The translations under genes and the position numbers were made by a program. From IMG/VR virus record IMGVR_UViG_3300035016_000040: a stretch of DNA of 53,915 bases, one strand, 5' to 3'. Source of the DNA: a virus (taxonomy: Duplodnaviria; Caudoviricetes). A model generated the notes under the pieces. That model had not been told where the DNA came from. It ran no database searches and was given only the letters and a program-made list of their open reading frames with translations. Shown piece after piece: positions 1 to 53,915 of this stretch; within the stretch, counting starts at the first letter, position 1, and each line of letters begins with the position of its first letter.

Positions 1-1320
1 ATGCCGCGTCCCATTGCCCTCAATCCCAAGTACTGCCGCGATAAATCCAACAACCGGGCGTTCGTCACGCTCGGCGGCCGCAAGGTCAGCCTGGGCGTCT
101 GGAACACGCCCGACAGCATCGCCCGCTACGACCGGGCCATTGCCGAGTGGATCTCGCGCGGCCGCCCTGCCGTCGCGCTGCCCACGGCCGAGCCGTCGCC
201 AGCGTTCGACGGGCCGTCGGTCAACGTCATTATCGCCGGTTTCGTCGCCTGGGCCGCCAAACGGTACGGCGGCGGCGTGGTGCTCGACGGGCGCCGCCCC
301 CGCGGCGAACTGGGGAACTATTGGGACGTCCTGCGCCCGCTCCGCCGGCTGTACGGCACCACGCCCGCGATGAAGTTCGGCCCGCGGGCCCTGAAGGCGC
401 TCCGCCAGGAGATGGTCGATCGACGGTTGGCCCGGTCCCACATCAACCGCCAGGTCCTGCGCCTGAAGTCCGTCTTCCGCTGGGCGACCGAAAACGAGTT
501 GCTGCCGGCGGACGTCTACGGCGCGTTGCGGTCGGTCCGCGGTCTGCGCTACGGCGAGGATGGCGCGCTCGAGGCTGAGCCGGTCCGGCCGGTGCACGAC
601 GCCGACGTCGCCGCGGTGCTGTCCCACCTGTCGCGCCACGTCCGCGCGATGGTCGAGCTGCAGGTGCTCACCGGCATGCGCCCGGGCGAGGCGTGCGCGA
701 TGCGGATCCGCGAGATCGACACGTCGGGCAAGGTCTGGGTCTACCGACCGCCCCACCACAAAACCGCTCACCACGGCAAGACGCGCGAGATCCGGATCGG
801 ACCCCGCGCACAGGACCTGCTGCGGCCGTTCCTACGCCACCAGGTCGACGCGCACGTGTTCAGCCCGGCCGAGGCCGAGAAAGAGCGCCACGCGGCCCTA
901 CGCGACGCCAGGACAACGCCAGCAAAGCCGTGGGAGCATCGTCGGGACCGATCGACCGAACCCCGCCAGCGGGCGCCTCAGGACCACTACACGACGGCCA
1001 GCTATCGCCGAGCGATCGACCGAGCCTGCATGCGGGCGTTCCGGATGCCGGCGGAGCTGAAGGAGCCGACGACGGCCGCGGCGATCGCAGCCGACACGCC
1101 AGCAGCGCAGATCGCCCGGCGCGAGGCTCGGGCGGCGTGGCGTGCGGAGCACGTCTGGACGCCGAACCAACTCCGCCACAACGCGGCCACGGCCGTTCGC
1201 CGGCAGTACGGTTTGGAGGCGGCCAGCGTCATCCTGGGCCACAGTTCAACGAAGACGACGGAGATCTACGCGGAGATCGACACCGCGAAGGCTGACTTGA
1301 TCATGTTCGAGGTGGGATAA
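1..1320 (+). CDS. int: Tyrosine recombinase / phage integrase
   Basis: Motifs GMRPGE, HKT, NQLRH, LGH, IYAE; N-terminal arm-binding-like segment; paralog of 26305..27609. Confidence 0.95.
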   Translation: MPRPIALNPKYCRDKSNNRAFVTLGGRKVSLGVWNTPDSIARYDRAIAEWISRGRPAVALPTAEPSPAFDGPSVNVIIAGFVAWAAKRYGGGVVLDGRRPRGELGNYWDVLRPLRRLYGTTPAMKFGPRALKALRQEMVDRRLARSHINRQVLRLKSVFRWATENELLPADVYGALRSVRGLRYGEDGALEAEPVRPVHDADVAAVLSHLSRHVRAMVELQVLTGMRPGEACAMRIREIDTSGKVWVYRPPHHKTAHHGKTREIRIGPRAQDLLRPFLRHQVDAHVFSPAEAEKERHAALRDARTTPAKPWEHRRDRSTEPRQRAPQDHYTTASYRRAIDRACMRAFRMPAELKEPTTAAAIAADTPAAQIARREARAAWRAEHVWTPNQLRHNAATAVRRQYGLEAASVILGHSSTKTTEIYAEIDTAKADLIMFEVG

Positions 1321-1329
1321 CGCATACCC

Positions 1330-1349
1330 TCTCCCGGGGTACCGGGAGA
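1330..1349 (+). terminator. Hairpin after integrase (possible terminator)
   Basis: TCTCCCGG-ggta-CCGGGAGA perfect 8-bp stem; no U-tract. Confidence 0.35.
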
Positions 1350-1386
1350 CGGACGATATCGGGAACTTCGGGATATACTGGCCTCT

Positions 1387-1584
1387 GTGCAGTCAAGTCA
1401 TTCGCCACCGGTCGGGAAGGATCCGCCTATCAACACCGAGGCGCAGTGGGCGCACGTCAAGTGCGACCTGTCGCCGCTCGACTACGTGCGGCTGAAGCAG
1501 CTCAAGCGCATGCGCGGGTGTCGCTACCTCACGGACGCGATCCGCCTGGCGATCAACTCGGGGTTGAAAGCCGAGGGGTTATGA
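1387..1584 (+). CDS. Small putative ribbon-helix-helix DNA-binding protein
   Basis: HVKCDLSPLDYVRLKQLKRMRGCRYLTDAIRLAI resembles a strand-helix-helix pattern; TATACT 7 nt upstream of the GTG. Confidence 0.45.
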   Translation: MQSSHSPPVGKDPPINTEAQWAHVKCDLSPLDYVRLKQLKRMRGCRYLTDAIRLAINSGLKAEGL

Positions 1585-1740
1585 GGTTCACAAGCCAGCT
1601 GACGTCGGTCGGATCCTTTGAACCGGGGTCGACACCTAGGGGCGCTATCCCAAAGGTTGCCCCCGCCAGCCGAACTTGTGGTAGACTTCGCCTGGCGAAT
1701 CACGTCGCAAAAGGGGAAACCCAGGTCGATTTACGCTTGA

Positions 1741-1801
1741 GGGCGGATTGTTGGCCGTTTTGCGTCCTGTGGCCCTAGCGGCGGCCTGTGGACATCGCGA
1801 A
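1741..1801 (+). promoter_or_regulatory. Conserved non-coding element upstream of the pilin cassette (copy A)
   Basis: 57/61 nt identical to the reverse complement of 52678..52738; core 1754..1801 is 47/48 identical; contains two CCTGTGG direct repeats 20 nt apart. Confidence 0.75.
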
Positions 1802-1820
1802 TAGTGAAGGGTGGCGGGTT

Positions 1821-2096
1821 ATGGAATGGGATGATGAGGATATGACTTTGCCCCGTGTGGTGAACGCGATTGTGGTTTTCGCTGCCACGATCCTTTTCGG
1901 GGTGATGATCGTCTGGTTTGGCAACGCCACCAACCAGCCAGATCAGCGGCGGTACCTAGGGGTTGCTGCCGTTTGTACCGTCGTGGCGATCGTCGGCGCC
2001 GGTGCGGACTACTACCTGAAGCACCGGAAAGCGGCGACCGAACGGCAGCGGGGATTCCCGATCGTCATCCCGATGGAGAAACACAATGAAACGTAG
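1821..2096 (+). CDS. Small two-TM membrane protein coupled to the prepilin-like gene (start may be 1788 or 1842)
   Basis: Two hydrophobic stretches (VVNAIVVFAATILFGVMIVWFG; YLGVAAVCTVVAIVGAGA); the gene end overlaps the pilin start by 11 nt. Confidence 0.7.
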   Translation: MEWDDEDMTLPRVVNAIVVFAATILFGVMIVWFGNATNQPDQRRYLGVAAVCTVVAIVGAGADYYLKHRKAATERQRGFPIVIPMEKHNET

Positions 2097-3366
2097 CGCC
2101 TTCACCCTTGTCGAGCTGCTGATCTCGGTCGCGATCGCGCTGATTCTGATCGTCGGCATTGCGACCGTGTTCAACCTGACCGGCCAGACGATCGGGGCCG
2201 GCATGGCGCTATCCGCCGTCACGCGCGACCAGCGAGCCGCGCAGACGGTTTTCAGCTCGGACTTTGAAGGGCTCGCCAGCACCAATCCCGGCCTCGTCAT
2301 CTGGAGCGGCACGACGGCTGGGTATCTCGACGCAGCGGCGCGAGATCAGGATCCGACGCGAGATGCAGCCATGACAGGCCGGACGCTCTACCGCACGGAT
2401 CGCCTGGGCATGTTCGTCACCGGCGAATTCCGCCGGCAGAGCGGCAACGATAACTACCTGACGGCTGACGTGACGGCCGAACAAGCGTATGTGTGGTACG
2501 GCCACCTGATGCTTCCGGACAACAGCGGTGCGTTCGTCTACAACAACGATCCGAACGACTGGATCACGATCGGCTCGATCAACCCGAACGCTGGCTCCAC
2601 GTTCGCGACCAACCCAAACAATTACTTCGCGCGACAGTGGACGCTAGGTCGCGTTGCGCTGTTGATGAAGTCGAAGAATGCGAGCACCGGCGAGATTTTG
2701 GACAAGGCGAACACCCCTCAATACTTCATCGACGACGACAACAGCGGCAACGATATGCGACCGTTCATGTACAACTCCCCCGACAACAACACCGCTGCAG
2801 CGGCGGCGGCTCGGGCGCGTGTCCAGCAGTCGCGATATGACCTGGTGGGGTTGAACGGCGATCCGTTCGTCCGCGTGGCGTCTAAGCTGGTGGGCACATG
2901 GTGGGATGAACTCAACTACCCGTTCCAAGCCGATCCGTACCCGTCCCGCCCGCTAACGTCTGCTGGCGCAGCGAAGACGGCCCCGCTATTTCTCCCTGGG
3001 GTGACTGAGTTCCGGGTTGAGTTCGCGGGCGATTATGCGGCACCGGTCGGGATCGACAGGGTAGACGTGGATCCGGACGGCGGAGGCGGGCTGCCTGCCG
3101 TTTCGCAGATTCGTTGGTACGGGCTAGCTCGCGACGTTAACGAGGACGGCGACCTTCTCGATCCCGAAGACGTAACGTGGCCGTACGGTACAGGCACCAC
3201 CAGTGCCGCGCAGAACGTCGTCGGCGGCACGCCCACCGTCTTCGCATGGGGGCCGACAACGACGACTCCCTGGCCGTCGCTGATCCGCATCACCTACACG
3301 ATGCAGGACGCGCAGGGGCGGCTGAACAACCCGCAGCCGGTCGAGATGATCTTCAAGGTTCAGTAG
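2086..3366 (+). CDS. Prepilin-type N-terminal cleavage/methylation protein (GspJ/PilW-like minor pseudopilin)
   Basis: Class III signal MKRSA|FTLVELLISVAIALILIVGIATVF with E5; FSSDFEG helix end; C-terminal WPSLIRITYTMQD as in J/W-type pilins. Confidence 0.85.
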   Translation: MKRSAFTLVELLISVAIALILIVGIATVFNLTGQTIGAGMALSAVTRDQRAAQTVFSSDFEGLASTNPGLVIWSGTTAGYLDAAARDQDPTRDAAMTGRTLYRTDRLGMFVTGEFRRQSGNDNYLTADVTAEQAYVWYGHLMLPDNSGAFVYNNDPNDWITIGSINPNAGSTFATNPNNYFARQWTLGRVALLMKSKNASTGEILDKANTPQYFIDDDNSGNDMRPFMYNSPDNNTAAAAAARARVQQSRYDLVGLNGDPFVRVASKLVGTWWDELNYPFQADPYPSRPLTSAGAAKTAPLFLPGVTEFRVEFAGDYAAPVGIDRVDVDPDGGGGLPAVSQIRWYGLARDVNEDGDLLDPEDVTWPYGTGTTSAAQNVVGGTPTVFAWGPTTTTPWPSLIRITYTMQDAQGRLNNPQPVEMIFKVQ

Positions 3367-3643
3367 ACGGCCATCGCGGAATCGGCAGCGGGCATTGCTC
3401 CGATGCCAGCCTCGTCTTGGCGGCTAGGAAGCAGTTGCAGATGGTGCAGCGGCTCAAGTTGGTCAGTCCCTTCGTGGCGGCGTGCTTCGGATCGTGGTTT
3501 CGAGTGGCGAACTCGCACGCCCGGCACTGGTCGCGCCTGGCCTGCACCACATCGTCGCGAGCCTGATCGACGGCGACGCCCACAGCTTGCAGTCCGGCCT
3601 TGGCCAATCCGACGACGCCCTTCGTGCAATCGGAGCAGTTCAT
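3353..3643 (-). CDS. Small Cys-rich protein at the end of the tail operon
   Basis: MNCSDC...RRDQCRACE...RCTICNCFLAAKTRLASEQCP; ATGA overlap with the upstream gene. Confidence 0.7.
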   Translation of the reverse strand: MNCSDCTKGVVGLAKAGLQAVGVAVDQARDDVVQARRDQCRACEFATRNHDPKHAATKGLTNLSRCTICNCFLAAKTRLASEQCPLPIPRWPSTEP

Positions 3644-4539
3644 ATCCCCACCTCCACGTAAGGCGTCACCGTGGCGGTGCCGCCGGTGGCGATCGTGGTC
3701 ACGGCTTCGAACGGGTCGCCGGTCGGGCACACGTTACTGTTGACGCCCGAGTATGAACCAAGGCAGTCGAAGGACGCCGTTGCAATCATTGCATCAAAAA
3801 GTGACAGGCGCGAGTACCCGGGGACCGGAATGTTGTCGAGCCTCATCGCCAGGCTCCAGAAACCACTGGAAAGGTTGCGGTTCAGTATAACTGTGACAGG
3901 AACCTCAACCTCGGCATCGGTGCATCCTCCGGGGTCTGGCTGTCCGGCATAGACCGTCGTCTGGTGACCGCGCACCAGATCGGTATGGGGATTGGTCCAA
4001 GCGGAGGCATTGAATCGCCGCAGGCAGAACCGGTTGTTGGGATTACCGCTCCACCTCGCGTAGAAGTAATCGCCGAATGACCCGTTGCGCTTAACGCATC
4101 CGCAGTTGTTCACAATTCCCGAGAACTCCACCTCGATAAAGTCTGGGGAGGAACCACAGCCCGTTACGGCGGTGGTCCTCAATGACACCGTGATGGTGCC
4201 GGTGGCGGGGGTCGTAAGCGTGTTGCTGACAGAGTACGTAACGGTGGTTGCGCTCGCGACCGTCCCTGATCCGTTGGTGAAGTTGTACCCGCTGGGGGTC
4301 GCACCGCTTACGGTGAAATTCGGCGGGAATGAAGGGTTGAACAGGTGAGGTTCAGGAAACGTGATCGTGGCAACGGTGCCGGACCGCGTGATCGTCACGC
4401 CCGTCCATGACTTCGGCAGGTTGTTGCACGGTCCGCCACAGCAGCAATCGTCGCCGTTACCATCCGACAGAATCACGTTGCCGCTGTCGTCTAGGATGAC
4501 GTTACCGCTTGCGTCGAGTAGTCGGTCACCATTTGCCAT
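3640..4539 (-). CDS. Putative tail-tip / receptor-binding protein
   Basis: Last large gene of the tail operon; Thr/Gly/Ser-rich beta sequence, CCC motif, atypical codon usage; ATG at 4539 follows the upstream stop. Confidence 0.6.
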   Translation of the reverse strand: MANGDRLLDASGNVILDDSGNVILSDGNGDDCCCGGPCNNLPKSWTGVTITRSGTVATITFPEPHLFNPSFPPNFTVSGATPSGYNFTNGSGTVASATTVTYSVSNTLTTPATGTITVSLRTTAVTGCGSSPDFIEVEFSGIVNNCGCVKRNGSFGDYFYARWSGNPNNRFCLRRFNASAWTNPHTDLVRGHQTTVYAGQPDPGGCTDAEVEVPVTVILNRNLSSGFWSLAMRLDNIPVPGYSRLSLFDAMIATASFDCLGSYSGVNSNVCPTGDPFEAVTTIATGGTATVTPYVEVGI

Positions 4540-4540
4540 A

Positions 4541-5170
4541 TCAGCATCCTCCCGATCCAGGCGTCTCGCCCGCGTCCCAGAGAACCAGCGCCCCCGTCTG
4601 ATTGTAGAACGCCAGGCCGTAGCCCGTGCCGAACGCCATGGCGCCAAGTGGGCGAGGGCGGCCGACGGCGACAGCGGTTCCAATCTCAATGTCCCCGATC
4701 GTGCTGACCGTGTACGTCCAGGATGCCGCGGTTGTCTTTGAACCACCGGCACCACCCGTTTTCGTCACCTTCACCGGGAAGATCTGCCCGGTGCCGGCGA
4801 ACAGATAGACCGGGTCGCCGCTGGCGTTGTAGCCATGCGTGCGTGCACGATAACGCTGCGGCAAGTTGGTGGCGGCGCTATACAGCCCGCTGCTCTGGTT
4901 CTGCTCGCGCGCGTTCGTCGTGCCCGTCACGGCCGGATCCACGTCGGCCCAGGCGTTGGTGACGGGGTTGAAGTAGACCAGCTTCCAGCTGTACCAGCCG
5001 GCCAGCGTACCCGTGCCCTCGGCGGTCAACTGAATCCAGAACTCATCTGACGGCACCGGCCTGCCTGGCGTCTGGCGGGTCGACCTGTAGTCGGGGTGGC
5101 GCTCGTAGTGTCGCGTGGCGGCGACGACGCGCGACGCCCCCGCTCGGTCAAGCCTCAGCTCTTCGGCCAT
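4541..5170 (-). CDS. Minor tail protein (conserved N-terminus, variable C-terminus)
   Basis: N-terminal ~125 aa closely match 49439..50035; tail-operon position. Confidence 0.7.
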   Translation of the reverse strand: MAEELRLDRAGASRVVAATRHYERHPDYRSTRQTPGRPVPSDEFWIQLTAEGTGTLAGWYSWKLVYFNPVTNAWADVDPAVTGTTNAREQNQSSGLYSAATNLPQRYRARTHGYNASGDPVYLFAGTGQIFPVKVTKTGGAGGSKTTAASWTYTVSTIGDIEIGTAVAVGRPRPLGAMAFGTGYGLAFYNQTGALVLWDAGETPGSGGC

Positions 5171-5185
5171 CTGCGGATCCTCCTG

Positions 5186-6088
5186 TTATGCGAGCGGCAA
5201 GCTTGTGTGCGCTACCGAAGCGTAGGGCTTGAACGTCAGCTCTGCCGGCGTGTCCGAAATGTTGGTTTTCTTCGCGCCCGCTCCGTCCAACGGCCACGCG
5301 GTCTCGACCGGCGTCGGATCCTTGTCGCCCTTCACGATCGTCTTCAGCTTGCCGGTGGTGCCGTCCTTCTCATTGAAGCCGCGATCCTCGACGACGTGGT
5401 CCCAGCTTGAGCGGAACTGATAGAGGACCTTGGACTGTCGGTAGGTCACCGCCACGCCGTTCACCGTCTCGGTCTGCACGCCGCCGACGGTCCAGCTCTT
5501 CAGCTTGGCCTTGCCCGCGGGCACGGGCACGCCGTCGACCGTGATGCTGCCCGCGTTGACCGTGTCCTTCAGGTCCAGAGCCGCCACGACGCTGTACGAC
5601 CCGGCACCGCTGGTCGGAATGTTCTTGGTGATCGTGGCGGTCAGACTGCCGGTCTCGCGTTCCAGGAACTGCTCGAATCGCTCCTTTGCACTGTTCACCA
5701 CGGGCTTGGGCGTGCTGCTCTTGTCGATGAAATACGGCTCGGTTGAGTCGTCGAAATCCCACGTCACGTCGGCCGTCCGGTTGAGCGGGTTGGGCTCGAC
5801 CGTCACGACGTTGATCTTGTCGCTGTACCCGACCTCGACCGTGAAGACCTTGCGCTTGCCGTCCTTCTCGGTCGACGCGCTGATGGAGGTGACCTTGCGC
5901 GTCGCGTCGTGCGGGTGGCCGGCCCCCCGGGCGGGGATCGACGCAGCGCCCACGGTAGCGGTCTCGGCCGCCACGGTCGTCGTCGGCGTGTCGGAGATCG
6001 CGACGAAAACCCGCTTGGCGGTCTTCTCGTCGTTCGTCTGCTCGCTCTCCGACAGGTGGCCCTGCTCGCTGACCTGTATCCATGCCAT
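5186..6088 (-). CDS. Minor tail protein immediately after tape measure (distal tail / hub candidate)
   Basis: Synteny; strong similarity to 48521..49420 over the full length. Confidence 0.75.
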   Translation of the reverse strand: MAWIQVSEQGHLSESEQTNDEKTAKRVFVAISDTPTTTVAAETATVGAASIPARGAGHPHDATRKVTSISASTEKDGKRKVFTVEVGYSDKINVVTVEPNPLNRTADVTWDFDDSTEPYFIDKSSTPKPVVNSAKERFEQFLERETGSLTATITKNIPTSGAGSYSVVAALDLKDTVNAGSITVDGVPVPAGKAKLKSWTVGGVQTETVNGVAVTYRQSKVLYQFRSSWDHVVEDRGFNEKDGTTGKLKTIVKGDKDPTPVETAWPLDGAGAKKTNISDTPAELTFKPYASVAHTSLPLA

Positions 6089-6102
6089 TGGGTTTCGGCT
6101 CC

Positions 6103-8868
6103 TTAAAACGTGATGAGCGACACCGTGTTCTTGTGCACCGCGTCGTCGATGCTCTTCAGGTGGGTAGTCTGCTTCGTCATCTCGACCAGCTGCTTCTGAA
6201 TCAGCTCGCTGGCCGTCTCGCGCATCCCGCTACTGGTCGATACCGATAGCGGCGCCGGCTGCGACAGCCCCGCCAGCGTTCCAGACTGCGGGATCCGCGG
6301 ACCGCCGCCGGCGATACTCGCCGCGTCCGGAACCATCGTCGACAGCACCGGGGTGATGAACCGCATCGCCTGGGCCTCTGCGCTGCCCGCCATGGTGAGG
6401 CTCGCTCGCTTCAGTTCGGGCGGCTGCAGTTTCGCGGCCGCAGCGGCCGTGGCCTTGTCGAAGACGGCCTGGGTGATCAGCCCCTGGTCGAGCATCGTCT
6501 GCAGGTTCGCCAGCTCGTCGTTGTACTTCTCCAGCGGCGACTTGACCGATTCGGTGATGCTCCGCGCGTCGGCGGCGAGCTTGTCGGTCATCGTCTTGCG
6601 CGACTCGTCGCGCACCGCGGCGAATTGCTCGGCCGTCAGCTTGCCGGTCGCCCAGAGTTGCTGCAGGGCCTCCATCTGGGCCGCGTACGTCTGGAGCGGG
6701 TTGCCGGCGTCGATGTCCTTCAACGACTGCAGCTGCGTCTTGAGGTTCAGCAGACCCGTCGCCTCCGCCAGGTCGCCCTGCTCGGCGCCCGCGGCCCGCA
6801 GCTCCGCCAGCTCCTTCTGGACGTCCGACAGCCCGAACGACGCGACGTCGGCCTTCAGCTTCTCCATCGCGTCGCGGACCTTCTGATTCGGCCCCTTCAC
6901 CGCCTGCTCGACGGCCATCGCGGTCTGCTGGGTCTTCGTGCCGACGTCTGCGGCCGCGGCGGCGGCCGTCGCGGCGCTGGTTCGGACGCCGTCGAAGAAC
7001 TGGCCGACCTTCGATGCGCTGTCGGCCGTCATGAACTGGTTGAACGACGCGCCCGCGTCGTCCTTCATTCGCCTGGCGTCGGCGATAAGGCCATCGGCGA
7101 GATCTCCGGTGAACGTGGTCCACTGCACGCTGACGCCGGGCATGAGGTTGAGCAGGCTCACCAGGCCAGCCCCCACCAGGTCGACCGCCTTGACGACCCC
7201 GAACACGGCGAACGTCGCGCCGGCCTGCAGCATCTTGAAGCCCGCAACGAGCAGGTTGCTGTAGTCGATCGCGTAGGCGAAGCCCTTGGCGATCATTTCC
7301 GCGCCGCTGAGCACCAGGTTGCCCGCGTTCTGGCCGACGCTGCCGCTGGCGGCGAGCCCGCCGATGAACGACTCGAGGATCGGCATCGCGGCGTCCGCCA
7401 GCACGCTCAACGAGCCGGTGACGCCGGCGATTGCCCCGCGCAGGTCCAGTTTCTCGGTGATCGTCTCGCCGATCTTTGTGAGGCTCATCGTCACCGTGTC
7501 CTGCAGGGTGCTGTAAAGCCCCGCCATGGTCAGGCTCTGCGCCCCCATCATGTTGTGGAACTTCCCGCCCTCGCCCGTCAGGCTGATCATCGCCTGCTGC
7601 AGCTGGGGAAAGCCGATCTTCCCCTGCTCGACCATCTTCCGGACCTCGCCGTCGGTAACGCCGAACTGCTTGGCAAATTCCTGAATGACGGGGATGCCGC
7701 GGCCGGTGAGCTGGTTGACGTCCTCCATGTACAGCCGGCCCTGCACGCGGGCCTTGCCGTAGATCTCCGACAGCTCGCCAAGCGGGATGTTCAGGCCGGC
7801 CGACACGTCGCCCAGCGCCCGCATCGTCGGGATGATCTGGTCTTGCGCCACGCCGAACGACAGCAGCGCCTTGGCGGCACCGACCAGCTCGGGCGTCTGG
7901 AACGGTGTGGCGGCGGCGAACGCATTGATCTCGCCCTGCAGCTGCCTCGCCTTGTCGGCCGAGCCCAGCATGGTCGTAAACGCGACGCGCGACGTCTCGG
8001 CTTCGGCCGCCAGCTTGATCGAGTAGGCGGCAAGCCCGCCGACGCCGGCGATCGCCGCACCGGCACCGACGGCCGCGACCCGGGCCATCCCACCACCGAT
8101 CCGCCCCATCGTGCCCATGACCGACGAGGCGACGCCCTTGGCGTGGCTGGCCAGGCCGCTCAGGAGCGCACGGGCCTTCGTGACGGCGACGGCAACCCCG
8201 TAATGCGTTGCCCGCAGCGCTACGATGACGCCCTTGCCGGCCAGACGGCTCAGCGGCGCCAGCGCCTGCAACGCGCCGGCGGCGGGGAGTTTGGCGGCAT
8301 TCACCGCTGCGATCACGATGCGCACGGCGCGGTACTGCTTCAGCGCGTCGATGCGAGCCCGAGCGGCGGCGACCTGGGCGCTCAGACGGTCGCCCGCCAG
8401 CCACACGCGGAACTGGATCGGCTCAGCCATGCGCATGAGCCGGGCCCGCTGCGTCCGCATGAACGCCTGCGCCTCAGCGGCCTTGCCGGCGACAATCGAC
8501 GCAGCGACCTGCACGCGGCTTGCGGCGACGATCCCCTGCAGGATCGGACGTGCCCGCAGCCAGGCCTCCGCCAGCTTCTCGCGCCCGATCTCCATGCCGA
8601 TCTGTACGTCGCGGTTTCGCGCGAACGTACGCATGGCGGACTGCGCGAACGCCATCGTGGTCTGCAGGGAGGCGATCGTGTCGGCGCCGGCCAGCTTCAG
8701 CTCACCAGCGCTCTTGCTCATCCTGGAGTAGGCGGCCGTGGAATTCGTCAGCCGGTTGAACGCGGCCGACGCGATCGACACCGACCCGGCCGCCGCGGCG
8801 AACGTCGCGGCCAGGCCGTTGGCGGTGCCGGTGATGCCCACCGACATGGTGCTGATGCGTTTAGCCAT
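6103..8868 (-). CDS. Tail tape measure protein
   Basis: 921 aa, Ala-rich; tape-measure domain (FTTMLGSADKA...FAAATPF...LGDVSAG...GKARVQGRLYMEDVNQL). Confidence 0.92.
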   Translation of the reverse strand: MAKRISTMSVGITGTANGLAATFAAAAGSVSIASAAFNRLTNSTAAYSRMSKSAGELKLAGADTIASLQTTMAFAQSAMRTFARNRDVQIGMEIGREKLAEAWLRARPILQGIVAASRVQVAASIVAGKAAEAQAFMRTQRARLMRMAEPIQFRVWLAGDRLSAQVAAARARIDALKQYRAVRIVIAAVNAAKLPAAGALQALAPLSRLAGKGVIVALRATHYGVAVAVTKARALLSGLASHAKGVASSVMGTMGRIGGGMARVAAVGAGAAIAGVGGLAAYSIKLAAEAETSRVAFTTMLGSADKARQLQGEINAFAAATPFQTPELVGAAKALLSFGVAQDQIIPTMRALGDVSAGLNIPLGELSEIYGKARVQGRLYMEDVNQLTGRGIPVIQEFAKQFGVTDGEVRKMVEQGKIGFPQLQQAMISLTGEGGKFHNMMGAQSLTMAGLYSTLQDTVTMSLTKIGETITEKLDLRGAIAGVTGSLSVLADAAMPILESFIGGLAASGSVGQNAGNLVLSGAEMIAKGFAYAIDYSNLLVAGFKMLQAGATFAVFGVVKAVDLVGAGLVSLLNLMPGVSVQWTTFTGDLADGLIADARRMKDDAGASFNQFMTADSASKVGQFFDGVRTSAATAAAAAADVGTKTQQTAMAVEQAVKGPNQKVRDAMEKLKADVASFGLSDVQKELAELRAAGAEQGDLAEATGLLNLKTQLQSLKDIDAGNPLQTYAAQMEALQQLWATGKLTAEQFAAVRDESRKTMTDKLAADARSITESVKSPLEKYNDELANLQTMLDQGLITQAVFDKATAAAAAKLQPPELKRASLTMAGSAEAQAMRFITPVLSTMVPDAASIAGGGPRIPQSGTLAGLSQPAPLSVSTSSGMRETASELIQKQLVEMTKQTTHLKSIDDAVHKNTVSLITF

Positions 8869-9247
8869 TGGGGAGCGCCTTCTGCTGTTGGGCGGCGTTG
8901 TTCATCCGCTGGGCGATGACCGCATAATGGGCCATCGCCTTTTCCTTGTACTTCTCCGGGCTCAGCGGTTCGGGCTCGATGAACTCGAACAGGAAATCGG
9001 ACTCGCTGTGCCGGCGCTTCGAGTGCGGCATCAGGATCGTTCGGCAGAGGCGGGCCATGCGAAGGTCGGCCCGCTCGTCCCCCCACGGCGCGACCGCGAA
9101 TGCCGTCATCCAGTCGTCGAAAGACGGAACGCTCATATCCTCGAGCATTTGGTCTGGGTGGACCCACCGCCCGTTGCCGAGCGTGCGGCAGAGGAAAAAC
9201 GCGAACTGGCGCCGCCGGTCCTGCGCTAGCTCGCGGCGGGCTTTTTT
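8861..9247 (-). CDS. Tail assembly chaperone GT extension (reached by -1 frameshift)
   Basis: The -1 frame after A AAA AAG reads KKARRELAQDRRRQFAFFLCRTLG...PWGDERADLRMA and matches 45896..46252. Confidence 0.8.
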   Translation of the reverse strand, partial: KKARRELAQDRRRQFAFFLCRTLGNGRWVHPDQMLEDMSVPSFDDWMTAFAVAPWGDERADLRMARLCRTILMPHSKRRHSESDFLFEFIEPEPLSPEKYKEKAMAHYAVIAQRMNNAAQQQKALPNG

Positions 9248-9612
9248 GACGGGTCCTCGGAATCCTCGGCCCCGGCTGCGGCCGGCACTTGAATGCCGCT
9301 GAACGGCGTCGCCTCGTCGACGATCTTGTTCAGAACGGCGATCGACAGCCCGGTGCGCATCTTCGCGGCGTCGTCGTCGGTGAAGATCTGCTTGTCGTCC
9401 TCGTCGAGCATCACGCGGACGGCCACCCAAATGGCCACGTCGATGAACGGCGTCCCCTCCGGCGTGCCGGCGGTCTGGATCTTCTTCAGGTAATCGTCGA
9501 CTTCGGCAGCGCTGAGCTGGCGGATCTTGACGTCGCCGCAGTCGTCGGGCAGGGTTACGGTCTTGCGCTTCAGGGCTGCGCGGGAAAAGAAGCGGGCTTT
9601 GGAATCGCTCAC
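9226..9612 (-). CDS. Tail assembly chaperone G
   Basis: Between tail tube and tape measure; slippery heptamer near its 3' end. Confidence 0.8.
   Translation of the reverse strand: MSDSKARFFSRAALKRKTVTLPDDCGDVKIRQLSAAEVDDYLKKIQTAGTPEGTPFIDVAIWVAVRVMLDEDDKQIFTDDDAAKMRTGLSIAVLNKIVDEATPFSGIQVPAAAGAEDSEDPSKKPAAS
9241..9247 (-). other. Programmed -1 ribosomal frameshift site A_AAA_AAG
   Basis: In-frame TCA AAA AAG; the same heptamer occurs in prophage B at 45896..45902. Confidence 0.8.
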
Positions 9613-9706
9613 GGTGGTGTCCTTGGTAAGGTTAAATGCGGAACGGAAAGCACGCCGCGGCGGAGTAACCGCTGCAGCGTGTGAGTTGGATCTGCGGCCG
9701 CTGCGG

Positions 9707-10132
9707 TTAGGTGCCCGGGATGTAGGTCGGCGCCGTCGTTAGCTTGATCGTCAGCGACCCCTCGTACACGCCGTCGACCGTCTCGCCCTCGCCGCCGATG
9801 TTCTTCAGGTAGCCCTCGAAGCGGTACTTCGCGCCGTCCTTGAATTCCTCCTCCCAGAAGTAGTTCTCGCCGTCGCCGAACATCGTGTACAGCGCGGTCC
9901 AGCCCGCCTTGTTGTAGATCGTGGCAAACTCCAGCTCGCCGGGCTCGATCAGGCCGCCGCCGCCCAAGTACTCCTTGGCGTTGTTGGGCGAATCATCGTT
10001 GGTGATCTCGATCTCGCCGATCTCCGGCGACGGCATCGCCAGGTCCTTCGTCTGGGCGATCTTGGTGTACGTGCCGTCGACCGTGGTGCAGAACGACAGC
10101 TTCGAACCGAACGCTTTGGTTGCGGTGCTCAT
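9707..10132 (-). CDS. Major tail tube protein
   Basis: IEITNDDSP..KEYL..LIEPGELEF motif; homolog at 45054..45473. Confidence 0.85.
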   Translation of the reverse strand: MSTATKAFGSKLSFCTTVDGTYTKIAQTKDLAMPSPEIGEIEITNDDSPNNAKEYLGGGGLIEPGELEFATIYNKAGWTALYTMFGDGENYFWEEEFKDGAKYRFEGYLKNIGGEGETVDGVYEGSLTIKLTTAPTYIPGT

Positions 10133-10163
10133 GGGGAACGCTCCTCAAATGGGGTGAAAGTGA

Positions 10164-10565
10164 CTATTCCTGATAGTGGACGTTGAAGTCGAGCAGCACG
10201 CCCTTGATGCCCTCTTCTTGGCCGGCCGACTTCGATTCGGGTGCGGTGTTCTCGTCGTCGAGAAATATCGCGTCGATGACCAGCCCGTTGACCGTGCCGT
10301 TGAAGCCGTCGAGCGCGATCCGCACGGCCGCGGCGATCGCCAGTGCAACCTCTAACCGGTCAGCCCAGCAGCCAACCTGTACGGTGGTGCGCGGCGCCCG
10401 CGTGGGCCCGTCGTTGGTCCAATCCCGGCGCGTCGAAAGTCGCTGGTAAACGACGTTCGGCCGTGCAAGTCCGCGCGAACCGGCAGGCATGACGCGGCCA
10501 CCGGCAATCGACGCAACGTCTGGGATCGCGCGTAACAGCGACACAAGGGCCTCTTCGATGGTCAT
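10164..10565 (-). CDS. Tail completion / terminator protein (DUF3168-like)
   Basis: PNVVYQRLS, VQVGCWA, VRIALDGF; synteny. Confidence 0.8.
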   Translation of the reverse strand: MTIEEALVSLLRAIPDVASIAGGRVMPAGSRGLARPNVVYQRLSTRRDWTNDGPTRAPRTTVQVGCWADRLEVALAIAAAVRIALDGFNGTVNGLVIDAIFLDDENTAPESKSAGQEEGIKGVLLDFNVHYQE

Positions 10566-11038
10566 CGCTTCATCGCCTCTCGCTCGATTTCCTTGGCGGC
10601 CTTGTCGGCGTAGATCTGCTCGGCCTTGGCGCTGGACGCGTCGAACCCGCGCCGCAGCGGCGCGACGGCGGGTACCGACTGGCCGTCCTTCGTCTGATAG
10701 CCCAGCTCGACCAGGTGGTCGATGTTGGACGGGACGTGCTGCGAACCCTTGCCGGATGCCGACCGGCCGGCCCGCGGTGCCGACGCGTTGGCGTCGATGC
10801 CGATGATCGCGGCGTATCCGCCCTTCGTCTGGATGACCTTCTTGGCGATGCTCTTCTTGCTGAGCCCCGTATCCTCCGGCCAGAGCTTGCGCACGGCCTT
10901 GACGACGGGCGTCGCCGACGCGTTGGTGGCCTTCTTCAGCACACGGCGCATGCGCTTCTTGTCGCCCAGGCGCTTCAGCTTGCGGATCAGGGCCTTGTCG
11001 CCCTTGATGACCGCCCGGATCCGGGAATGCTTAGCCAT
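10562..11038 (-). CDS. HK97 gp10-like neck protein
   Basis: Basic; IKGDKALIRKLKRL, P.DTG, HLVELG, PLRRGFD. Confidence 0.8.
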   Translation of the reverse strand: MAKHSRIRAVIKGDKALIRKLKRLGDKKRMRRVLKKATNASATPVVKAVRKLWPEDTGLSKKSIAKKVIQTKGGYAAIIGIDANASAPRAGRSASGKGSQHVPSNIDHLVELGYQTKDGQSVPAVAPLRRGFDASSAKAEQIYADKAAKEIEREAMKR

Positions 11039-11366
11039 TGGTAGCAACCTCGGTGCGGCTGAACGCGTTCACGCGCATCTCACGCCGGCGGCCGTCGACG
11101 TCGGTGATGCCGTCGACGTAGAGCTCTTTCCCCTCCCACAGGAACCGCCGTTCCGGGGTGACTTCGTCGGTGTAACGCAGCTTCACAAGGAAGGCGGTCT
11201 CCATGTTCGTGATGCGGGCACGCACGTTTTCGTACGCGCGCACGGACTGCACCGACGCATGGACGGTCGTCACCGTTTGCCACGTTGGCACCGACTCGCC
11301 GAGTCCGTCGACGGTGACGATCGGCTTCTGGATCTCGACGCGGTGCCGAAGTTCGCCAGCCCTCAC
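11031..11366 (-). CDS. Head closure / head-tail adaptor (SPP1 gp16-like)
   Basis: GTG start, RAGELRHRVEIQKP...W...LRY; 111 aa like 43859..44194. Confidence 0.85.
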   Translation of the reverse strand: MRAGELRHRVEIQKPIVTVDGLGESVPTWQTVTTVHASVQSVRAYENVRARITNMETAFLVKLRYTDEVTPERRFLWEGKELYVDGITDVDGRRREMRVNAFSRTEVATNG

Positions 11367-11989
11367 GCGATCCCGACCTTTCTGCTGTGCAAACGGTAGA
11401 ACGCCTGCAGGCTGTGTGGGATCGCGGCCATGGCCTTTTCGCCGACGCTCTCGCGGTGCTCGTACAGGGTGGCCACGTGCGCGAGGATGGCCAGCTTGAT
11501 CGACGGCGGGATCCGACCGGCCACGTATCCGGCCTCGTACATCACGCTCACCGGATAATCGACCGCGGCCGCCGGTACGACGCGCGTCGTGCGGCCCACG
11601 TTCTGCAGCGTGTAATTGCTGACCGCCGTCTGGCCGGCGTCGACGATCGACGCGATGCTGATGATCGGGCCGCGCGGCAACACGATCGGCTCCCGGCCGT
11701 AGAACGTCGCGCAGAGCGTGCGCGGCATGAGCGACGTTGCCATGGACTCCTCCGCGAAGTCCGTCGCGGCCTGCACCAGCAGATCGATGTACGTCTGCGG
11801 CTCGGTGCTCGGCTGTAGCCTCAGGTGCGTTTCCACCGCAAACGATGTCACCGGCAACGACGTCGGCGGCGTGACGACGCGCCACTTGGCCGTCTGAGCG
11901 TTGGGAGATACGGGCACAGGGTTGCCTCCGGACTGACGGGACGGATGCTCGGACGCGTACCGTGGCCGCTCCTGGACTGGAACGGCCAC
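11363..11989 (-). CDS. Head-tail connector (HK97 gp6-like)
   Basis: HLRL, LPRGPI, YEAGY, IKLAILAHVATLYEHRE. Confidence 0.85.
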   Translation of the reverse strand: MAVPVQERPRYASEHPSRQSGGNPVPVSPNAQTAKWRVVTPPTSLPVTSFAVETHLRLQPSTEPQTYIDLLVQAATDFAEESMATSLMPRTLCATFYGREPIVLPRGPIISIASIVDAGQTAVSNYTLQNVGRTTRVVPAAAVDYPVSVMYEAGYVAGRIPPSIKLAILAHVATLYEHRESVGEKAMAAIPHSLQAFYRLHSRKVGIA

Positions 11990-12005
11990 GGCGTCACCTT
12001 GAGAT

Positions 12006-12425
12006 TCAGCCCCCGGCTGACTCGGACGCTGGGGATGCTTTGCCCTTCGGATTCGCCGCGACCTTCGGTTTGCGGATGACAGGTGAGGCTGGCCGGGCCC
12101 GGCGGGCCGGCTTAGCGGCCGCTGGCACCGACTGAGGGGCGCCCGCGAGCTGGTTTGCGACCAGGGCCGCGGCCAGCTCGAGCTTCGCAGGATCCGTCGT
12201 GGGCGGCGGGATGACCAACGGCCGCGCGTCGTCGGTCGGCGCTACCTGCTTGCGCGGGTGAAACGCTTCCGCCGGCACGGCCGGCACCGGTAGCTCCGGC
12301 GCGTCGACCGCAATCCCCTTCGCCAGGAACTCGCGATTCTCAGACGTATCGGGAACGTTGTAGAAGTGGCCGCGGCGGTAACAGCCGGCCGGGCCGGCGA
12401 CGGTTTCCATGAACTTGATGCGCAT
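12006..12425 (-). CDS. Small head-associated protein after the capsid gene
   Basis: MRIKFMETVAGPAGCYRRGHFYNVPD...LAKGIA with low-complexity tail; counterpart at 42374..42640. Confidence 0.6.
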   Translation of the reverse strand: MRIKFMETVAGPAGCYRRGHFYNVPDTSENREFLAKGIAVDAPELPVPAVPAEAFHPRKQVAPTDDARPLVIPPPTTDPAKLELAAALVANQLAGAPQSVPAAAKPARRARPASPVIRKPKVAANPKGKASPASESAGG

Positions 12426-12506
12426 GATGCTGGATCTCCTTTGAAGGCCCGCAGCGTGCGTTAGCTCGCCGCGGGCTCGAACGGCTCGTTACTACGCTGG
12501 CACCGA

Positions 12507-13952
12507 TTAGGATGCCGGCGTGCGAAGCTTCGCGATCGCGGTGACCGCGTAGCCGTACGCGTGATAGCCGATCAGGTTGAAGCCCGTCTGATCGACCTTC
12601 GCGGTGTTCTGCGTGATGCGGTGCAGCTTCTGGTTGGCCGTGTCACGTAGGCGGAAGCCGCGGAGCGAGATCACGAGGCCGATTACCTTCGTGGCCCCGA
12701 AGCCCTCCAAGTTGTCGCATCGCAGCACGGGCGTGCCGTTGAATCGCAGCAGCTCCTGATTCTGGGGGTCGCGCGTCAGCACCGGGTGGCCGTCGTCGCC
12801 CAGCAGCTTCTCGGCGGTCGCGTAGGCGGTGCGCGACAGCAGGATCACCTTCTGACGGTCGAAGCGCTTGGGCAGCGACCGGTTCAGGTCCACCAGGTTC
12901 GCGTAGGTGAACGTGGCCGTCGTGCTGGTTGGCACGATCTGGGTGATCGTGGCGTCGGCGATGATGGCCGCGATCGCGGCCGCCTCCAGGCCCTGCTCCT
13001 TGGCGTCCAGCAGGTCCGTCTGGATGTACTGCACCAGGTCGAAGCTGTTGGCGTTCAGCACGAGGTTGCTGAAGTAGCCGGTGCCGGACTGGTACGTCGA
13101 CACGTTCAGGACGATCGAGTCGGTCAGCGTCGGGGCGTTTTCCGTCTCGGCGTTGGCGTTTTCGGCGACGACGCCGCCCGCGGCTGCGCCGAGGATCGGG
13201 ATCGTCATCGCCTCGGTGCCGGTCGTATAGACGGGCTTGATGGTGTAGAGGTCCATCGCCTCGCGCAGCACGTTGCCGACGGTCGGCACGTCCGGCAAGG
13301 CAATCGTCTTCGGCAGAAGCGCTCCGCTTTGGGTGGCGCTGGTGATGGTCGCGAACTTGCGATCCATGTCGCCCGTCTCGCTCCAGCGGACCAAGGCGCG
13401 ATTGAACTGCACGCGGTCGACGTCGTCGGCCTTCGGCCCGGTCTGCTTGCCGCGGCCCTCGCTGGCGTCGAACTCGGCCCGGCCGTTTGCGTCCTGCGGC
13501 AGCTGGATCGAGCCGACGGCGTCGGCGCCGCCCGACAGCTTCAGCGCCGCGAACCGCGCCGCCTCGTCGAGCGTGTTCTTGATCGCGGTCATCCGGGTGA
13601 AGCGCGTCTCGTTGGCGGTCTTCTCCTCCGGCTTCATCTCACGGTTCTCGCGCGTGACCGTGTCGATCACGGTGTGCGCCTCGCCGTACAGCCGGCTGAA
13701 CTCCTCGCGCAGGCCCTTGAACGGCTCGGGCTTGGGCGCGACGTCGAGCCCGCCCGGGTTGTCCTCGCTGGGCGTGTTGAAGTGGAAGGAACTGTGCAGG
13801 CCGCCGATGCCGTTGAAGGCCCGGCGGAACGACACCCCGCCGGTCGGTTCAGCCGCGACGAGCGCCGTGCGGGCGGCCGTCATCGCCACGGTGAAAGCGA
13901 CGGCGTTGATCGCCAGGTTGTCGCTCATCGAGCTGATCATCTTCGAACTCAT
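12507..13952 (-). CDS. Major capsid protein (HK97 fold) with an N-terminal extension
   Basis: Follows the protease; coiled-coil delta domain, GALLPK, FNGTPV; homolog at 41076..42299; start uncertain. Confidence 0.85.
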   Translation of the reverse strand: MSSKMISSMSDNLAINAVAFTVAMTAARTALVAAEPTGGVSFRRAFNGIGGLHSSFHFNTPSEDNPGGLDVAPKPEPFKGLREEFSRLYGEAHTVIDTVTRENREMKPEEKTANETRFTRMTAIKNTLDEAARFAALKLSGGADAVGSIQLPQDANGRAEFDASEGRGKQTGPKADDVDRVQFNRALVRWSETGDMDRKFATITSATQSGALLPKTIALPDVPTVGNVLREAMDLYTIKPVYTTGTEAMTIPILGAAAGGVVAENANAETENAPTLTDSIVLNVSTYQSGTGYFSNLVLNANSFDLVQYIQTDLLDAKEQGLEAAAIAAIIADATITQIVPTSTTATFTYANLVDLNRSLPKRFDRQKVILLSRTAYATAEKLLGDDGHPVLTRDPQNQELLRFNGTPVLRCDNLEGFGATKVIGLVISLRGFRLRDTANQKLHRITQNTAKVDQTGFNLIGYHAYGYAVTAIAKLRTPAS

Positions 13953-14019
13953 GTGCAGGTCCGTTTCTGCCCCGGCTTTGGGGGCGTTCTGGTGAAATTG
14001 GCGTTCGCGGAACACCCCG

Positions 14020-14604
14020 CTACAGCCGGTATTGGTCAAGCGTGAATCGTTGTAGTTGGAGCGCCTGAGCGGCGCGGGCGGCATATTTAGGCGACGCGTC
14101 GCCGGGCGGCTTTACCTCGACGCTCGATGCGGTGAACGCCGGCGTGGCCGTGATCGTCACCTCGTCGACGACGAACGCGCTCGCGTTGAGGATCGATTGC
14201 CCGTTCTCCTGCGTCGTCACGCCGTCCGGGCTCGTTACCATGCTGAAGCTCATGCCCGTCACGTAGCCTTTGCCGACCAGCTCGGCGACGTCGCGGCCGG
14301 TGGTGGTGTCGGGCAGGTCAATCTCGACCTTGACCCCGTAGTCGTCGGGCATGATGCGCAGCGTGCCGTTGGCCGTGTTGCCCAGGATCTGCGGCGTCCA
14401 GTGGTGATAGAGCGCCAGCGTCGGCTTGGCGAACGTCGCCGAGCCCGGCATGAGGCGCACGCGATAGCCACCGCGGTCGTCGCTCGACACGTTCCAGACA
14501 AGCGCGTAACCCGACAGGGTCACCGGCTTGCCGTCCGCCTTCGCGACGGCAAACTTGGCGTCGCGGGTGAAGAACTGGCGCTTGTCTTTGTCCGTGTTGC
14601 TCAT
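14020..14604 (-). CDS. HK97-family prohead protease
   Basis: LSGYALVWN, ALYHH, LGNTANGTL, GMSFS, EVTITATPAF. Confidence 0.92.
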   Translation of the reverse strand: MSNTDKDKRQFFTRDAKFAVAKADGKPVTLSGYALVWNVSSDDRGGYRVRLMPGSATFAKPTLALYHHWTPQILGNTANGTLRIMPDDYGVKVEIDLPDTTTGRDVAELVGKGYVTGMSFSMVTSPDGVTTQENGQSILNASAFVVDEVTITATPAFTASSVEVKPPGDASPKYAARAAQALQLQRFTLDQYRL

Positions 14605-15767
14605 TTCTGATCCTCGGGTTGGGGTGCGGTGTCGCCCAGGCGGCGGAGCTTGTTGGCTTCCGGATCGTCGATCGGCGGCAGACCCAGGAGGCCCCGGCCC
14701 TCGTTTTCCGTGTAGAGGCCGTTCCGCACGCCGAGCGAGATGATCTCCATCTGCTCTTTGCCGCTGCCGCGCAGCAGCGCGTCCGGGTTGATGTGCACCG
14801 AGTAGCCGGCGTCCTGGTCGGCCTCGGTCAGCAGCTTCGACGTCAGCTCGTCCTCGGCCATCTCGATCCACGGCCGGAACACGTAGCGGACGATGAACTG
14901 CCCGGCCTGCTCGACGATCGCGTTGTACTTCGCCTCGGTCAGCTCATAGAGGAATTCGGGCGGGACGCCCGTCGCCTGCGAGATCTGCTTCGTCGTCGCC
15001 GACACCTGGCCGACGATCTGGGAGGCTTCAGGCGAAATCGTGTGATTCGTGAACTTGGCGCCGTTGCCCAGCACGAGCACGTCGTCCTCGCCCTCGCCGC
15101 CGCGATACTTGCGGATCTCGGCCTTTACCTGGGCAATGCCGTCGTCGTCGATCTCGCCCTCGACCGTCACGGATCCGCGAATGACTGAGCCCCGCTGCAG
15201 GTAGGTCGTCTGGTAGTTTTCCAGCGTGGCGGCACGCTGGAACGTGCGCTCGTGCAACGCGATCGGGTCCGCCCCGGCTTGCCCATCGTAGCTCAGGCCC
15301 TGAAAGTGCAGGACGTCAGAGTCGTAGTGCATCTGCTTCGTCGGCACATGCCAGTAGAACTGCTGGGGGCCGGAACCGTCGCCGCGGTCGTAGCGGACCG
15401 GCCGGACGTCCTCCGGCAGCAGGATGTGGATCGCCCGCGGGCGGAACGTGCCCGGCTCCCGCTCGATCCGTGCGTACGCGTTACCCGTGTGCGTCACGTG
15501 AAAGTACAGCGTGCGCCAGAACGTCGTCGCGTTCTGATACGCGTTCGGCCGGCGGTTTAGCAGCCGGTCCAGCCGGTGCGTCCCGTCGATCTTCGTCCCT
15601 CCCTTGCGCACGCTACGGCCGAAGCTGGCCAGGTTGCTCGACAGGAACTCGATCGCCCGCCTGTACGCGGGGATCGTGAGCGCGGAGTAGCAGTTGATCA
15701 GCGTAGATCGGATCGATTGATTGCTGAAGCCGCCTTGGTCGTCTAGGACTTGGATTCCGTTGCTCAT
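14601..15767 (-). CDS. HK97-family portal protein
   Basis: PNAYQ..FW, GNAY, DVLHF, GVPP, TENEGRGLLGLPP; ATGA overlaps on both sides. Confidence 0.92.
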   Translation of the reverse strand: MSNGIQVLDDQGGFSNQSIRSTLINCYSALTIPAYRRAIEFLSSNLASFGRSVRKGGTKIDGTHRLDRLLNRRPNAYQNATTFWRTLYFHVTHTGNAYARIEREPGTFRPRAIHILLPEDVRPVRYDRGDGSGPQQFYWHVPTKQMHYDSDVLHFQGLSYDGQAGADPIALHERTFQRAATLENYQTTYLQRGSVIRGSVTVEGEIDDDGIAQVKAEIRKYRGGEGEDDVLVLGNGAKFTNHTISPEASQIVGQVSATTKQISQATGVPPEFLYELTEAKYNAIVEQAGQFIVRYVFRPWIEMAEDELTSKLLTEADQDAGYSVHINPDALLRGSGKEQMEIISLGVRNGLYTENEGRGLLGLPPIDDPEANKLRRLGDTAPQPEDQK

Positions 15768-17365
15768 GTGGCGAAGACCTGCACCTTCTTCTTGGCAATC
15801 GGGAACGCGTGTTTGCGCGCTTCCGTCAGCGCGGTCACCAGCGCCGAGATGCCGTCGACCTTCTTCCCGCGCGTGCCGGCGTACTTTTCCTTGGCGTTGG
15901 GCTTGATCACGCGAATGGCGCCGTAGCTGTTGGTCTCGATCTGCGCGTTCTCGGCACAGAACCGCAGGACGTCGTTTGGCTCGACGACGATCGAGCGTTC
16001 CTTCAGCCGGCGGTCGAGCTCGAAGCAACCGGGGGACGTCGTGAACCCCTGGGGCACCGTGACGCAGGTGATGCGGGCCGCCTCCAACATGGCGACCGTC
16101 TCATCGGCGCGGTACGTGTCGTAGCACACGGCCTTGATCTTGTTCGACTTCCCGATCGTGATGATGTGCTGCGCGATCTCCTGACGCACGGCGGAACTGA
16201 TCGTGTCCTCATCGAGCAGCACGATGTGGCCCGCCGTCGCCCACGCCGCGTATGGGACGGCGTTCTTCTCCTCGTACCGCTTGGCCGTCTTCCGCGGCAT
16301 CCAAAACTTCGATTTCACGTAGAACCGTTCGGCCGTGACGCCCACGGTAACGACGCCGCATAAGTCGTCGCTCTGGGCCAGGTCCATGCCGATGTAGACC
16401 TCGCAGCCGTCGGGCGTCGGATCGGACGTCGCCGACTGCGACTCGTCCCAGATCAGCATGTCGAGCCACGGACCGTCCCCGCGCGTCAGCCATTGTGAGA
16501 GGAATAGCCGCCGGTACCGGGATTCGCCGTCGTCCGAGTCGCGCCCCTTGTCCAGTTCCTTCTTCAGGTCCTCAAACGTGATGATCGTGCCCAGTGAAGG
16601 GTTAGCGGCCTTGGCGGCCGCCTCGCTCGTCCAGTCCATCGCCTCGTCCGCGGCGTAGATCACCGGCAGCAGTGACTTGTCCTGGCTCTTTCCCTCCAAG
16701 ACGGCCACGGCCCGCTTGTGCAGCTGCCACGCAAACGAGCAATGGTTGCTCCCGGCGTTGGTCGTGACGAGCGTGAGCGGCTGGCGGCGCTTGGTCATGT
16801 TGGCGGTCAACGTGTCGTAGAGCTTCCCGTTCGGCCACTCGTGCGCCTCGTCCATCAGCAGCACCGACGGCCGGAAGCCGTGGCGGCCCTCGGCGGTGCC
16901 ACTCAGGACGGTCCATTTCGAGTTATTCGGGGCTCGGATCTCGAACTGCTTCGGGTCGCAGGCCTTCTTCAGCGCGGCGTGGGCGGCGACGAACTTCTTG
17001 CCCGCGTCCAGCGTGAGGTACGCTTGCTGGAAGTCGGTCGCGGAGCTGATCACGTGGGCGCCGGGCTCGTGATCGGCCAGCAGGCAGTACATGCCGCACA
17101 ACGCTAGCAGCGGCGTCTTGCCCGCCCCCTTGGCGGTCAGCAGCCACAGCTCCTTGAACCGCCGACGGCCGTCGGCGCGCCGCTTCCAGCCGAACAGCGG
17201 GCGGATGACGTTTTCCTTCTGCCAATCCAACAGGTCGAACGGCAGGCCGGCCCACTGCCCCTCGTAGTGGCGCAGGAACTTCTGCGCGAAGCGGATCGGC
17301 CGGTCGGCCGCCTCCGCGTCAAAGTAGAATTCCGCGTCCTCCTTCAGTTCAAGGACGCCCGGCAC
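15764..17365 (-). CDS. terL: Terminase large subunit
   Basis: LLDWQ, Walker A AKGAGKT, Walker B LLMDEAHEW, nuclease GMDLA..DD, KVDGISA. Confidence 0.95.
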   Translation of the reverse strand: MPGVLELKEDAEFYFDAEAADRPIRFAQKFLRHYEGQWAGLPFDLLDWQKENVIRPLFGWKRRADGRRRFKELWLLTAKGAGKTPLLALCGMYCLLADHEPGAHVISSATDFQQAYLTLDAGKKFVAAHAALKKACDPKQFEIRAPNNSKWTVLSGTAEGRHGFRPSVLLMDEAHEWPNGKLYDTLTANMTKRRQPLTLVTTNAGSNHCSFAWQLHKRAVAVLEGKSQDKSLLPVIYAADEAMDWTSEAAAKAANPSLGTIITFEDLKKELDKGRDSDDGESRYRRLFLSQWLTRGDGPWLDMLIWDESQSATSDPTPDGCEVYIGMDLAQSDDLCGVVTVGVTAERFYVKSKFWMPRKTAKRYEEKNAVPYAAWATAGHIVLLDEDTISSAVRQEIAQHIITIGKSNKIKAVCYDTYRADETVAMLEAARITCVTVPQGFTTSPGCFELDRRLKERSIVVEPNDVLRFCAENAQIETNSYGAIRVIKPNAKEKYAGTRGKKVDGISALVTALTEARKHAFPIAKKKVQVFAT

Positions 17366-17723
17366 GCGAGGCCTCCGCTTCGACGATGTTGTGACACGGT
17401 GGGCAGACGCTCATCAGGTTTTCCGGATCGGTGCGCTCGGGCGGCGTGCACTGCGCCAGCGGCTTCTTGTGGTGAACGTGCGACGCGAACACGCGCCGGC
17501 ACCGTTCGCAGACCGGGTCGCGGGCTAGCTTTCGCCCACGCGCTCGTTTCCACTCCGCCGAGTCGTAGAACTGCTTGGCGGCGGGGTTTCGCTGGTGCTG
17601 GTCGTAGAACCGGTCGCGTTGCCGTCGGGCCTCGCGTCCCTGCTGTGTGTGTTCATCGCAGTAGTCGCCGCGCCGCACGACGTACGCGGTGCACGTGGGG
17701 TGGCGGCAAGGGGCGCTGGGCAT
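17349..17723 (-). CDS. Terminase-associated HNH endonuclease (HK97 gp74-like)
   Basis: FYDSAEW..AR...L..DPVCERC, VHH, NLMSVCPPCHN. Confidence 0.85.
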   Translation of the reverse strand: MPSAPCRHPTCTAYVVRRGDYCDEHTQQGREARRQRDRFYDQHQRNPAAKQFYDSAEWKRARGRKLARDPVCERCRRVFASHVHHKKPLAQCTPPERTDPENLMSVCPPCHNIVEAEASRAGRP

Positions 17724-18220
17724 CGTGGTGCCTCGATCACGTTCAGGCGGGCGAACTGGCCGTACGCAGCGATTGCGGCCTCGTTGTAGGCTTCGGCCGC
17801 TCGAAGCTCATCGCTGAACAAGCCCAGGTGTCGCGGCGCGCCATCGACGACGATCTGCGCACGCCAACGGCCTCGCTGGCGGTGCCATGACACGCCCTTG
17901 TAGGCCGACGTGCATCGCTTCAGCATCTTCTTGCACCGAGCCGCGCACTGCGCGCGGTCCTTGGGGCGGAGATTCGCCCTTCGGTTGTTCAGTGGATCGT
18001 CGTCAATGAAATCGATGTAGACGTCGCGATCGGTTAGGCCGAGGATGACGCGGCCCATCGTGAGCCGCTTTTGGTGCTTCTTGCCGGAGCCGGGCTTGTG
18101 CGTCAGGACGTGCAGCTTCCCCTGGTGTCGGGTGACGTGCCACTTGTATTGGGACACCAAGGCGGCGTCGGCCACGTCGACCAGCGCGGCGAGACCCTGG
18201 GTGAGTTGTACTGTGAACAT
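17525..18220 (-). CDS. HNH-AP2 domain protein (HNH degenerate); C-terminal tail overlaps the HNH gene
   Basis: LTQG..ALVD..D, NNRRANLR, SAYKGVSW...WRAQI...LGLF..E..AA.AYN...GQFARLN. Confidence 0.8.
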   Translation of the reverse strand: MFTVQLTQGLAALVDVADAALVSQYKWHVTRHQGKLHVLTHKPGSGKKHQKRLTMGRVILGLTDRDVYIDFIDDDPLNNRRANLRPKDRAQCAARCKKMLKRCTSAYKGVSWHRQRGRWRAQIVVDGAPRHLGLFSDELRAAEAYNEAAIAAYGQFARLNVIEAPRCPAPLAATPRAPRTSCGAATTAMNTHSRDARPDGNATGSTTSTSETPPPSSSTTRRSGNERVGES

Positions 18221-18585
18221 CAGAATTCCCCGATCCCGCCGGCGTCCGGCGACCCGGCGCCCTTGCCGCGTGCCGCCGGCGTTAGTCCCATGTCGTTCAG
18301 CATCTTGTTCAGCATCACGGCCGTGGCCTTCTGCACCTTGAAGAACGGGTTCTCGCCGACGACGCCGTTCGAATGTTTGATGACCGGCCCGAACTGCTCA
18401 ACGTGTCGCGACGCGACCTGATGTGTCGCCCAGGTCCTCACGTAGATGCTGATCATTGCCCGATCGGTCTTGTCGAGACGGCCGGCCGCTTCCATCTCCT
18501 CGATGACGCGCTCCCATTCCAGCAGCGCCTCGCCGTCCAAGTCATCCGGCGCAGCCGGGCGGTTTGTGGTTTCTGTGCTGCTCAC
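18220..18585 (-). CDS. terS: Terminase small subunit (P27-like)
   Basis: APDDLDGEALLEWERV, NPFF, MGLTPAAR. Confidence 0.9.
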   Translation of the reverse strand: MSSTETTNRPAAPDDLDGEALLEWERVIEEMEAAGRLDKTDRAMISIYVRTWATHQVASRHVEQFGPVIKHSNGVVGENPFFKVQKATAVMLNKMLNDMGLTPAARGKGAGSPDAGGIGEF

Positions 18586-19303
18586 CAGTTGGCCTGAATA
18601 CTTCCTGCACCATCCAGCGGCGGTGGAACGCGTACAGCCGGGGACAGCGCGTCAGAACGAACTGTTCAATGTTCTGGCAACTCCGCAGGTTGGCCGACGA
18701 CTCGCACACGTAACGGGCGCCGCCGGTCATGCGGACCACGATCAGCTTGCAGTGGGTCCGGATCGCCTTGACGCGCTGGCCTCGCTTCAGCAGCTCCGGC
18801 ACGACGGCGTCGTAGATCCCGTTCGACGTCTTCTCGAAGTAGTAGGAAACCAACAGCGACACGCGGCGCACGTGACGTTCGTCCAGCATTCCACACAGGT
18901 CAGCGCCGTTCTGCTTGCTGAAGCCGAGCGTCGCCAGGTACAGGTCGGCGATCGCCTCGCCCTTGTGTCGTTCCAGCAGCGCCGGCACCAGGTCAAATAG
19001 CGCGTAGCGCCCGCTGATGATCCCGTGAAGGCTCTGGCCCTCCTTCGGCAGCCGCTTCAAGTGGCGATACGCGTCAGGATTTGATCGGTAATCCAAGAAC
19101 AGCCGCCGCGACGGCGTGCGGATCATCGCCCGGTCCGCAGACAGCTTGGCGGCGACGTCGATCTCGGGATGCGATTCGGTGTCGAAGTCGGGCTCATCGC
19201 CCCACGGCTGCAGCAGGTCCTTGCCGATGTCGTCGACGCTGGCGATGTCCTGAAGGGCGGCCGCGTCGAGCGATCTCACCTGGGCGAACGGGTCGGCGGG
19301 CAT
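18542..19303 (-). CDS. Phospholipase-D-superfamily (single HxK...SAN motif) protein
   Basis: RTHCKLIVV...CESSANLRSCQNIEQF; homolog at 35785..36507. Confidence 0.7.
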   Translation of the reverse strand: MPADPFAQVRSLDAAALQDIASVDDIGKDLLQPWGDEPDFDTESHPEIDVAAKLSADRAMIRTPSRRLFLDYRSNPDAYRHLKRLPKEGQSLHGIISGRYALFDLVPALLERHKGEAIADLYLATLGFSKQNGADLCGMLDERHVRRVSLLVSYYFEKTSNGIYDAVVPELLKRGQRVKAIRTHCKLIVVRMTGGARYVCESSANLRSCQNIEQFVLTRCPRLYAFHRRWMVQEVFRPTGEQHRNHKPPGCAG

Positions 19304-19422
19304 GGGCTGAGTTTTCGTTGCGGGGGGATACCCCCCTCTGCGGACGGTTCACAAAAAATGCGACAGACCACCGTTCGGTCGGGACGGGGTGGGGTCATTT
19401 TTCCTAAAAAGCACCCCCCGGC
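19304..19422 (-). other. Conserved non-coding element at the start of the late operon (candidate cos/pac or late promoter)
   Basis: Ordered blocks CCGGGGG, GACCCC, CCGAA, CATTTTTT, ACCGTC, GGGGGG(C)TATCCCCC shared with 35679..35784. Confidence 0.5.
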
Positions 19423-19446
19423 ACCCCGCCATTCTGGCAGCACGGT

Positions 19447-19488
19447 AAAAAATGCCCACGACGGCGGCACGTTACCCGCCGTCGTGGG
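19447..19488 (-). terminator. Intrinsic terminator upstream of the late operon
   Basis: 13-bp stem CCCACGACGGCGG/CCGCCGTCGTGGG followed by a T6 tract on -. Confidence 0.65.
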
Positions 19489-19661
19489 GCTCCGGAGTGG
19501 GGCCCTCGGCCACGCTGGTAGGGCCGACGCCTACGCAACATGGATCGGACACGCGTGAATCAGGTGGTGGAACGGGTCGCGGCAAAAGCGCTCCCCTCTA
19601 CCTATAAGCGTGAGATTTAAGGTTTCTGTAAACAGCGGCGAACGCGTAGCGCCAATGGCAC

Positions 19662-20420
19662 TTATGATGGCCTACCACTGCGGCCAACCTTCCGCCTGCG
19701 AGCACGTCGACGCCGCCGCCTGCGTGGCTGCTGCTGACGCACGGCCGGCCCGTGCTGTCGCTCAATGGCGCCTTCACGTTCGCGACGGTGTCGCTCGACC
19801 GTGCGCGGGTTTGCGTTGCGCCACGCCGCGTAGATCGCGCTGACGATGTACGGGTTTCCCCTGCCGCCGAGCGTGTCCTGCTCTGGGTCGGCTTGGTAAG
19901 CGCGACGGATGTCGTCGAACACCCGATGGCGATCGTCGCGTGACTCCTGGGCGGCCAGGTAGAGCGCAAGCCGTCCCGGCCGTGGTCCGAGGATGATGTG
20001 CTCGGGCACGTCGTTACGCGCTCGCTGTGACCGAACCGGCTTCGGCTCAGGTAGGCGATTTGCCAGGAAGCTGTGTCGGATGTCGGCCAGCGCCATACTG
20101 ATGGCCGGGATCGTCACGTTACGCAGGACCGCCAGCTCCTGCTGTGAGAACCCGCGCACGTAGTGATCGACCAGGAGCGAGCAGCGTCGGCGGGTGAAGG
20201 TGCTGGTGAGGCGCAGCACGGCGTCGCGGTCTATGGAGAACATCAACGCGAACGAACACCGGCCGTACGGCCATCGGTCCGACGGCATCTCGTAACTGCT
20301 GTCGCCCATGATGCCGCGCGAGTAGTCGATGCCCGGCTTGAACGAGACGCCAATCGCCCTGCGACCATCGGCCGGCCTGTTCGGTTGGTCTCGCGTTGCT
20401 CGTCGTTTGCTGCTTGCCAT
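19662..20420 (-). CDS. Sigma-70 region-4-like HTH protein (putative late regulator)
   Basis: HYVRGFSQQELAVLRNVTIPAISMAL; similar to the C-terminus of 31451..32767 (LPEPKP/LPDPKP). Confidence 0.65.
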   Translation of the reverse strand: MASSKRRATRDQPNRPADGRRAIGVSFKPGIDYSRGIMGDSSYEMPSDRWPYGRCSFALMFSIDRDAVLRLTSTFTRRRCSLLVDHYVRGFSQQELAVLRNVTIPAISMALADIRHSFLANRLPEPKPVRSQRARNDVPEHIILGPRPGRLALYLAAQESRDDRHRVFDDIRRAYQADPEQDTLGGRGNPYIVSAIYAAWRNANPRTVERHRREREGAIERQHGPAVRQQQPRRRRRRRARRRKVGRSGRPS

Positions 20421-20546
20421 TCCTTCTGATTCCTTCGGCGTTGAGGCTACAATCGACGTCGCACCCCGTTGGACTCTGACGTTCCATCATCCGCTTCACC
20501 GCCGCGCGGCAAACGGTCTCTCCCGGCCGGGCGTCGGTGCACGCCC

Positions 20547-20732
20547 ATGAACCTGTCACTTCCCCTCACACACCGGCTGAAGTTCGAAGCTCAGGCCGCC
20601 ACGCTCGGCATCAAGCCCAGCGAGTTACTTCGCCGTTGGATCGATGAGCACGATCGCAGCGAGCGCCTCACGCGCTCCGGGACAGCCGGGCCGGAGTCGT
20701 TTCGGGGCAGCAACCCTCTCCCGTTCACTTGA
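20547..20732 (+). CDS. Small RHH-like hypothetical protein
   Basis: MNLSLP...FEAQAATLGIKPSELLRRWIDE. Confidence 0.35.
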   Translation: MNLSLPLTHRLKFEAQAATLGIKPSELLRRWIDEHDRSERLTRSGTAGPESFRGSNPLPFT

Positions 20733-21018
20733 CGGGGTCCCTTGACTTGCACCGCGGGCTACGCGGACGCGGCGGGCGGGCCAGCTCACCGTAGATCTGC
20801 GGCGCGTCGATCGACGGACCGAGTTCGACACGCGCCCGGCGCGATAGACCCTCAGCAAGCGCCCGGACGGCTTCCTGTGCGGCCCGCGCTAACCGAGCGC
20901 ATCGCGTTTGTCGACCATAACGCGTGGCGGCGGCGGTCTCGACGTCGAGCAGCGCCCTGGCGGCGGTCGTGATTGCGCGGGCGGTCGCGTCGTGAAACTT
21001 TCGGCGATCGTCTGTCAT
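20725..21018 (-). CDS. Hypothetical protein
   Basis: ATG preceded by GGAG in the replication operon. Confidence 0.5.
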   Translation of the reverse strand: MTDDRRKFHDATARAITTAARALLDVETAAATRYGRQTRCARLARAAQEAVRALAEGLSRRARVELGPSIDAPQIYGELARPPRPRSPRCKSRDPVK

Positions 21019-21045
21019 CCTGAGGTACTCCGAAGGATCTCTCCG

Positions 21046-21960
21046 TTATCTCGCGGCGTGCTGGGCGGCTTTTCGCGCCGCTAGAAACGGGACGATCATG
21101 GGCCACTCGCAAAGCTGATAACCGCCCTCCTCGCCCATGCGGCGCAGCAGCTTACCGCCCATGTCGGCGGCGAGGGCTTCAGAGCTGAGGTTTGTGATCA
21201 TCAGCGTCGCCAGTTCATTGCCGTAGCGATGGTCCAGCAGATCGCCGAACACGGCATCCTCGCGCGGCGTTGCACTTCGATCTTGGACCTCGTCTATCAC
21301 CAGCAGGTGAGCGCGCTCGAACTTCCGACGCACCGCCATCTTTCGATCCCAATCGGCGGTGGTGAGCTCGTCGATCATCCGCCGGGCCGTGGTGTAGAAA
21401 GCGTGGCGACCGCGAACCGTGTAAGCGCGGATCAACCCGCTGGCCAGGGCTGTTTTGCCGATACCCCGCGACCCGCCGATCGCGAGGAAGAACGGCGAAC
21501 CGGCAATGTCCGACAGCTTGCGGGCGGCGGCGAGGTAGTCGGGCGGCAGATCCCGGTCGAGCTGTTCCAGGTCGATCGACAAGTATCGCTCGGGCACGCC
21601 CCGCGCCAGCATCGACGCGTTGATGGCCCTCCCTCTCTCCGCGGCGATCTTTTCGTCGTTCTCTGTGGGTGGCGCTGAGCCCAGCACGCTCCGAAGAAAT
21701 GCTTCGTTCATCGTCGGGCGCAGCGGGCGGGGTGCGGTCCGCGCAGCCGGTTCATCGGCCGCCGCCGGCGGGGCATTGGCGAGCCAATCGATCTTGCTGC
21801 GCAGCGTGTCGAGCGTCTCACCCGGCTTGAGCTGCAGCAAGGTCCGCAGCGCGTCCGACCTCATCTCCGCCGAGCTTAGTGACGGGGAGGGCTGGGGTTT
21901 GGTCTTTGTGGAAGCCTCGGCGCGCCTCTTCCTCTTTGCGGGTTTCTTTGAACCGTCCAT
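21046..21960 (-). CDS. DnaC/IstB-like AAA+ helicase loader
   Basis: GVPERY, GGSRGIGKT, LLVIDEV, LDHRY...TLMITNL. Confidence 0.88.
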   Translation of the reverse strand: MDGSKKPAKRKRRAEASTKTKPQPSPSLSSAEMRSDALRTLLQLKPGETLDTLRSKIDWLANAPPAAADEPAARTAPRPLRPTMNEAFLRSVLGSAPPTENDEKIAAERGRAINASMLARGVPERYLSIDLEQLDRDLPPDYLAAARKLSDIAGSPFFLAIGGSRGIGKTALASGLIRAYTVRGRHAFYTTARRMIDELTTADWDRKMAVRRKFERAHLLVIDEVQDRSATPREDAVFGDLLDHRYGNELATLMITNLSSEALAADMGGKLLRRMGEEGGYQLCEWPMIVPFLAARKAAQHAAR

Positions 21961-22744
21961 TGTTGCTCCCGTGATTTGTTCGCGGCTCGAAAATGCCTTG
22001 CCACGTATTCGCGATGCTGGTCTCGATGGCGTCGACCGCCCGTTGCGGCCCCCATCCGGCCAGCTTCTTTAGCTGCTTCTCGGCTGACATTGGCCCGAGC
22101 GGTTTTTTCATCTGCTGGCGGTACTCAATCCACTCGCCCCACGCTTGGCGAAACTCCGACGTGTCGAGCACGGCCGGAATCGGTGCGTTGTCGCATGATG
22201 GTTTTGGTCGCAGCGCGCGGCTGTTGTTGTTCTCTTTGTTGTTCTTTGAGTTGTTCTTAGTTGTTCGGGGGACGGTGCGCGGCCCGGTTGAGGGTCGCTG
22301 AGCGGCCCGGTTGCAGGGTCGCCCACCGTCCCGGTTGAGGGTCGCTGAGCGGCCCGGTTGGCCGCCCCCGTTTTGCTCGGCGTCCGGGACGTTCACCGTC
22401 CCGGTTGAACCGGGCCGCTCACCGTCCCGGTTGGGAACCGACAACCGGCGCAGTACGACGTTGCGACCGTGGCTATCCACCCGCCGCACGAGGATGCCTT
22501 TATCCTCCAGACGCTGCACGGCCTTTCGCGTCCGGTTTAGGTTCTTGCAGCCGACGTCGTCGGCGATCGACTCGATGCTTGGATAAGCGTCGCCAGTGAG
22601 GTAGTCGGATCGCGACACGAACACCAGCAGGACTTTGGATTCCAGCTCGGTCATTGCGTGCAGGTGCGTTCCGTCGATGATCGCCCGCAGACGGTCGAAC
22701 GTGTTGACTTCGATAGTCCGAAACAGCGGCGGTACCTCGTTCAC
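21818..22744 (-). CDS. Phage replication initiator (N-terminal HTH, internal iterons)
   Basis: AYPSIESIADDVGC wHTH; C-terminal AWGEWIEYR...KKPL...SIANTWQGIF; upstream of DnaC-like gene. Confidence 0.85.
   Translation of the reverse strand: MNEVPPLFRTIEVNTFDRLRAIIDGTHLHAMTELESKVLLVFVSRSDYLTGDAYPSIESIADDVGCKNLNRTRKAVQRLEDKGILVRRVDSHGRNVVLRRLSVPNRDGERPGSTGTVNVPDAEQNGGGQPGRSATLNRDGGRPCNRAAQRPSTGPRTVPRTTKNNSKNNKENNNSRALRPKPSCDNAPIPAVLDTSEFRQAWGEWIEYRQQMKKPLGPMSAEKQLKKLAGWGPQRAVDAIETSIANTWQGIFEPRTNHGSNNGRFKETRKEEEARRGFHKDQTPALPVTKLGGDEVGRAADLAAAQAG
22222..22433. repeat. Putative replication origin: six CCCGGTTG iterons plus an adjacent TTGTT-rich tract
   Basis: CCCGGTTG at 22283, 22306, 22330, 22353, 22400 and 22426, several followed by AGGGTCGC; lambda-O-like layout. 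Confidence 0.75.
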
Positions 22745-22799
22745 CTACCTCCGCCCTTCTCCCCCGCCGCAGTTAGATGGCCGTTGAGACAGTGCAGCT

Positions 22800-23117
22800 T
22801 CATAGACCCACCTTGGCCAGGTACGCAGCGGTGCCGTCGTCGGCGACGCCGTTCGGATTCCCGGCCTCACCGACAGGAATCCCAGCTTCGCTCATGCGTT
22901 CGACGAAGCGCCGCAGCGCGGCCTCGCTCGTCACGAGCGTGTCGCCCATGCGGATTGCTTCAAGACGAACGCCCCGGATGCCGCGCGCGTGAAAACGCCT
23001 GATGCTGCTGAAGCTGAACGGCGAGCCCGTCTTTGGGTTGACGAACCAATCGACCTTGCCGTGCGCGACGGCAGACAGCGGGTAGAGAGGCCTTTCGCTC
23101 GCGGGGTCAATGGGCAT
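22800..23117 (-). CDS. DUF1580-like DNA-binding protein
   Basis: RGIRGVRLEAIRMG...TSEAALRRF; GGAGGT RBS; homolog at 28671..28976. Confidence 0.75.
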   Translation of the reverse strand: MPIDPASERPLYPLSAVAHGKVDWFVNPKTGSPFSFSSIRRFHARGIRGVRLEAIRMGDTLVTSEAALRRFVERMSEAGIPVGEAGNPNGVADDGTAAYLAKVGL

Positions 23118-23331
23118 GCGATACCTCCACACGCTCCGCCGGCGCCGTTGCCCCGCACTGCGCTCGCTCTAGAATGGCGGCCTCGACGGCGACGACGTCG
23201 AACAGCAACTGTCGTCCAGCTTTTACGTGAGGCAGTCGGCCAGCTTCGGCTTCGCTACGCAGCCACCCGACCGGCACGCGAAGGCGCCGAGCGAGTTCGG
23301 AAACGTTCGCAAGTCTCGATTGCGATTCCAT
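23107..23331 (-). CDS. Excisionase-like HTH protein
   Basis: LANVSELARRLRVPVGWL...GRLPHVKAGRQLLFD. Confidence 0.75.
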   Translation of the reverse strand: MESQSRLANVSELARRLRVPVGWLRSEAEAGRLPHVKAGRQLLFDVVAVEAAILERAQCGATAPAERVEVSHAH

Positions 23332-23364
23332 TCCCGCATTATGAACTGTGGGCAAAACGCTAGT

Positions 23365-23408
23365 GGGTAGTTAACGGGTAATCAGAAGGTAATCAGAGGG
23401 AAGATCGG
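23365..23408. repeat. 11-bp tandem direct repeats upstream of the xis-like gene
   Basis: GGGTAGTTAAC GGGTAATCAGA AGGTAATCAGA GGGAAGATCGG. Confidence 0.6.
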
Positions 23409-23457
23409 GCGTTTTCTGGCACTTTTCAGATGGAACGGTCAACTGCGGTTGACTGTT

Positions 23458-24450
23458 TCAACCGTTATGGCTGTCCCCGAGCACGCCGCGCCCCTTGTCG
23501 GTCAGGTAGACGCCACCCCGGTCGGTGAGTCGCCGCAGGTAGCCCAGATCAATTAAGCGGCGCACGCGGACCCCGCACGTTTTCGGCGAGCGCCTCACCC
23601 TCGTGGCGAGGTCTACCACCGTCAATGCTGATGGGGATGAAGCGACCGCCTGCAGGATCAATAGATCTTCCTTGTCGATCGCAGGGGCGACGGGCGGTTG
23701 CACGGCGACGGCAGCTGGCGGGTTCTGCTCTTTCGGTAACGGCTCGGCAGCTGCCACCGGACGCGCGGCTTCTAAGTCGCCGTCGATTCGCTTTTCAAAA
23801 GCCTTCAACTCACGGACGAGCGCATTGCGAATTGCTTGGAAATGCTCTTCGAACGCGTCGCGATCGTCATCCGATAGGGAGAACTTGGCCGCCGCGGCTG
23901 CCAAGTAAGCCGACTTGTCTCGCGAGTGGTTGCGGAGCTCAATCTTCCACCCAAGCCAGATGGCTCCCGATATGATCCATGCCGCGTCGTGCGCGCTTTC
24001 ATAGGAGTTGTTCACGTACTGCAACGGCTCGACGTTTACAGATCTGGCCGTGGCCATGAATGCCGCCTCGACGTCGGGATCAGCATCGTCAATGATGCTT
24101 CCGCACCTTTCCCTGAACCAGTCCGATGTAGACCCATCAGCTTCCAGCCAGGACACGAGCGACGATTCGAGCTCATCGTTGAAAGCAAACGTTCGATCTG
24201 GGCCGAGTGCTCTGTCCGTCATCGCGCCGCGAAGCTTGTTGTCAGCGCGGACGACTGCCGAGCTCGCATTAATAATGCTGATCTGGTCGTCGGCTGTCGC
24301 TGCCCTCGCCAGATCGTCGAGTGCCAGCACGAGCTTACGCGCCATTCCAGCCATCGTGGCGAGGCTGCCACTCAGCCACCTACCCCGATGGAAGTACTCA
24401 TTAGCTTGCGCGAAGACGTCGGCTGGAACTTCTCTTGATCTGTCTGACAT
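23458..24450 (-). CDS. Hypothetical protein with a C-terminal winged HTH
   Basis: EDLLILQAV...LTVVDLATRVRRSPKTCGVRVRRLIDLGYL...GVYLTDKG. Confidence 0.7.
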   Translation of the reverse strand: MSDRSREVPADVFAQANEYFHRGRWLSGSLATMAGMARKLVLALDDLARAATADDQISIINASSAVVRADNKLRGAMTDRALGPDRTFAFNDELESSLVSWLEADGSTSDWFRERCGSIIDDADPDVEAAFMATARSVNVEPLQYVNNSYESAHDAAWIISGAIWLGWKIELRNHSRDKSAYLAAAAAKFSLSDDDRDAFEEHFQAIRNALVRELKAFEKRIDGDLEAARPVAAAEPLPKEQNPPAAVAVQPPVAPAIDKEDLLILQAVASSPSALTVVDLATRVRRSPKTCGVRVRRLIDLGYLRRLTDRGGVYLTDKGRGVLGDSHNG

Positions 24451-24574
24451 TGGCAACCTCGCTGGCAGACGGGCCCACGCTGGGCGGCGCGATCGAGGTC
24501 GGATCGTGCCGCCCAGGTGATTTAATCCCGCACGCTGGCCGGCGACGGGAACCCGAACAAGCATCTTACAAAGT

Positions 24575-25039
24575 TCAGCGTGGCAGGCGAATAGGAAGGC
24601 GCGATTTGATCTTCTGCACTTCGTCAGGATCCAGCGACGATTTCCAGAATGAAAGCCACTCATCGACAAGGTCTTGGGGAGCTCTGCCGGTTCGAACGCT
24701 CGCTTGCGCTAGGCTGAATAGCGTCTTCCCGTTCGGCCGCACTTGGACAACCTTCGCCGGGCGCCAGTAAGGCATCGGAGACGCCACATAGCCCACCTTG
24801 AAGAGCATATCTTCGATCCGGCCGGCTTTGGGAGGTGGCTCGGCTACATACTCAGCGAACTCTCTCATAAGTCGCGTGGGCGATCTGTTGGTCATGCTCG
24901 CCGCCGCCTCCAGTGTGACGATATCGTTCCCGTCTGGCTTCAGGCGGTCGTTCCGCCAGCCGACAGGCGTGACGGCGACTCGCAGATCGAAGATGCACAT
25001 CGGCTCGAATTTCGACTTCGATTTAAGGGTGCGCTTCAT
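24575..25039 (-). CDS. Hypothetical protein with two short HTH-like motifs
   Basis: TLEAAASMTNRSP and PNGKTLFSLAQASVRTGR; ATGA overlap with the upstream gene. Confidence 0.6.
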   Translation of the reverse strand: MKRTLKSKSKFEPMCIFDLRVAVTPVGWRNDRLKPDGNDIVTLEAAASMTNRSPTRLMREFAEYVAEPPPKAGRIEDMLFKVGYVASPMPYWRPAKVVQVRPNGKTLFSLAQASVRTGRAPQDLVDEWLSFWKSSLDPDEVQKIKSRLPIRLPR

Positions 25040-25605
25040 CGCCCACCGCCGATCTCGACACGCGCCGCGTCGTTAACGTAGTCGGTTAGCAGTTCGGAAA
25101 ACGTCGACCGGAACAGATCGCGTAGGCGATCGCCGCCGTCGGCGTCGCCCGTCCGTCGAAGCGCTTGCTCGACGGAAAGCACAGTCTTCCCGTTCGGCAT
25201 CACCGGCCAGTCGTACTCGTCGAGCGGCCACAACGGAACGACTACGTTGCCCTCGCCGATCTCGAAAACGATCGGCAATGTCTTAGCATTGATCGCGATC
25301 ACCCTGACGCCAGGCATACCGTGGTCGAGCATAGCGGCCACGTACCCCGGCGGGTCAAACTGCACGCGGATGGCCAGTTCGTAGGCCTCCCGCCGTGTGC
25401 GAACGCCAAGCCCGGCGTCGATTTCGACTTTGCCTGCCACGCGGTAGCCCGTGGCAGTCCGCTCGATCCCATCGAGCTTTTCAAAGACCGACCGGACGTT
25501 GGGGAATCGCAGCTGCAGCGGATACGACCGCTCACTGAGGTCCGGCGAGAACGTAACGGCGTTGCAGGGTTTGCGGCGCGCGGCCGCGGCGAGTACGGTG
25601 CTCAT
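25036..25605 (-). CDS. Hypothetical early protein
   Basis: GGAGG RBS; shares the PNGKT.S..QA..RTG motif with the downstream gene. Confidence 0.6.
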   Translation of the reverse strand: MSTVLAAAARRKPCNAVTFSPDLSERSYPLQLRFPNVRSVFEKLDGIERTATGYRVAGKVEIDAGLGVRTRREAYELAIRVQFDPPGYVAAMLDHGMPGVRVIAINAKTLPIVFEIGEGNVVVPLWPLDEYDWPVMPNGKTVLSVEQALRRTGDADGGDRLRDLFRSTFSELLTDYVNDAARVEIGGGR

Positions 25606-25704
25606 GTTGAGCCTCCACAGAAGGTTCGACCACGCCGTCGGGTGGTTGCACACCGCGACGGCATTTTCGTTTCAAGCCGCACACGTCATGCGACCGACAT
25701 AGGT

Positions 25705-25768
25705 ACTATAACGCGATTGCGTTACATATCAAGCGATCGCTTGATATTCGCTAAATCGATCTTAGGAT
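25705..25768. promoter_or_regulatory. Divergent promoters with palindromic operators (genetic switch of A)
   Basis: Perfect 22-bp palindrome at 25726..25747; TTGATA-N16-TAGGAT on + and TTGATA-N16-TATAGT on -; related palindrome at 25709..25724. Confidence 0.75.
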
Positions 25769-25775
25769 GGTCTCT

Positions 25776-25976
25776 ATGGGTGTCGACACGAACAAGATCC
25801 GCACGCTCCGAATAGCCAAAGGTTTGACGATGGCGGCGGTCGCGCAGCTCGCTGGCATGCGTACAGCTCAGCAATGGAACGGCGTGGAGTCCGGCGAGCG
25901 CAAGAATCCTTCGATCGACACCGTGCAGCGAATGGCGAAGGCGCTCGGGGTCAAGGTAGACGCTCTGCTTAAGTGA
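25776..25976 (+). CDS. XRE-family HTH repressor
   Basis: IRTLRIAKGLTMAAVAQLAGM...VESGERKNPSIDTVQRMAKALGV. Confidence 0.9.
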   Translation: MGVDTNKIRTLRIAKGLTMAAVAQLAGMRTAQQWNGVESGERKNPSIDTVQRMAKALGVKVDALLK

Positions 25977-26145
25977 CGCCCTGGACACCGGTCTTTGACC
26001 GTCGCCGGGCTGAGGGTTAGAACGGGGTTATTCTCCAATTGGAGAACAACCCGTGGAAGTAGGTGGTTCTGGCCGACACCGAAGCCCGCGAGAAAGCCTG
26101 AAAAAGCAGGCGTTTTCCGCTAGGTCGTGATTCCCCCGTGACGCA

Positions 26146-26186
26146 TGACACGCTGGGGGTCACAGGTTCGAGCCCTGTACCGCCCA
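26146..26186 (+). other. att core: 3' half of tRNA-Val(GAC)
   Basis: TGACAC GCTGG GGGTC ACAGG TTCGAGC CCTGT ACCGCCC A gives anticodon loop to discriminator with an intact T-arm; no 5' acceptor strand or D-arm upstream; 118 bp before an integrase. Confidence 0.85.
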
Positions 26187-26304
26187 TGACCATAACTCAC
26201 GCCGAATGCTGAATTAGCATACCTGCCAATGGTTGGCAGTGCGGCCGAAAACCCCTGACTAAAAACGGAAGATTCCGTTTTTCGGGGCCATCGGAGCACT
26301 CGCC

Positions 26305-27609
26305 ATGCCGAAGCTATCCCCCGGAAAAGTCCCGAAGTACCGACTGCATAAGCAATCGGGCCGCGGCATCGTCACGATCCACGGCAAAGACAAGCTCCTG
26401 CCCGGCAAGTACGGGTCACCGGAGAGCCGCAGGGAGTGGGCGCGCCTCACCACCGAATGGCTTGCCAGAGAGGGAATGCCGCCCGCCCCGGAAAACGGAA
26501 GAACGGAATCGGAACCCCTGACCGTCGCCCGCCTGGTGGTGCAATTCTGGCGACACGCCAAAACCTACTACCGCGGCACGAACGGCGGGATCAGCCACGA
26601 GGCATATCATTACCGCGACGCCCTGCGCCCGGTTGTGCGGTTGTACGGGGCTACGCCTGCCAACAATTTCCAAGGGCCAGCGCTGGAGGCTGTGCAACGC
26701 GAGATGATCCGGCTCGGTTGGTGCCGAAACTACGTCAACCGCCAAGTCAGCCGGGTGCGGCACGTCTTCACATGGGCGCTGGCCAAAGGGGTAGTAAACG
26801 CCGACGTAGTGGTCGCACTGCGGGCGGTCACCGGACTGAAGAAGGGCCGCAGCGGAGCGCGTGAGTCGGGTAAGGTGAAACCGGTGGCCGATGCCCATAT
26901 CGCGGCCGTGCTGTCTCACCTGTCGCCAACGGTTCGCGCGATGGTGGAGTTGCAGTCCATCACCGGCATGAGGCCCGGCGAGCTGTGCGACTTGCGCGGG
27001 GTGGATCTGGACATGAGCCGCACGCCTTGGACCTACCGCCCCAGCACCCATAAGACCGCGTATATGGATAAAGACCGGAGCATCGACCTAGGCCCGCGTG
27101 CCCGGGCGATAATCGAGCCGTTCCTACGGGCTGACGTGAATGCCCACATCTTCAACCCTGCCGACGCTGCTGCGGAAGGCCGGCGACGCCGCGGTGAGAC
27201 GCGCAAGACGCCAGCAAGCTGCGGGAACGCCCCCGGCACCAACCGCAAGCGCCGCCCAAAACGACGGCCCGGTCATCGGTTCGACGTCCATGCCTACCGC
27301 CGGGCCATCGCCCGCGCCTGTGAGACTGCTTTCCCCTTACCGTCGACCCTGGGGCCGCGCTCTGGTGAAAGTCGCCTAGCATGGCGAGAACGGCTAACGC
27401 CAGCTGAGCAGGCCGCGGTGAAGGCGTGGCGCAGGGAGCATCATTTCCACCCGCACCGGTTGCGACATTCGGCAGCGACCCGCTGGCGAGCCGATCATGG
27501 GCCGGATGCCGCGCTCGTGCTGCTGGGTGATTCAAGCACGAGGATGATTGACGTTTATGCAGAGAAAGATCGGCGGCTGTCGTCGTCGATCATGGAAAAG
27601 ATCGGTTAG
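26305..27609 (+). CDS. int: Tyrosine recombinase / phage integrase
   Basis: GMRPGE, HKT, HRLRH, LGD (usually LGH), VYAE; N-terminal PKYRLHKQSG. Confidence 0.95.
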   Translation: MPKLSPGKVPKYRLHKQSGRGIVTIHGKDKLLPGKYGSPESRREWARLTTEWLAREGMPPAPENGRTESEPLTVARLVVQFWRHAKTYYRGTNGGISHEAYHYRDALRPVVRLYGATPANNFQGPALEAVQREMIRLGWCRNYVNRQVSRVRHVFTWALAKGVVNADVVVALRAVTGLKKGRSGARESGKVKPVADAHIAAVLSHLSPTVRAMVELQSITGMRPGELCDLRGVDLDMSRTPWTYRPSTHKTAYMDKDRSIDLGPRARAIIEPFLRADVNAHIFNPADAAAEGRRRRGETRKTPASCGNAPGTNRKRRPKRRPGHRFDVHAYRRAIARACETAFPLPSTLGPRSGESRLAWRERLTPAEQAAVKAWRREHHFHPHRLRHSAATRWRADHGPDAALVLLGDSSTRMIDVYAEKDRRLSSSIMEKIG

Positions 27610-27720
27610 AATTTCTTAGGGACGGCCGGTTCGCTACCGGACGATCGGCTTGGCGCGGTGCATGGCTTGCACCTGTAACCACCACCGCCCAAGTCCTTCC
27701 CGCTACCTACAGGTGACAGT

Positions 27721-28581
27721 ATGGAAACGCAGGACGACCAGGTTGAGTACGCAACGCACTTTCTTTCAAATGCCAGCGGAGCGTTTGACCAGATGCAGTC
27801 GTTTTACTCCAGGTTCACTCACAATGAAGATCGCAGCAACTTAATCGGCAGGGTTGCTGGGCTGTTTCAAAAAAGGGAGGACCCGCGGCACGCAACGTCC
27901 TTCGAATTCCGATATGGGGTCTACGAAGACGTGCGTCACATTATTGGTGACGAAGGCTACGACTACCTCTCCGAGAAACTTCAAGTGATAGCCGAGCGGC
28001 TCGAAAAGAAAGCGTTGACAATCGAAGATGAAGCGAAGCTGCACTTCACGAAGATGAGACATGCTGCGTTAGACCTCACTCGACTGGTTTTAGGGACCGA
28101 CTACGAGCGATCCGAACACGGCGTAAAGATCCTGCGGATCATCGAGTTGATCGAGGCTTACTGGGACGCACAAGGCGAACCAGATTGGCGGAAACGTATG
28201 CTCGGCTACTTGAACGATTTAGTTGAGTTGCAGGATGCAATTCGCGGAATCGATATCCCTCGCCTCGTGCAATCGCGACGCTCGGAGTTCCCGCCCTTCC
28301 GCCGCTATGAGGAAGATACGCCAGTTCGATCGGATAGCCCGCCGGTGCTTCCTGCGGAGGATGAGTCGCCCGGGGATCTAATCTCCATGGATCAAGCGGC
28401 GGCGCTAGTGGGGCGAACTAAGCGCACCGTTCAAGGTTGGAACGAAATCGATCCAATGCCGCTGCCAGAAGTCGAGGGGGGTGGAGGCAAACGGCATGAA
28501 TACAGCTACGCGAAGCTAAAGCCATGGCTGGAGCAGCACTCTGGACGCAAGCTCCCGGACCAATTGCCCGACCTGCGATAG
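27721..28581 (+). CDS. Hypothetical protein with a C-terminal HTH
   Basis: LISMDQAAALVGRTKRTVQGW...MPLP...GGGGKRHEYSY; more AT-rich codons than the core genes. Confidence 0.7.
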   Translation: METQDDQVEYATHFLSNASGAFDQMQSFYSRFTHNEDRSNLIGRVAGLFQKREDPRHATSFEFRYGVYEDVRHIIGDEGYDYLSEKLQVIAERLEKKALTIEDEAKLHFTKMRHAALDLTRLVLGTDYERSEHGVKILRIIELIEAYWDAQGEPDWRKRMLGYLNDLVELQDAIRGIDIPRLVQSRRSEFPPFRRYEEDTPVRSDSPPVLPAEDESPGDLISMDQAAALVGRTKRTVQGWNEIDPMPLPEVEGGGGKRHEYSYAKLKPWLEQHSGRKLPDQLPDLR

Positions 28582-28670
28582 TTTGCATGAAGTGCAAAGC
28601 GGCGAAATCCAACGAAAAGCAACGAACCGCCTTTTTACAGTGCTCGCGTCTTTAACGAGAGGCGAACACT

Positions 28671-28976
28671 ATGACCGATTCATTCCTGAACGAGCCAGCC
28701 ATCACTTTGGCAGAGGCAACGCGACTGCCCCAACTCGCACGCAACGGCCGCCGTCCAAACCCTTCCACGATATTTCGCTGGGCATCCTGCGGGGTCCGGG
28801 GCGTCAAGCTTGAGATTCGCCAGGTGGGCGGCAGTAAGTGCACGAGCCGCGAAGCCGTCACGCGATTCATCGCCCGCCTGAGCGGTGACGAGGGTGCCCC
28901 CGTCGCTCGCATCAATCCACCCGCAGGCACCGGTGGCGGCGCGGTCGAACTGGAGCTTCAGGCGGCTGGGTTCTAG
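28671..28976 (+). CDS. DUF1580-like DNA-binding protein
   Basis: ITLAEA..LP...PSTIFRW..GVRGVKLE...GG..CTSREAVTRF. Confidence 0.8.
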   Translation: MTDSFLNEPAITLAEATRLPQLARNGRRPNPSTIFRWASCGVRGVKLEIRQVGGSKCTSREAVTRFIARLSGDEGAPVARINPPAGTGGGAVELELQAAGF

Positions 28977-29018
28977 CCGCTGATTTCCAGTTTGCCCGTC
29001 TATATGTGAGAGGGAAGT

Positions 29019-29062
29019 AAAAAAGGCCGCAGCACCGGGACTCTACTTCGGTGCTACGGCCT
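29019..29062 (-). terminator. Hairpin with an upstream A-tract (terminator on -)
   Basis: AAAAAA-GGCCGCAGCACCGG...TCGGTGCTACGGCC. Confidence 0.5.
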
Positions 29063-29072
29063 GGGACTCCAA

Positions 29073-30530
29073 ATGCATTCTAGCAGTCGCACGCCATCAC
29101 TGCCAACCACAAAACGCCGCAGCCGTCCCGCAAGGAACGCTGTAGCTAGCGTGCTCGTGTCGTCGCTCAAGCCGTCCGCAACCAACGACTCCCTATACCG
29201 CCCGATCGACACCGACGACGCCAACTTTAAGAAGCTGGTGCGCAGCGTCCTGAAGCGCGGACGTGTCATGCAGCCGCTACTGGCGACGCGCGACGGAATC
29301 CTAATCAGCGGTCACCGAAGGCTAGCCGCGGCAAAGGTCGCACAGCTTGTCGCGGTGCCGTGCCAGTTCACGGAAAGGGACCGCCAAGATTATAGCGATG
29401 CCGAATTTCTTGAGCTGATCCGTGAGCACAACCTGCAAAGGGAAAAGACGCTCGCGGAGCAGCACAACGAGGCGCTGGTAGACGTCGCCCGCGAAGGCAC
29501 CGCCTACGCCGACCTGCTGGCCGATCGTCAGGAGAAACTAGACAAGTCTGGTTTCTCTTTAATGACGTTCGACATCGTTGGCGAAAAGGTCCGTTCCGAG
29601 ATATCAAAGGCGCTTCACCCGTTCCTAATTGCGTGCATGCGTGTCATCGACCAGAACCGCGATTTCTGGCCCCTAAGCGTCCGCCAGATTCACTATCGCC
29701 TGCTGGGTGAGAACGCCCCGCTAAAGCACGCGAGCAAGCCCGGATCGACGTATGTGAACGATCGCAAGTCTTACCAGGCGCTCAGCGACCTGCTGACGCG
29801 CGGCCGCCTCGTTGGTCGAATCCCTTGGCACACCATCAGTGATGAGACACGCGACTTTGAGGGCTGGCCAGTCCATCAGGCAATCGGACCCTACATCACG
29901 TCTCAAATGGATCGGTTGTTCACCACCTACTGGCGTGACCGCCTGCAAAGTCAGCCGCATCACGTCGAAGTCATCGGTGAGAAAAATACGGTTAAGACGA
30001 TCGTGAGTTCCGTTTGCCGTGAATACACCGTGCCCTACTCGATCGGCCGCGGCTACTGCAGCATCCCGCCACGCTACGAGATGGCCCAACGCTTCCGACG
30101 AAGCGGCAAAGACCGCCTAATCGTGCTGATCCTCAGCGACTTGGACCCGGACGGTTCGGAAATCGCGCAGAGCTTCGCCCGGTCGATGCGCGACGACTTC
30201 AACATCGCAAACATTGAACCGATAAAGGTGGCGCTGACGCCCGAGCAGATCGACCAGTACGACCTGCCGCCGAAGATGGTGGCCAAACCAACGTCTAGCA
30301 ACTACGCCAAGTTCGTCGCGGCTCACGGGCAACACGTATTCGAGCTTGAGGCTCTGGAGGCGTCGCAGTTGCAGGACGTATTGCGCGATGCAATCAACCG
30401 GGTGCTCGATATTGATCTTTACAACCGCGAAGTCGAAGCCGAGGCCAGAGACGCGGATTACCTGAAGGCATGCCGGCTAACGCTCATCAAGGCCGCGCAG
30501 CAGATGGGAATACGCGGCCTGTCAGCATGA
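29073..30530 (+). CDS. ParB-like N-terminal domain fused to a Spo11/TopoVI-A-like winged-helix plus TOPRIM domain
   Basis: QPLLATRDGILISGHRRLAAAK; LSVRQIHYRL; VIGEK; LSDLDPDG; VALTPEQIDQYDLP; FELEAL. Confidence 0.75.
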   Translation: MHSSSRTPSLPTTKRRSRPARNAVASVLVSSLKPSATNDSLYRPIDTDDANFKKLVRSVLKRGRVMQPLLATRDGILISGHRRLAAAKVAQLVAVPCQFTERDRQDYSDAEFLELIREHNLQREKTLAEQHNEALVDVAREGTAYADLLADRQEKLDKSGFSLMTFDIVGEKVRSEISKALHPFLIACMRVIDQNRDFWPLSVRQIHYRLLGENAPLKHASKPGSTYVNDRKSYQALSDLLTRGRLVGRIPWHTISDETRDFEGWPVHQAIGPYITSQMDRLFTTYWRDRLQSQPHHVEVIGEKNTVKTIVSSVCREYTVPYSIGRGYCSIPPRYEMAQRFRRSGKDRLIVLILSDLDPDGSEIAQSFARSMRDDFNIANIEPIKVALTPEQIDQYDLPPKMVAKPTSSNYAKFVAAHGQHVFELEALEASQLQDVLRDAINRVLDIDLYNREVEAEARDADYLKACRLTLIKAAQQMGIRGLSA

Positions 30531-31222
30531 GCTTCCCGCCCCCGCTGGCGAATAGCTGGCGCGAGGCGGTTTAACAAGCACCTTCGGTCGCCCGCCTGAC
30601 ACGCGGCCGAGGGGATCACAAAAGTACCTGCGGGTACGAGGTTGATGGCTTAGCCTGTTCGCGAAAAGCCAGATGTGAGGCGTAGCCGGTCGAACCGGGC
30701 ATGACGTTACAGACATCGGGAGCTAACCCCTACCCGGTGCCGGTGGCTGCTATGTGAATCCCCTCAATCGTCGGCTGTGCCCGTGGTGGCGTCGGACGGT
30801 CAGGGATTGGTTCACATGACCACCGCGCTCGACTCGACCGAAGCGGCCCGCCCTCGTCAGCGGCGAAATGGTGAAAGATCGAGGAACACACACGCGTACC
30901 GAGTTCCAGGCTCATACTGCACCGTCCCCTGTGTCAACGCACAGGGGTCACTCCGCAACCCGTTTCCTTCTCACCTGCTGTTTGGTGCTGACGGTGCTTA
31001 GTGCTGTCTTTCCTGTCTGAGCGTAGCGAGGTGGCCTGATGAGGGCACTGTACCCGGTGCCTGAAGATGGCCATGTATTGAGCGCTTTATTGTACGATCA
31101 GAGAACTAACAGCTAATCGAGCGCGTACTATTAGAGGGTGACCGTGCTGAACTGTGCTGATCTAGATCATGCGTCTGAAGCGATGATGCCAAGGGGGTGC
31201 GCACCTGCGCTACCTGCCAAAG

Positions 31223-31231
31223 TTATCCACA
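31223..31231 (+). promoter_or_regulatory. Consensus DnaA box
   Basis: TTATCCACA within a long non-coding region; single copy, could be chance. Confidence 0.35.
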
Positions 31232-31379
31232 AAATCGGGCCGCCCGCGGCGCCGGAACCGCCACATTCACGCCCGCTTTCACCAAAAACCCCTGCTTTTC
31301 GGCCAAAAAGAGCCGGCGCCTGCCCTACCGACCGGTTCCGCAACCCATCTGCGGGCTGTCTGGTGCCGAGTGCATCGGG

Positions 31380-31434
31380 GAAGCAACCGGGAAGCGATGG
31401 GAAAGCACCTGAGAAGCAACCGAGAAGCACCCAC
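31380..31434. repeat. Five 11-bp tandem repeats
   Basis: GAAGCAACCGG GAAGCGATGGG AAAGCACCTGA GAAGCAACCGA GAAGCACCCAC. Confidence 0.7.
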
Positions 31435-31450
31435 CACACAGGAGCGACGA

Positions 31451-32767
31451 ATGGGTAACAACGGTCCTAATGTCAGAGAGACGAATCGAAAGTGGCTCAC
31501 GCTGCCCGCGCGCATCGGTGCCCGCGATGCGGAAGAGATCGGGGCGAACCTTGCCACCATGGCCGACCCCGAGTGCCGCACACTCTACTCCGAGAGCGAC
31601 CTGCTGCGGATCGAGGACGAGCTGCCAGAGCTACAGGACCAGGTGCGATACGCCAGGATCATCCATCACGCGCGGGGCGTGAAGCCCGAGGCGCGACATT
31701 ATCGCCGGGCCTGCACCTGCACCGATGCGATTCAGGCAGACTACGAGCCGTCGCACGGACCTTACCCGCTGATCATCCCGCCGATGGCGCACGTCGAATG
31801 CGACGCGCACGGCCAGCCCTACTCGATCAATGGGATGCACGTCACCCAGCGGATCCACACGCCGCCGGCGGCGCTGGCCGATTGGGACCGGCGATACAAC
31901 GAACTGGCCAAGGCCCGGAAGTCGACGCCACCGCGAGACGAGTATGAGTTCGTGCCGATCGTGCTGACCGACTACATCGACGAGCTGCCGGTGCACAGCG
32001 ACCCCGAACCGCGGCCGGCGCGTGGCGTGGAGTGGCGCACGCCGTACGCTGCCACGCTGCCCCCGTCGCTCCGCAACATCCACCTGCGGTACGAGCCGAC
32101 GTTCGCCGGAATGACGGGCCAGCCGTTGCCGCAACCCGGCCGGCTGCGCATCTTCGACACCTACCGCGCCCAGTGGGAACGCGAGTGCGAACGCTTGGGA
32201 GTGGACGTCACGCCCTATTGGTTCATCAAGGGACGCTGGCTGTTCAGTCTCGATACGACGCCAAGCGCCGTCTTCAATCGTCGTGGTCTCCGTCGTCAGC
32301 GCCGCCCACGGGGGCAGGCGATCCCGGCGAGCTGGTCGAGTTGGGAACCACCGCGCAGAGATCGCCCCGAATACCCGCACGGGCGAATGGACCTCAACGG
32401 CCTCTGGCGAATCGACCGTAGGAAGGTCGCCTCCATTTTCCTACGCATCACGCGACCGCAGCACGAGTGCGCGACGCTCTACTTCCACGAGGGCTACACG
32501 ATCGCCGAGGTGGCGCGTGCCAGGAACTGCGCGGTCAGCACCGTTCACGAACTGATCGAGCGAGTCCGAGAGGAATTCCGCAGGGAGGAACTGCCGGACC
32601 CGAAGCCCAACTCGCTGTCCCCCACCGAATCGGGCTGGGAATCCGGTTACGTGCTGGTGAGTGCTCGCACCGCCTACGAGGATGAGGTGCGCCGCGGGTT
32701 CAAGCCGCCCCGCAAAGGTGCTGACGTGAATCCGTTCGCGCCCCGCGACAAAAATAAAATTGCGTAA
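31451..32767 (+). CDS. Large protein with a C-terminal sigma-70 region-4-like HTH
   Basis: ITRPQHECATLYFHEGYTIAEVARARNCAVSTVHELIERV; GGAG RBS at 31441. Confidence 0.7.
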   Translation: MGNNGPNVRETNRKWLTLPARIGARDAEEIGANLATMADPECRTLYSESDLLRIEDELPELQDQVRYARIIHHARGVKPEARHYRRACTCTDAIQADYEPSHGPYPLIIPPMAHVECDAHGQPYSINGMHVTQRIHTPPAALADWDRRYNELAKARKSTPPRDEYEFVPIVLTDYIDELPVHSDPEPRPARGVEWRTPYAATLPPSLRNIHLRYEPTFAGMTGQPLPQPGRLRIFDTYRAQWERECERLGVDVTPYWFIKGRWLFSLDTTPSAVFNRRGLRRQRRPRGQAIPASWSSWEPPRRDRPEYPHGRMDLNGLWRIDRRKVASIFLRITRPQHECATLYFHEGYTIAEVARARNCAVSTVHELIERVREEFRREELPDPKPNSLSPTESGWESGYVLVSARTAYEDEVRRGFKPPRKGADVNPFAPRDKNKIA

Positions 32768-33033
32768 GTTGTCGCCCCCACATCATTTGCACGGGATCCG
32801 ACCACTCCGAATCGGTAAATAACCGAATTTCCCGTCCGTACTTGTAAGGGGAAGCAAGTGAAAATTGAAAGCCGCCGGTTGTGCTGACCGACGGTTCATA
32901 GGGGGGGGGTACTTCCGGGGTGCCTTCCCCCCAGAATCCCGAAATCCCGAAATCTGAAACACCCACAACCCATCGCACGACGAAGCCCGACAGGGCTTTC
33001 TGTCGTTGCGCCACACACCCCGAAGGAGAACGA

Positions 33034-33630
33034 ATGCGAAAGCTAAGGCGAAAGAACGTGCCACCGGAGCGGCAACCGTACTTTGATGAGGCGATGAACT
33101 GTTACCGCGTCCCATTGACCAATGGTCGCACAGCGACAATCGACGCTGAAGACGTCGAACGGGTGTCGCAGTTCCTATGGCGATGGAGGCCGCACAAGTC
33201 GCTGGCCAATGGGCAAGCGGAGCACCGCCTGTACGTGTCGCGCACCGAGTACACAAACGTGCGGCTGAGTCGATTCATCCTCGGTGTCAGTGACGACGTT
33301 CGGTTCATCAACCACATCAACGACGACTCGCTCGACTACCGAAAAGCGAACCTGCGGACATTCACGCGAGAGGAGTCGTCCCGACACTTCAAGAAGATGA
33401 AGAAGAACCGCTTTGGTGACACGCCAAGCAGCCGCTTCAAGGGCGTTTCGCGGTTCCAAGACACTGGTAAATGGATCGCCCAAATCCGAAAGGACGGGGT
33501 GAACTATTACCTTGGCCTATTCACAGACGAAGAGGCCGCGGCCCGAGCGTACGATGCCAGCGCGTTGGAGAAGTTCGGCCACGCGGCGCGCATCAACTTT
33601 GCCATCCCACTGACCCAGGAGGCCGCATGA
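33034..33630 (+). CDS. HNH-AP2 domain protein
   Basis: PLTNG..ATID.ED, INHINDDSLDYRKANLR, SRFKGVS...WIAQI...YLGLF..EEAAARAYD. Confidence 0.85.
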   Translation: MRKLRRKNVPPERQPYFDEAMNCYRVPLTNGRTATIDAEDVERVSQFLWRWRPHKSLANGQAEHRLYVSRTEYTNVRLSRFILGVSDDVRFINHINDDSLDYRKANLRTFTREESSRHFKKMKKNRFGDTPSSRFKGVSRFQDTGKWIAQIRKDGVNYYLGLFTDEEAAARAYDASALEKFGHAARINFAIPLTQEAA

Positions 33631-34244
33631 ATCTGAGCTTGAACCTTGGCTATTGGACCGCCGAGTTGGACGACGCCGACGCCGGGATCATCTCAGGCTA
33701 CGCGTGGCGACGCACGCGATGCAACAAGAAGGGCCGGCCGCGCGTCGAAGCATTCCGATTAGATGGGACGCGCGTATACCTCGAACGCCTGTTGCTTGGA
33801 TTGGTTGACGACGGCCAATTCTACGTGAAGTTCCTGAACGGAAACCGACTGGATTTCCGCCGGGCAAACCTACAGGTGATGCACGTCGTCGATCACCTCG
33901 TGAGCCAGCCTAAGCTGCGATACCACGACCCCAACCGCCAGCCCACCAGCGAGTACAAGGGCGTGCATTGGGCCTCCACCAAATGCGATGGCCGCTGGTG
34001 CGCCAAGATCCGCTACGAGGGCACGCAACGGCTAATTGGGTGGTTCAAGGACGAGGTTAAAGCCGCTAAAGCGTACGACCGCCGCGCCGCCGAACTTTAC
34101 GGCGCTGAAGCCTACTTGAACTTCCCCCAGGAGGTGCCCACCGCCAGGCGTCTAACCCCTACACATCCTCGCAACGTGACCAAAGTTTCACCCAAGGAAC
34201 CATGGAACGATATATCCGTCCGAAACGACGCGCCAAGCGTCTGA
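33627..34244 (+). CDS. HNH-AP2 domain protein (HNH degenerate)
   Basis: VKFLNGNRLDFRRANL, SEYKGVHW...WCAKI...IGWF.DE..AAKAYD...AYLNF. Confidence 0.85.
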   Translation: MNLSLNLGYWTAELDDADAGIISGYAWRRTRCNKKGRPRVEAFRLDGTRVYLERLLLGLVDDGQFYVKFLNGNRLDFRRANLQVMHVVDHLVSQPKLRYHDPNRQPTSEYKGVHWASTKCDGRWCAKIRYEGTQRLIGWFKDEVKAAKAYDRRAAELYGAEAYLNFPQEVPTARRLTPTHPRNVTKVSPKEPWNDISVRNDAPSV

Positions 34245-34540
34245 AGCCGTTGACCGATGCGCAGTCCGCGCGGCAACTCACCTGCTACCGCCCCGCCGGC
34301 TGTGAACACGTTCGCACCGACGTGCTGATCGTCACCGACCGCTACATCGCCCGAGCCGCGAAGGCCGAGAGCCCCACAGCCAACCGAGTGGCGCTGTTGA
34401 ACGCGCTGGCCCGATGCTGCGGACCTTGTTCACCCACTGGCTGCAACCCGACGCAGCACCGCTTCGCCCTTGAACGCTTCGACGCCGCAACGGCTTGGAA
34501 GCGCACGCAGAAGACGCCCCGCCGCCGCATCGCCGCCTGA
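34202..34540 (+). CDS. Hypothetical protein
   Basis: AAGGA RBS; Cys-containing; ends in RRIAA. Confidence 0.45.
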   Translation: MERYIRPKRRAKRLKPLTDAQSARQLTCYRPAGCEHVRTDVLIVTDRYIARAAKAESPTANRVALLNALARCCGPCSPTGCNPTQHRFALERFDAATAWKRTQKTPRRRIAA

Positions 34541-35186
34541 TCATTTCCATTATCGCGGTATTGATAGAGGGGGGCCATATTCGCGGCCCGCCCGTTCGAC
34601 CTTTTTCCCATTTCGCCCAATAGCCGCTGGCCCAGCCAGCAGGAGCACGCCCATTCCACGCGCATCAACCGTACGCAAGCAACGTCTTTCCAATAACCGC
34701 CTCTATGTAGAGGGACTGACCAAAGCACTGACCGTGAAGGAACGTGCCGCGCTCGCCGAAGTCCTGCAAGGCAACCAGAGCACGGAGGAGATCGGCCAGG
34801 CCATCGGACTGAGCGGACGAATGGTGCGATACCAGACGGCCGCCGCGATGAAGAAGCTGGCTGCGAAAGGGATCGACGCCACGAGCCCGCAGAGAGGAAG
34901 ACCGAGAGTGCCATGGATGGTGTCGATCGACCCCACCGACATCTGCAACCTGTCGACGAGAACGAACAGCGAGGGACAGACGGTCGGACGATGGGAAGGT
35001 GACGACGAGCCGAAGGAAGCCGAGCCGTTAGACGACGGTGAACGTGCGACCGAACCAACGAACGCACCGCTGGTGACAGGATGCCAACGGTGCAAGACCG
35101 GCAAACGCCGGATCGGCGATCGCTACTGCAAGAAATGCACGAAGGCCGTGATGAAGGAAATGCGACAGAACGGTTACCTGACTTAG
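34470..35186 (+). CDS. HTH (LuxR/sigma-4-like) protein with a C-terminal CxxC...CxxC zinc finger; true start probably near 34716
   Basis: LTVKERAALAEVLQGNQSTEEIGQAIGLSGRMVRY; CQRC...YCKKC. Confidence 0.65.
   Translation: MNASTPQRLGSARRRRPAAASPPDHFHYRGIDRGGPYSRPARSTFFPFRPIAAGPASRSTPIPRASTVRKQRLSNNRLYVEGLTKALTVKERAALAEVLQGNQSTEEIGQAIGLSGRMVRYQTAAAMKKLAAKGIDATSPQRGRPRVPWMVSIDPTDICNLSTRTNSEGQTVGRWEGDDEPKEAEPLDDGERATEPTNAPLVTGCQRCKTGKRRIGDRYCKKCTKAVMKEMRQNGYLT
34544..34570 (+). promoter_or_regulatory. TTTCCA-N15-TAGAGG motif (copy 1)
   Basis: Same spacing at 34687..34713 and 40411..40437; weaker copy at 28984. Confidence 0.55.
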
Positions 35187-35202
35187 AGAGAGTTTCCTTG
35201 GG

Positions 35203-35248
35203 GCCGGGCGCGGTGGCTTTCGACCAACGAACCACCGCCCGGTTTTTT
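35203..35248 (+). terminator. Intrinsic terminator
   Basis: CCGGGCG..GGTGG / CCACCGCCCGG followed by T6. Confidence 0.6.
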
Positions 35249-35284
35249 GAACTGCACCACACACACAGACAGAGAGACAGAACC

Positions 35285-35653
35285 ATGACAACCGTAATAC
35301 CTAAAGACCTCGCGCACGGGATCATCAACCGACTCATTGACCGGCCGAACGTCGAAGTCATCGGCTGCGAATCCGAGTTGTCGGAATGCGAGCTTACGCC
35401 GGACCTCACCACCAACACCCGTCGATACGCACCAGGCGACACGATCGCCGTCACCATCACGCTGCGCTACACGGATTGGGTGAAACCGGCAGACGCGATA
35501 GACGAGCCGACCGACCTGCGTCGTGTCTACCACCAGCTAAAGAAGGTCGCACACCCAGCACGTAAGGCCGCTGAAGCAATCGACAAACTTCTCACCGGTG
35601 GTGTGCTGGTGGAATCCGTGGAGATCACCAAGGACCGCGACAAAGCGTCATAG
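35285..35653 (+). CDS. Hypothetical protein
   Basis: ATG at 35285 after a purine-rich leader; globular composition. Confidence 0.55.
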   Translation: MTTVIPKDLAHGIINRLIDRPNVEVIGCESELSECELTPDLTTNTRRYAPGDTIAVTITLRYTDWVKPADAIDEPTDLRRVYHQLKKVAHPARKAAEAIDKLLTGGVLVESVEITKDRDKAS

Positions 35654-35678
35654 CTTTCAGTGGGGGCCGAAACCTGAG

Positions 35679-35784
35679 CCGGGGGCTTCGCTCACAAAAA
35701 AACAGACCCCCAGACCCGTACCGAATGCCGAAGTCTTGAACATTTTTTAGACCGTCTGACCAAGGGGGGCTATCCCCCGCACCA
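35679..35784 (+). other. Conserved non-coding element at the start of the late operon (candidate cos/pac or late promoter)
   Basis: Block-wise match to the reverse complement of 19304..19422, ending GGGGGGCTATCCCCCGCA. Confidence 0.5.
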
Positions 35785-36507
35785 ATGCCCGACCCCTTCG
35801 CCAACATCCCGACGCTCGACGCCGCCGACCTGACCGACATCTGCGAGATCGACGGCTTGGGCGAGCCGTTCGACGACGCGCCGGACTTCGACCCCGAGTT
35901 AAACCCGGAGGTCGACGCCACGGCCCGGCTGGACGACGCGCACCTGCACATGCAGACGCCGAGGCGCAGGCTGTTCATCGACTACCGCCCCGACCCCGAC
36001 GCGCTGCTGCACCTGAAGACGTTGCCGACCGAGGGGCAGACGTTGCACGGCGTGATCTGCCAGAAGTACGCCGCATGGGATCTGGTGCCGGCGCTGATCG
36101 GTCGCACCGGTCGCAACATCGACGAGCTGTACATCGCCACGCTGAGCTACGGCGCGGGCAACGCCAAGGAACTGCTGGCGCTGCTGGACGAGGGCCGAAT
36201 CAAGCGGTGCAGCCTGATCGTCAGCCACTATTTCAAAGCGCAGAACCGCCAACTTTATGACTCGCTCGTGCCGCCCCTGCTGGAACGTGGTCACCGTGTC
36301 ATCGCGATGCGCAATCACAGCAAGCTGCTGTTGATGCAGACCGCGGGCGCTGGAAGTTTCGTGGTGGAAGGTTCGGCCAACCTTCGCAGTTGTAAGAACG
36401 TCGAGCAGTTCTGCCTGACCCGTTGCCGCCAGTTGTACCGCTTTCACCGCGGCTGGATCGAGCGGGAACTGTTCGCCCGTCGCGAGGAAGGGAAGACCAA
36501 TGACTAA
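35785..36507 (+). CDS. Phospholipase-D-superfamily (single HxK...GSAN motif) protein
   Basis: RNHSKLLLM...VEGSANLRSCKNVEQF. Confidence 0.7.
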   Translation: MPDPFANIPTLDAADLTDICEIDGLGEPFDDAPDFDPELNPEVDATARLDDAHLHMQTPRRRLFIDYRPDPDALLHLKTLPTEGQTLHGVICQKYAAWDLVPALIGRTGRNIDELYIATLSYGAGNAKELLALLDEGRIKRCSLIVSHYFKAQNRQLYDSLVPPLLERGHRVIAMRNHSKLLLMQTAGAGSFVVEGSANLRSCKNVEQFCLTRCRQLYRFHRGWIERELFARREEGKTND

Positions 36508-36865
36508 GACCAATCGCCCGCCCGCCCCGGAAGAGATCGACGGCGAAGCGCTGCTGGAGTGGGAGCGGGTTTGCAACGAACTGGAATCGTTGAACCAGCT
36601 TCAGGCCACCGACCGCGCCATCCTCGTGCTGTATGTCGAGACATGGCAGACCTGGCGACGGGCGACGGCCGGCGTGAACAAGCACGGTGCCGTTATCCGC
36701 TACCCGAACAAGACCGTGGGGCCGAGCCCCTTCTACAACGTGGCGAAGGACTGTGCCAAGCAACTGCGCGGCCTGCTGGCCGACCTGGGACTTAACCCCG
36801 CCGTGCGGCTGAGCAACGCTGGCACCAATCCCGCCGACGAGCCCGAGCCGGACTTCACCGCCTAA
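36500..36865 (+). CDS. terS: Terminase small subunit (P27-like)
   Basis: APEEIDGEALLEWERV, LGLNPAVR. Confidence 0.9.
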   Translation: MTKTNRPPAPEEIDGEALLEWERVCNELESLNQLQATDRAILVLYVETWQTWRRATAGVNKHGAVIRYPNKTVGPSPFYNVAKDCAKQLRGLLADLGLNPAVRLSNAGTNPADEPEPDFTA

Positions 36866-36873
36866 CCGAGAGG

Positions 36874-37248
36874 ATGCCCAGCCACCCCTGCAAATGGCCG
36901 ACGTGTGACGAGTACGTTTCCCGTGCTGGCGAATACTGCCCCGACCACGCCGAGCAGGGCCGCGAGGTTCGGGCCGAACGGTCATCGTTCTACGACCAGC
37001 ACCTGCGCGACCCCGACGCCAAGCGGTTCTACGCATCGGCCGCGTGGCAACATGCCAGAGCCCGCAAGCTGGCCACGAACCCCACATGCGAGTTTGAAGG
37101 GTGCGCGCGTTTCGCTCAGCACGTTCACCATCGCAAGCCGCTGAAGGATTGCACGACGTCCGAGCGAGTCTGGCAACCGAACCTCGAATCGCTCTGCCCA
37201 CGCCACCACAACGAGCGAGAGGCCCAAGTCAAACGGAGATCCCAATGA
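36874..37248 (+). CDS. Terminase-associated HNH endonuclease
   Basis: FYASAAW..AR...NPTCE...VHH...NLESLCPRHHN. Confidence 0.85.
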   Translation: MPSHPCKWPTCDEYVSRAGEYCPDHAEQGREVRAERSSFYDQHLRDPDAKRFYASAAWQHARARKLATNPTCEFEGCARFAQHVHHRKPLKDCTTSERVWQPNLESLCPRHHNEREAQVKRRSQ

Positions 37249-37610
37249 ACCCCACCACCACCGCGCGCAAGCCGCGCCTGCTGCGGAAGACCAACACCAA
37301 TGGCTATCTGATGCTGCGCCGACCGTCGCACCCGATGGTCACGCGCAACGGCTACGCCTACGCCCACCGCGTCGTTCTCTTCGACCGGATCGGCCCCGGC
37401 CAGCACAAGTGCAACTGGTGCCCGCGCATCGTCACATGGGCGCACCGCTGGCCGCTGCAACCCGACAGCCTCACGGTCGATCACGTCGATTCCGCCAAGG
37501 CCAACAACGACGACGCCAACCTCGTGCCCTCGTGCCCGTCCTGCAACTCGCGACGGGCAGCGGCACGCCGGGCGGCGATCAAACGCTTGATGGGGAGGCT
37601 GGCGGCTTGA
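37245..37610 (+). CDS. Free-standing HNH endonuclease (homing-type)
   Basis: NGY...HP...GYAYAHRVV, CNWC, VDHVD..KANNDDANLVPSCPSCN. Confidence 0.8.
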   Translation: MNPTTTARKPRLLRKTNTNGYLMLRRPSHPMVTRNGYAYAHRVVLFDRIGPGQHKCNWCPRIVTWAHRWPLQPDSLTVDHVDSAKANNDDANLVPSCPSCNSRRAAARRAAIKRLMGRLAA

Positions 37611-39208
37611 AGCGGCTTGAACTGAAGGAAGACGCCGAATTCTACTACGACGAAGCCGCGGCGATGGCCCCGGTTCGGTTCGCGGAGAAGTTCTTGCGCC
37701 ACTACGAAGGGCAATGGGCGGGCCAGCCGTTCACGCTCATGGATTGGCAGCGCGACGAGGTGATCAAACCCCTCTTCGGCTGGAAGCGCCGGAAGGATGG
37801 CCGCCGCCGGTTCCGCGAACTGTGGTTGCTGACCGCCAAGGGAGCGGGCAAGACACCGCTGCTGGCGCTCGTGGGCATGTTCATGCTGCTGGCAGATGGG
37901 GAGGAAGCGCCGCACATCATCAGCAGCGCCACGGACGTGCCGCAGGCCCGGCTCACGTTCGACGCCGCCAAGAAGTACATCGCCGCCAACCGGACGCTGG
38001 AACGCGCCTGCCGTAGTCTGCAACACGAGATCAAGGGACCGAAGAACGCGAAGTGGGAGGCGGTGAGCGGATCGGCGGAAGGCCGACACGGTTACCGCCC
38101 CACCTGCCTGCTGATGGACGAGGCGCACGAGTGGCCGAATGGTGCGCTCTACAAGAACCTGACCGCCAATATGTTCAAGCGGCCCAACTCGCTGACGTTG
38201 GTGACGACCAACGCCGGTCCCAGCCGCACCTGCTTCGCGTGGTCCCTGCACGAGCGTGCCTTGGCGGTCCTGAACGGCACGAGCGACAACACGAAGCTAC
38301 TGCCGGTGATCTACGAGACGCCGGAAGACATGGATTGGACGACCGAGGCCGCGGCGAAGGTCGCCAACCCTTCCATCGGCCACCTCGTTCAGTTTGAAGA
38401 CCTCGCCACCGAACTGAGCGACGCGAAGCTGAGCGACGACGCCGAGGCCCGGTATCGTCGGCTGTACCTGTCGCAGTGGCAAAAGACGGGTGAGGGCCGC
38501 TGGCTGAGCATGGCATTGTGGGACGCGTGCGAGACGGTCGACGCGCTGACCATCCCGACCGACGCCGCGCTATTCGTGGGGCTCGACCTGAGCCTGGGCG
38601 ACGACCTTTGCGCCGTCGCGTTCGTCTGGGCGACGCCCGAACGGTTCTACCTCGACTCCCATTTCTGGACGCCCAAGGCCACCGCTGAGGGGTACGAGGC
38701 ATCGCACGGCGTGCCGTACCAGAAGTGGGCGAACGACGGGCATATCACGCTGGTGGACGAGCTGACCATCAGCGGCGCGGTGCACGACCGGATCGCCGCC
38801 TACATCGTGGAGCGTGCGAAGGGTCACAAGGTCCGGGCGATCTGCTTCGACCGCGCCCACGCCCTGCACACAGTCAAGGCGCTGGAGGCCGCGGGATTGC
38901 GGGCGGTGCCGATCGGCCAGGGCTACGAGGTGTCGCCCGGCTGCTTCGAGCTGGAACGCCGCATCAAGGAATCGACCGTCACCATCCGCGCCAACGGCGT
39001 GCTGCGGTTCTGCGCGACGAACGCCGAAATCTACGAGGACCAGCGCGGCAACATCTACCCGATCAAGCCGGGGGCCAAGGGCAAGTTCAAGGGCACCAAG
39101 CACCTGAAGATCGACGGCATATCCGCCGCGGCCAACGCCTTCAAAGAAGCAAAGCGTCACACGTTCCCCAAAGTCCGAACCATCTTCAAAGGACCCAGAG
39201 TCATATGA
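37607..39208 (+). CDS. terL: Terminase large subunit
   Basis: TTG start after GGAGG; AKGAGKT, LLMDEAHEW, GLDLS..DD, KIDGISA. Confidence 0.95.
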   Translation: MKRLELKEDAEFYYDEAAAMAPVRFAEKFLRHYEGQWAGQPFTLMDWQRDEVIKPLFGWKRRKDGRRRFRELWLLTAKGAGKTPLLALVGMFMLLADGEEAPHIISSATDVPQARLTFDAAKKYIAANRTLERACRSLQHEIKGPKNAKWEAVSGSAEGRHGYRPTCLLMDEAHEWPNGALYKNLTANMFKRPNSLTLVTTNAGPSRTCFAWSLHERALAVLNGTSDNTKLLPVIYETPEDMDWTTEAAAKVANPSIGHLVQFEDLATELSDAKLSDDAEARYRRLYLSQWQKTGEGRWLSMALWDACETVDALTIPTDAALFVGLDLSLGDDLCAVAFVWATPERFYLDSHFWTPKATAEGYEASHGVPYQKWANDGHITLVDELTISGAVHDRIAAYIVERAKGHKVRAICFDRAHALHTVKALEAAGLRAVPIGQGYEVSPGCFELERRIKESTVTIRANGVLRFCATNAEIYEDQRGNIYPIKPGAKGKFKGTKHLKIDGISAAANAFKEAKRHTFPKVRTIFKGPRVI

Positions 39209-40407
39209 ACCTCGCACCCGAAGCATTGGAAGTGATCAACATGGGCGGCAGCTACGAGGGCGGGATCATCCCCCCGGCGCTGATCAACGCTTACTCCGCG
39301 ATGGCCATCACCCCCTACTGGCGGGCGATGAACTTTCTGGCCACGAACCTTGCGGCGTTCCCGCGGTCGGTGCGCCAGAACGGCAACCGGATGGACGACG
39401 CCGAGCCGCACCCGCTGGCGAAGCTGCTGCGCCGCAAGCCCAACGGCTACCAGACGCCGCAAGTGATGTGGCGGACGTTCTACTACCACGCCGCCAACAA
39501 GGGCAACGGCTATCTGTGGATCGAACGGGACGCCGCGACGTTCAAGCCGATCGGCCTGCACAACCTGTTGCCCGAGGACGTCCACCCAATCCGGTACATC
39601 CACGAGGGCGAGAAGACGCCAACGCAATACTACCTCGTGCGATCGACCAAGACCGTGCTGAGCGGGGCCGACGTCATCCACATTCAGGCGCTGGGGCACG
39701 ACGGGCATTGCGGCACGAACCCCGTGGAGCAGCACGAGGCGACGTTTCAGCAGGCCATGGCGCTCGACCGGTTCCAAACCCGTTTCCTGCAAAAGGGCAC
39801 GATGATCCGGGCGGCCATCGAGTTGCCCGAGGCGGTCGGGGCCGACGATGACCTCGTGGACGAGATCCAAGAGACGATGCGCCGCTACTTCCGCGGTGCC
39901 GATGCCGAGCGCGATATCGTCGTGCTGCCCAACGGCGCGAAGCTGAACAACGCCACGCTATCGCCGGCCGACAGCCAGCTTGCCGAGCAGGGGGCGGTAC
40001 TGACGAAGAAGATCGCCCAGATTACAGGCGTCCCGCCCCACTTCCTCTACGAGTTCAAGGATGCCAAATACAACAACCTGACCGAGCAGATGGGCCAGGA
40101 CGTAGTGCGCTACACGTTCCTGCCGTGGATTCAGCAGACCGAGGAAGAGCTGACCGCCAAGCTGCTGACCGACGACGAGCTTGACGAGGGCTACGCGATC
40201 CACCTGAACCCCGACGCCCTGCTGCGCGGATCGTCCAAGGAGCAGATGGAAGTCGTCACCCTTGGCGTCAAGTCGGGCATCTACACCGAGAACGAGGGCC
40301 GCGGGCTGATCGGGATGCCCGCCGTGGCCGACGCCAGCGCCAACCAACTCAAGCGGCTGGGCGACACCGCGCCCCCGCCGGCCGCTGGCGACGCGGAAGC
40401 CGAGTGA
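39205..40407 (+). CDS. HK97-family portal protein
   Basis: PNGYQ, GNGY, DVIHI, GVPP, TENEGRGLIGMP. Confidence 0.92.
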   Translation: MNLAPEALEVINMGGSYEGGIIPPALINAYSAMAITPYWRAMNFLATNLAAFPRSVRQNGNRMDDAEPHPLAKLLRRKPNGYQTPQVMWRTFYYHAANKGNGYLWIERDAATFKPIGLHNLLPEDVHPIRYIHEGEKTPTQYYLVRSTKTVLSGADVIHIQALGHDGHCGTNPVEQHEATFQQAMALDRFQTRFLQKGTMIRAAIELPEAVGADDDLVDEIQETMRRYFRGADAERDIVVLPNGAKLNNATLSPADSQLAEQGAVLTKKIAQITGVPPHFLYEFKDAKYNNLTEQMGQDVVRYTFLPWIQQTEEELTAKLLTDDELDEGYAIHLNPDALLRGSSKEQMEVVTLGVKSGIYTENEGRGLIGMPAVADASANQLKRLGDTAPPPAAGDAEAE

Positions 40408-40410
40408 CCA

Positions 40411-40437
40411 TTTCCATTATCCCTGTCTCATTAGGGG
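40411..40437 (+). promoter_or_regulatory. TTTCCA-N15-TAGGGG motif upstream of protease and capsid genes
   Basis: Fills the short portal-protease intergenic gap. Confidence 0.55.
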
Positions 40438-40443
40438 ACCACT

Positions 40444-41037
40444 ATGAAAAACGAAGCGCTGAAGTTCTACACCATCGACACGCAGTTCGCCGTCGCATCG
40501 ACCGAGGGCAAGCCGACGACCCTCACGGGCTATGCGATCGTCTACAACGCGCTATCGGACGACCGCGGCGGCTACCGCGTGCGGATCAAGCCCGGTTCGG
40601 TGTCGTTCGCCAAGGAGGTGCAGGCGCTGTACTACCACGCCCACCCCGAAGTTCTGGGCACGACCGCCAACGGGTCGCTGCGCCTCACGTCCGACACGTT
40701 CGGCGTGAAGGTGGAGATCGACCTGCCCGACACCCAGCGCGCCCGCGACGTGGCCGAGCTGGTGGGCAAGCGGTACGTCACCGGGATGAGCTTCGCCATG
40801 GTGAGCACGCCCAAGGGCACGTTCACCACCGAGGGCGGGCAACGCATCCTCAACGCCGAGGCGTTCACCATCGACGAGGTGACCGTGACCGGCATTCCCG
40901 CGTTCGTTCAATCCAACATCACGGTGAAGACGGACGACGACGCCCGATTCGCCAGCCGCCGGGCCGACGCCCTGCGCCTCGATCAATTCAAACTCGACCT
41001 GTACCGGCTACCGGGCGCGTTGCCTGCCGCCGTCTAA
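40444..41037 (+). CDS. HK97-family prohead protease
   Basis: LTGYAIVYN, LGTTANGSL, GMSFA, EVTVTGIPAF. Confidence 0.92.
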   Translation: MKNEALKFYTIDTQFAVASTEGKPTTLTGYAIVYNALSDDRGGYRVRIKPGSVSFAKEVQALYYHAHPEVLGTTANGSLRLTSDTFGVKVEIDLPDTQRARDVAELVGKRYVTGMSFAMVSTPKGTFTTEGGQRILNAEAFTIDEVTVTGIPAFVQSNITVKTDDDARFASRRADALRLDQFKLDLYRLPGALPAAV

Positions 41038-41075
41038 CCCTAGCGCCCCATAGTCGGGCCAGAAAGAGATTGTCC

Positions 41076-42299
41076 ATGGACACGAAGTCACTGCGCGAAG
41101 AGTTCAGCCGCCTCACCACCGAGGGGCAGACCCTTCTCGACACCCTCGCCACCGAGAACCGCGACAAGTCGGAGGCCGAAGAGACGGCCAGCGCCGCCCG
41201 CTTCTCGCGATTGGAGAAGATCAAGAGCCTGCTGGACGAGCAGGCCAAGTTCGCCTCGCTCAAGCTGGCCGACGACGCTGGCGACGGCGACGCCAACGTG
41301 GTGCTGCCGAAGGAAGACCCCGGCCGCGACGCGTTCAACGCGTCCGAGGGCAAGGGCGCGAATGGCACCGCGGCAGAACCGAAGGTCGACCGCCAGCAGT
41401 TCAACCGTGCGTTGAACCACTGGGCATTGACCGGCGATATGGCCCGCCAATTCGCTACTATCACCACCGCCACCCAGTCGGGCGCGTTGCTGCCCAAGAT
41501 GGTGGCGCAGCCCGTCGTCGTCACCTACCCGACGGCGTTCCGCCAGGCCATGGCGCTGTATGGCGTTCAGCCGGTCAGCGGGTCGAGCACGGCCGAGATG
41601 AACCTGCCCGTGGTGATCGCCGCCGTTGGCAGCGACCTGTCGGAGACGGCCACCAGCGGCACGCAGAACGAGCCGTCGCTGACCGAGACGATCAACCTCA
41701 AGCCGGCACCCATCCAGTCGGGCCAGGCGTGGGTATCGAATCTGGAACTGGCCGCGCTCGATTACGACCTGCTGGGGTCGCTCGTGCCGTCGCTGATCGA
41801 CGCGAAGGAAATGCGCCTCGAACAGAAGGCCATGGCCGCGATCATCGCCGACACTGGCATTACCCAGAGCGAGGCAACGGCCACGATCTCGGGCCTGACC
41901 TACGACAACCTCGTGGACCTGAACAACAAGCTGGCCACCCGCTGGGACCGCCAGAAGGTCATCATCCTTTCGCCCGCCGCCTACACCGCGGCCTGCAAGC
42001 TGACGGGCGACGACGGCCACCCGGTGCTGCTGAAAGACCCGCAGAACCAGACGCTGGTGCGCCTGAACGGCACGCCGGTGCTGAAGTCCGATTACCTCGA
42101 AGCGTTCGGCGCCAACAAGGTCGTCGGCATCCTCGTGAGCCTCGTGGGCTTCCGCCTGCGCGACGCAGGCACCCAGAAGATCGTGCGCCACCTCGACGAC
42201 AAGGACAAGGTCGACCAGACCGGCCTGAACGTCATCGGCTACCACGCGTGGGGGTACGCCCCGAGCGCGATGGTCAAGCTGAAGTGCCCCGCCTCGTAG
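41076..42299 (+). CDS. Major capsid protein (HK97 fold)
   Basis: Starts MDTKSLREEFSRL; homolog of 12507..13952. Confidence 0.88.
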   Translation: MDTKSLREEFSRLTTEGQTLLDTLATENRDKSEAEETASAARFSRLEKIKSLLDEQAKFASLKLADDAGDGDANVVLPKEDPGRDAFNASEGKGANGTAAEPKVDRQQFNRALNHWALTGDMARQFATITTATQSGALLPKMVAQPVVVTYPTAFRQAMALYGVQPVSGSSTAEMNLPVVIAAVGSDLSETATSGTQNEPSLTETINLKPAPIQSGQAWVSNLELAALDYDLLGSLVPSLIDAKEMRLEQKAMAAIIADTGITQSEATATISGLTYDNLVDLNNKLATRWDRQKVIILSPAAYTAACKLTGDDGHPVLLKDPQNQTLVRLNGTPVLKSDYLEAFGANKVVGILVSLVGFRLRDAGTQKIVRHLDDKDKVDQTGLNVIGYHAWGYAPSAMVKLKCPAS

Positions 42300-42373
42300 T
42301 CTCCTGTTTGGGGTTGTGTGGGACCGTGGGCGGGTTAACGCCCGTCCACGGCATTTCAACAGGAGAACCGGAA

Positions 42374-42640
42374 ATGAAGATCACGTTTCAGCAGACATTT
42401 TCGACCGAACGCCAGCTATTCCGTGGCGGCAAAGAGTACGACGTGACCGACGCCCAGGGCGCGGAGTTCGTCGCCAGCGGCATCGCCAATCGCACGGATG
42501 GCAGCACGCCACCGCCCGCGGAACCGGAGCCGATCGCCGCGGGCGCTGACCTGACCCGGAACGATGGCGACACGGCCACGGCCGTCACCGAGCCCCCGAA
42601 GCCGAAGCGCAAGGGCCGCGCCCGGAAGGGCGACGCCTAA
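42374..42640 (+). CDS. Small head-associated protein
   Basis: AGGAG RBS; MKITFQQTF...GKEYDV...FVASGIA. Confidence 0.6.
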   Translation: MKITFQQTFSTERQLFRGGKEYDVTDAQGAEFVASGIANRTDGSTPPPAEPEPIAAGADLTRNDGDTATAVTEPPKPKRKGRARKGDA

Positions 42641-43263
42641 TGGTCACCTACGGCCCCAGCTTCGCGCAAGAGTTCCTGTGTCGTGCGCCCGACGTCACCA
42701 CGGGGCTCTACCTCATCGTTCACCGCAACGACGGGCTGGCGTTCGACGTGACGCAGCACACTTGGATGGATTGCACCCCGGAGAATTGGGGGCAGTTCAC
42801 CGAAGGTTTTGTTGCCAAGGGTAGCGGGATCTACCGATGCGTGATTCAGCACGACACGCTGACGGCCGGCGAGCACTACATCTTCTCGGTTTACGAGATG
42901 CTGGGTGAGCAGCCCGCCAGCACCGACCGCCTGCGCGAGACGTTGCACAAGGCCAACTGGGGCGTGATCGCGCCCGACGCCATGGTGGGCGACCCGATCG
43001 ACCACAACACGGGCAGCACCGATGCGCTGCGCGTCGTCGACACCGGCGGCAACGGCATCGACGGCGTGGTGATCCGCGCCTACCTCGCGACCGACTACAC
43101 CGACAACGCCAGCGCCGCCAGGGTGCAGGGGCTTTCCGTCACGCTGGCCGATGGCCGGTGGGAACGTCCGATCTACCGCGACCCGTCGCTGGCCTACACG
43201 CTCACGATGCACGCCGCGGGCAAGCTGGTGGGCCTGCATGACCTACCTGCGGAGGGAACCTAA
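42640..43263 (+). CDS. Hypothetical virion protein present only in B
   Basis: TAATG coupling on both sides inside the head-neck operon. Confidence 0.65.
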   Translation: MVTYGPSFAQEFLCRAPDVTTGLYLIVHRNDGLAFDVTQHTWMDCTPENWGQFTEGFVAKGSGIYRCVIQHDTLTAGEHYIFSVYEMLGEQPASTDRLRETLHKANWGVIAPDAMVGDPIDHNTGSTDALRVVDTGGNGIDGVVIRAYLATDYTDNASAARVQGLSVTLADGRWERPIYRDPSLAYTLTMHAAGKLVGLHDLPAEGT

Positions 43264-43862
43264 TGCCGATCGTGCTCGACCCCATCCAGAGCGGCGACGT
43301 GCCGGAGGGCGCGAATGGTCGCCATACGAAGTGGAGCGTGACCACCCCGCCCACGACCACGCCCGTATCCGCGGGTGATGCTGGCTACTACCTGAACCTG
43401 AACGAGGGCGGCGTAGATGAGACGTTCCCGCTTGAGTTGATGGTCGCCGCGGCCGTCGAGCACGCCGAGGACGTCATGGGAACGTCGCTCATGCCGCGCA
43501 CGATGCTGGCGACGTTCTACAACGGCGCACCGCTGCTGCTGCCCCGCGGCCCGCTGCTGGAAATGATCGGCGTCGCGGACGGCAACGAGAACGCCGTGAC
43601 CGATTACAAGGTCGAGCACGTCGGCCGGCGGCGCACCTACATCGTGCCCGCCGCCGGACTCACCTACCCGGTCAGCATCACGTATCGGGCGGGCTACGCA
43701 AACGCCGCAGCGGTGCCTGCCGACATCAAGCTGGCCATCCTCGCGCACGTCGGCACGCTCTACGAGAACCGCGAGAGCGTCAGCGACAAGCCCAAGACGC
43801 CCGTCCCGCACAGCCTGGAAGCGTTCTACCGCCGCAAGGGTAGGAATGTGGGGATCGGATGA
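43263..43862 (+). CDS. Head-tail connector (gp6-like)
   Basis: LPRGPL, YRAGY, IKLAILAHVGTLYENRE. Confidence 0.85.
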   Translation: MPIVLDPIQSGDVPEGANGRHTKWSVTTPPTTTPVSAGDAGYYLNLNEGGVDETFPLELMVAAAVEHAEDVMGTSLMPRTMLATFYNGAPLLLPRGPLLEMIGVADGNENAVTDYKVEHVGRRRTYIVPAAGLTYPVSITYRAGYANAAAVPADIKLAILAHVGTLYENRESVSDKPKTPVPHSLEAFYRRKGRNVGIG

Positions 43863-44194
43863 ACGCGGGGTCGCTGCGCCACACGCTCACGCTTCAGCGC
43901 CCGGTATCGGTCACCGACGCTTACGGCGAAACCACGGCGACGTCGTGGGTGGACGTCATGCCCATCCGTGCCGCCCTCAAGCCCACGCGTTCGGCCGAGA
44001 ACCTGCGCGCGAGGCTGAAGGGACTCGAAACCAGCTTTGAACTGACGATGCGGTACAGCGCCGAGGTCACGTCGGAGCGCCGATTCCTTTGGGAAGGGAA
44101 GGAGCTCTACATCGACGGCATCATCGACGTGGACGGCCGACACCGCGAGATGCGCGTCACCACCTTTAGCCGCGTCGAGGTGCCCGGTGGCTAA
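43859..44194 (+). CDS. Head closure / head-tail adaptor
   Basis: MNAGSLRH..TLQRP...MRY. Confidence 0.85.
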   Translation: MNAGSLRHTLTLQRPVSVTDAYGETTATSWVDVMPIRAALKPTRSAENLRARLKGLETSFELTMRYSAEVTSERRFLWEGKELYIDGIIDVDGRHREMRVTTFSRVEVPGG

Positions 44195-44624
44195 GAGTCC
44201 GCAGATCAAAATGAAGGGCGACAAGGCGCTGATCAAGAAGCTGAAGCGCCTGGGCGACAAGCGGAAGATGCGCAGGGTGCTGCGGGCCGCGACCAATGCA
44301 TCGGCGCAGGAGATCGTGAAGGCCGTGCGCAAGCTATGGCCAACCGATTCGGGCCTGAGCAAGAAGAGCGTCATCAAGAAGATCCTGAAGACCAAGAGCG
44401 GCTACACCGCCATCATCGGCATCGACAAGGACGCGGGCGTGCCCGGGCACATTCCGAGCAACATCGACCACCTGATCGAGCTTGGCTGGCAGACGAAGGA
44501 CGGCGTGTCGGTGCCCGCCATCGCGCCGCTACGCCGCGGCTACGACAGCGCCAAGGCCGCGGCTGAAGCGAAGTTTGCGAGCAAGGCCAAAGAGGCAATC
44601 GAGCGAGAGGCACGGAAACCCTGA
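44187..44624 (+). CDS. HK97 gp10-like neck protein
   Basis: Homolog of 10562..11038. Confidence 0.8.
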   Translation: MAKSPQIKMKGDKALIKKLKRLGDKRKMRRVLRAATNASAQEIVKAVRKLWPTDSGLSKKSVIKKILKTKSGYTAIIGIDKDAGVPGHIPSNIDHLIELGWQTKDGVSVPAIAPLRRGYDSAKAAAEAKFASKAKEAIEREARKP

Positions 44625-45025
44625 TGGACGTGGAAACCGCAATCGTCGCCCACCTTCGCGCCGTGCCGCTGATCGAATCGCTTTCGGGCGGTCGCGTGGT
44701 CCCCGCGGGCAGCAGCAGCGTGCTGCGTCCCAACATCGTCTACCAGCGATTGACGACCAAGCGCGAGTACAGCAACGACGGCCCGACGCACGCGCCGTGG
44801 GCAACGGTGCAGATCGGTTGCTGGGCCGACACGCTGAGCGTCGCGCGCCAACTGTCGGACGCAGTAATAGCCGCACTGGACGGATTCACGGGCGAGGTCA
44901 ACGGCTTTCAGATCGACGCCGTTTTCATCACTGACGAAAACAGCGCCCCCGAGTCCGCAGCGCCGGGCAAGGAAGAGGGCATCAAGGGAATTCTGGTGGA
45001 CTGTGTAGTTCACTATCAGGAATAG
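44624..45025 (+). CDS. Tail completion / terminator protein
   Basis: Homolog of 10164..10565. Confidence 0.8.
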   Translation: MDVETAIVAHLRAVPLIESLSGGRVVPAGSSSVLRPNIVYQRLTTKREYSNDGPTHAPWATVQIGCWADTLSVARQLSDAVIAALDGFTGEVNGFQIDAVFITDENSAPESAAPGKEEGIKGILVDCVVHYQE

Positions 45026-45053
45026 CAGGCAGCACTTTTAGGAGCTTCACAGC

Positions 45054-45473
45054 ATGAGCACAGCAACGAAGGCATACGGGTCCAAGATCGCCGTCAGCGC
45101 CACTGACGCCAGTTACGTGGACATCGCGCAGACGGTCGACCTGGCCGGGCCGTCGCCGGAGGTGGGCGAGATCTCGATCACCAACAACGACAGCCCCGAC
45201 AACTGCAAGGAATACTTGCCGGGCATGATCGAGCCGGGCGAACTGGAATTTGAGATCGTCTACGAGAAGGAGCAGTGCGCCGACCTCTACGCGATGTTCG
45301 GCGACGACATCGTTTACTTCTGGCGCGAGACGTACCCCGACGGTTCGACGTGGAAGTTCAAGGGCTTCCTGAAGTCCTTCGGCACCGAGGGCGAGACGGA
45401 AGACGGCGCACTGACCAACACGATCTCCATCAAGCTGACCAGCAAGCCGGTCTACACCGCGACGCCGGTCTAA
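45054..45473 (+). CDS. Major tail tube protein
   Basis: Homolog of 9707..10132. Confidence 0.85.
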   Translation: MSTATKAYGSKIAVSATDASYVDIAQTVDLAGPSPEVGEISITNNDSPDNCKEYLPGMIEPGELEFEIVYEKEQCADLYAMFGDDIVYFWRETYPDGSTWKFKGFLKSFGTEGETEDGALTNTISIKLTSKPVYTATPV

Positions 45474-45487
45474 CGAGCACCCAAACC

Positions 45488-45534
45488 GAGGGGGGAGCGT
45501 CGCCCAACGTGAAATGGCGCTCTCCCCCTCTTTT
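45488..45534 (+). terminator. Intrinsic terminator after the tail tube gene
   Basis: GAGGGGGGAGCG...CGCTCTCCCCCTC followed by TTTT. Confidence 0.55.
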
Positions 45535-45564
45535 GTTCCACCACCCCACACAGAGGCACCGACC

Positions 45565-45920
45565 ATGAAGTTTGAACGAAACGCGTTCCTGCAATCGTTG
45601 ACCGTCAAGCGCAAGACCTTCAAAGCGCCGAACGGGATGGAGTTCACCATCCGCCAGTTGAAGGCGGGCGAGGTGCAGCAGTTCATCACGTTCCAGAAGG
45701 ACGCGAGCAAAGACCCGCTGTACCTGATGGCATGGTGTTCGTCCGCGCCGTGGTCGACCAGGACGGCAACCAGCCGATGAACGACGACGACATTCCCGCC
45801 ATCGTCGAGGCCGCGTTCGACAATTGCGAGACGGTGTTGCAGCCGGTGACCGACGAGGCCGCGCGCTTCACGGGCATCGTGAAGACGGAGGCCCAAAAAA
45901 AGCGCGGCTCCGCGAACTGA
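45565..45920 (+). pseudogene. Tail assembly chaperone G interrupted by an apparent 1-nt deletion near 45735
   Basis: The first frame (MKFERNAF...LMAW) continues as VFVRAVVDQDG in another frame; the A homolog reads ...IWVAVRVMLDEDD uninterrupted. Confidence 0.7.
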
Positions 45921-46252
45921 GCGCCCCGCGGCAGAAGTTCGCGTTCATGCTGTGTCGCACGCTCGGATTCGCGCACCCCGACCACCTGCTTGCGACCCTC
46001 ACGCACGAGCAGTTCGAGGATTGGATAGCCATCTACCCGCACGACCCGTGGGGCGAGGATCGCGACGACCTGCGGATGGCCCGCATGGTGTGGGCCACGT
46101 TCGCCGCGATGGGCGGGAAGAAGACGAAGAAGCTGAAGGAGTCCGATTTCCTGTTCAGCTTCAAGACCGCGATGGACAAGCCGCAGACCCCTGAGCAGTA
46201 CGCCGCCAAGGCGCGACGCCTGTACCTCGCGCAAGGCGGAAGGATCAAGTAA
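45896..46252 (+). CDS. Tail assembly chaperone GT extension via -1 frameshift at A_AAA_AAG (45896..45902)
   Basis: KKARLRELSAPRQKFAFMLCRTLG...PWGEDRDDLRMA. Confidence 0.75.
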   Translation, partial: KKARLRELSAPRQKFAFMLCRTLGFAHPDHLLATLTHEQFEDWIAIYPHDPWGEDRDDLRMARMVWATFAAMGGKKTKKLKESDFLFSFKTAMDKPQTPEQYAAKARRLYLAQGGRIK

Positions 46253-48508
46253 ATGGCCAAGAACATCAGCAGCTTATGGGTGGGGTTGACCGGCAACGTG
46301 TCGGGCCTGTCCAAGTCGTTCGGCGGTGCCATCGGCACCATCAAGGGGCTCGCGGGCAGCGTCGCGGGCGCTGGCGGCAAGCTGCTGGCGCTGACCGGGA
46401 TCGGCGCGGGCGTGGCCGGCGCGTTCGCGGCCGTCAAGGGCGCTGCGTCGGGCATCTCGCTGGCTGCGGATCTAGAGCAGACCGGGGTCGCGTTTGAGAC
46501 GATGCTTGGCAGCGCCGACGCCGCGGGCGCGATGATGGAGCAGCTAAAGAGCTTCGCTGCCTCAACGCCATTCGAGTTCCCCGAGATCGCCAACGCCACC
46601 AAGTCACTGCTGAACGCCGGCGTGGGCGCGGGGGAGATGACCGATAAGCTGCGCATGCTGGGCGACATCTCCGCAGGCTCGGGCAAGCCGCTTAATGAGT
46701 TGGTCGCGATATTCGCAAAGATCAAGAATACGGGCCGATTGCAAGGCGACACGCTCGCGCAGCTGGCCGAGGGTGGCGTGCCGGTCTACAAGGCGCTCTC
46801 TAAGCAGATGGGCGTTTCAACCGAGTCGATCGGTCAGATGGTCAGCGAAGGCAAGGTGAGCTTCGCCGAACTGGAAACCGCGTTAGGCAGCCTCACGGCG
46901 GCCGGCGGCATTTACGAGGGGATGACGCTAAAGCAGAGCCGGACGCTGGGCGGGCTCTGGTCGACGCTCACCGACACCATCGGCATGAGCATGGCCGATC
47001 TGGTGATGATCGTCGTGGACGCGTTCTCGCTTCGGGCAGGTATGACGGCGCTCACGGATGGGCTCGCGTGGGCAGGGGCCGCCGTGGGCGGATGGGTGAA
47101 GGGCATCGCGCCGATCGTCAAGGCGTTCGCCGTCAGCGCCTACCAATCGTTCGTGGGGTTCTACCAAGCCGCGGTGCCGATCCTGGGCCGCGTTTACTCG
47201 TTCGTTTCCAGCATCTTCGGCCAGCTCGTGCCCGTGGTGACGGGCGTGGCGACGACGCTGTGGACCGTGGCAAGCACGACGTTCACGGCCATCTACAACA
47301 CCGTTGCCCCGATCGTCCAGACCCTTTACACCACGGTGGCATCGCGGTGGCAGGGTCTGCTTACGTCGACCATCACCTACGGGCTCGCCATCTGGGGCGC
47401 GGTGCAGTCGGCGTTCGGCCTCGTGCTCGACGTCGCCAACGTGATGTGGAACGGCGTGGTGAGCGTGTGGAACTGGGGCGCGTCGTGGATCACCGGTTCC
47501 AGCACGAGCGCCGCGTCAACGGTCAGCGGTGTGTTCGCAGGCGTGGCCGACGTCTTCGGCTGGGTGCAGGAGAAGGTGACCGCCGCGTTGAATATCGCGT
47601 CGTTCGCGGTCGACAACTGGCGCGACGTGTTCGCGCTGGCGGGCACCAACGTGCTGTGGACCGTCGTCAGCCTGGGCAACCAGATCGCCCACGTCTTCAC
47701 CGAGGTCATCCCGTCGATCCTGACGTGGTTCGGCGACAACTGGAAGACGATCCTGCTGGACAACTTCAACTACGCCAAGGCGTTCTTCACGAACATCGCC
47801 AGCAATGCGGTGGCCATCCTGACGAACATCCCCGGCCTCATCAGCGGGCAAATGTCGTTCGCGGACCTGTGGACGCCGCTGGGGGAGGGGTTCAAGTCCC
47901 AGCTTTCCGAGATGCCGAAGATCGCCGAACGCGAGATCGGCGGGCTTGAGGCCACGCTTGCCGCTTCCAGCGCGTCGTTGGCCAACTCCCTCGTGACGGG
48001 CTACGACGCGAAGATCGCCGAGCAGAAGGCCGCTGCGGACGCCGCGAGCAAGGCGATTACCGATGGGGTCACCAACGCGTTCAAGCCGCCGGAGAAGATC
48101 GACCCGCCCGCCGTTGGCGAGGTGAAACCGCCGGAGCTGCCCACGATCGGGCTCGACGCGAAGGTGAACCAAGACAACCTCACCGTGGGCATCACGCCGG
48201 AACTGAAGCTATCCAAGATGGTGATGGCGGGCAGCGCCGAGTCGCAGGCCATGCGGTTCCTGTCCCCGGACATCGCCGCGGCACTGAAGGGACCGGCCAC
48301 GCCAGTCGCGGGCGCGGCCGGCAGCACCACCGCCCCCATTGCGATGGACGGTCCGAAGCAGCCGACCGTCGAGCAGTCGGCGGGCATGAAGCAGACCACC
48401 GACGATTTCGCGCGGCTGCAACTGGCCGAGCTGACCAAGCAGTCGTCGCTGCTGAAGTCGATCGACGACAGCCTGGCGAGCACTGACAACCTCACAATTG
48501 ATTTCTAA
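46253..48508 (+). CDS. Tail tape measure protein
   Basis: FETMLGSADAA...FAASTPFE...LGDISAG; periodic aromatic residues; shares AGSAE.QAMRF with A. Confidence 0.92.
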   Translation: MAKNISSLWVGLTGNVSGLSKSFGGAIGTIKGLAGSVAGAGGKLLALTGIGAGVAGAFAAVKGAASGISLAADLEQTGVAFETMLGSADAAGAMMEQLKSFAASTPFEFPEIANATKSLLNAGVGAGEMTDKLRMLGDISAGSGKPLNELVAIFAKIKNTGRLQGDTLAQLAEGGVPVYKALSKQMGVSTESIGQMVSEGKVSFAELETALGSLTAAGGIYEGMTLKQSRTLGGLWSTLTDTIGMSMADLVMIVVDAFSLRAGMTALTDGLAWAGAAVGGWVKGIAPIVKAFAVSAYQSFVGFYQAAVPILGRVYSFVSSIFGQLVPVVTGVATTLWTVASTTFTAIYNTVAPIVQTLYTTVASRWQGLLTSTITYGLAIWGAVQSAFGLVLDVANVMWNGVVSVWNWGASWITGSSTSAASTVSGVFAGVADVFGWVQEKVTAALNIASFAVDNWRDVFALAGTNVLWTVVSLGNQIAHVFTEVIPSILTWFGDNWKTILLDNFNYAKAFFTNIASNAVAILTNIPGLISGQMSFADLWTPLGEGFKSQLSEMPKIAEREIGGLEATLAASSASLANSLVTGYDAKIAEQKAAADAASKAITDGVTNAFKPPEKIDPPAVGEVKPPELPTIGLDAKVNQDNLTVGITPELKLSKMVMAGSAESQAMRFLSPDIAAALKGPATPVAGAAGSTTAPIAMDGPKQPTVEQSAGMKQTTDDFARLQLAELTKQSSLLKSIDDSLASTDNLTIDF

Positions 48509-48520
48509 GGAGCGCCGCCG

Positions 48521-49420
48521 ATGGCATGGATCAAGGTGAAAGAGCAGGGCCAATTGGCCGAGAGCCAACAGACCACCGACGAGAAGACCGCCAAGCGCGT
48601 GTTTGTCGCGGTGTCGGACGTAAACACGACCAGCGTCGCCGCGGAAACGGCCAGCTTCGGGGGCGTGACGGTTCCGGTCTTGGGGGCGGGCCATCCCGAC
48701 GACGGCAACCGCAAGGTGAAGTCCGTCAGCGCGTCCCCCGACGCCGAGAGCCGCAAGGTGTTTACCGTCGAGGTCGAGTATAGCGACAAGCTGTCACTCG
48801 TCGCGCTTGACCCGAACCCGTTGGACCGGCCCGCCGAAGTGTCGTGGGACTTCGACGACGCGACCGTGCCCTACTTCACTGACCGCAGCGAGACGCCCAA
48901 GCCCGTGGTGAACAGCGCCAAGGAACGGTTTGAATCCTACCTTGAACGCGAGACGGGCAGCATCACGGCGACGGTCACGAAGAATATCCCCGCCGCCGGC
49001 GCAGGCTCGTACAGCGCCGCCACGGCGCTGAGCCTCAAGGACACACTCAACGGCGGCACGATCACGGTCGACGGCGTGAGCATCAGCGCGGGGCAGGCCA
49101 AACTGAAGTGCTGGACCGTGGGGCCGGTGCAGAGCGAGACGGTCAATGGCGTGGTGGTGAACTACCGCCAATCGAAGATCCTCTACCAGTTTCGCGAGAC
49201 GTGGGACCACGTTGTGGAGGACCGCGGCTACAACGAGAAGGATGGCACGACGGGCAAGGTAAAGCCGATCCTGAAAGGCGACAAGCCGCCGACGCCGGTT
49301 GACACGCCGTGGCCACTGGACGGCGCAGGGGCGAAGAAGGCCAACATCAGCGACGAGCCGGAGCCGCTGACGTTCAAGCCCTACGCGTCGGCCGCACACG
49401 GCACCCTGCCACTAGCCTAG
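48521..49420 (+). CDS. Minor tail protein (distal tail / hub candidate)
   Basis: Homolog of 5186..6088. Confidence 0.75.
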   Translation: MAWIKVKEQGQLAESQQTTDEKTAKRVFVAVSDVNTTSVAAETASFGGVTVPVLGAGHPDDGNRKVKSVSASPDAESRKVFTVEVEYSDKLSLVALDPNPLDRPAEVSWDFDDATVPYFTDRSETPKPVVNSAKERFESYLERETGSITATVTKNIPAAGAGSYSAATALSLKDTLNGGTITVDGVSISAGQAKLKCWTVGPVQSETVNGVVVNYRQSKILYQFRETWDHVVEDRGYNEKDGTTGKVKPILKGDKPPTPVDTPWPLDGAGAKKANISDEPEPLTFKPYASAAHGTLPLA

Positions 49421-49438
49421 AAGCAAGCGAGGACCGAC

Positions 49439-50035
49439 ATGGCCGAGAGACTTTCATTTTCACGGGATGGCGCGTCGCGCGTCGTCAGCGCCACCCAGCA
49501 CTACGAGCGCCACCCGGACTATCAGGCGACCCGGCAACAGCCGCCCCGTCGCAACACCAGCAACGACGAGTTCTGGATTCAGTTGACCGCCGAGGGCACG
49601 AGTGCGCTGGTCGGGTGGTACAGCTGGAAGCTCGTTTACTTCAACCCGGTCACCAACGCATGGGCCGACGTGTCGCCAGCCGTCACTGGCACGACGAACG
49701 CGCGCGAGCAGAACTTGACGACGGGGCTATACAGCGCCAGCGCCCCGAAGCGATACCGCGCGCGGATGAACGGGTACAACGGCAGCGGTGCGCCGGTCTA
49801 TGTGTTCTTCGGGGGAGGTGCTAGTACCCCCTTGGCCGCCCACAATCAGGGCGTCGTCGTCGCGGCGGCACCGACGTTCATCAACGCGATCAATGGCATC
49901 ACATTCGCCGTAAATGGTACGGGCGTCGATCTGGACAACGGCATTCCTGCGGGCACTGGTCTGGGGAAGGTGCTTACGCTGATAACCGAAGACGGTAGCG
50001 TGAAGGATTGGGAGTATCCGCGGAGCATCCCATGA
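49439..50035 (+). CDS. Minor tail protein (conserved N-terminus, variable C-terminus)
   Basis: Homolog of 4541..5170 up to VYVFFG. Confidence 0.7.
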   Translation: MAERLSFSRDGASRVVSATQHYERHPDYQATRQQPPRRNTSNDEFWIQLTAEGTSALVGWYSWKLVYFNPVTNAWADVSPAVTGTTNAREQNLTTGLYSASAPKRYRARMNGYNGSGAPVYVFFGGGASTPLAAHNQGVVVAAAPTFINAINGITFAVNGTGVDLDNGIPAGTGLGKVLTLITEDGSVKDWEYPRSIP

Positions 50036-51570
50036 GCAATCTCTATTCGATCGCAGTCATGGGGCCGATTTGGGAGCGGGTGCGGCAAAGGGAGCGAGAG
50101 GGGTTCGGCTCCTTCAATCAGGGCACGATCACCGTTCCGGAACTTGGTGCGTGTTTGGCTTACGGGAGATCCCATGAGCCGAGGTTTTCGACTGACTGCT
50201 TTTCGATTCGGGCATTGCAAGATTGGCTAGAGGGCGCTTGCATAGCCTTTGCGCCCGCAGACATTGACCCTCCGACGAACGACTTTGAAAATTACACACT
50301 CGCGTCATGGCGGGCCGCAGCAGGGATTCATCCTGGCGGGTTCCGGAGGAAAGCACCGCGTAGCTTCGGGGTCATCGCAGGCGATTTCACCACGACCACA
50401 GACGCCTATGGTAACTCTGTTAGCGAGGGAGCAATTGGTTATGGGCTACGCGAAATCACGTCCTTCTCTAGCCCCGGAACCGCTGGCGACCATGCATTTT
50501 TCGGAACGCCTGGCAACGTGCTTCGATGCGTAACGAGCGGATCGTGGACGACGGCCACTACCGGCTACTCCGAAGTGCAGACCATCCGCATTCTGGGTGG
50601 CGTTCCTAGCAGCGGCACGTTCACCCTAACCTTCGCCGGCTCGACCACCACCGCGTTGAATTACAACGCAACTGCGTCCCAAGTGGGATCTGCCTTGGCG
50701 ACAGTACTTACCCCGCTGGGCCTATCGGCTTCCGTCACGGGGTCGGCGTTGCCTTCGGGCACCATCACGGTAACCTTTTCCGCATCGCGACCCCTACCCA
50801 AGATGACGGTCGCCAGTTCGAGCATTAACGCCGGCACGGTCACGGTTGCCCGTACCGTCCATGGACACGGCCGCATGGCCGACTGCGGCGGCAAGTACCG
50901 ATACGAAAGCGGCGTCTGGGTTCCGCATCGGGCGACCTCCACAACGCCCGCCGGAATTGACGTGCTCGACTCAGCCGAAGGCACGCTGCCGTACGGTGTT
51001 CATCAACCGATGGACTATCTCTTTGATGGGCTTCGGGACGAGATTGAAGCGGGCTTGGCGAAGTTGACTCGGACGATTAGAAGAAACTCAGGCTTTGCGA
51101 CCGTTGTCGGGCCGAGATGGAACACAAAGAACAATCTCGGCCTTGAAGGATCCCTGTCGTCCCAAGAAGCAGCCGATGCAAGCTGGTCATTCAGCCGGAA
51201 TCAGACACTTCTCCAAGCTATTTCTAATAACGTCTCCAGAGGGTCGAGTGCCGACAATTTGCTCTTTAGCGCCAGCCGCTGGCAACCTTTGGCCTACAGA
51301 ATCCCCGCATCTGTGGCCACGACCCGAACCGTGAACTTCTATTTCAACGTAGAAGCTGATGTATTTGAGCCGATGGGGGATAATGTTGTATTGGGGCTGA
51401 ACGTCTTGACGGGCGGCGGAACCACGGCGGCTTTAGATTTGGCAACAACCTACGGCGACATCAGTTCAACGCCGACCTGGCCACCGACCCCCACCACGAA
51501 TCACACAAATCGCATCGCAGGCTACAGTCTCTTTGATATAAACGTCGTCACCGATTGGGATTTCACATGA
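50032..51570 (+). CDS. Putative tail-tip / receptor-binding protein
   Basis: Last gene of the tail operon, lower GC; EVQTIRI...GTFTLTF.G.TT..LNYNA module; no visible similarity to 3640..4539. Confidence 0.6.
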   Translation: MSNLYSIAVMGPIWERVRQREREGFGSFNQGTITVPELGACLAYGRSHEPRFSTDCFSIRALQDWLEGACIAFAPADIDPPTNDFENYTLASWRAAAGIHPGGFRRKAPRSFGVIAGDFTTTTDAYGNSVSEGAIGYGLREITSFSSPGTAGDHAFFGTPGNVLRCVTSGSWTTATTGYSEVQTIRILGGVPSSGTFTLTFAGSTTTALNYNATASQVGSALATVLTPLGLSASVTGSALPSGTITVTFSASRPLPKMTVASSSINAGTVTVARTVHGHGRMADCGGKYRYESGVWVPHRATSTTPAGIDVLDSAEGTLPYGVHQPMDYLFDGLRDEIEAGLAKLTRTIRRNSGFATVVGPRWNTKNNLGLEGSLSSQEAADASWSFSRNQTLLQAISNNVSRGSSADNLLFSASRWQPLAYRIPASVATTRTVNFYFNVEADVFEPMGDNVVLGLNVLTGGGTTAALDLATTYGDISSTPTWPPTPTTNHTNRIAGYSLFDINVVTDWDFT

Positions 51571-52464
51571 TTAAGGCGCGACCGCCCCGAAGTTCGTGAT
51601 ATCGTCATCGGTGCCGTACTTCCGATCCTTGCCGGCGGCGATCAGGATGTAGGTATCTTTGCTGCGCGGGGTGCCGATGGCATTGCTCCCGCCGCTCAGG
51701 GTCGCATTCTTGAAGTACGGCAGGATATCCACGTCGCCTTTCATCGGCTTATCGCCAATCAGCCCCCAATCCTGCAAGCCGCCCGTCGTCGCTGCGTTGA
51801 AGTAGGGCGCGAGGTAGGCGACCTCGTACTGATAGTTTCGCGCCGCGCCGTTCTCATCCTGACCAGCACGGGTAACGATTCCCGATGCGCCGCTACGAGC
51901 ACGCAGGTAGAGCACGGGCAACGGCTCGCCACCGAAGCCATCTAAAAATTCGGGAATGATGGTGTCAGCCGCGCCGAACGCGACGTAGGGCTTGGCACCC
52001 AGCCGGGCGTCGCTCGCTTCGATGTACGCCGGGAACTGCTTCGGCGCGGTACCAGGATTAAGCGATGCCGGACCGCGGCCCACGTAAGCCGGTTCGTAGG
52101 TGAAGGTGTCGGGGGTCGTGTCGCGGTTCAGGTTCAGTCCGCCCGTCAACGAAAGAACAAGGCTTTCAGACATCGTGATAAGCTGGCCCTGCGTCGGGAG
52201 GCCCGCCAGCGGAACGTTCGTTGCCGGCGGGGTAAGGTAGTGCTGGGTGCCAATACTGTCGTTGGGGAACACACCCGGGTAGGCGCGGAAGTCGGCGTGG
52301 TAACGCTCGATCCCGCTCACCAGCGTCGAAATGTTCTGCTGGCTGTTGGCGACGTTGGCCGACGTGCGGATCTTAGACACCGTCGGCACGAGTATGCCGA
52401 TCAGGACGGCAATGATGCCGATGACCACGAGCAACTCGACCAAGCTAAAGGCGCTACGCTTCAT
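51571..52464 (-). CDS. Prepilin-type N-terminal cleavage/methylation protein (GspG-like pseudopilin)
   Basis: MKRSA|FSLVELLVVIGIIAVLIGILVPTV; GIERYHADFRAYP; C-terminal AGKDRKYGTDDDITNF as in GspG-type proteins. Confidence 0.88.
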   Translation of the reverse strand: MKRSAFSLVELLVVIGIIAVLIGILVPTVSKIRTSANVANSQQNISTLVSGIERYHADFRAYPGVFPNDSIGTQHYLTPPATNVPLAGLPTQGQLITMSESLVLSLTGGLNLNRDTTPDTFTYEPAYVGRGPASLNPGTAPKQFPAYIEASDARLGAKPYVAFGAADTIIPEFLDGFGGEPLPVLYLRARSGASGIVTRAGQDENGAARNYQYEVAYLAPYFNAATTGGLQDWGLIGDKPMKGDVDILPYFKNATLSGGSNAIGTPRSKDTYILIAAGKDRKYGTDDDITNFGAVAP

Positions 52465-52675
52465 TTCGACCTCGAAAGTAAATGGCCACCAATCCGCCGA
52501 TCAGCAAGCACAGCGACACCCCACCAATAGCATACAACCGGTAGCCTGTTTGTAGCCACCTCAACAACGGATCGACGGCCGAAAGCGAACGGGGCCACGC
52601 GCTCAGGATGACAGCGATCGTGAGTCCGGCCAGTACGCAGGCCATTACCCTTGTTGACACTTTGGCTGCTTCCAT
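52454..52675 (-). CDS. Small two-TM membrane protein coupled to the prepilin-like gene
   Basis: MACVLAGLTIAVILSAW and LYAIGGVSLCLLIGGLVAIYF; ends NEA-stop overlapping the pilin ATG by 11 nt. Confidence 0.65.
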   Translation of the reverse strand: MEAAKVSTRVMACVLAGLTIAVILSAWPRSLSAVDPLLRWLQTGYRLYAIGGVSLCLLIGGLVAIYFRGRNEA

Positions 52676-52677
52676 TC

Positions 52678-52738
52678 TTCGCGATGTCCACAGCCCGCCG
52701 CTAGGGCCACAGGACGCAAAACGGCGAACGATTCGCCC
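52678..52738 (-). promoter_or_regulatory. Conserved non-coding element upstream of the pilin cassette (copy B)
   Basis: 57/61 identical to 1741..1801. Confidence 0.75.
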
Positions 52739-52744
52739 CACCGC

Positions 52745-53152
52745 CTACACCGAGGCCGGTTTGCCCTTCACACCCAATGCGGCCCGCTGCACGTCGTCCG
52801 GCTGGGCCAGCAACCACGCCGCGACCGCCTCAACGGCTTCAGCACGCTCTACGCCCCACCGCTGGCAGAGTTGGTAGACGCTCGTAACCCTTGGCTTTCG
52901 GAAGACGGGCACCGCTACGGGCGTGCTCGACCACGCTGCGTCCAATTCATCGGGCGTCATATCGAGCGCCTTGGCGAGCCTCGAATAAGAACCGGTCTGA
53001 ACCGTGTCGGCAGTGGGCAACCGTTCAATGCGGATGATGAACCGATCGGAAACGCGGGCACGTTCCGCCAGTTCCTTCCGCGACCAGCCCCGCGTTCGCC
53101 GGGCCGCGAAGATGTAGTGGCCGAAGTGGATTTGCTTTTTCGCTGCTATCAC
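52745..53152 (-). CDS. XRE-family HTH repressor
   Basis: FGHYIFAARRTRGWSRKELAERARVSDRFIIRIE...RLAKALDM. Confidence 0.85.
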   Translation of the reverse strand: MIAAKKQIHFGHYIFAARRTRGWSRKELAERARVSDRFIIRIERLPTADTVQTGSYSRLAKALDMTPDELDAAWSSTPVAVPVFRKPRVTSVYQLCQRWGVERAEAVEAVAAWLLAQPDDVQRAALGVKGKPASV

Positions 53153-53187
53153 AGGGGAGAATCTACCTCACCCGCCCCGCCAATGCG

Positions 53188-53254
53188 GTGACATTCACCT
53201 ACATTCTTCCAATGTCACTTGCATTCGGTAAATGTCACTGTAGTATTGTGACAT
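53188..53254. promoter_or_regulatory. Operator array and promoter between the divergent regulators of B
   Basis: AATGTCACT at 53211 and 53231, inverted GTGACAT at 53188 and 53248; TTGCAT-N16-TAGTAT. Confidence 0.7.
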
Positions 53255-53278
53255 CAACTACCGATAGGAGCATCAGAC

Positions 53279-53479
53279 ATGCGAAAGAAGAAGCCCTTCA
53301 GCATCTACCCACGCCAGACTGACCACGCCGCGGCCACGCAGCTTGCGGACGAGATGGACCTGCACATCAGCCAGATCTATCTGCTGGGCTTTCGGGCGTT
53401 CGTGAAGCGTCGCAACCGCAAGCTGAGCGCGGCCATGAGCGTGGCGGGCAAGCGTGGCGAACGGTCGTTGCGCGCGTAG
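53279..53479 (+). CDS. Small RHH-like regulator (Cro-position gene)
   Basis: AGGAG RBS; PFSIYP...AATQLADEMDLHISQIY. Confidence 0.6.
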   Translation: MRKKKPFSIYPRQTDHAAATQLADEMDLHISQIYLLGFRAFVKRRNRKLSAAMSVAGKRGERSLRA

Positions 53480-53606
53480 CCTGAGAAACCAGACTAGTCC
53501 CGTTTTCGGGCCGCCGGTTGCCCCTGAAAAACCAAGGGATTTTCGATTTTCTCACGAAGTTCAGGCCCGCCGTAACCGTTTTCCACCACCAACCCCCGAG
53601 GACCAC

Positions 53607-53915
53607 ATGAACACCAAGCGAAAGAACCGCAAAGCTGTGTCGATGCCCATGACGGTAAACGCCGCCGTCGCGCGAGCGTTTGAACGGGCGCTCGTGACCA
53701 AGACCCACAAGCTGCGCCGAAGCCTCGTGCTGCAACGCCTGATGGTTTGCTTCGTCCTGTCGACGCCCCAGGAGCGCGAGCGGGCCGTTGCGGCCGGGCA
53801 CTACGACAGCCGGTTCAGCAAGGCCGATCGGATCGAATACTACGGCTGGCTGAACGACAGCCTAGATGGAGGGAAGGACTACCGCGGACTGACGAAGCGC
53901 CGCCGGACGGTCTGA
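53607..53915 (+). CDS. RHH-like hypothetical protein
   Basis: GAGGA RBS; MPMTVNAAVARAFERAL...RSLVLQRLM. Confidence 0.5.
   Translation: MNTKRKNRKAVSMPMTVNAAVARAFERALVTKTHKLRRSLVLQRLMVCFVLSTPQERERAVAAGHYDSRFSKADRIEYYGWLNDSLDGGKDYRGLTKRRRTV

Follow-up and report, generated by a model that had tools for sequence, protein, structure and literature searches.

Prophage-borne pilin cassettes in a planctomycete genome copy two subunits of one host gspF-pilin operon and share with it a promoter-like box

Introduction

Why should a phage carry a prepilin gene just beyond its tail genes? The question is raised by a planctomycete DNA stretch of 53,915 nucleotides (IMG/VR record IMGVR_UViG_3300035016_000040; hereafter the window), in which two neighboring prophages, A and B, each carry a small cassette ending in such a gene. 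To our knowledge, almost nothing is known of the biology of Planctomycetota phages or of the role of the hugely expanded prepilin families of their hosts. A first-pass annotation of the window proposed that the cassette has a conserved frame with exchangeable cargo and inserts a foreign pilin into a host filament to mask a phage receptor. The Pseudomonas precedent that it invoked is real: the prophage-encoded P-FimU becomes part of the Pseudomonas aeruginosa pilus and keeps out phages that attach to its tip (Sztanko et al., Cell Rep 2026, PMC12952977), and the general mechanism, subunit replacement by a prophage pilin, is already published. The suggestion that no such system has been described for planctomycete phages also stands, in that literature searches gave nothing on their prophage pilins among the matches listed. 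What is new here is that the phage pilins are paralogues of two subunits of a single host operon and that a short box is common to the cassettes and that operon.

Results

Prophage status, supposed from the start, is borne out by a PHROGs search, which found terminase, portal, head and tape-measure proteins, and by flanking att repeats. Mapping of these repeats (44 to 46 nt, exact, in three copies at window positions -160, 26144 and 55392) places A and B in tandem at tRNA-Val(GAC). The tRNA-Val gene lies just left of the window, beside attL (L029 9809-9882), and the middle repeat (26144..26187, + strand) is a tRNA-Val 3′ end that forms the A/B junction. The integrase of A, a tyrosine recombinase (1..1320, +; Pfam PF00589, E 2.9e-15), adjoins attL and the tRNA gene. 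Between it and the cassette lie a 65-aa ORF without a family match (1387..1584, +) and a degenerate remnant of the 3′ end of a helix-turn-helix (HTH) gene (1618..1740, +), recognized by DNA alignment with the gene immediately 5′ of cassette B. The latter, on the same strand as its cassette, encodes a 135-aa XRE-type HTH protein (52745..53152, −; Pfam HTH_31 and HTH_3; PHROG transcriptional regulator) ending in KGKPASV before the stop, the counterpart of the KGKPRSIYA and stop that end the remnant frame.

Every part of the three-part cassette reported for A and B was recovered, in the order conserved non-coding element, two-TM ORF and prepilin, and a third cassette was found at C60:31877-30269, within a prophage (C) that is unrelated and lies on a separate contig, so that this one genome holds three, one in each prophage. 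Prophage C is 100% identical to one IMG/VR viral contig across the 13,305 nt compared, and it has only the pilin and the two-TM gene in common with A. All cassette ORFs are full length and intact in three of three prophages, and an identical 11-nt overlap between the two-TM stop and the pilin start, AATGAARCGTAR, joins the two genes in each. Cassettes A and B lie beyond the last tail gene and are convergent with it. The annotation had spoken of convergence with tail-tip genes; what the cassettes converge with is the final tail-module ORF, which lies 3′ of the tape measure gene, and "tail-tip" describes position only. In A this ORF (3640..4755, −) faces pilA downstream of the tape measure gene (6103-8868) and is, from its position, a candidate receptor-binding protein; in B it (50008..51570, +; weak PHROG tail matches) ends where pilB ends, with zero spacer between the two stops. 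The final tail ORFs of A and B are unrelated (E 0.2), as are those of A and C, and the kind of pilin does not follow the neighboring tail gene, given that A and C carry the same type beside unrelated last tail ORFs, a point against the exclusion reading discussed below. No related prophages were found in viral and genome collections with the conserved tail protein at 5186-6088 as the query.

The cassette site, between the last tail gene and an int or HTH gene, is that of a moron, and the unit of pilin and two-TM gene occurs in the mutually unrelated phages A and C. Consensus scans found no terminator 3′ of pilA or pilB, such as a moron would carry of its own, and in B the two converging ORFs meet without a gap. 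Each cassette is, to us, best explained as a moron, an accessory unit of the phage that is complete in itself, and a modular frame common to unrelated phages makes this a clear case of moron exchange.

The small ORF of each cassette proved, as described, to encode two hydrophobic segments by hydropathy. tmA (1821..2096, +) encodes 91 aa, and its stop overlaps the pilin start by the 11 nt noted above; tmB (52454..52675, −), whose stop overlaps the pilB start in the same way, encodes 73 aa when read from the ATG at 52675, the start codon being uncertain among 52675, 52660 and 52645. tmA is 38% identical to tmC, with a dN/dS of 0.35, whereas tmA and tmB could not be aligned. Neither has a family in Pfam, NCBIfam or PHROG, and the only relatives found for tmA were tmC and a protein, P0084, to which we return below. 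A predicted complex of tmA with pilA scored 0.00, which makes no call either way.

pilA (2086..3366, +) encodes a 426-aa prepilin with the leader MKRSA/FTLVELL, and pilB (51571..52464, −) one of 297 aa with the leader MKRSA/FSLVELL. Both were above the cut-off for PF07963 (N_methyl, Pfam), in keeping with the class III signals read in them earlier, and the two pilins are alike only over residues 1 to 22. The frame is thus conserved around swapped cargo, as had been proposed, and it recurs around A-type cargo in C.

pilA is a GspJ-like minor pseudopilin and a diverged paralogue of the seventh pilin of a host operon on contig C44. It is 65 to 72% identical to that pilin and 74% identical to the pilin of prophage C, and tblastn of this genome found pilA paralogues only at C60 and C44. 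A tree of the pilins with the host copies pairs A and C (SH-aLRT 99) within a clade that contains the host copy (97; six-row clade 100), which places their origin in the host. The AF2 model of pilA (pLDDT 88.2) matches EpsJ (2ret_B, Z 8.8, rmsd 4.6, 140 aligned), TTHA1219 (Z 8.8), XcpW (3nje_A, Z 8.7, rmsd 2.9, 136 aligned) and GspJ (3ci0_J, Z 8.3, rmsd 3.4, 134 aligned), the next unrelated row being at Z 4.3, so that the predicted fold is of the GspJ type. Foldseek against the PDB gave nothing at E<=0.001, and pilA was not above the cut-off of the curated GspJ model; the NCBIfam matches were TIGR02599 (22 bits, cut-off 256.5) and a generic N-terminal domain. Divergence from the host copy is concentrated: over residues 1 to 320, 30-column windows are mostly 66 to 90% identical and dN/dS is 0.15; around residues 330 to 400 identity falls to 3 to 40%, with a 45-aa indel and a dN/dS of 0.62 (residues 321 to 396); and near the C terminus it is about 86% again. 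This divergent block is common to phages A and C at 83 to 88%, and the low-confidence segments of the pilA model coincide with it.

pilB is a GspG-like major pseudopilin, paralogous to pilin 1 of the same host operon (50.6% identical by BLAST, 57% by MAFFT). Its full-length matches are to pilin 1 of 18 related operons, and the only full-length paralogue that tblastn found in this genome is at C44. Among the 140 other genomes of the family, 17 have a pilB-like gene at E<=1e-40, one per genome, and those checked by coordinates (G093, G050) adjoin gspF, a position, that of first pilin after gspF, which the host paralogue and its orthologues occupy and the phage copy does not. Against the NCBIfam GspG model TIGR01710, pilB scored 35.9 bits, under the cut-off of 88.85 and over residues 5 to 64 only. 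Its model (pLDDT 75) matches EpsG (Z 6.1) and PulG (Z 5.5), below a Z of 8, and nearly all other rows are pilins.

The pilin genes are under purifying selection (dN/dS 0.20 to 0.30, dS about 1 or more). Since dN/dS for the cassette genes is 0.20 to 0.35 at a dS of about 1 or more, they have been retained for a long time. The pilin signals have F at +1 and E at +5; Ala stands at -1 in 41 of the 96 host prepilin motifs, and a host A24 peptidase is present, so the phage signal appears compatible with cleavage by the host enzyme.

On C44, the host locus has gspF and then seven prepilin genes, of which the first is pilB-like and the last pilA-like. The pilins of A and C accordingly copy subunit 7 (GspJ-like, tip-type) and that of B copies subunit 1 (GspG-like, major-type) of the same operon. 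Upstream of pilin 7 lies a gene for a PilV-like pilin (weak match), and downstream one for a protein of more than 1,145 aa that has no assignment; neither gene adjoins the phage copy. By family and fold (GspF, GspG-like, GspJ-like) the host system is Gsp-like. Because the 19-kb C44 stretch examined has no ATPase or secretin gene, while the genome elsewhere has 13 T2SSE matches and four or five secretin matches, the filament may be a periplasmic T2SS pseudopilus, out of reach of phages outside the cell.

The element 5′ of the two-TM gene spans 96 nt (A, 1711..1806, +; B, 52673..52768, −) at 81% identity between A and B. The near identity claimed for it belongs to a core of 48 nt (A, 1754-1801; B, 52725-52678) in which 47 of 48 positions match; along all seeded diagonals between A and B, no other 48-nt window has two mismatches or fewer. 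Within it, an exact run of 31 nt is the third longest exact A/B match, the two longer ones lying in coding genes. The reading frame of the element relative to the downstream ORF differs between A and B, so it is non-coding. Its 5′ box, TGGCCCTAGCGGCG (1770..1783, +; in B, 52709-52696), is identical at 14 of 14 bases in A, B and C and is phage specific, being missing from the host sites P1 and P2 described below. With two prophages in one chromosome, the A/B core identity could in part reflect gene conversion. Other identities for the element were considered and set aside. An RNA stem was rejected in that the hairpin of A and B (GTCC..GGCC / GGCC..GGAC) is lost in C; Rfam gave one match only, at window positions 1547-1639, outside the element and far under the gathering score (E 0.75). 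An attP origin was also rejected, the true att repeat being the tRNA-Val 3′ end and the element being intact in each prophage, and by eye the element did not fit a sigma-54 or ECF promoter.

The 3′ half of the element is a box of the form TGGACA-N5-AAnAAT. In A it is GTGGACATCGCG-AATAGT (1788..1805, +), that is, TGGACA, 5 nt and a -10-like hexamer; in B it is TGGACA-N5-AAGAAT (52691-52674, −), whose -10-like hexamer shares bases with the first ATG of tmB. Positions 1788-1806 of A, 19 nt, are identical to the host sequence at C44:52918, upstream of pilin 4. The pattern TGGACA-N5-[TA]A.A[AG]T has six matches in this genome (one for the reversed control), five of which are the gspF site (P1), the internal operon site (P2) and cassettes A, B and C. 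The box is kept across the family: upstream of gspF orthologues it occurs at 22 of 29 loci under the strict pattern and 27 of 29 under a loose one (reversed control, 0 of 29), and, of 20 operons, 15 have it upstream of an internal pilin by regular expression and two more by eye. The N5 spacer varies among genera and is TCGCG in host P1, host P2, A and B.

That the box stands at two fixed places in pilin operons, in many genera without such prophages, points to a host function, for example, in transcription, and TGGACA-N5-AAnAAT may act as a promoter. Consensus scans found no sigma-70-type promoter in the cassettes. The box has no conserved -35 and its parts lie only 5 nt apart, so the promoter label is one that we infer. 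We regard it as a short, operon-specific regulatory candidate, kept family-wide, that the phages seem to have acquired; if this reading holds, it offers a handle on transcription control in a group whose promoters are poorly defined.

The expectation that the core, followed by two-TM and prepilin genes, would recur in planctomycete genomes was borne out in part, by the third cassette of this same genome; the 32-base element pattern, allowing up to two mismatches, was in none of the 140 other family genomes. The exact 27-base core was in none of the genome or viral contig collections, and the single metagenome match to a 19-base pattern (L102) was dismissed as chance, having no pilin or two-TM gene nearby. 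pilA-like genes are present in 52 of the 140 genomes, mostly as single copies and at 47% identity or less. Four genomes have two matches, and their second copies were rejected as prophage cassettes, none resembling one: two (G050, G051) are in chromosomal four-gene sets where the box is absent, and two (G008, G009) are on short contigs. A fourth cassette is probable at the protein level: P0004, with the leader MKRNA/F, and P0084, which is 59% identical to tmA and ends in PNET, are both singletons from a contig 11,403 nt long. A search for P0004 in metagenome and genome contig collections gave no match.

Discussion

The reading that we favor, tentatively and with somewhat less than even confidence, is that a moron linked to a host promoter supplies a variant subunit, changes the surface of the host filament and thereby excludes competing phages. 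The cassette would be transcribed from the prophage whenever the host filament genes are on, the host prepilin peptidase would cut the short MKRSA/F leader, and the phage subunit would take the place of the host subunit in the filament, altering its exposed surface. Phages that adsorb to the filament would then be shut out. Superinfection exclusion by subunit replacement, modelled on P-FimU, is in our judgment the best supported of the possible mechanisms. The full length of pilA and its dN/dS of 0.15 over residues 1 to 320 give it the look of a working subunit, not a decoy.

The parallel with P-FimU of the F10-like prophages is close in several respects. It and pilA are each encoded by a prophage and homologous to a minor subunit associated with the tip of a host filament; both genes are highly diverse, lie in or beside the tail module and are near a variable tail protein; and the same action, replacement of the host subunit, is proposed for both, demonstrated for P-FimU and presumed for pilA (PMC12952977). 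There are also differences. P-FimU is FimU/GspH-like and about 28% identical to host FimU, whereas pilA is GspJ-like and 65 to 72% identical to its host copy; the P-FimU gene is flanked by the genes for tail tube and chaperone, in the same orientation as these (PMC12952977), whereas pilA follows the last tail gene on the opposite strand; and pilA comes, in addition, with a box that matches the host operon and with an overlapping two-TM gene upstream. For pilB the better comparison is Xylella fastidiosa, where prophages of three types carry PilA-like genes with about 50% identity to the PilA of the host (PMC12952977). There too the homologue is of the major subunit (pilB is 50.6 to 57% identical to that of its host) and is spread over unrelated prophage types, as the cassette here is common to the unrelated A and C; the host phylum is another one, and the passages on these genes describe neither a conserved regulatory element nor a coupled membrane protein (PMC12952977). 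If our reading is correct, a subunit-replacement defense so far shown only in Pseudomonas would reach the PVC group and would cover two subunit types of a single machine, GspJ-like and GspG-like, encoded by prophages that share a cell. It would also single out a likely phage receptor among the many type IV filament systems of the host.

One further, more speculative possibility, which we consider rather unlikely in its full form, is a portable "subunit-swap" cassette exchanged by Phycisphaerae phages. It would have two fixed ends, the 5′ element, in which a phage-specific box is joined to one that matches the host operon, and the 11-nt junction of the two-TM gene with the pilin signal peptide, between which any host filament subunit and a matching two-TM partner could be installed. 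Co-resident prophages would mask the shaft (B) and the tip (A and C) of the filament, and a dedicated factor reading TGGACA-N5-TAnAAT would keep the cassettes in step with the host operon.

The strongest rival, in our estimate unlikely, is that the filament is remodelled for the benefit of the lysogen or phage and not for defense. What changes might be, for example, motility, attachment to algal surfaces, biofilm formation or, GspJ being part of the T2SS tip complex, the substrates that a T2SS selects. The case would then be one of lysogenic conversion, like that by the archaeal provirus SNJ2 of Natrinema, whose type IV pilins PilA1 and PilA2 are assembled by host machinery, form dominant filaments of their own that another virus uses as its receptor, and promote biofilm formation (PMC12426801). 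SNJ2 thus resembles our prophages in encoding type IV pilins and differs in being archaeal and in an outcome that is the opposite of exclusion (PMC12426801). The Gsp-like nature of the host system suits remodelling, and long-term purifying selection suits any useful function. However, Pfam and NCBIfam searches found no adhesin or enzyme domain in the pilins, and the divergence is concentrated in one block that the phage copies share and the host copy does not have. The cassette, moreover, adjoins a hypervariable last tail gene, as receptor-directed exclusion genes typically do. T5 llp and lambdoid cor are such cases: they encode exclusion lipoproteins that block an outer-membrane receptor, from genes beside the receptor-binding genes. 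As accessory units next to distal tail genes, transcribed apart from the late operon, they resemble our cassettes, for which separate transcription is presumed; they differ in that the products are lipoproteins, whereas our cassettes encode a structural-subunit homologue and have a promoter-like box that matches one in the operon of the target itself.

Subunit replacement, our preferred reading, takes the phage pilin to be functional. Alternatively, and improbably in our view, it may be a dominant-negative poison that, perhaps aided by the two-TM protein, enters the assembly platform and blocks or shortens filament assembly, so that the filament is lost. GspJ acts at the priming step within GspK-I-J tip complexes, and a misfit copy of a subunit working there could stall assembly. 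Small prophage-encoded inhibitors of pilus assembly do exist, Zip and PlzR among them, and the P-FimU paper raises the same possibility for truncated phage PilA-like proteins (PMC12952977). What speaks against a poison is that the pilins described here are full length and diverge little from the host copy in the N-terminal helix and across most of the globular core.

More doubtful still is the notion that the element serves mainly as a recombination frame and not in regulation, its short identities letting phages swap or capture pilin cargo, with the pilins perhaps as passengers. Much of the architecture would fit: the stretches of identity are the 5′ element, the signal-peptide junction and a 3′ end that is nearly the same among the pilin genes; mosaicism is seen in the three J-type pilins, where the closest pair changes from segment to segment; the pilin of prophage C and the host copy share a 3′ end of 77 nt at 91% identity; phage A has 19 bases identical to the host and retains the remnant of the HTH gene found upstream in B; and one frame carries unrelated cargo in A and B. 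Yet the box is fixed at two places of the operon in many genera that have no such prophages, and a passenger gene would not hold a dN/dS of 0.2 to 0.3 at a dS of about 1. Recombination and regulation are compatible roles for one element. Finally, that the cassettes are inert relics, host pilin genes captured by imprecise excision or recombination and now unused, is very improbable given full-length, intact ORFs in three prophages, purifying selection on pilins and two-TM gene alike, and the retained 11-nt overlap and non-coding element.

The phage pilins and their host paralogues also invite comparison with the T2SS proper. The folds of GspJ (EpsJ, XcpW) and GspG (EpsG, PulG) match the models of pilA (Z 8.3 to 8.8) and pilB (Z 5.5 to 6.1), the class III signal has Glu5 in both systems, and the host paralogues are in an operon headed by gspF. 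Nevertheless, pilA (426 aa) and pilB (297 aa) are about twice the size of the canonical T2SS proteins and miss the NCBIfam equivalog cut-offs, and the host operon departs from a T2SS in its seven pilins and in the downstream protein of more than 1,145 aa.

Results

Sequence comparisons indicate that the pilin cargo of the cassette carried by prophages A and B derives from one host operon. The first-pass annotation had proposed that both prophages share a near-identical non-coding element, a small ORF with two transmembrane (TM) segments and a prepilin gene, and every part was found at the places claimed. In prophage A (plus strand), the conserved non-coding region (1711-1806) is followed by a two-TM ORF of 91 aa (tmA; 1821-2096) and a 426-aa prepilin with the leader MKRSA/FTLVELL (pilA; 2086-3366). 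In prophage B (minus strand), the corresponding features lie at 52768-52673, 52675-52454 (tmB; 73 aa) and 52464-51571 (pilB; 297 aa, MKRSA/FSLVELL). The element spans 96 nt at 81% identity, and its 48-nt core differs at a single position (47 of 48 match), being the sole 48-nt window with two or fewer mismatches between A and B on any seeded diagonal; since the two copies stand out of a common frame relative to the downstream ORFs, the element is non-coding. Both pilA and pilB score above the Pfam N_methyl cut-off, and tmA and tmB have two hydrophobic segments each. The cargo is as dissimilar as had been supposed, with resemblance between pilA and pilB confined to residues 1-22 and no alignment between tmA and tmB. 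The stop of the two-TM ORF and the start of the pilin overlap through an identical 11 nt in the two cassettes.

An exact repeat of 44 to 46 nt, the 3' end of tRNA-Val(GAC), occurs at window positions -160, 26144 (26144-26187) and 55392, and these three copies therefore place two prophages in tandem at one tRNA, with prophage B extending ca. 1.5 kb beyond the window end. (The tRNA-Val[GAC] beside the left repeat lies at 9809-9882 of locus L029.) An integrase gene marks the left end of each prophage (A, 1-1320; B, 26305-27609; 41% identical), and both have terminase, portal, head and tape-measure genes. The two are related but diverged and, apart from the integrase, A is inverted relative to B. 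In both, the cassette lies after, and is convergent with, the final tail-module ORF, as claimed; the "tail-tip" label is positional. No relationship links the last tail ORF of A to that of B (E 0.2), and the gene adjoining them shares 72% identity between the two prophages. The pilB stop abuts that of the convergent 520-aa tail-end ORF with no spacer (window 51568-51573); with abutting stops and no terminator found between the two genes, their transcripts would have to overlap. In A, a 125-aa Cys-rich ORF (3353-3730, minus strand), possibly a gene, extends across the space separating pilA from the last tail ORF.

A whole-genome tblastn search revealed a third cassette at C60:31826-30269, in prophage C on another contig of the same genome, where a pilA paralogue (72%) has a tmA homologue (tmC; 36%) just upstream. 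The DNA upstream retains TGGCCCTAGCGGCG-N4-GTGGACATTGCGAAGAATG, and the 11-nt two-TM/pilin overlap is the same as in A and B. Over the 13,305 nt compared, an IMG/VR viral contig is 100% identical to this region, which includes RecT-, ASCH- and DUF2303-type genes near the cassette; the remaining genes of prophage C are unrelated to those of A, and the cassette is therefore common to unrelated phages. Outside relatives of tmA and pilA were sought in a collection of 5.8 billion proteins. The search yielded one further tmA relative (P0084; 88 aa, 59% identical, C-terminus ..PNET) and, as the nearest outside relative of pilA, a GspJ-like prepilin (P0004; 48% identical) with a phage-type short leader, MKRNA/F. 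Both are singletons from a metagenome contig of 11,403 nt in another sample, and together they probably represent a fourth cassette, known from proteins only.

The sole other full-length relatives of pilA and pilB in the genome lie at one host locus, C44, which encodes GspF, seven prepilins and, downstream of them, a protein exceeding 1,145 aa. Pilin 1 of this operon is the pilB paralogue (50.6% identity by BLAST, 57% by MAFFT), and pilin 7 is the pilA paralogue (64.6% and 72%, respectively). The names of protein relatives place the host's family in Phycisphaerae; a gspF orthologue is found in 138 of 140 other genomes of this family, and the operon layout is repeated in the 20 loci fetched. 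pilA-like genes occur in 52 of these 140 genomes at no more than 47% identity, mostly as single copies (4 genomes have two matches). pilB-like genes occur once each in 17 of the 140 (E<=1e-40), only the present genome having two, and pilB aligns at full length, with 30 to 40% identity, to pilin 1 of 18 related operons. (The family tallies include G061, a genome flagged unpublished; no result depends on it alone.) In a tree of 55 proteins built by a quick maximum-likelihood method, the pilins of phages A and C paired (SH-aLRT 99) within a clade holding the host copy and P0004 (97), itself inside a six-row clade (100). The phage signal peptide appears to fit this host, which has an A24 prepilin peptidase; across its 96 prepilin-type N-terminal motifs, the -1 residue is the phage-type Ala in 41 and Gly in 55.

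Part of the element also has host counterparts. Its 3' half reads GTGGACATCGCGAATAGT in A, ..AAGAAT in B and GTGGACATTGCGAAGAAT in C; the 19 bases GTGGACATCGCGAATAGTG of A recur in the host at C44:52918, within the stretch separating pilins 3 and 4, and GTGGACATCGCGTACAAT lies 63 nt upstream of host gspF. The pattern TGGACA-N5-[TA]A.A[AG]T has 6 matches genome-wide versus 1 in the reversed control, and 5 of the 6 are the box before gspF (P1), the internal box before pilin 4 (P2) and cassettes A, B and C. The host sites are at 6890-6907 and 10919-10937 of locus L003, and those of the family are in loci L031-L080. Across this whole family within Phycisphaerae the box occupies two fixed sites in the gspF-pilin operon: upstream of gspF it was found in 22 (strict) or 27 (loose) of 29 loci, against 0 in the reversed control for these loci, and upstream of an internal pilin in 10 (strict) or 15 (loose, plus 2 by eye) of 20 operons. 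Although the genomes are G+C-rich, the hexamer takes the form TAYAAT or AAYAAT; it lies 45 to 75 nt ahead of start codons bearing Shine-Dalgarno sequences. In the family operon alignments no conservation was seen farther upstream of the box, the -35 position included; the gap between its two parts is only 5 nt, and consensus scans found no sigma-70 promoter. We infer that TGGACA-N5-TAnAAT serves the gspF-pilin operon specifically, as a promoter or regulator box, and a dedicated factor may bind it. The N5 spacer varies among genera and is TCGCG in P1, P2, A and B, which argues for descent from the host lineage rather than convergence. The 5' half, in which TGGCCCTAGCGGCG is identical in cassettes A, B and C, has no counterpart in the host. 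Some family genomes have a second chromosomal set of four genes (L081, G050:C14; L082, G051:C9) encoding GspH-like, PilV-like and GspJ-like pilins and a ca. 1,200-aa protein, which parallels the final four main-operon genes and is without the TGGACA box.

The AF2 model of pilA (pLDDT 88.2) matched EpsJ, XcpW, GspJ and Thermus TTHA1219 (Z 8.3 to 8.8; next row, 4.3), and that of pilB (pLDDT 75.2) was closest to EpsG (Z 6.1) and PulG (Z 5.5). Given these folds and the paralogy to pilins 7 and 1, the phage pilins represent two subunits of one host machine: a GspJ-like subunit of the tip type in A and C, and a GspG-like subunit of the shaft type in B. Compared with the host copy in 30-column windows, pilA is mostly 66 to 90% identical over residues 1-320, falls to 3 to 40% over approximately residues 330-400 (with a 45-aa length difference) and returns to ca. 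86% near the C terminus. The divergent block is common to the phage A and C pilins at 83 to 88% identity and contains the low-confidence segments of the pilA model; codon comparison with the host gives dN/dS values of 0.15 (residues 1-320) and 0.62 (residues 321-396). Because the closest pair differs from segment to segment, the three J-type genes are mosaic.

Discussion

The best-supported reading of these sequences is that the cassette is a moron switched on with the host filament genes and supplying a variant subunit. The cassette would be transcribed together with those genes, the phage subunit would replace its host counterpart in the filament, and this replacement might in turn exclude superinfecting phages. 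Exclusion is our leading mechanism, put tentatively at somewhat short of an even chance. It is favored because P-FimU, a minor pilin encoded by a Pseudomonas prophage, acts in this way (superinfection exclusion through subunit replacement; PMC12952977), because a subunit that still works but presents an altered surface would be expected to keep its core and diverge in one phage-specific block, as seen here, because the cassette adjoins a hypervariable last tail gene, and because two coresident prophages target different subunits of one machine. Against it, the host system is Gsp-like and its filament may be periplasmic, pilin type does not track the adjoining tail gene, and the near-identity of the element in A and B could come partly from gene conversion. 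The 19-kb C44 stretch examined holds no ATPase or secretin gene; elsewhere in the genome there are 13 T2SSE ATPase matches and 4 to 5 secretin matches.

The cassettes would carry the P-FimU and P-PilA idea to another phylum and to other kinds of subunit; PilA-like genes also occur in three Xylella prophage types (PMC12952977). The present cassettes differ in having a putative regulatory box that matches that of the target operon and, inside a portable frame, a two-TM gene coupled to the pilin, neither of which is described in the passages of PMC12952977 consulted. The suggestion that such a system is new for planctomycete phages agrees with the full-text literature matches listed, which largely leave out subscription journals and include no planctomycete prophage pilins or phage-encoded pseudopilins.

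Replacement of a subunit could instead remodel the filament for adhesion or secretion; the archaeal provirus SNJ2 is a precedent for filament remodelling (PMC12426801). Alternatively, the phage subunit might act as a dominant-negative block of filament assembly, a rival to be set beside the conserved core, which fits a working subunit. The element may also be mainly recombinational in role. A decayed 3' remnant of a helix-turn-helix (HTH) gene upstream of the element in A (1618-1740; B counterpart, 52745-53152) suggests that recombination at the element replaced the part of A nearest int; the box that it shares with the host operon is to be set against this role. In cassette B, a weak hairpin with a T-run after the HTH gene overlaps the start of the element. 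The weakest rival, that the cassette is an inert relic, has to contend with dN/dS values of 0.24 (pilA versus host pilin 7), 0.20 (pilA versus the prophage C pilin), 0.30 (pilB versus host pilin 1) and 0.35 (tmA versus tmC), with dS ca. 1 or more in all four pairs. The two-TM ORFs are genuine genes and evolve under purifying selection. Pfam, NCBIfam and PHROG searches assigned them to no family, and their type tracks that of the pilin (tmA and tmC with GspJ-like, tmB with GspG-like).

Elsewhere in the window, prophage A has an array of 23- to 24-nt repeats (22269-22454; GGGTCGC...CCCGGTTGA) near a DnaC-like helicase-loader gene (21046-21960), which looks like a set of iterons or operators, and for one prophage B ORF (31370-32767) the PHROG search gave a weak hit (E 4e-5) to an RNA polymerase sigma factor.

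What the first reader, a model, noticed from the sequence alone, without database searches (positions are those of the whole stretch)
51571..52464. The two phages carry different pilin classes, each paired with a different tail-tip protein
Seen: the B pilin (297 aa) has GspG-like features (Y...F..YP after the helix; AGKD..YGTDDDITNF C-terminus). The A pilin (426 aa) looks GspJ/PilW-like (F..DF, WPSLIRIT). The adjacent tail-tip genes are also non-homologous. Each pilin abuts the tail operon tightly: stops are adjacent at 51570/51571 in B, and there is a 14-nt convergent overlap at 3353..3366 in A. Inference: receptor-binding protein and decoy pilin travel as one exchangeable block, and each pilin may mimic the subunit its own tail binds.
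Basis: partly seen in the sequence, partly recalled or inferred. Interest (0 to 1): 0.75.

Follow-up and report, generated by a model that had tools for sequence, protein, structure and literature searches.

The report
Prophage copies of host pilus subunits
Two neighbouring prophages in a Phycisphaerae genome each carry their own copy of a different subunit of one host pilus-like filament, most likely to alter that filament so that rival phages cannot use it; the principle was recently shown in Pseudomonas.

Summary
Two syntenic siphovirus-like prophages sit in tandem at tRNA-Val, bounded by three exact 45-bp repeats. Each carries a prepilin gene inside its borders, convergent on the end of the tail operon.

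The two pilins are different classes. Pilin B's model is closest to EpsG/PulG (Z 6.2/5.4). Pilin A's is closest to XcpW/GspJ/EpsJ (Z 8.0-8.6, next 3.5).

New here: both are full-length homologues of subunits of one host operon on contig C44. The operon runs T2SSF, six prepilins, then a 1554-aa protein. B matches the first prepilin (51%) and A the last (65%).

A third, unrelated prophage on C60 carries a sister of pilin A (72%) beside a different last tail gene.

All three share a cassette: conserved 5' element, small 2-TM ORF, 11-nt overlap, prepilin. The TM ORF type follows the pilin class. The tail-tip type does not, so strict tail-tip/pilin coupling is not supported.

Best reading: a lysogeny-expressed subunit mimic giving superinfection exclusion, as for P-FimU and P-PilA (PMC12952977). 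I rate it a new variant of a known kind. Function is untested.

The parts
51571..52464 (-). Prophage B prepilin, 297 aa. GspG-like class. Homologue (51% identity) of the first prepilin of the host C44 operon.
52454..52675 (-). Small 2-TM ORF of cassette B (about 73 aa from MEAAKV; the maximal ORF runs from 52741). Its last 11 nt overlap the pilin start. Unrelated to the TM ORF of A and C60.
52678..52738 (-). 61-bp conserved 5' element of the cassette, 93% identical to 1741-1801. It begins with a hairpin plus T-run directly after the HTH gene stop.
52745..53152 (-). XRE-type HTH protein (135 aa), cI-like by position. Co-oriented with and directly upstream of cassette B; divergent from the + strand genes that start near 53454.
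50032..51570 (+). Last tail gene of prophage B (512 aa), a putative receptor-binding protein by position only. It is an orphan apart from a repeated Ig-like domain at about residues 140-280.
49439..50035 (+). Conserved tail gene (198 aa). Its 5' half holds the left conserved anchor of the variable block.
2086..3366 (+). Prophage A prepilin, 426 aa. GspJ/PilW-like class. Homologue (65% identity) of the last prepilin of the host C44 operon and sister (72%) of the C60 prophage pilin.
1821..2096 (+). Small 2-TM ORF of cassette A (91 aa from MEWDDEDM). Homologous to the C60 cassette ORF (35% identity, E 2.1e-7). Its last 11 nt overlap the pilin start.
1741..1801 (+). 61-bp conserved 5' element of cassette A.
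3353..3643 (-). Small Cys-rich ORF. ATGA overlap with the tail-tip stop codon. Overlaps the pilin A 3' end by 14 nt. Present in A only.
3640..4539 (-). Last large tail gene of prophage A (299 aa), a putative receptor-binding protein by position only. Unrelated to B's.
4541..5170 (-). Conserved tail gene (209 aa), counterpart of 49439-50035.
26143..26187 (+). Middle copy of the 45-bp att repeat (3' end of tRNA-Val GAC). The other copies lie at window -161..-117 and 55392..55437, outside the window. It separates prophage A from prophage B.
1..1320 (+). Tyrosine integrase of prophage A.
26305..27609 (+). Tyrosine integrase of prophage B (41% identical to A's).

Best explanation
Each prophage carries a moron-like cassette: a conserved 5' element, a small 2-TM protein, and a translationally coupled prepilin. 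The prepilin is a phage-evolved copy of one structural subunit of a host T2SS/T4P-like filament.

Prophage B copies the subunit at the GspG (shaft) position. Prophage A and the unrelated C60 prophage copy the subunit at the GspJ/PilW (tip) position.

Proposed mechanism, all inferred:
1. The cassette is expressed in the lysogen.
2. The phage pilin is processed and assembled by the host machinery in place of, or alongside, the host subunit.
3. This changes the exposed C-terminal loops of the filament, so that pilus-binding phages, including relatives of the resident ones, can no longer adsorb (superinfection exclusion by receptor replacement).
4. The 2-TM protein is a cognate accessory of its pilin.

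Shown: phage location, homology to the host operon, class, intactness, purifying selection, the pattern of divergence, and the shared cassette.

Inferred: expression in lysogeny, incorporation into the filament, that the filament is a phage receptor, and the role of the TM protein.
For: - Inside prophage borders: exact 45-46-bp direct repeats at -161, 26143 and 55392, the first overlapping the 3' end of tRNA-Val. Each unit has an integrase, and terminase, portal, major tail and tape-measure genes are present.
- Only the C44 operon holds full-length paralogues among the prepilin-like ORFs of the genome. That operon is T2SSF, six N_methyl proteins, then a 1554-aa protein with an HHH_3 match.
- The host families are essentially single copy elsewhere. 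All 73 other matching family genomes of 120 searched have one G-like match; G000 has two. Among 300 other genomes of the class, 21 have a J-like match, 19 with one and 2 with two; G000 has three. One of the two double cases, G147, holds a second host operon and not a phage. In the other, G078, the two matches are partial hits on different contigs; I did not look at it.
- The closest relatives of the phage pilins are the host's own lineage. Phage A plus C60 form a clade (100/99) nested with the host copy (100/98).
- dN/dS is 0.20-0.30 in all four pairs, with dS about 1.
- The N-terminal helix and core are 70-95% identical to the host. Divergence is concentrated in C-terminal loops (phA about 320-400, 10-60%; phB about 200-260, 15-30%). 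Both phage J-types lack 11- and 28-aa host insertions and share one derived segment. That stretch includes low-pLDDT blocks in the model.
- In B the cassette follows a cI-like HTH gene on the same strand, divergent from the early genes.
- The same 11-nt overlap joins TM ORF and pilin in all three cassettes.
- Precedent read in the abstract and sections 7 and 15-18 of PMC12952977: P-FimU replaces FimU at the pilus tip and blocks tip-binding phages, and P-PilA in Xylella prophages is about 50% identical to host PilA.
Against: - There is no expression data. The only run listed is the DNA source.
- No sigma-70-like promoter was found by the consensus scan.
- Nothing shows that any phage here uses this filament as its receptor. 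The tail-tip proteins are orphans.
- The host operon cannot be assigned to T4P or T2SS. No ATPase or secretin gene is adjacent, and the genome has 13 T2SSE and 5 secretin matches elsewhere.
- All three cassettes come from one metagenome-assembled genome.
- None was found in 140 other family genomes with the TM ORF of A, nor as extra pilin copies.
- None of 8 distantly related prophages, 2 of them cut by contig ends, has a prepilin gene near its tail end.
- P-FimU carries added loops, whereas these J-types have lost loops. P-FimU has no coupled TM gene.
Confidence: 0.55

Rival explanations
1. First reader's model. Tail-tip (receptor-binding) protein and pilin form one exchangeable block, and each pilin mimics, as a decoy, the very subunit its own tail binds. 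Pilin class and tail-tip type should therefore co-vary across prophages.
For: - Between A and B the tail tip, pilin and TM ORF all differ. They lie between two conserved anchors: 4898-5044 / 49714-49568 at 90%, and 1741-1801 / 52738-52678 at 93%.
- The genes are tightly packed.
- In Pseudomonas a variable tail protein (PTP4) sets sensitivity to P-FimU variants, and both are very diverse (PMC12952977, sections 16 and 18, read).
Against: - The J-class pilin of A and its sister in C60 sit beside unrelated last tail genes (best E 1.1).
- C60's tail protein has, if anything, a weak C-terminal likeness to B's tip (E 0.002).
- The cassette boundary shared by A and C60 ends at the pilin stop codon.
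- The TM ORF, not the tail tip, follows the pilin class.
- Only three cassettes exist, so this is a counter-example and not a statistic.
Confidence: 0.15
2. Provirus pilins build or remodel a filament for the benefit of the host or of the co-resident phage, as with SNJ2 in Natrinema. There, provirus-encoded pilins use the host machinery, form the dominant surface filaments, promote biofilm and motility, and serve as receptor for the co-resident virus SNJ1.
For: - Two related prophages are co-resident in tandem and carry complementary subunits, shaft and tip.
- The pilins are intact and under purifying selection.
- Precedent: PMC12426801, abstract and outline only read.
Against: - Each phage brings only one subunit of a seven-gene host set, not a filament of its own.
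- The J-class subunit is a minor tip component by structural class. It cannot form a filament alone; this rests on general knowledge of GspJ/PilW.
- Divergence from the host copy is focused on loops, which fits escape from recognition better than gain of adhesion.
Confidence: 0.12
3. Dominant-negative block. The phage pilin, together with its TM partner, poisons assembly or retraction of the host filament, so that no receptor is displayed. This would be functionally like the non-pilin inhibitors Tip, Aqs1, Zip and PfsE.
For: - The phage J-types have lost two host loops.
- A coupled small membrane protein is present.
- Over-expression of FimU alone disrupts pilus assembly, as stated in PMC12952977 section 18 (read).
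- That paper also considers truncated phage PilA copies as possible assembly inhibitors (section 17, read).
Against: - Full-length conservation of the globular core and a dN/dS of 0.2-0.3 across the whole protein argue for a working subunit and against a mere plug.
- The invariant residues of both families are kept in the alignments whose first rows are the phage proteins.
Confidence: 0.12
4. Passenger DNA. The pilin genes are recently captured host genes with no role for the phage.
For: The nearest relatives are the host's own operon genes.
Against: - Three prophages, two of them unrelated to each other, keep the same cassette with a conserved element, a coupled TM ORF and an identical short leader.
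- dS is about 1 with dN/dS 0.2-0.3.
- The host operon lies on another contig, not next to the att site.
Confidence: 0.04

Closest known systems
P-FimU of F10-like Pseudomonas aeruginosa prophages (Sztanko et al., Cell Rep 2026, PMC12952977; abstract and sections 7, 15-18 read)
   Same: A prophage-encoded homologue of a minor, tip-located pilin of the host's own filament. It is encoded in or at the tail gene cluster, diverges in surface features, and sits beside highly variable tail proteins. It was proposed, and there shown, to replace the host subunit and block adsorption.
   Different: - A different minor-pilin class: GspJ/PilW-like here, not FimU (GspH-like by recall).
- 65-72% identity to the host copy, against 28%.
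- Loops lost instead of added.
- The gene lies after the last tail gene, on the opposite strand, and is coupled to a 2-TM ORF behind a conserved element. P-FimU lies between the tail tube and chaperone genes.
- The host is a Phycisphaerae (Planctomycetota) bacterium.
- No function has been tested here.
P-PilA of Xylella fastidiosa prophages and PilA-like genes of virulent phages (same paper, section 17 read; its Table S3 and Figure S6 not seen because supplements are closed)
   Same: A phage-borne homologue of the major filament subunit, about 50% identical to the host copy and found in different phage types. Pilin B is 51% identical to the host's first operon prepilin.
   Different: Pilin B resembles T2SS-type GspG, not PilA, by structure and C-terminal motif. 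It sits in the same cassette platform as a tip-class pilin in a sibling prophage.
SNJ2 provirus pilins PilA1/PilA2 of Natrinema (PMC12426801; abstract and outline read)
   Same: Provirus-encoded type IV pilins that use the host machinery, in a host with two co-resident temperate viruses.
   Different: These are archaeal major pilins that form their own filaments and act as receptor for the other virus. Here there are single subunits of a bacterial multi-subunit operon.
Non-pilin prophage inhibitors of type IV pili: Tip, Aqs1, Zip, PfsE (seen in the listings and abstracts; details recalled)
   Same: Prophage-encoded superinfection exclusion aimed at the pilus.
   Different: Those are small proteins that bind PilB, PilZ or PilC, not structural subunit mimics.
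Pilin-specific accessory genes tfpY/tfpZ next to pilA alleles of P. aeruginosa (recalled; no call)
   Same: A small membrane protein encoded with a particular pilin allele and co-varying with it, as the 2-TM ORF does here in 3 of 3 cassettes.
   Different: No sequence relation was tested. Those genes lie downstream of pilA on the chromosome. Here the ORF lies upstream, overlaps the pilin start, and is phage-borne.

Membership tests
Type IV pilin-like (prepilin) superfamily | N-terminal class III signal: short basic leader, G/A at -1, F at +1, E at +5, hydrophobic helix | tested here: met
   MKRSA|FSLVELL and MKRSA|FTLVELL. PF07963 scores 23.0 and 23.3 bits against a cut-off of 21.2. TIGR02532 passes its cut-off. 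Ala at -1 is also seen in host-family members in the alignment.
Type IV pilin-like (prepilin) superfamily | Long N-terminal alpha-helix packed on a C-terminal beta-sheet domain | tested here: met
   AF2 models have pLDDT 85.7 and 86.9, with helices 8-59 and 6-61 followed by strands. Nearly all matches for B with Z of 2 or more are pilins or pseudopilins.
GspG major pseudopilin (TIGR01710 / T2SSG), for pilin B | Score over the curated family cut-off | tested here: not met
   TIGR01710 scores 35.9 bits against a cut-off of 88.85, over residues 5-64 only. No Pfam T2SSG match at E of 0.1 or better. At 297 aa the protein is about twice the 134-position model.
GspG major pseudopilin (TIGR01710 / T2SSG), for pilin B | Fold closest to solved GspG proteins, and a C-terminal GxDxxxGTxDDIxN-type loop (motif recalled as the GspG calcium site) | tested here: inconclusive
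   The best two matches are EpsG 4lw9 (Z 6.2, rmsd 3.2, 103 aligned) and PulG 5wda (Z 5.4). Type IV pilins follow at 4.2 or less. Foldseek found nothing at E of 1e-3 or better. The motif AGKDRKYGTDDDITNF is present and nearly invariant in the family.
GspG major pseudopilin (TIGR01710 / T2SSG), for pilin B | Gene directly after gspF, first of the pilin genes (tested on the host orthologue) | tested here: met
   The host homologue L020:4234-5337 follows the T2SSF gene 2953-4209.
GspJ / PilW class minor pilin, for pilin A | Fold closest to solved GspJ-class proteins | tested here: met
   XcpW 3nje (Z 8.6, rmsd 2.8, 132 aligned), TTHA1219 5g23 (Z 8.4), GspJ 3ci0_J (Z 8.2), EpsJ 2ret_B (Z 8.0). The next match scores 3.5. 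Foldseek found nothing at E of 1e-3 or better.
GspJ / PilW class minor pilin, for pilin A | Match to a curated GspJ/PilW sequence model | tested here: not met
   No GspJ or PilW model matched at E of 0.1 or better in Pfam or NCBIfam. Only N_methyl, TIGR02532 and a sub-threshold Verru_Chthon cassette protein C hit (22.2 bits against 256.5) appeared. One distant database homologue (P0199) is named T2SS protein J by its source.
GspJ / PilW class minor pilin, for pilin A | Gene directly before the GspK/PilX-position gene (tested on the host orthologue) | tested here: met
   The host homologue L020:10116-11552 is followed by the 1554-aa gene 11566-16230, which has an N-terminal hydrophobic segment and an HHH_3 match. 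That this large protein is GspK-like rests on position and recall.
Prophage-encoded pilus-subunit mimic defence (P-FimU / P-PilA kind) | Encoded within a prophage | tested here: met
   att repeats, integrases and structural genes. The C60 element is also listed as an IMG/VR viral genome.
Prophage-encoded pilus-subunit mimic defence (P-FimU / P-PilA kind) | Homologue of a structural subunit of the host's own filament | tested here: met
   51%, 65% and 72% full-length identities to genes of the C44 operon or to each other.
Prophage-encoded pilus-subunit mimic defence (P-FimU / P-PilA kind) | Expressed from the prophage in the lysogen | not testable with these tools
   No RNA run was available for this DNA. 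The gene order cI-like HTH, element, TM ORF, pilin in B is the only, indirect, hint.
Prophage-encoded pilus-subunit mimic defence (P-FimU / P-PilA kind) | Incorporated into the filament and blocks adsorption of filament-binding phages | not testable with these tools
   Needs bench work.

The most novel reading that the evidence does not exclude
The three prophages share a plug-in platform: a conserved 5' element, a cognate 2-TM accessory, a fixed overlap with the MKR(S/N)(A/G)F leader, and a swappable pilin body. Through it, temperate phages of this Phycisphaerae lineage exchange mimics of different positions of one host filament, independently of their tail genes. The tandem siblings A and B divide the work, one re-surfacing the shaft and the other the tip. 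The double lysogen would then exclude both side-binding and tip-binding competitors, and the TM protein would give the phage subunit priority over the host's.
Probability: 0.2. Interest if true: 0.7.

Novelty: new variant of a known kind. Interest (0 to 1): 0.5.

Why it matters
Receptor replacement by a phage-made pilus subunit was first shown in 2024-2026, for one minor pilin (FimU) in one species. Its authors suggested that it may be widespread.

This locus extends the idea in four ways:
- to a distant, barely studied phylum (Planctomycetota, class Phycisphaerae);
- to a second minor-pilin class (GspJ/PilW-like);
- to shaft and tip mimics of the same host operon in sibling prophages;
- to a conserved cassette with a coupled membrane protein that moves between unrelated phages.

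It also gives a concrete lead on what the abundant pilin-like genes and filaments of Planctomycetota may be under pressure from. And it offers a natural three-way comparison for asking whether the pilin follows the tail protein or moves on its own.

All of this is computational and comes from one metagenome-assembled genome.

Tried and rejected
**Co-variation across relatives**
- Anchor-protein scans of genome contigs and viral contigs found nothing.
- The genome search found the anchor in 10 of 61 genomes, G000 included. I fetched 8 of the 9 foreign loci; G003, which is unpublished, was not fetched beyond the automatic locus L010 and was not analysed.
- None of the 8 has a prepilin motif. Two of them, L017 and L019, are cut short by contig ends.
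- The metagenome scan with pilin A gave one distant 28% hit on a 2.4-kb contig.
- The genome-contig scan with the pilin B alignment was swamped by N-terminal-only matches across Planctomycetota. I did not analyse its 80 loci.
- The viral scan with pilin A returned the C60 element itself, which is 100% identical.

**Binding**
- Complex prediction with the host J-position pilin (residues 40-474, with alignment) and tail tip A returned 'no answer' (score 0.00). I do not count it either way.

**Expression**
- No RNA holder is listed. The only run is the probable DNA source.

**Structure and family searches that led nowhere**
- Foldseek against PDB gave no match at E of 1e-3 or better for either pilin.
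- The Atlas look-ups of both tail tips were uninformative; the Atlas's own models have pLDDT 0.38 and 0.44.
- Homologues of tail tip B cover only its Ig-like repeat.

**Regulatory elements**
- Rfam gave no credible family at the conserved element.
- The consensus scans found no sigma-70-like promoter, and terminator-like sites were no more frequent than in shuffles.

**Other prophage-like sites in G000**
- The C19 terminase-like gene lies in a non-phage neighbourhood with an ordinary host prepilin 3 kb away.
- C46 has no prepilin near its phage-like genes.

**Rejected ideas**
- The pilins are host genes flanking the prophages: rejected by the att repeats.
- The second J-like copy in G147 is phage-borne: rejected, because it is a second host operon.

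**Papers**
- The searches found no paper on pilin genes in Planctomycetota prophages.
- Supplements of PMC12952977 (Table S3, Figures S4-S6) could not be seen. They may list further phage pilin families.
Full report
**What is in the window**

The window is G000:C20:227391-281305, from a 5.84-Mb, 64-contig, 64% GC genome. Source names of the closest database homologues place it in the Phycisphaerae, phylum Planctomycetota.

A self-comparison of the window plus 15 kb on each side shows an exact 45-46-bp direct repeat at three places: window -161..-117, 26143..26187 and 55392..55437. The first copy overlaps the 3' end of a tRNA-Val(GAC) gene at -191..-118.

Each of the two units between the repeats starts with a tyrosine integrase on the + strand: 1-1320 and 26305-27609, 41% identical to each other. 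The two units are syntenic, with 40-72% protein identity over about twenty genes. These include terminase, portal, capsid-like, major tail and tape-measure genes. Their bodies are inverted relative to each other. These are therefore two related siphovirus-like prophages integrated in tandem at one att site. Everything between the repeats belongs to a prophage, both pilin genes included.

**Checking the observation**

- Both proteins carry a prepilin signal (PF07963 over its cut-off) and share nothing beyond the first 22 residues.
- The last large tail genes, 50032-51570 and 3640-4539, are unrelated (best E 0.11).
- One correction: in A the gene that overlaps the pilin 3' end by 14 nt is a small Cys-rich ORF, coupled to the tail-tip gene by an ATGA overlap. 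It is not the tail-tip gene itself.

**What the pilins are**

AlphaFold2 models built on alignments of 41 and 40 sequences are confident (pLDDT 85.7 and 86.9).

- Foldseek found nothing at E of 1e-3 or better for either model.
- The exhaustive VIA search puts four GspJ-class minor pseudopilins on top for pilin A: XcpW Z 8.6, TTHA1219 8.4, GspJ 8.2 and EpsJ 8.0. The next match scores 3.5.
- For pilin B the two major pseudopilins come first: EpsG Z 6.2 and PulG 5.4. Type IV pilins follow at 4.2 or less.
- No curated GspG or GspJ sequence model passes its cut-off.

I therefore call them GspG-like and GspJ/PilW-like in class, not members of those families.

**The host counterpart**

- A tblastn of both pilins against the whole genome finds full-length paralogues on contig C44. 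Pilin B matches C44:50452-51330 (51%). Pilin A matches C44:56151-57545 (65%). Pilin A also matches a further copy on C60 (72%). All other prepilin-like ORFs match only over the N-terminal helix.
- The C44 genes belong to one operon: a T2SSF platform protein, six proteins with the N-methylation motif, and a 1554-aa protein.
- The pilin B homologue is the first prepilin of that operon. The pilin A homologue is the last, directly before the large protein.
- Across the family these host genes are essentially single copy, and where both match the same contig they lie roughly 5-7 kb apart. All 73 other matching genomes of 120 searched have one G-like match. Among 300 other genomes of the class, 21 have a J-like match, and 19 of those have exactly one.
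- Of the two genomes with two J-like matches, G147 has a second host operon and no phage. G078's two matches are partial hits on two different contigs, which I did not examine.
- Among the genomes searched, G000 is the only one in which extra copies were traced to prophages.

**A third prophage**

- C60:30263-31669 (-) is a prepilin 72% identical to pilin A. It overlaps by 4 nt, convergently, the end of a 736-aa gene that closes a run of + strand phage-like genes.
- IMG/VR lists this region as a viral genome. Locus L031 is 100% identical to C60:20269-41573, so it is the same DNA and not independent.
- This element shares almost nothing else with A or B.
- In a maximum-likelihood tree of 19 family members, the A and C60 pilins are sisters (100/99). 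Together with the host copy and one metagenomic protein they form a clade (100/98).

**The cassette**

All three prophages share the same arrangement upstream of the pilin.

- A conserved non-coding element: A against B 93% over 61 bp; A against C60 81.5% over 65 bp; B against C60 89% over 37 bp. It is found nowhere else in the genome.
- A small ORF with two hydrophobic segments.
- An 11-nt overlap in which the pilin ATG lies inside the end of the small ORF.
- A very short leader: MKRSA in A and B, MKRNG in C60. The host leaders are longer.

The small ORFs of A and C60 are homologous (35%, E 2.1e-7). B's is unrelated to them. The small ORF therefore follows the pilin class in all three cassettes.

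I checked both.

**How the phage copies differ from the host copies**

- All four pairs show dN/dS of 0.20-0.30, with dS about 1, so the genes are maintained.
- Phage and host J-types are 70-95% identical over the first 300 residues or so. Identity drops to 10-60% in phA residues about 320-400, where both phage proteins lack host insertions of 11 and 28 residues and share one derived sequence. That stretch includes low-pLDDT blocks in the model.
- Pilin B keeps the helix (75-80%) and the C-terminal GTDDDITNF loop. It falls to 15-30% in residues about 200-260.
- In residues about 200-280, pilin A is host-like where the C60 copy has diverged. This looks like recombination between the phage and host copies.

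**Where the cassette sits**

- In B the cassette lies directly behind an XRE-type HTH gene on the same strand. That gene is divergent from the + strand genes that run to the right att site. This is the place where a lambdoid phage keeps its repressor and exclusion genes; the comparison is from general knowledge.
- In A it lies behind the integrase.
- No sigma-70-like promoter was found by the consensus scan, and no RNA data exist.

**The interpretation**

- The first half is true of the A-B pair in a physical sense. Everything from the 3' half of gene 4541-5170 / 49439-50035 to the 61-bp element differs, between two well-conserved anchors.
- The C60 prophage is a counter-example to coupling. 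The same pilin lineage sits beside an unrelated last tail gene. That gene has, at most, a weak C-terminal likeness to B's tip (E 0.002; a lead only).
- Three cassettes allow no statistics, and none of my searches found a fourth.
- The second half, binding, could not be tested. The one co-folding job gave no answer. The tail-tip proteins are orphans whose receptor-binding role rests on gene position alone.

**Comparison with what is known**

- Sztanko et al. (PMC12952977; abstract and sections 7, 15-18 read) showed that F10-like Pseudomonas prophages encode FimU-like minor pilins. These enter the pilus tip, keep it working and block tip-binding phages. A variable tail protein sets sensitivity. 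Xylella prophages carry PilA copies about 50% identical to the host's.
- The present locus is the same kind of thing in a distant phylum. The differences are listed under Closest known systems.
- A second precedent is the archaeal provirus SNJ2, whose pilins serve the co-resident virus and the host (PMC12426801; abstract read). It supplies the main rival reading.
- I found no paper on pilin genes in Planctomycetota prophages.

**Verdict**

- The mimic idea is well supported at the level of sequence and structure.
- The tail-tip coupling is not supported.
- The function, superinfection exclusion by subunit replacement, is the most likely reading at about 0.55 but is wholly inferred.
- Because the principle is already published, I rate this a new variant of a known kind, of moderate interest.

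Noticed in passing
window -161..-117, 26143-26187, 55392-55437; integrases 1-1320 and 26305-27609: Tandem integration of two related prophages at tRNA-Val(GAC). Both integrases face the same way, but the phage bodies are inverted relative to them. In A the integrase lies on the pilin side of att; in B it lies on the early-gene side. The int-att module has evidently been flipped in one of the two lineages.
   Followed up: partly
L032 (IMGVR_UViG_3300005614_000044) 4449-5390 and about 10010-11836; L025 (IMGVR_UViG_3300022690_001394) 152-874 and 9929-11062: Two unrelated IMG/VR contigs (58% and 34% GC) hold a distant homologue of the conserved post-tape-measure tail protein 48521-49420 (28% identity; E 4.8e-17 and 1.7e-10). 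A few kb downstream on the same strand each has prepilin-like genes: a roughly 610-aa J-like one in L032 and two short ones in L025. Pilin genes may recur with this tail module in other phyla.
   Followed up: partly
window 2086-3366 against C60:30263-31573 and C44:56115-57551: Mosaic pattern. In residues about 200-280 pilin A is nearly identical to the host copy, while its sister in C60 is only 25-45% identical to pilin A. This suggests gene conversion between the prophage and host copies.
   Followed up: partly
window 51301-51570 (tail tip B residues 424-510) against C60:29901-30233: Weak C-terminal similarity between tail tip B and the 736-aa last tail protein of the C60 prophage (25% over 112 aa; pairwise E 0.002).
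   Followed up: no
window 50450-50870 (tail tip B residues about 140-280): An Ig-like domain of the TFTLTF..T..L.YNATA..V..AL type. It is repeated two to three times in about 25 database proteins, two of which carry PF25681 (Phage_TTP_17). It is the only part of tail tip B with relatives.
   Followed up: partly
G000 whole genome; C44:48952-62229: The genome has 90-114 prepilin-like ORFs, 13 T2SSE matches, 5 secretin matches (4 over the cut-off) and 14 T2SSF domain matches. The C44 operon has a platform gene but no adjacent ATPase or secretin gene. A 1554-aa protein with HHH_3, CBM_5_12 and weak LTD matches takes the GspK position.
   Followed up: partly
G000:C46:1259-1719 and 19170-19829: A further phage-like region of lower GC lies at the start of contig C46. 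It has a terminase-like match and a homologue (39%) of the Cys-rich ORF 3353-3643. The contig ends about 1.3 kb beyond, so a cassette there, if any, would be cut off.
   Followed up: partly
window 15761-17410 (-): The phrog_9 terminase match of prophage A is reported with one TGA inside the matched range. The range extends past the start of ORF 15764-17365, so the stop may simply lie upstream of the start codon. I did not check this further.
   Followed up: no
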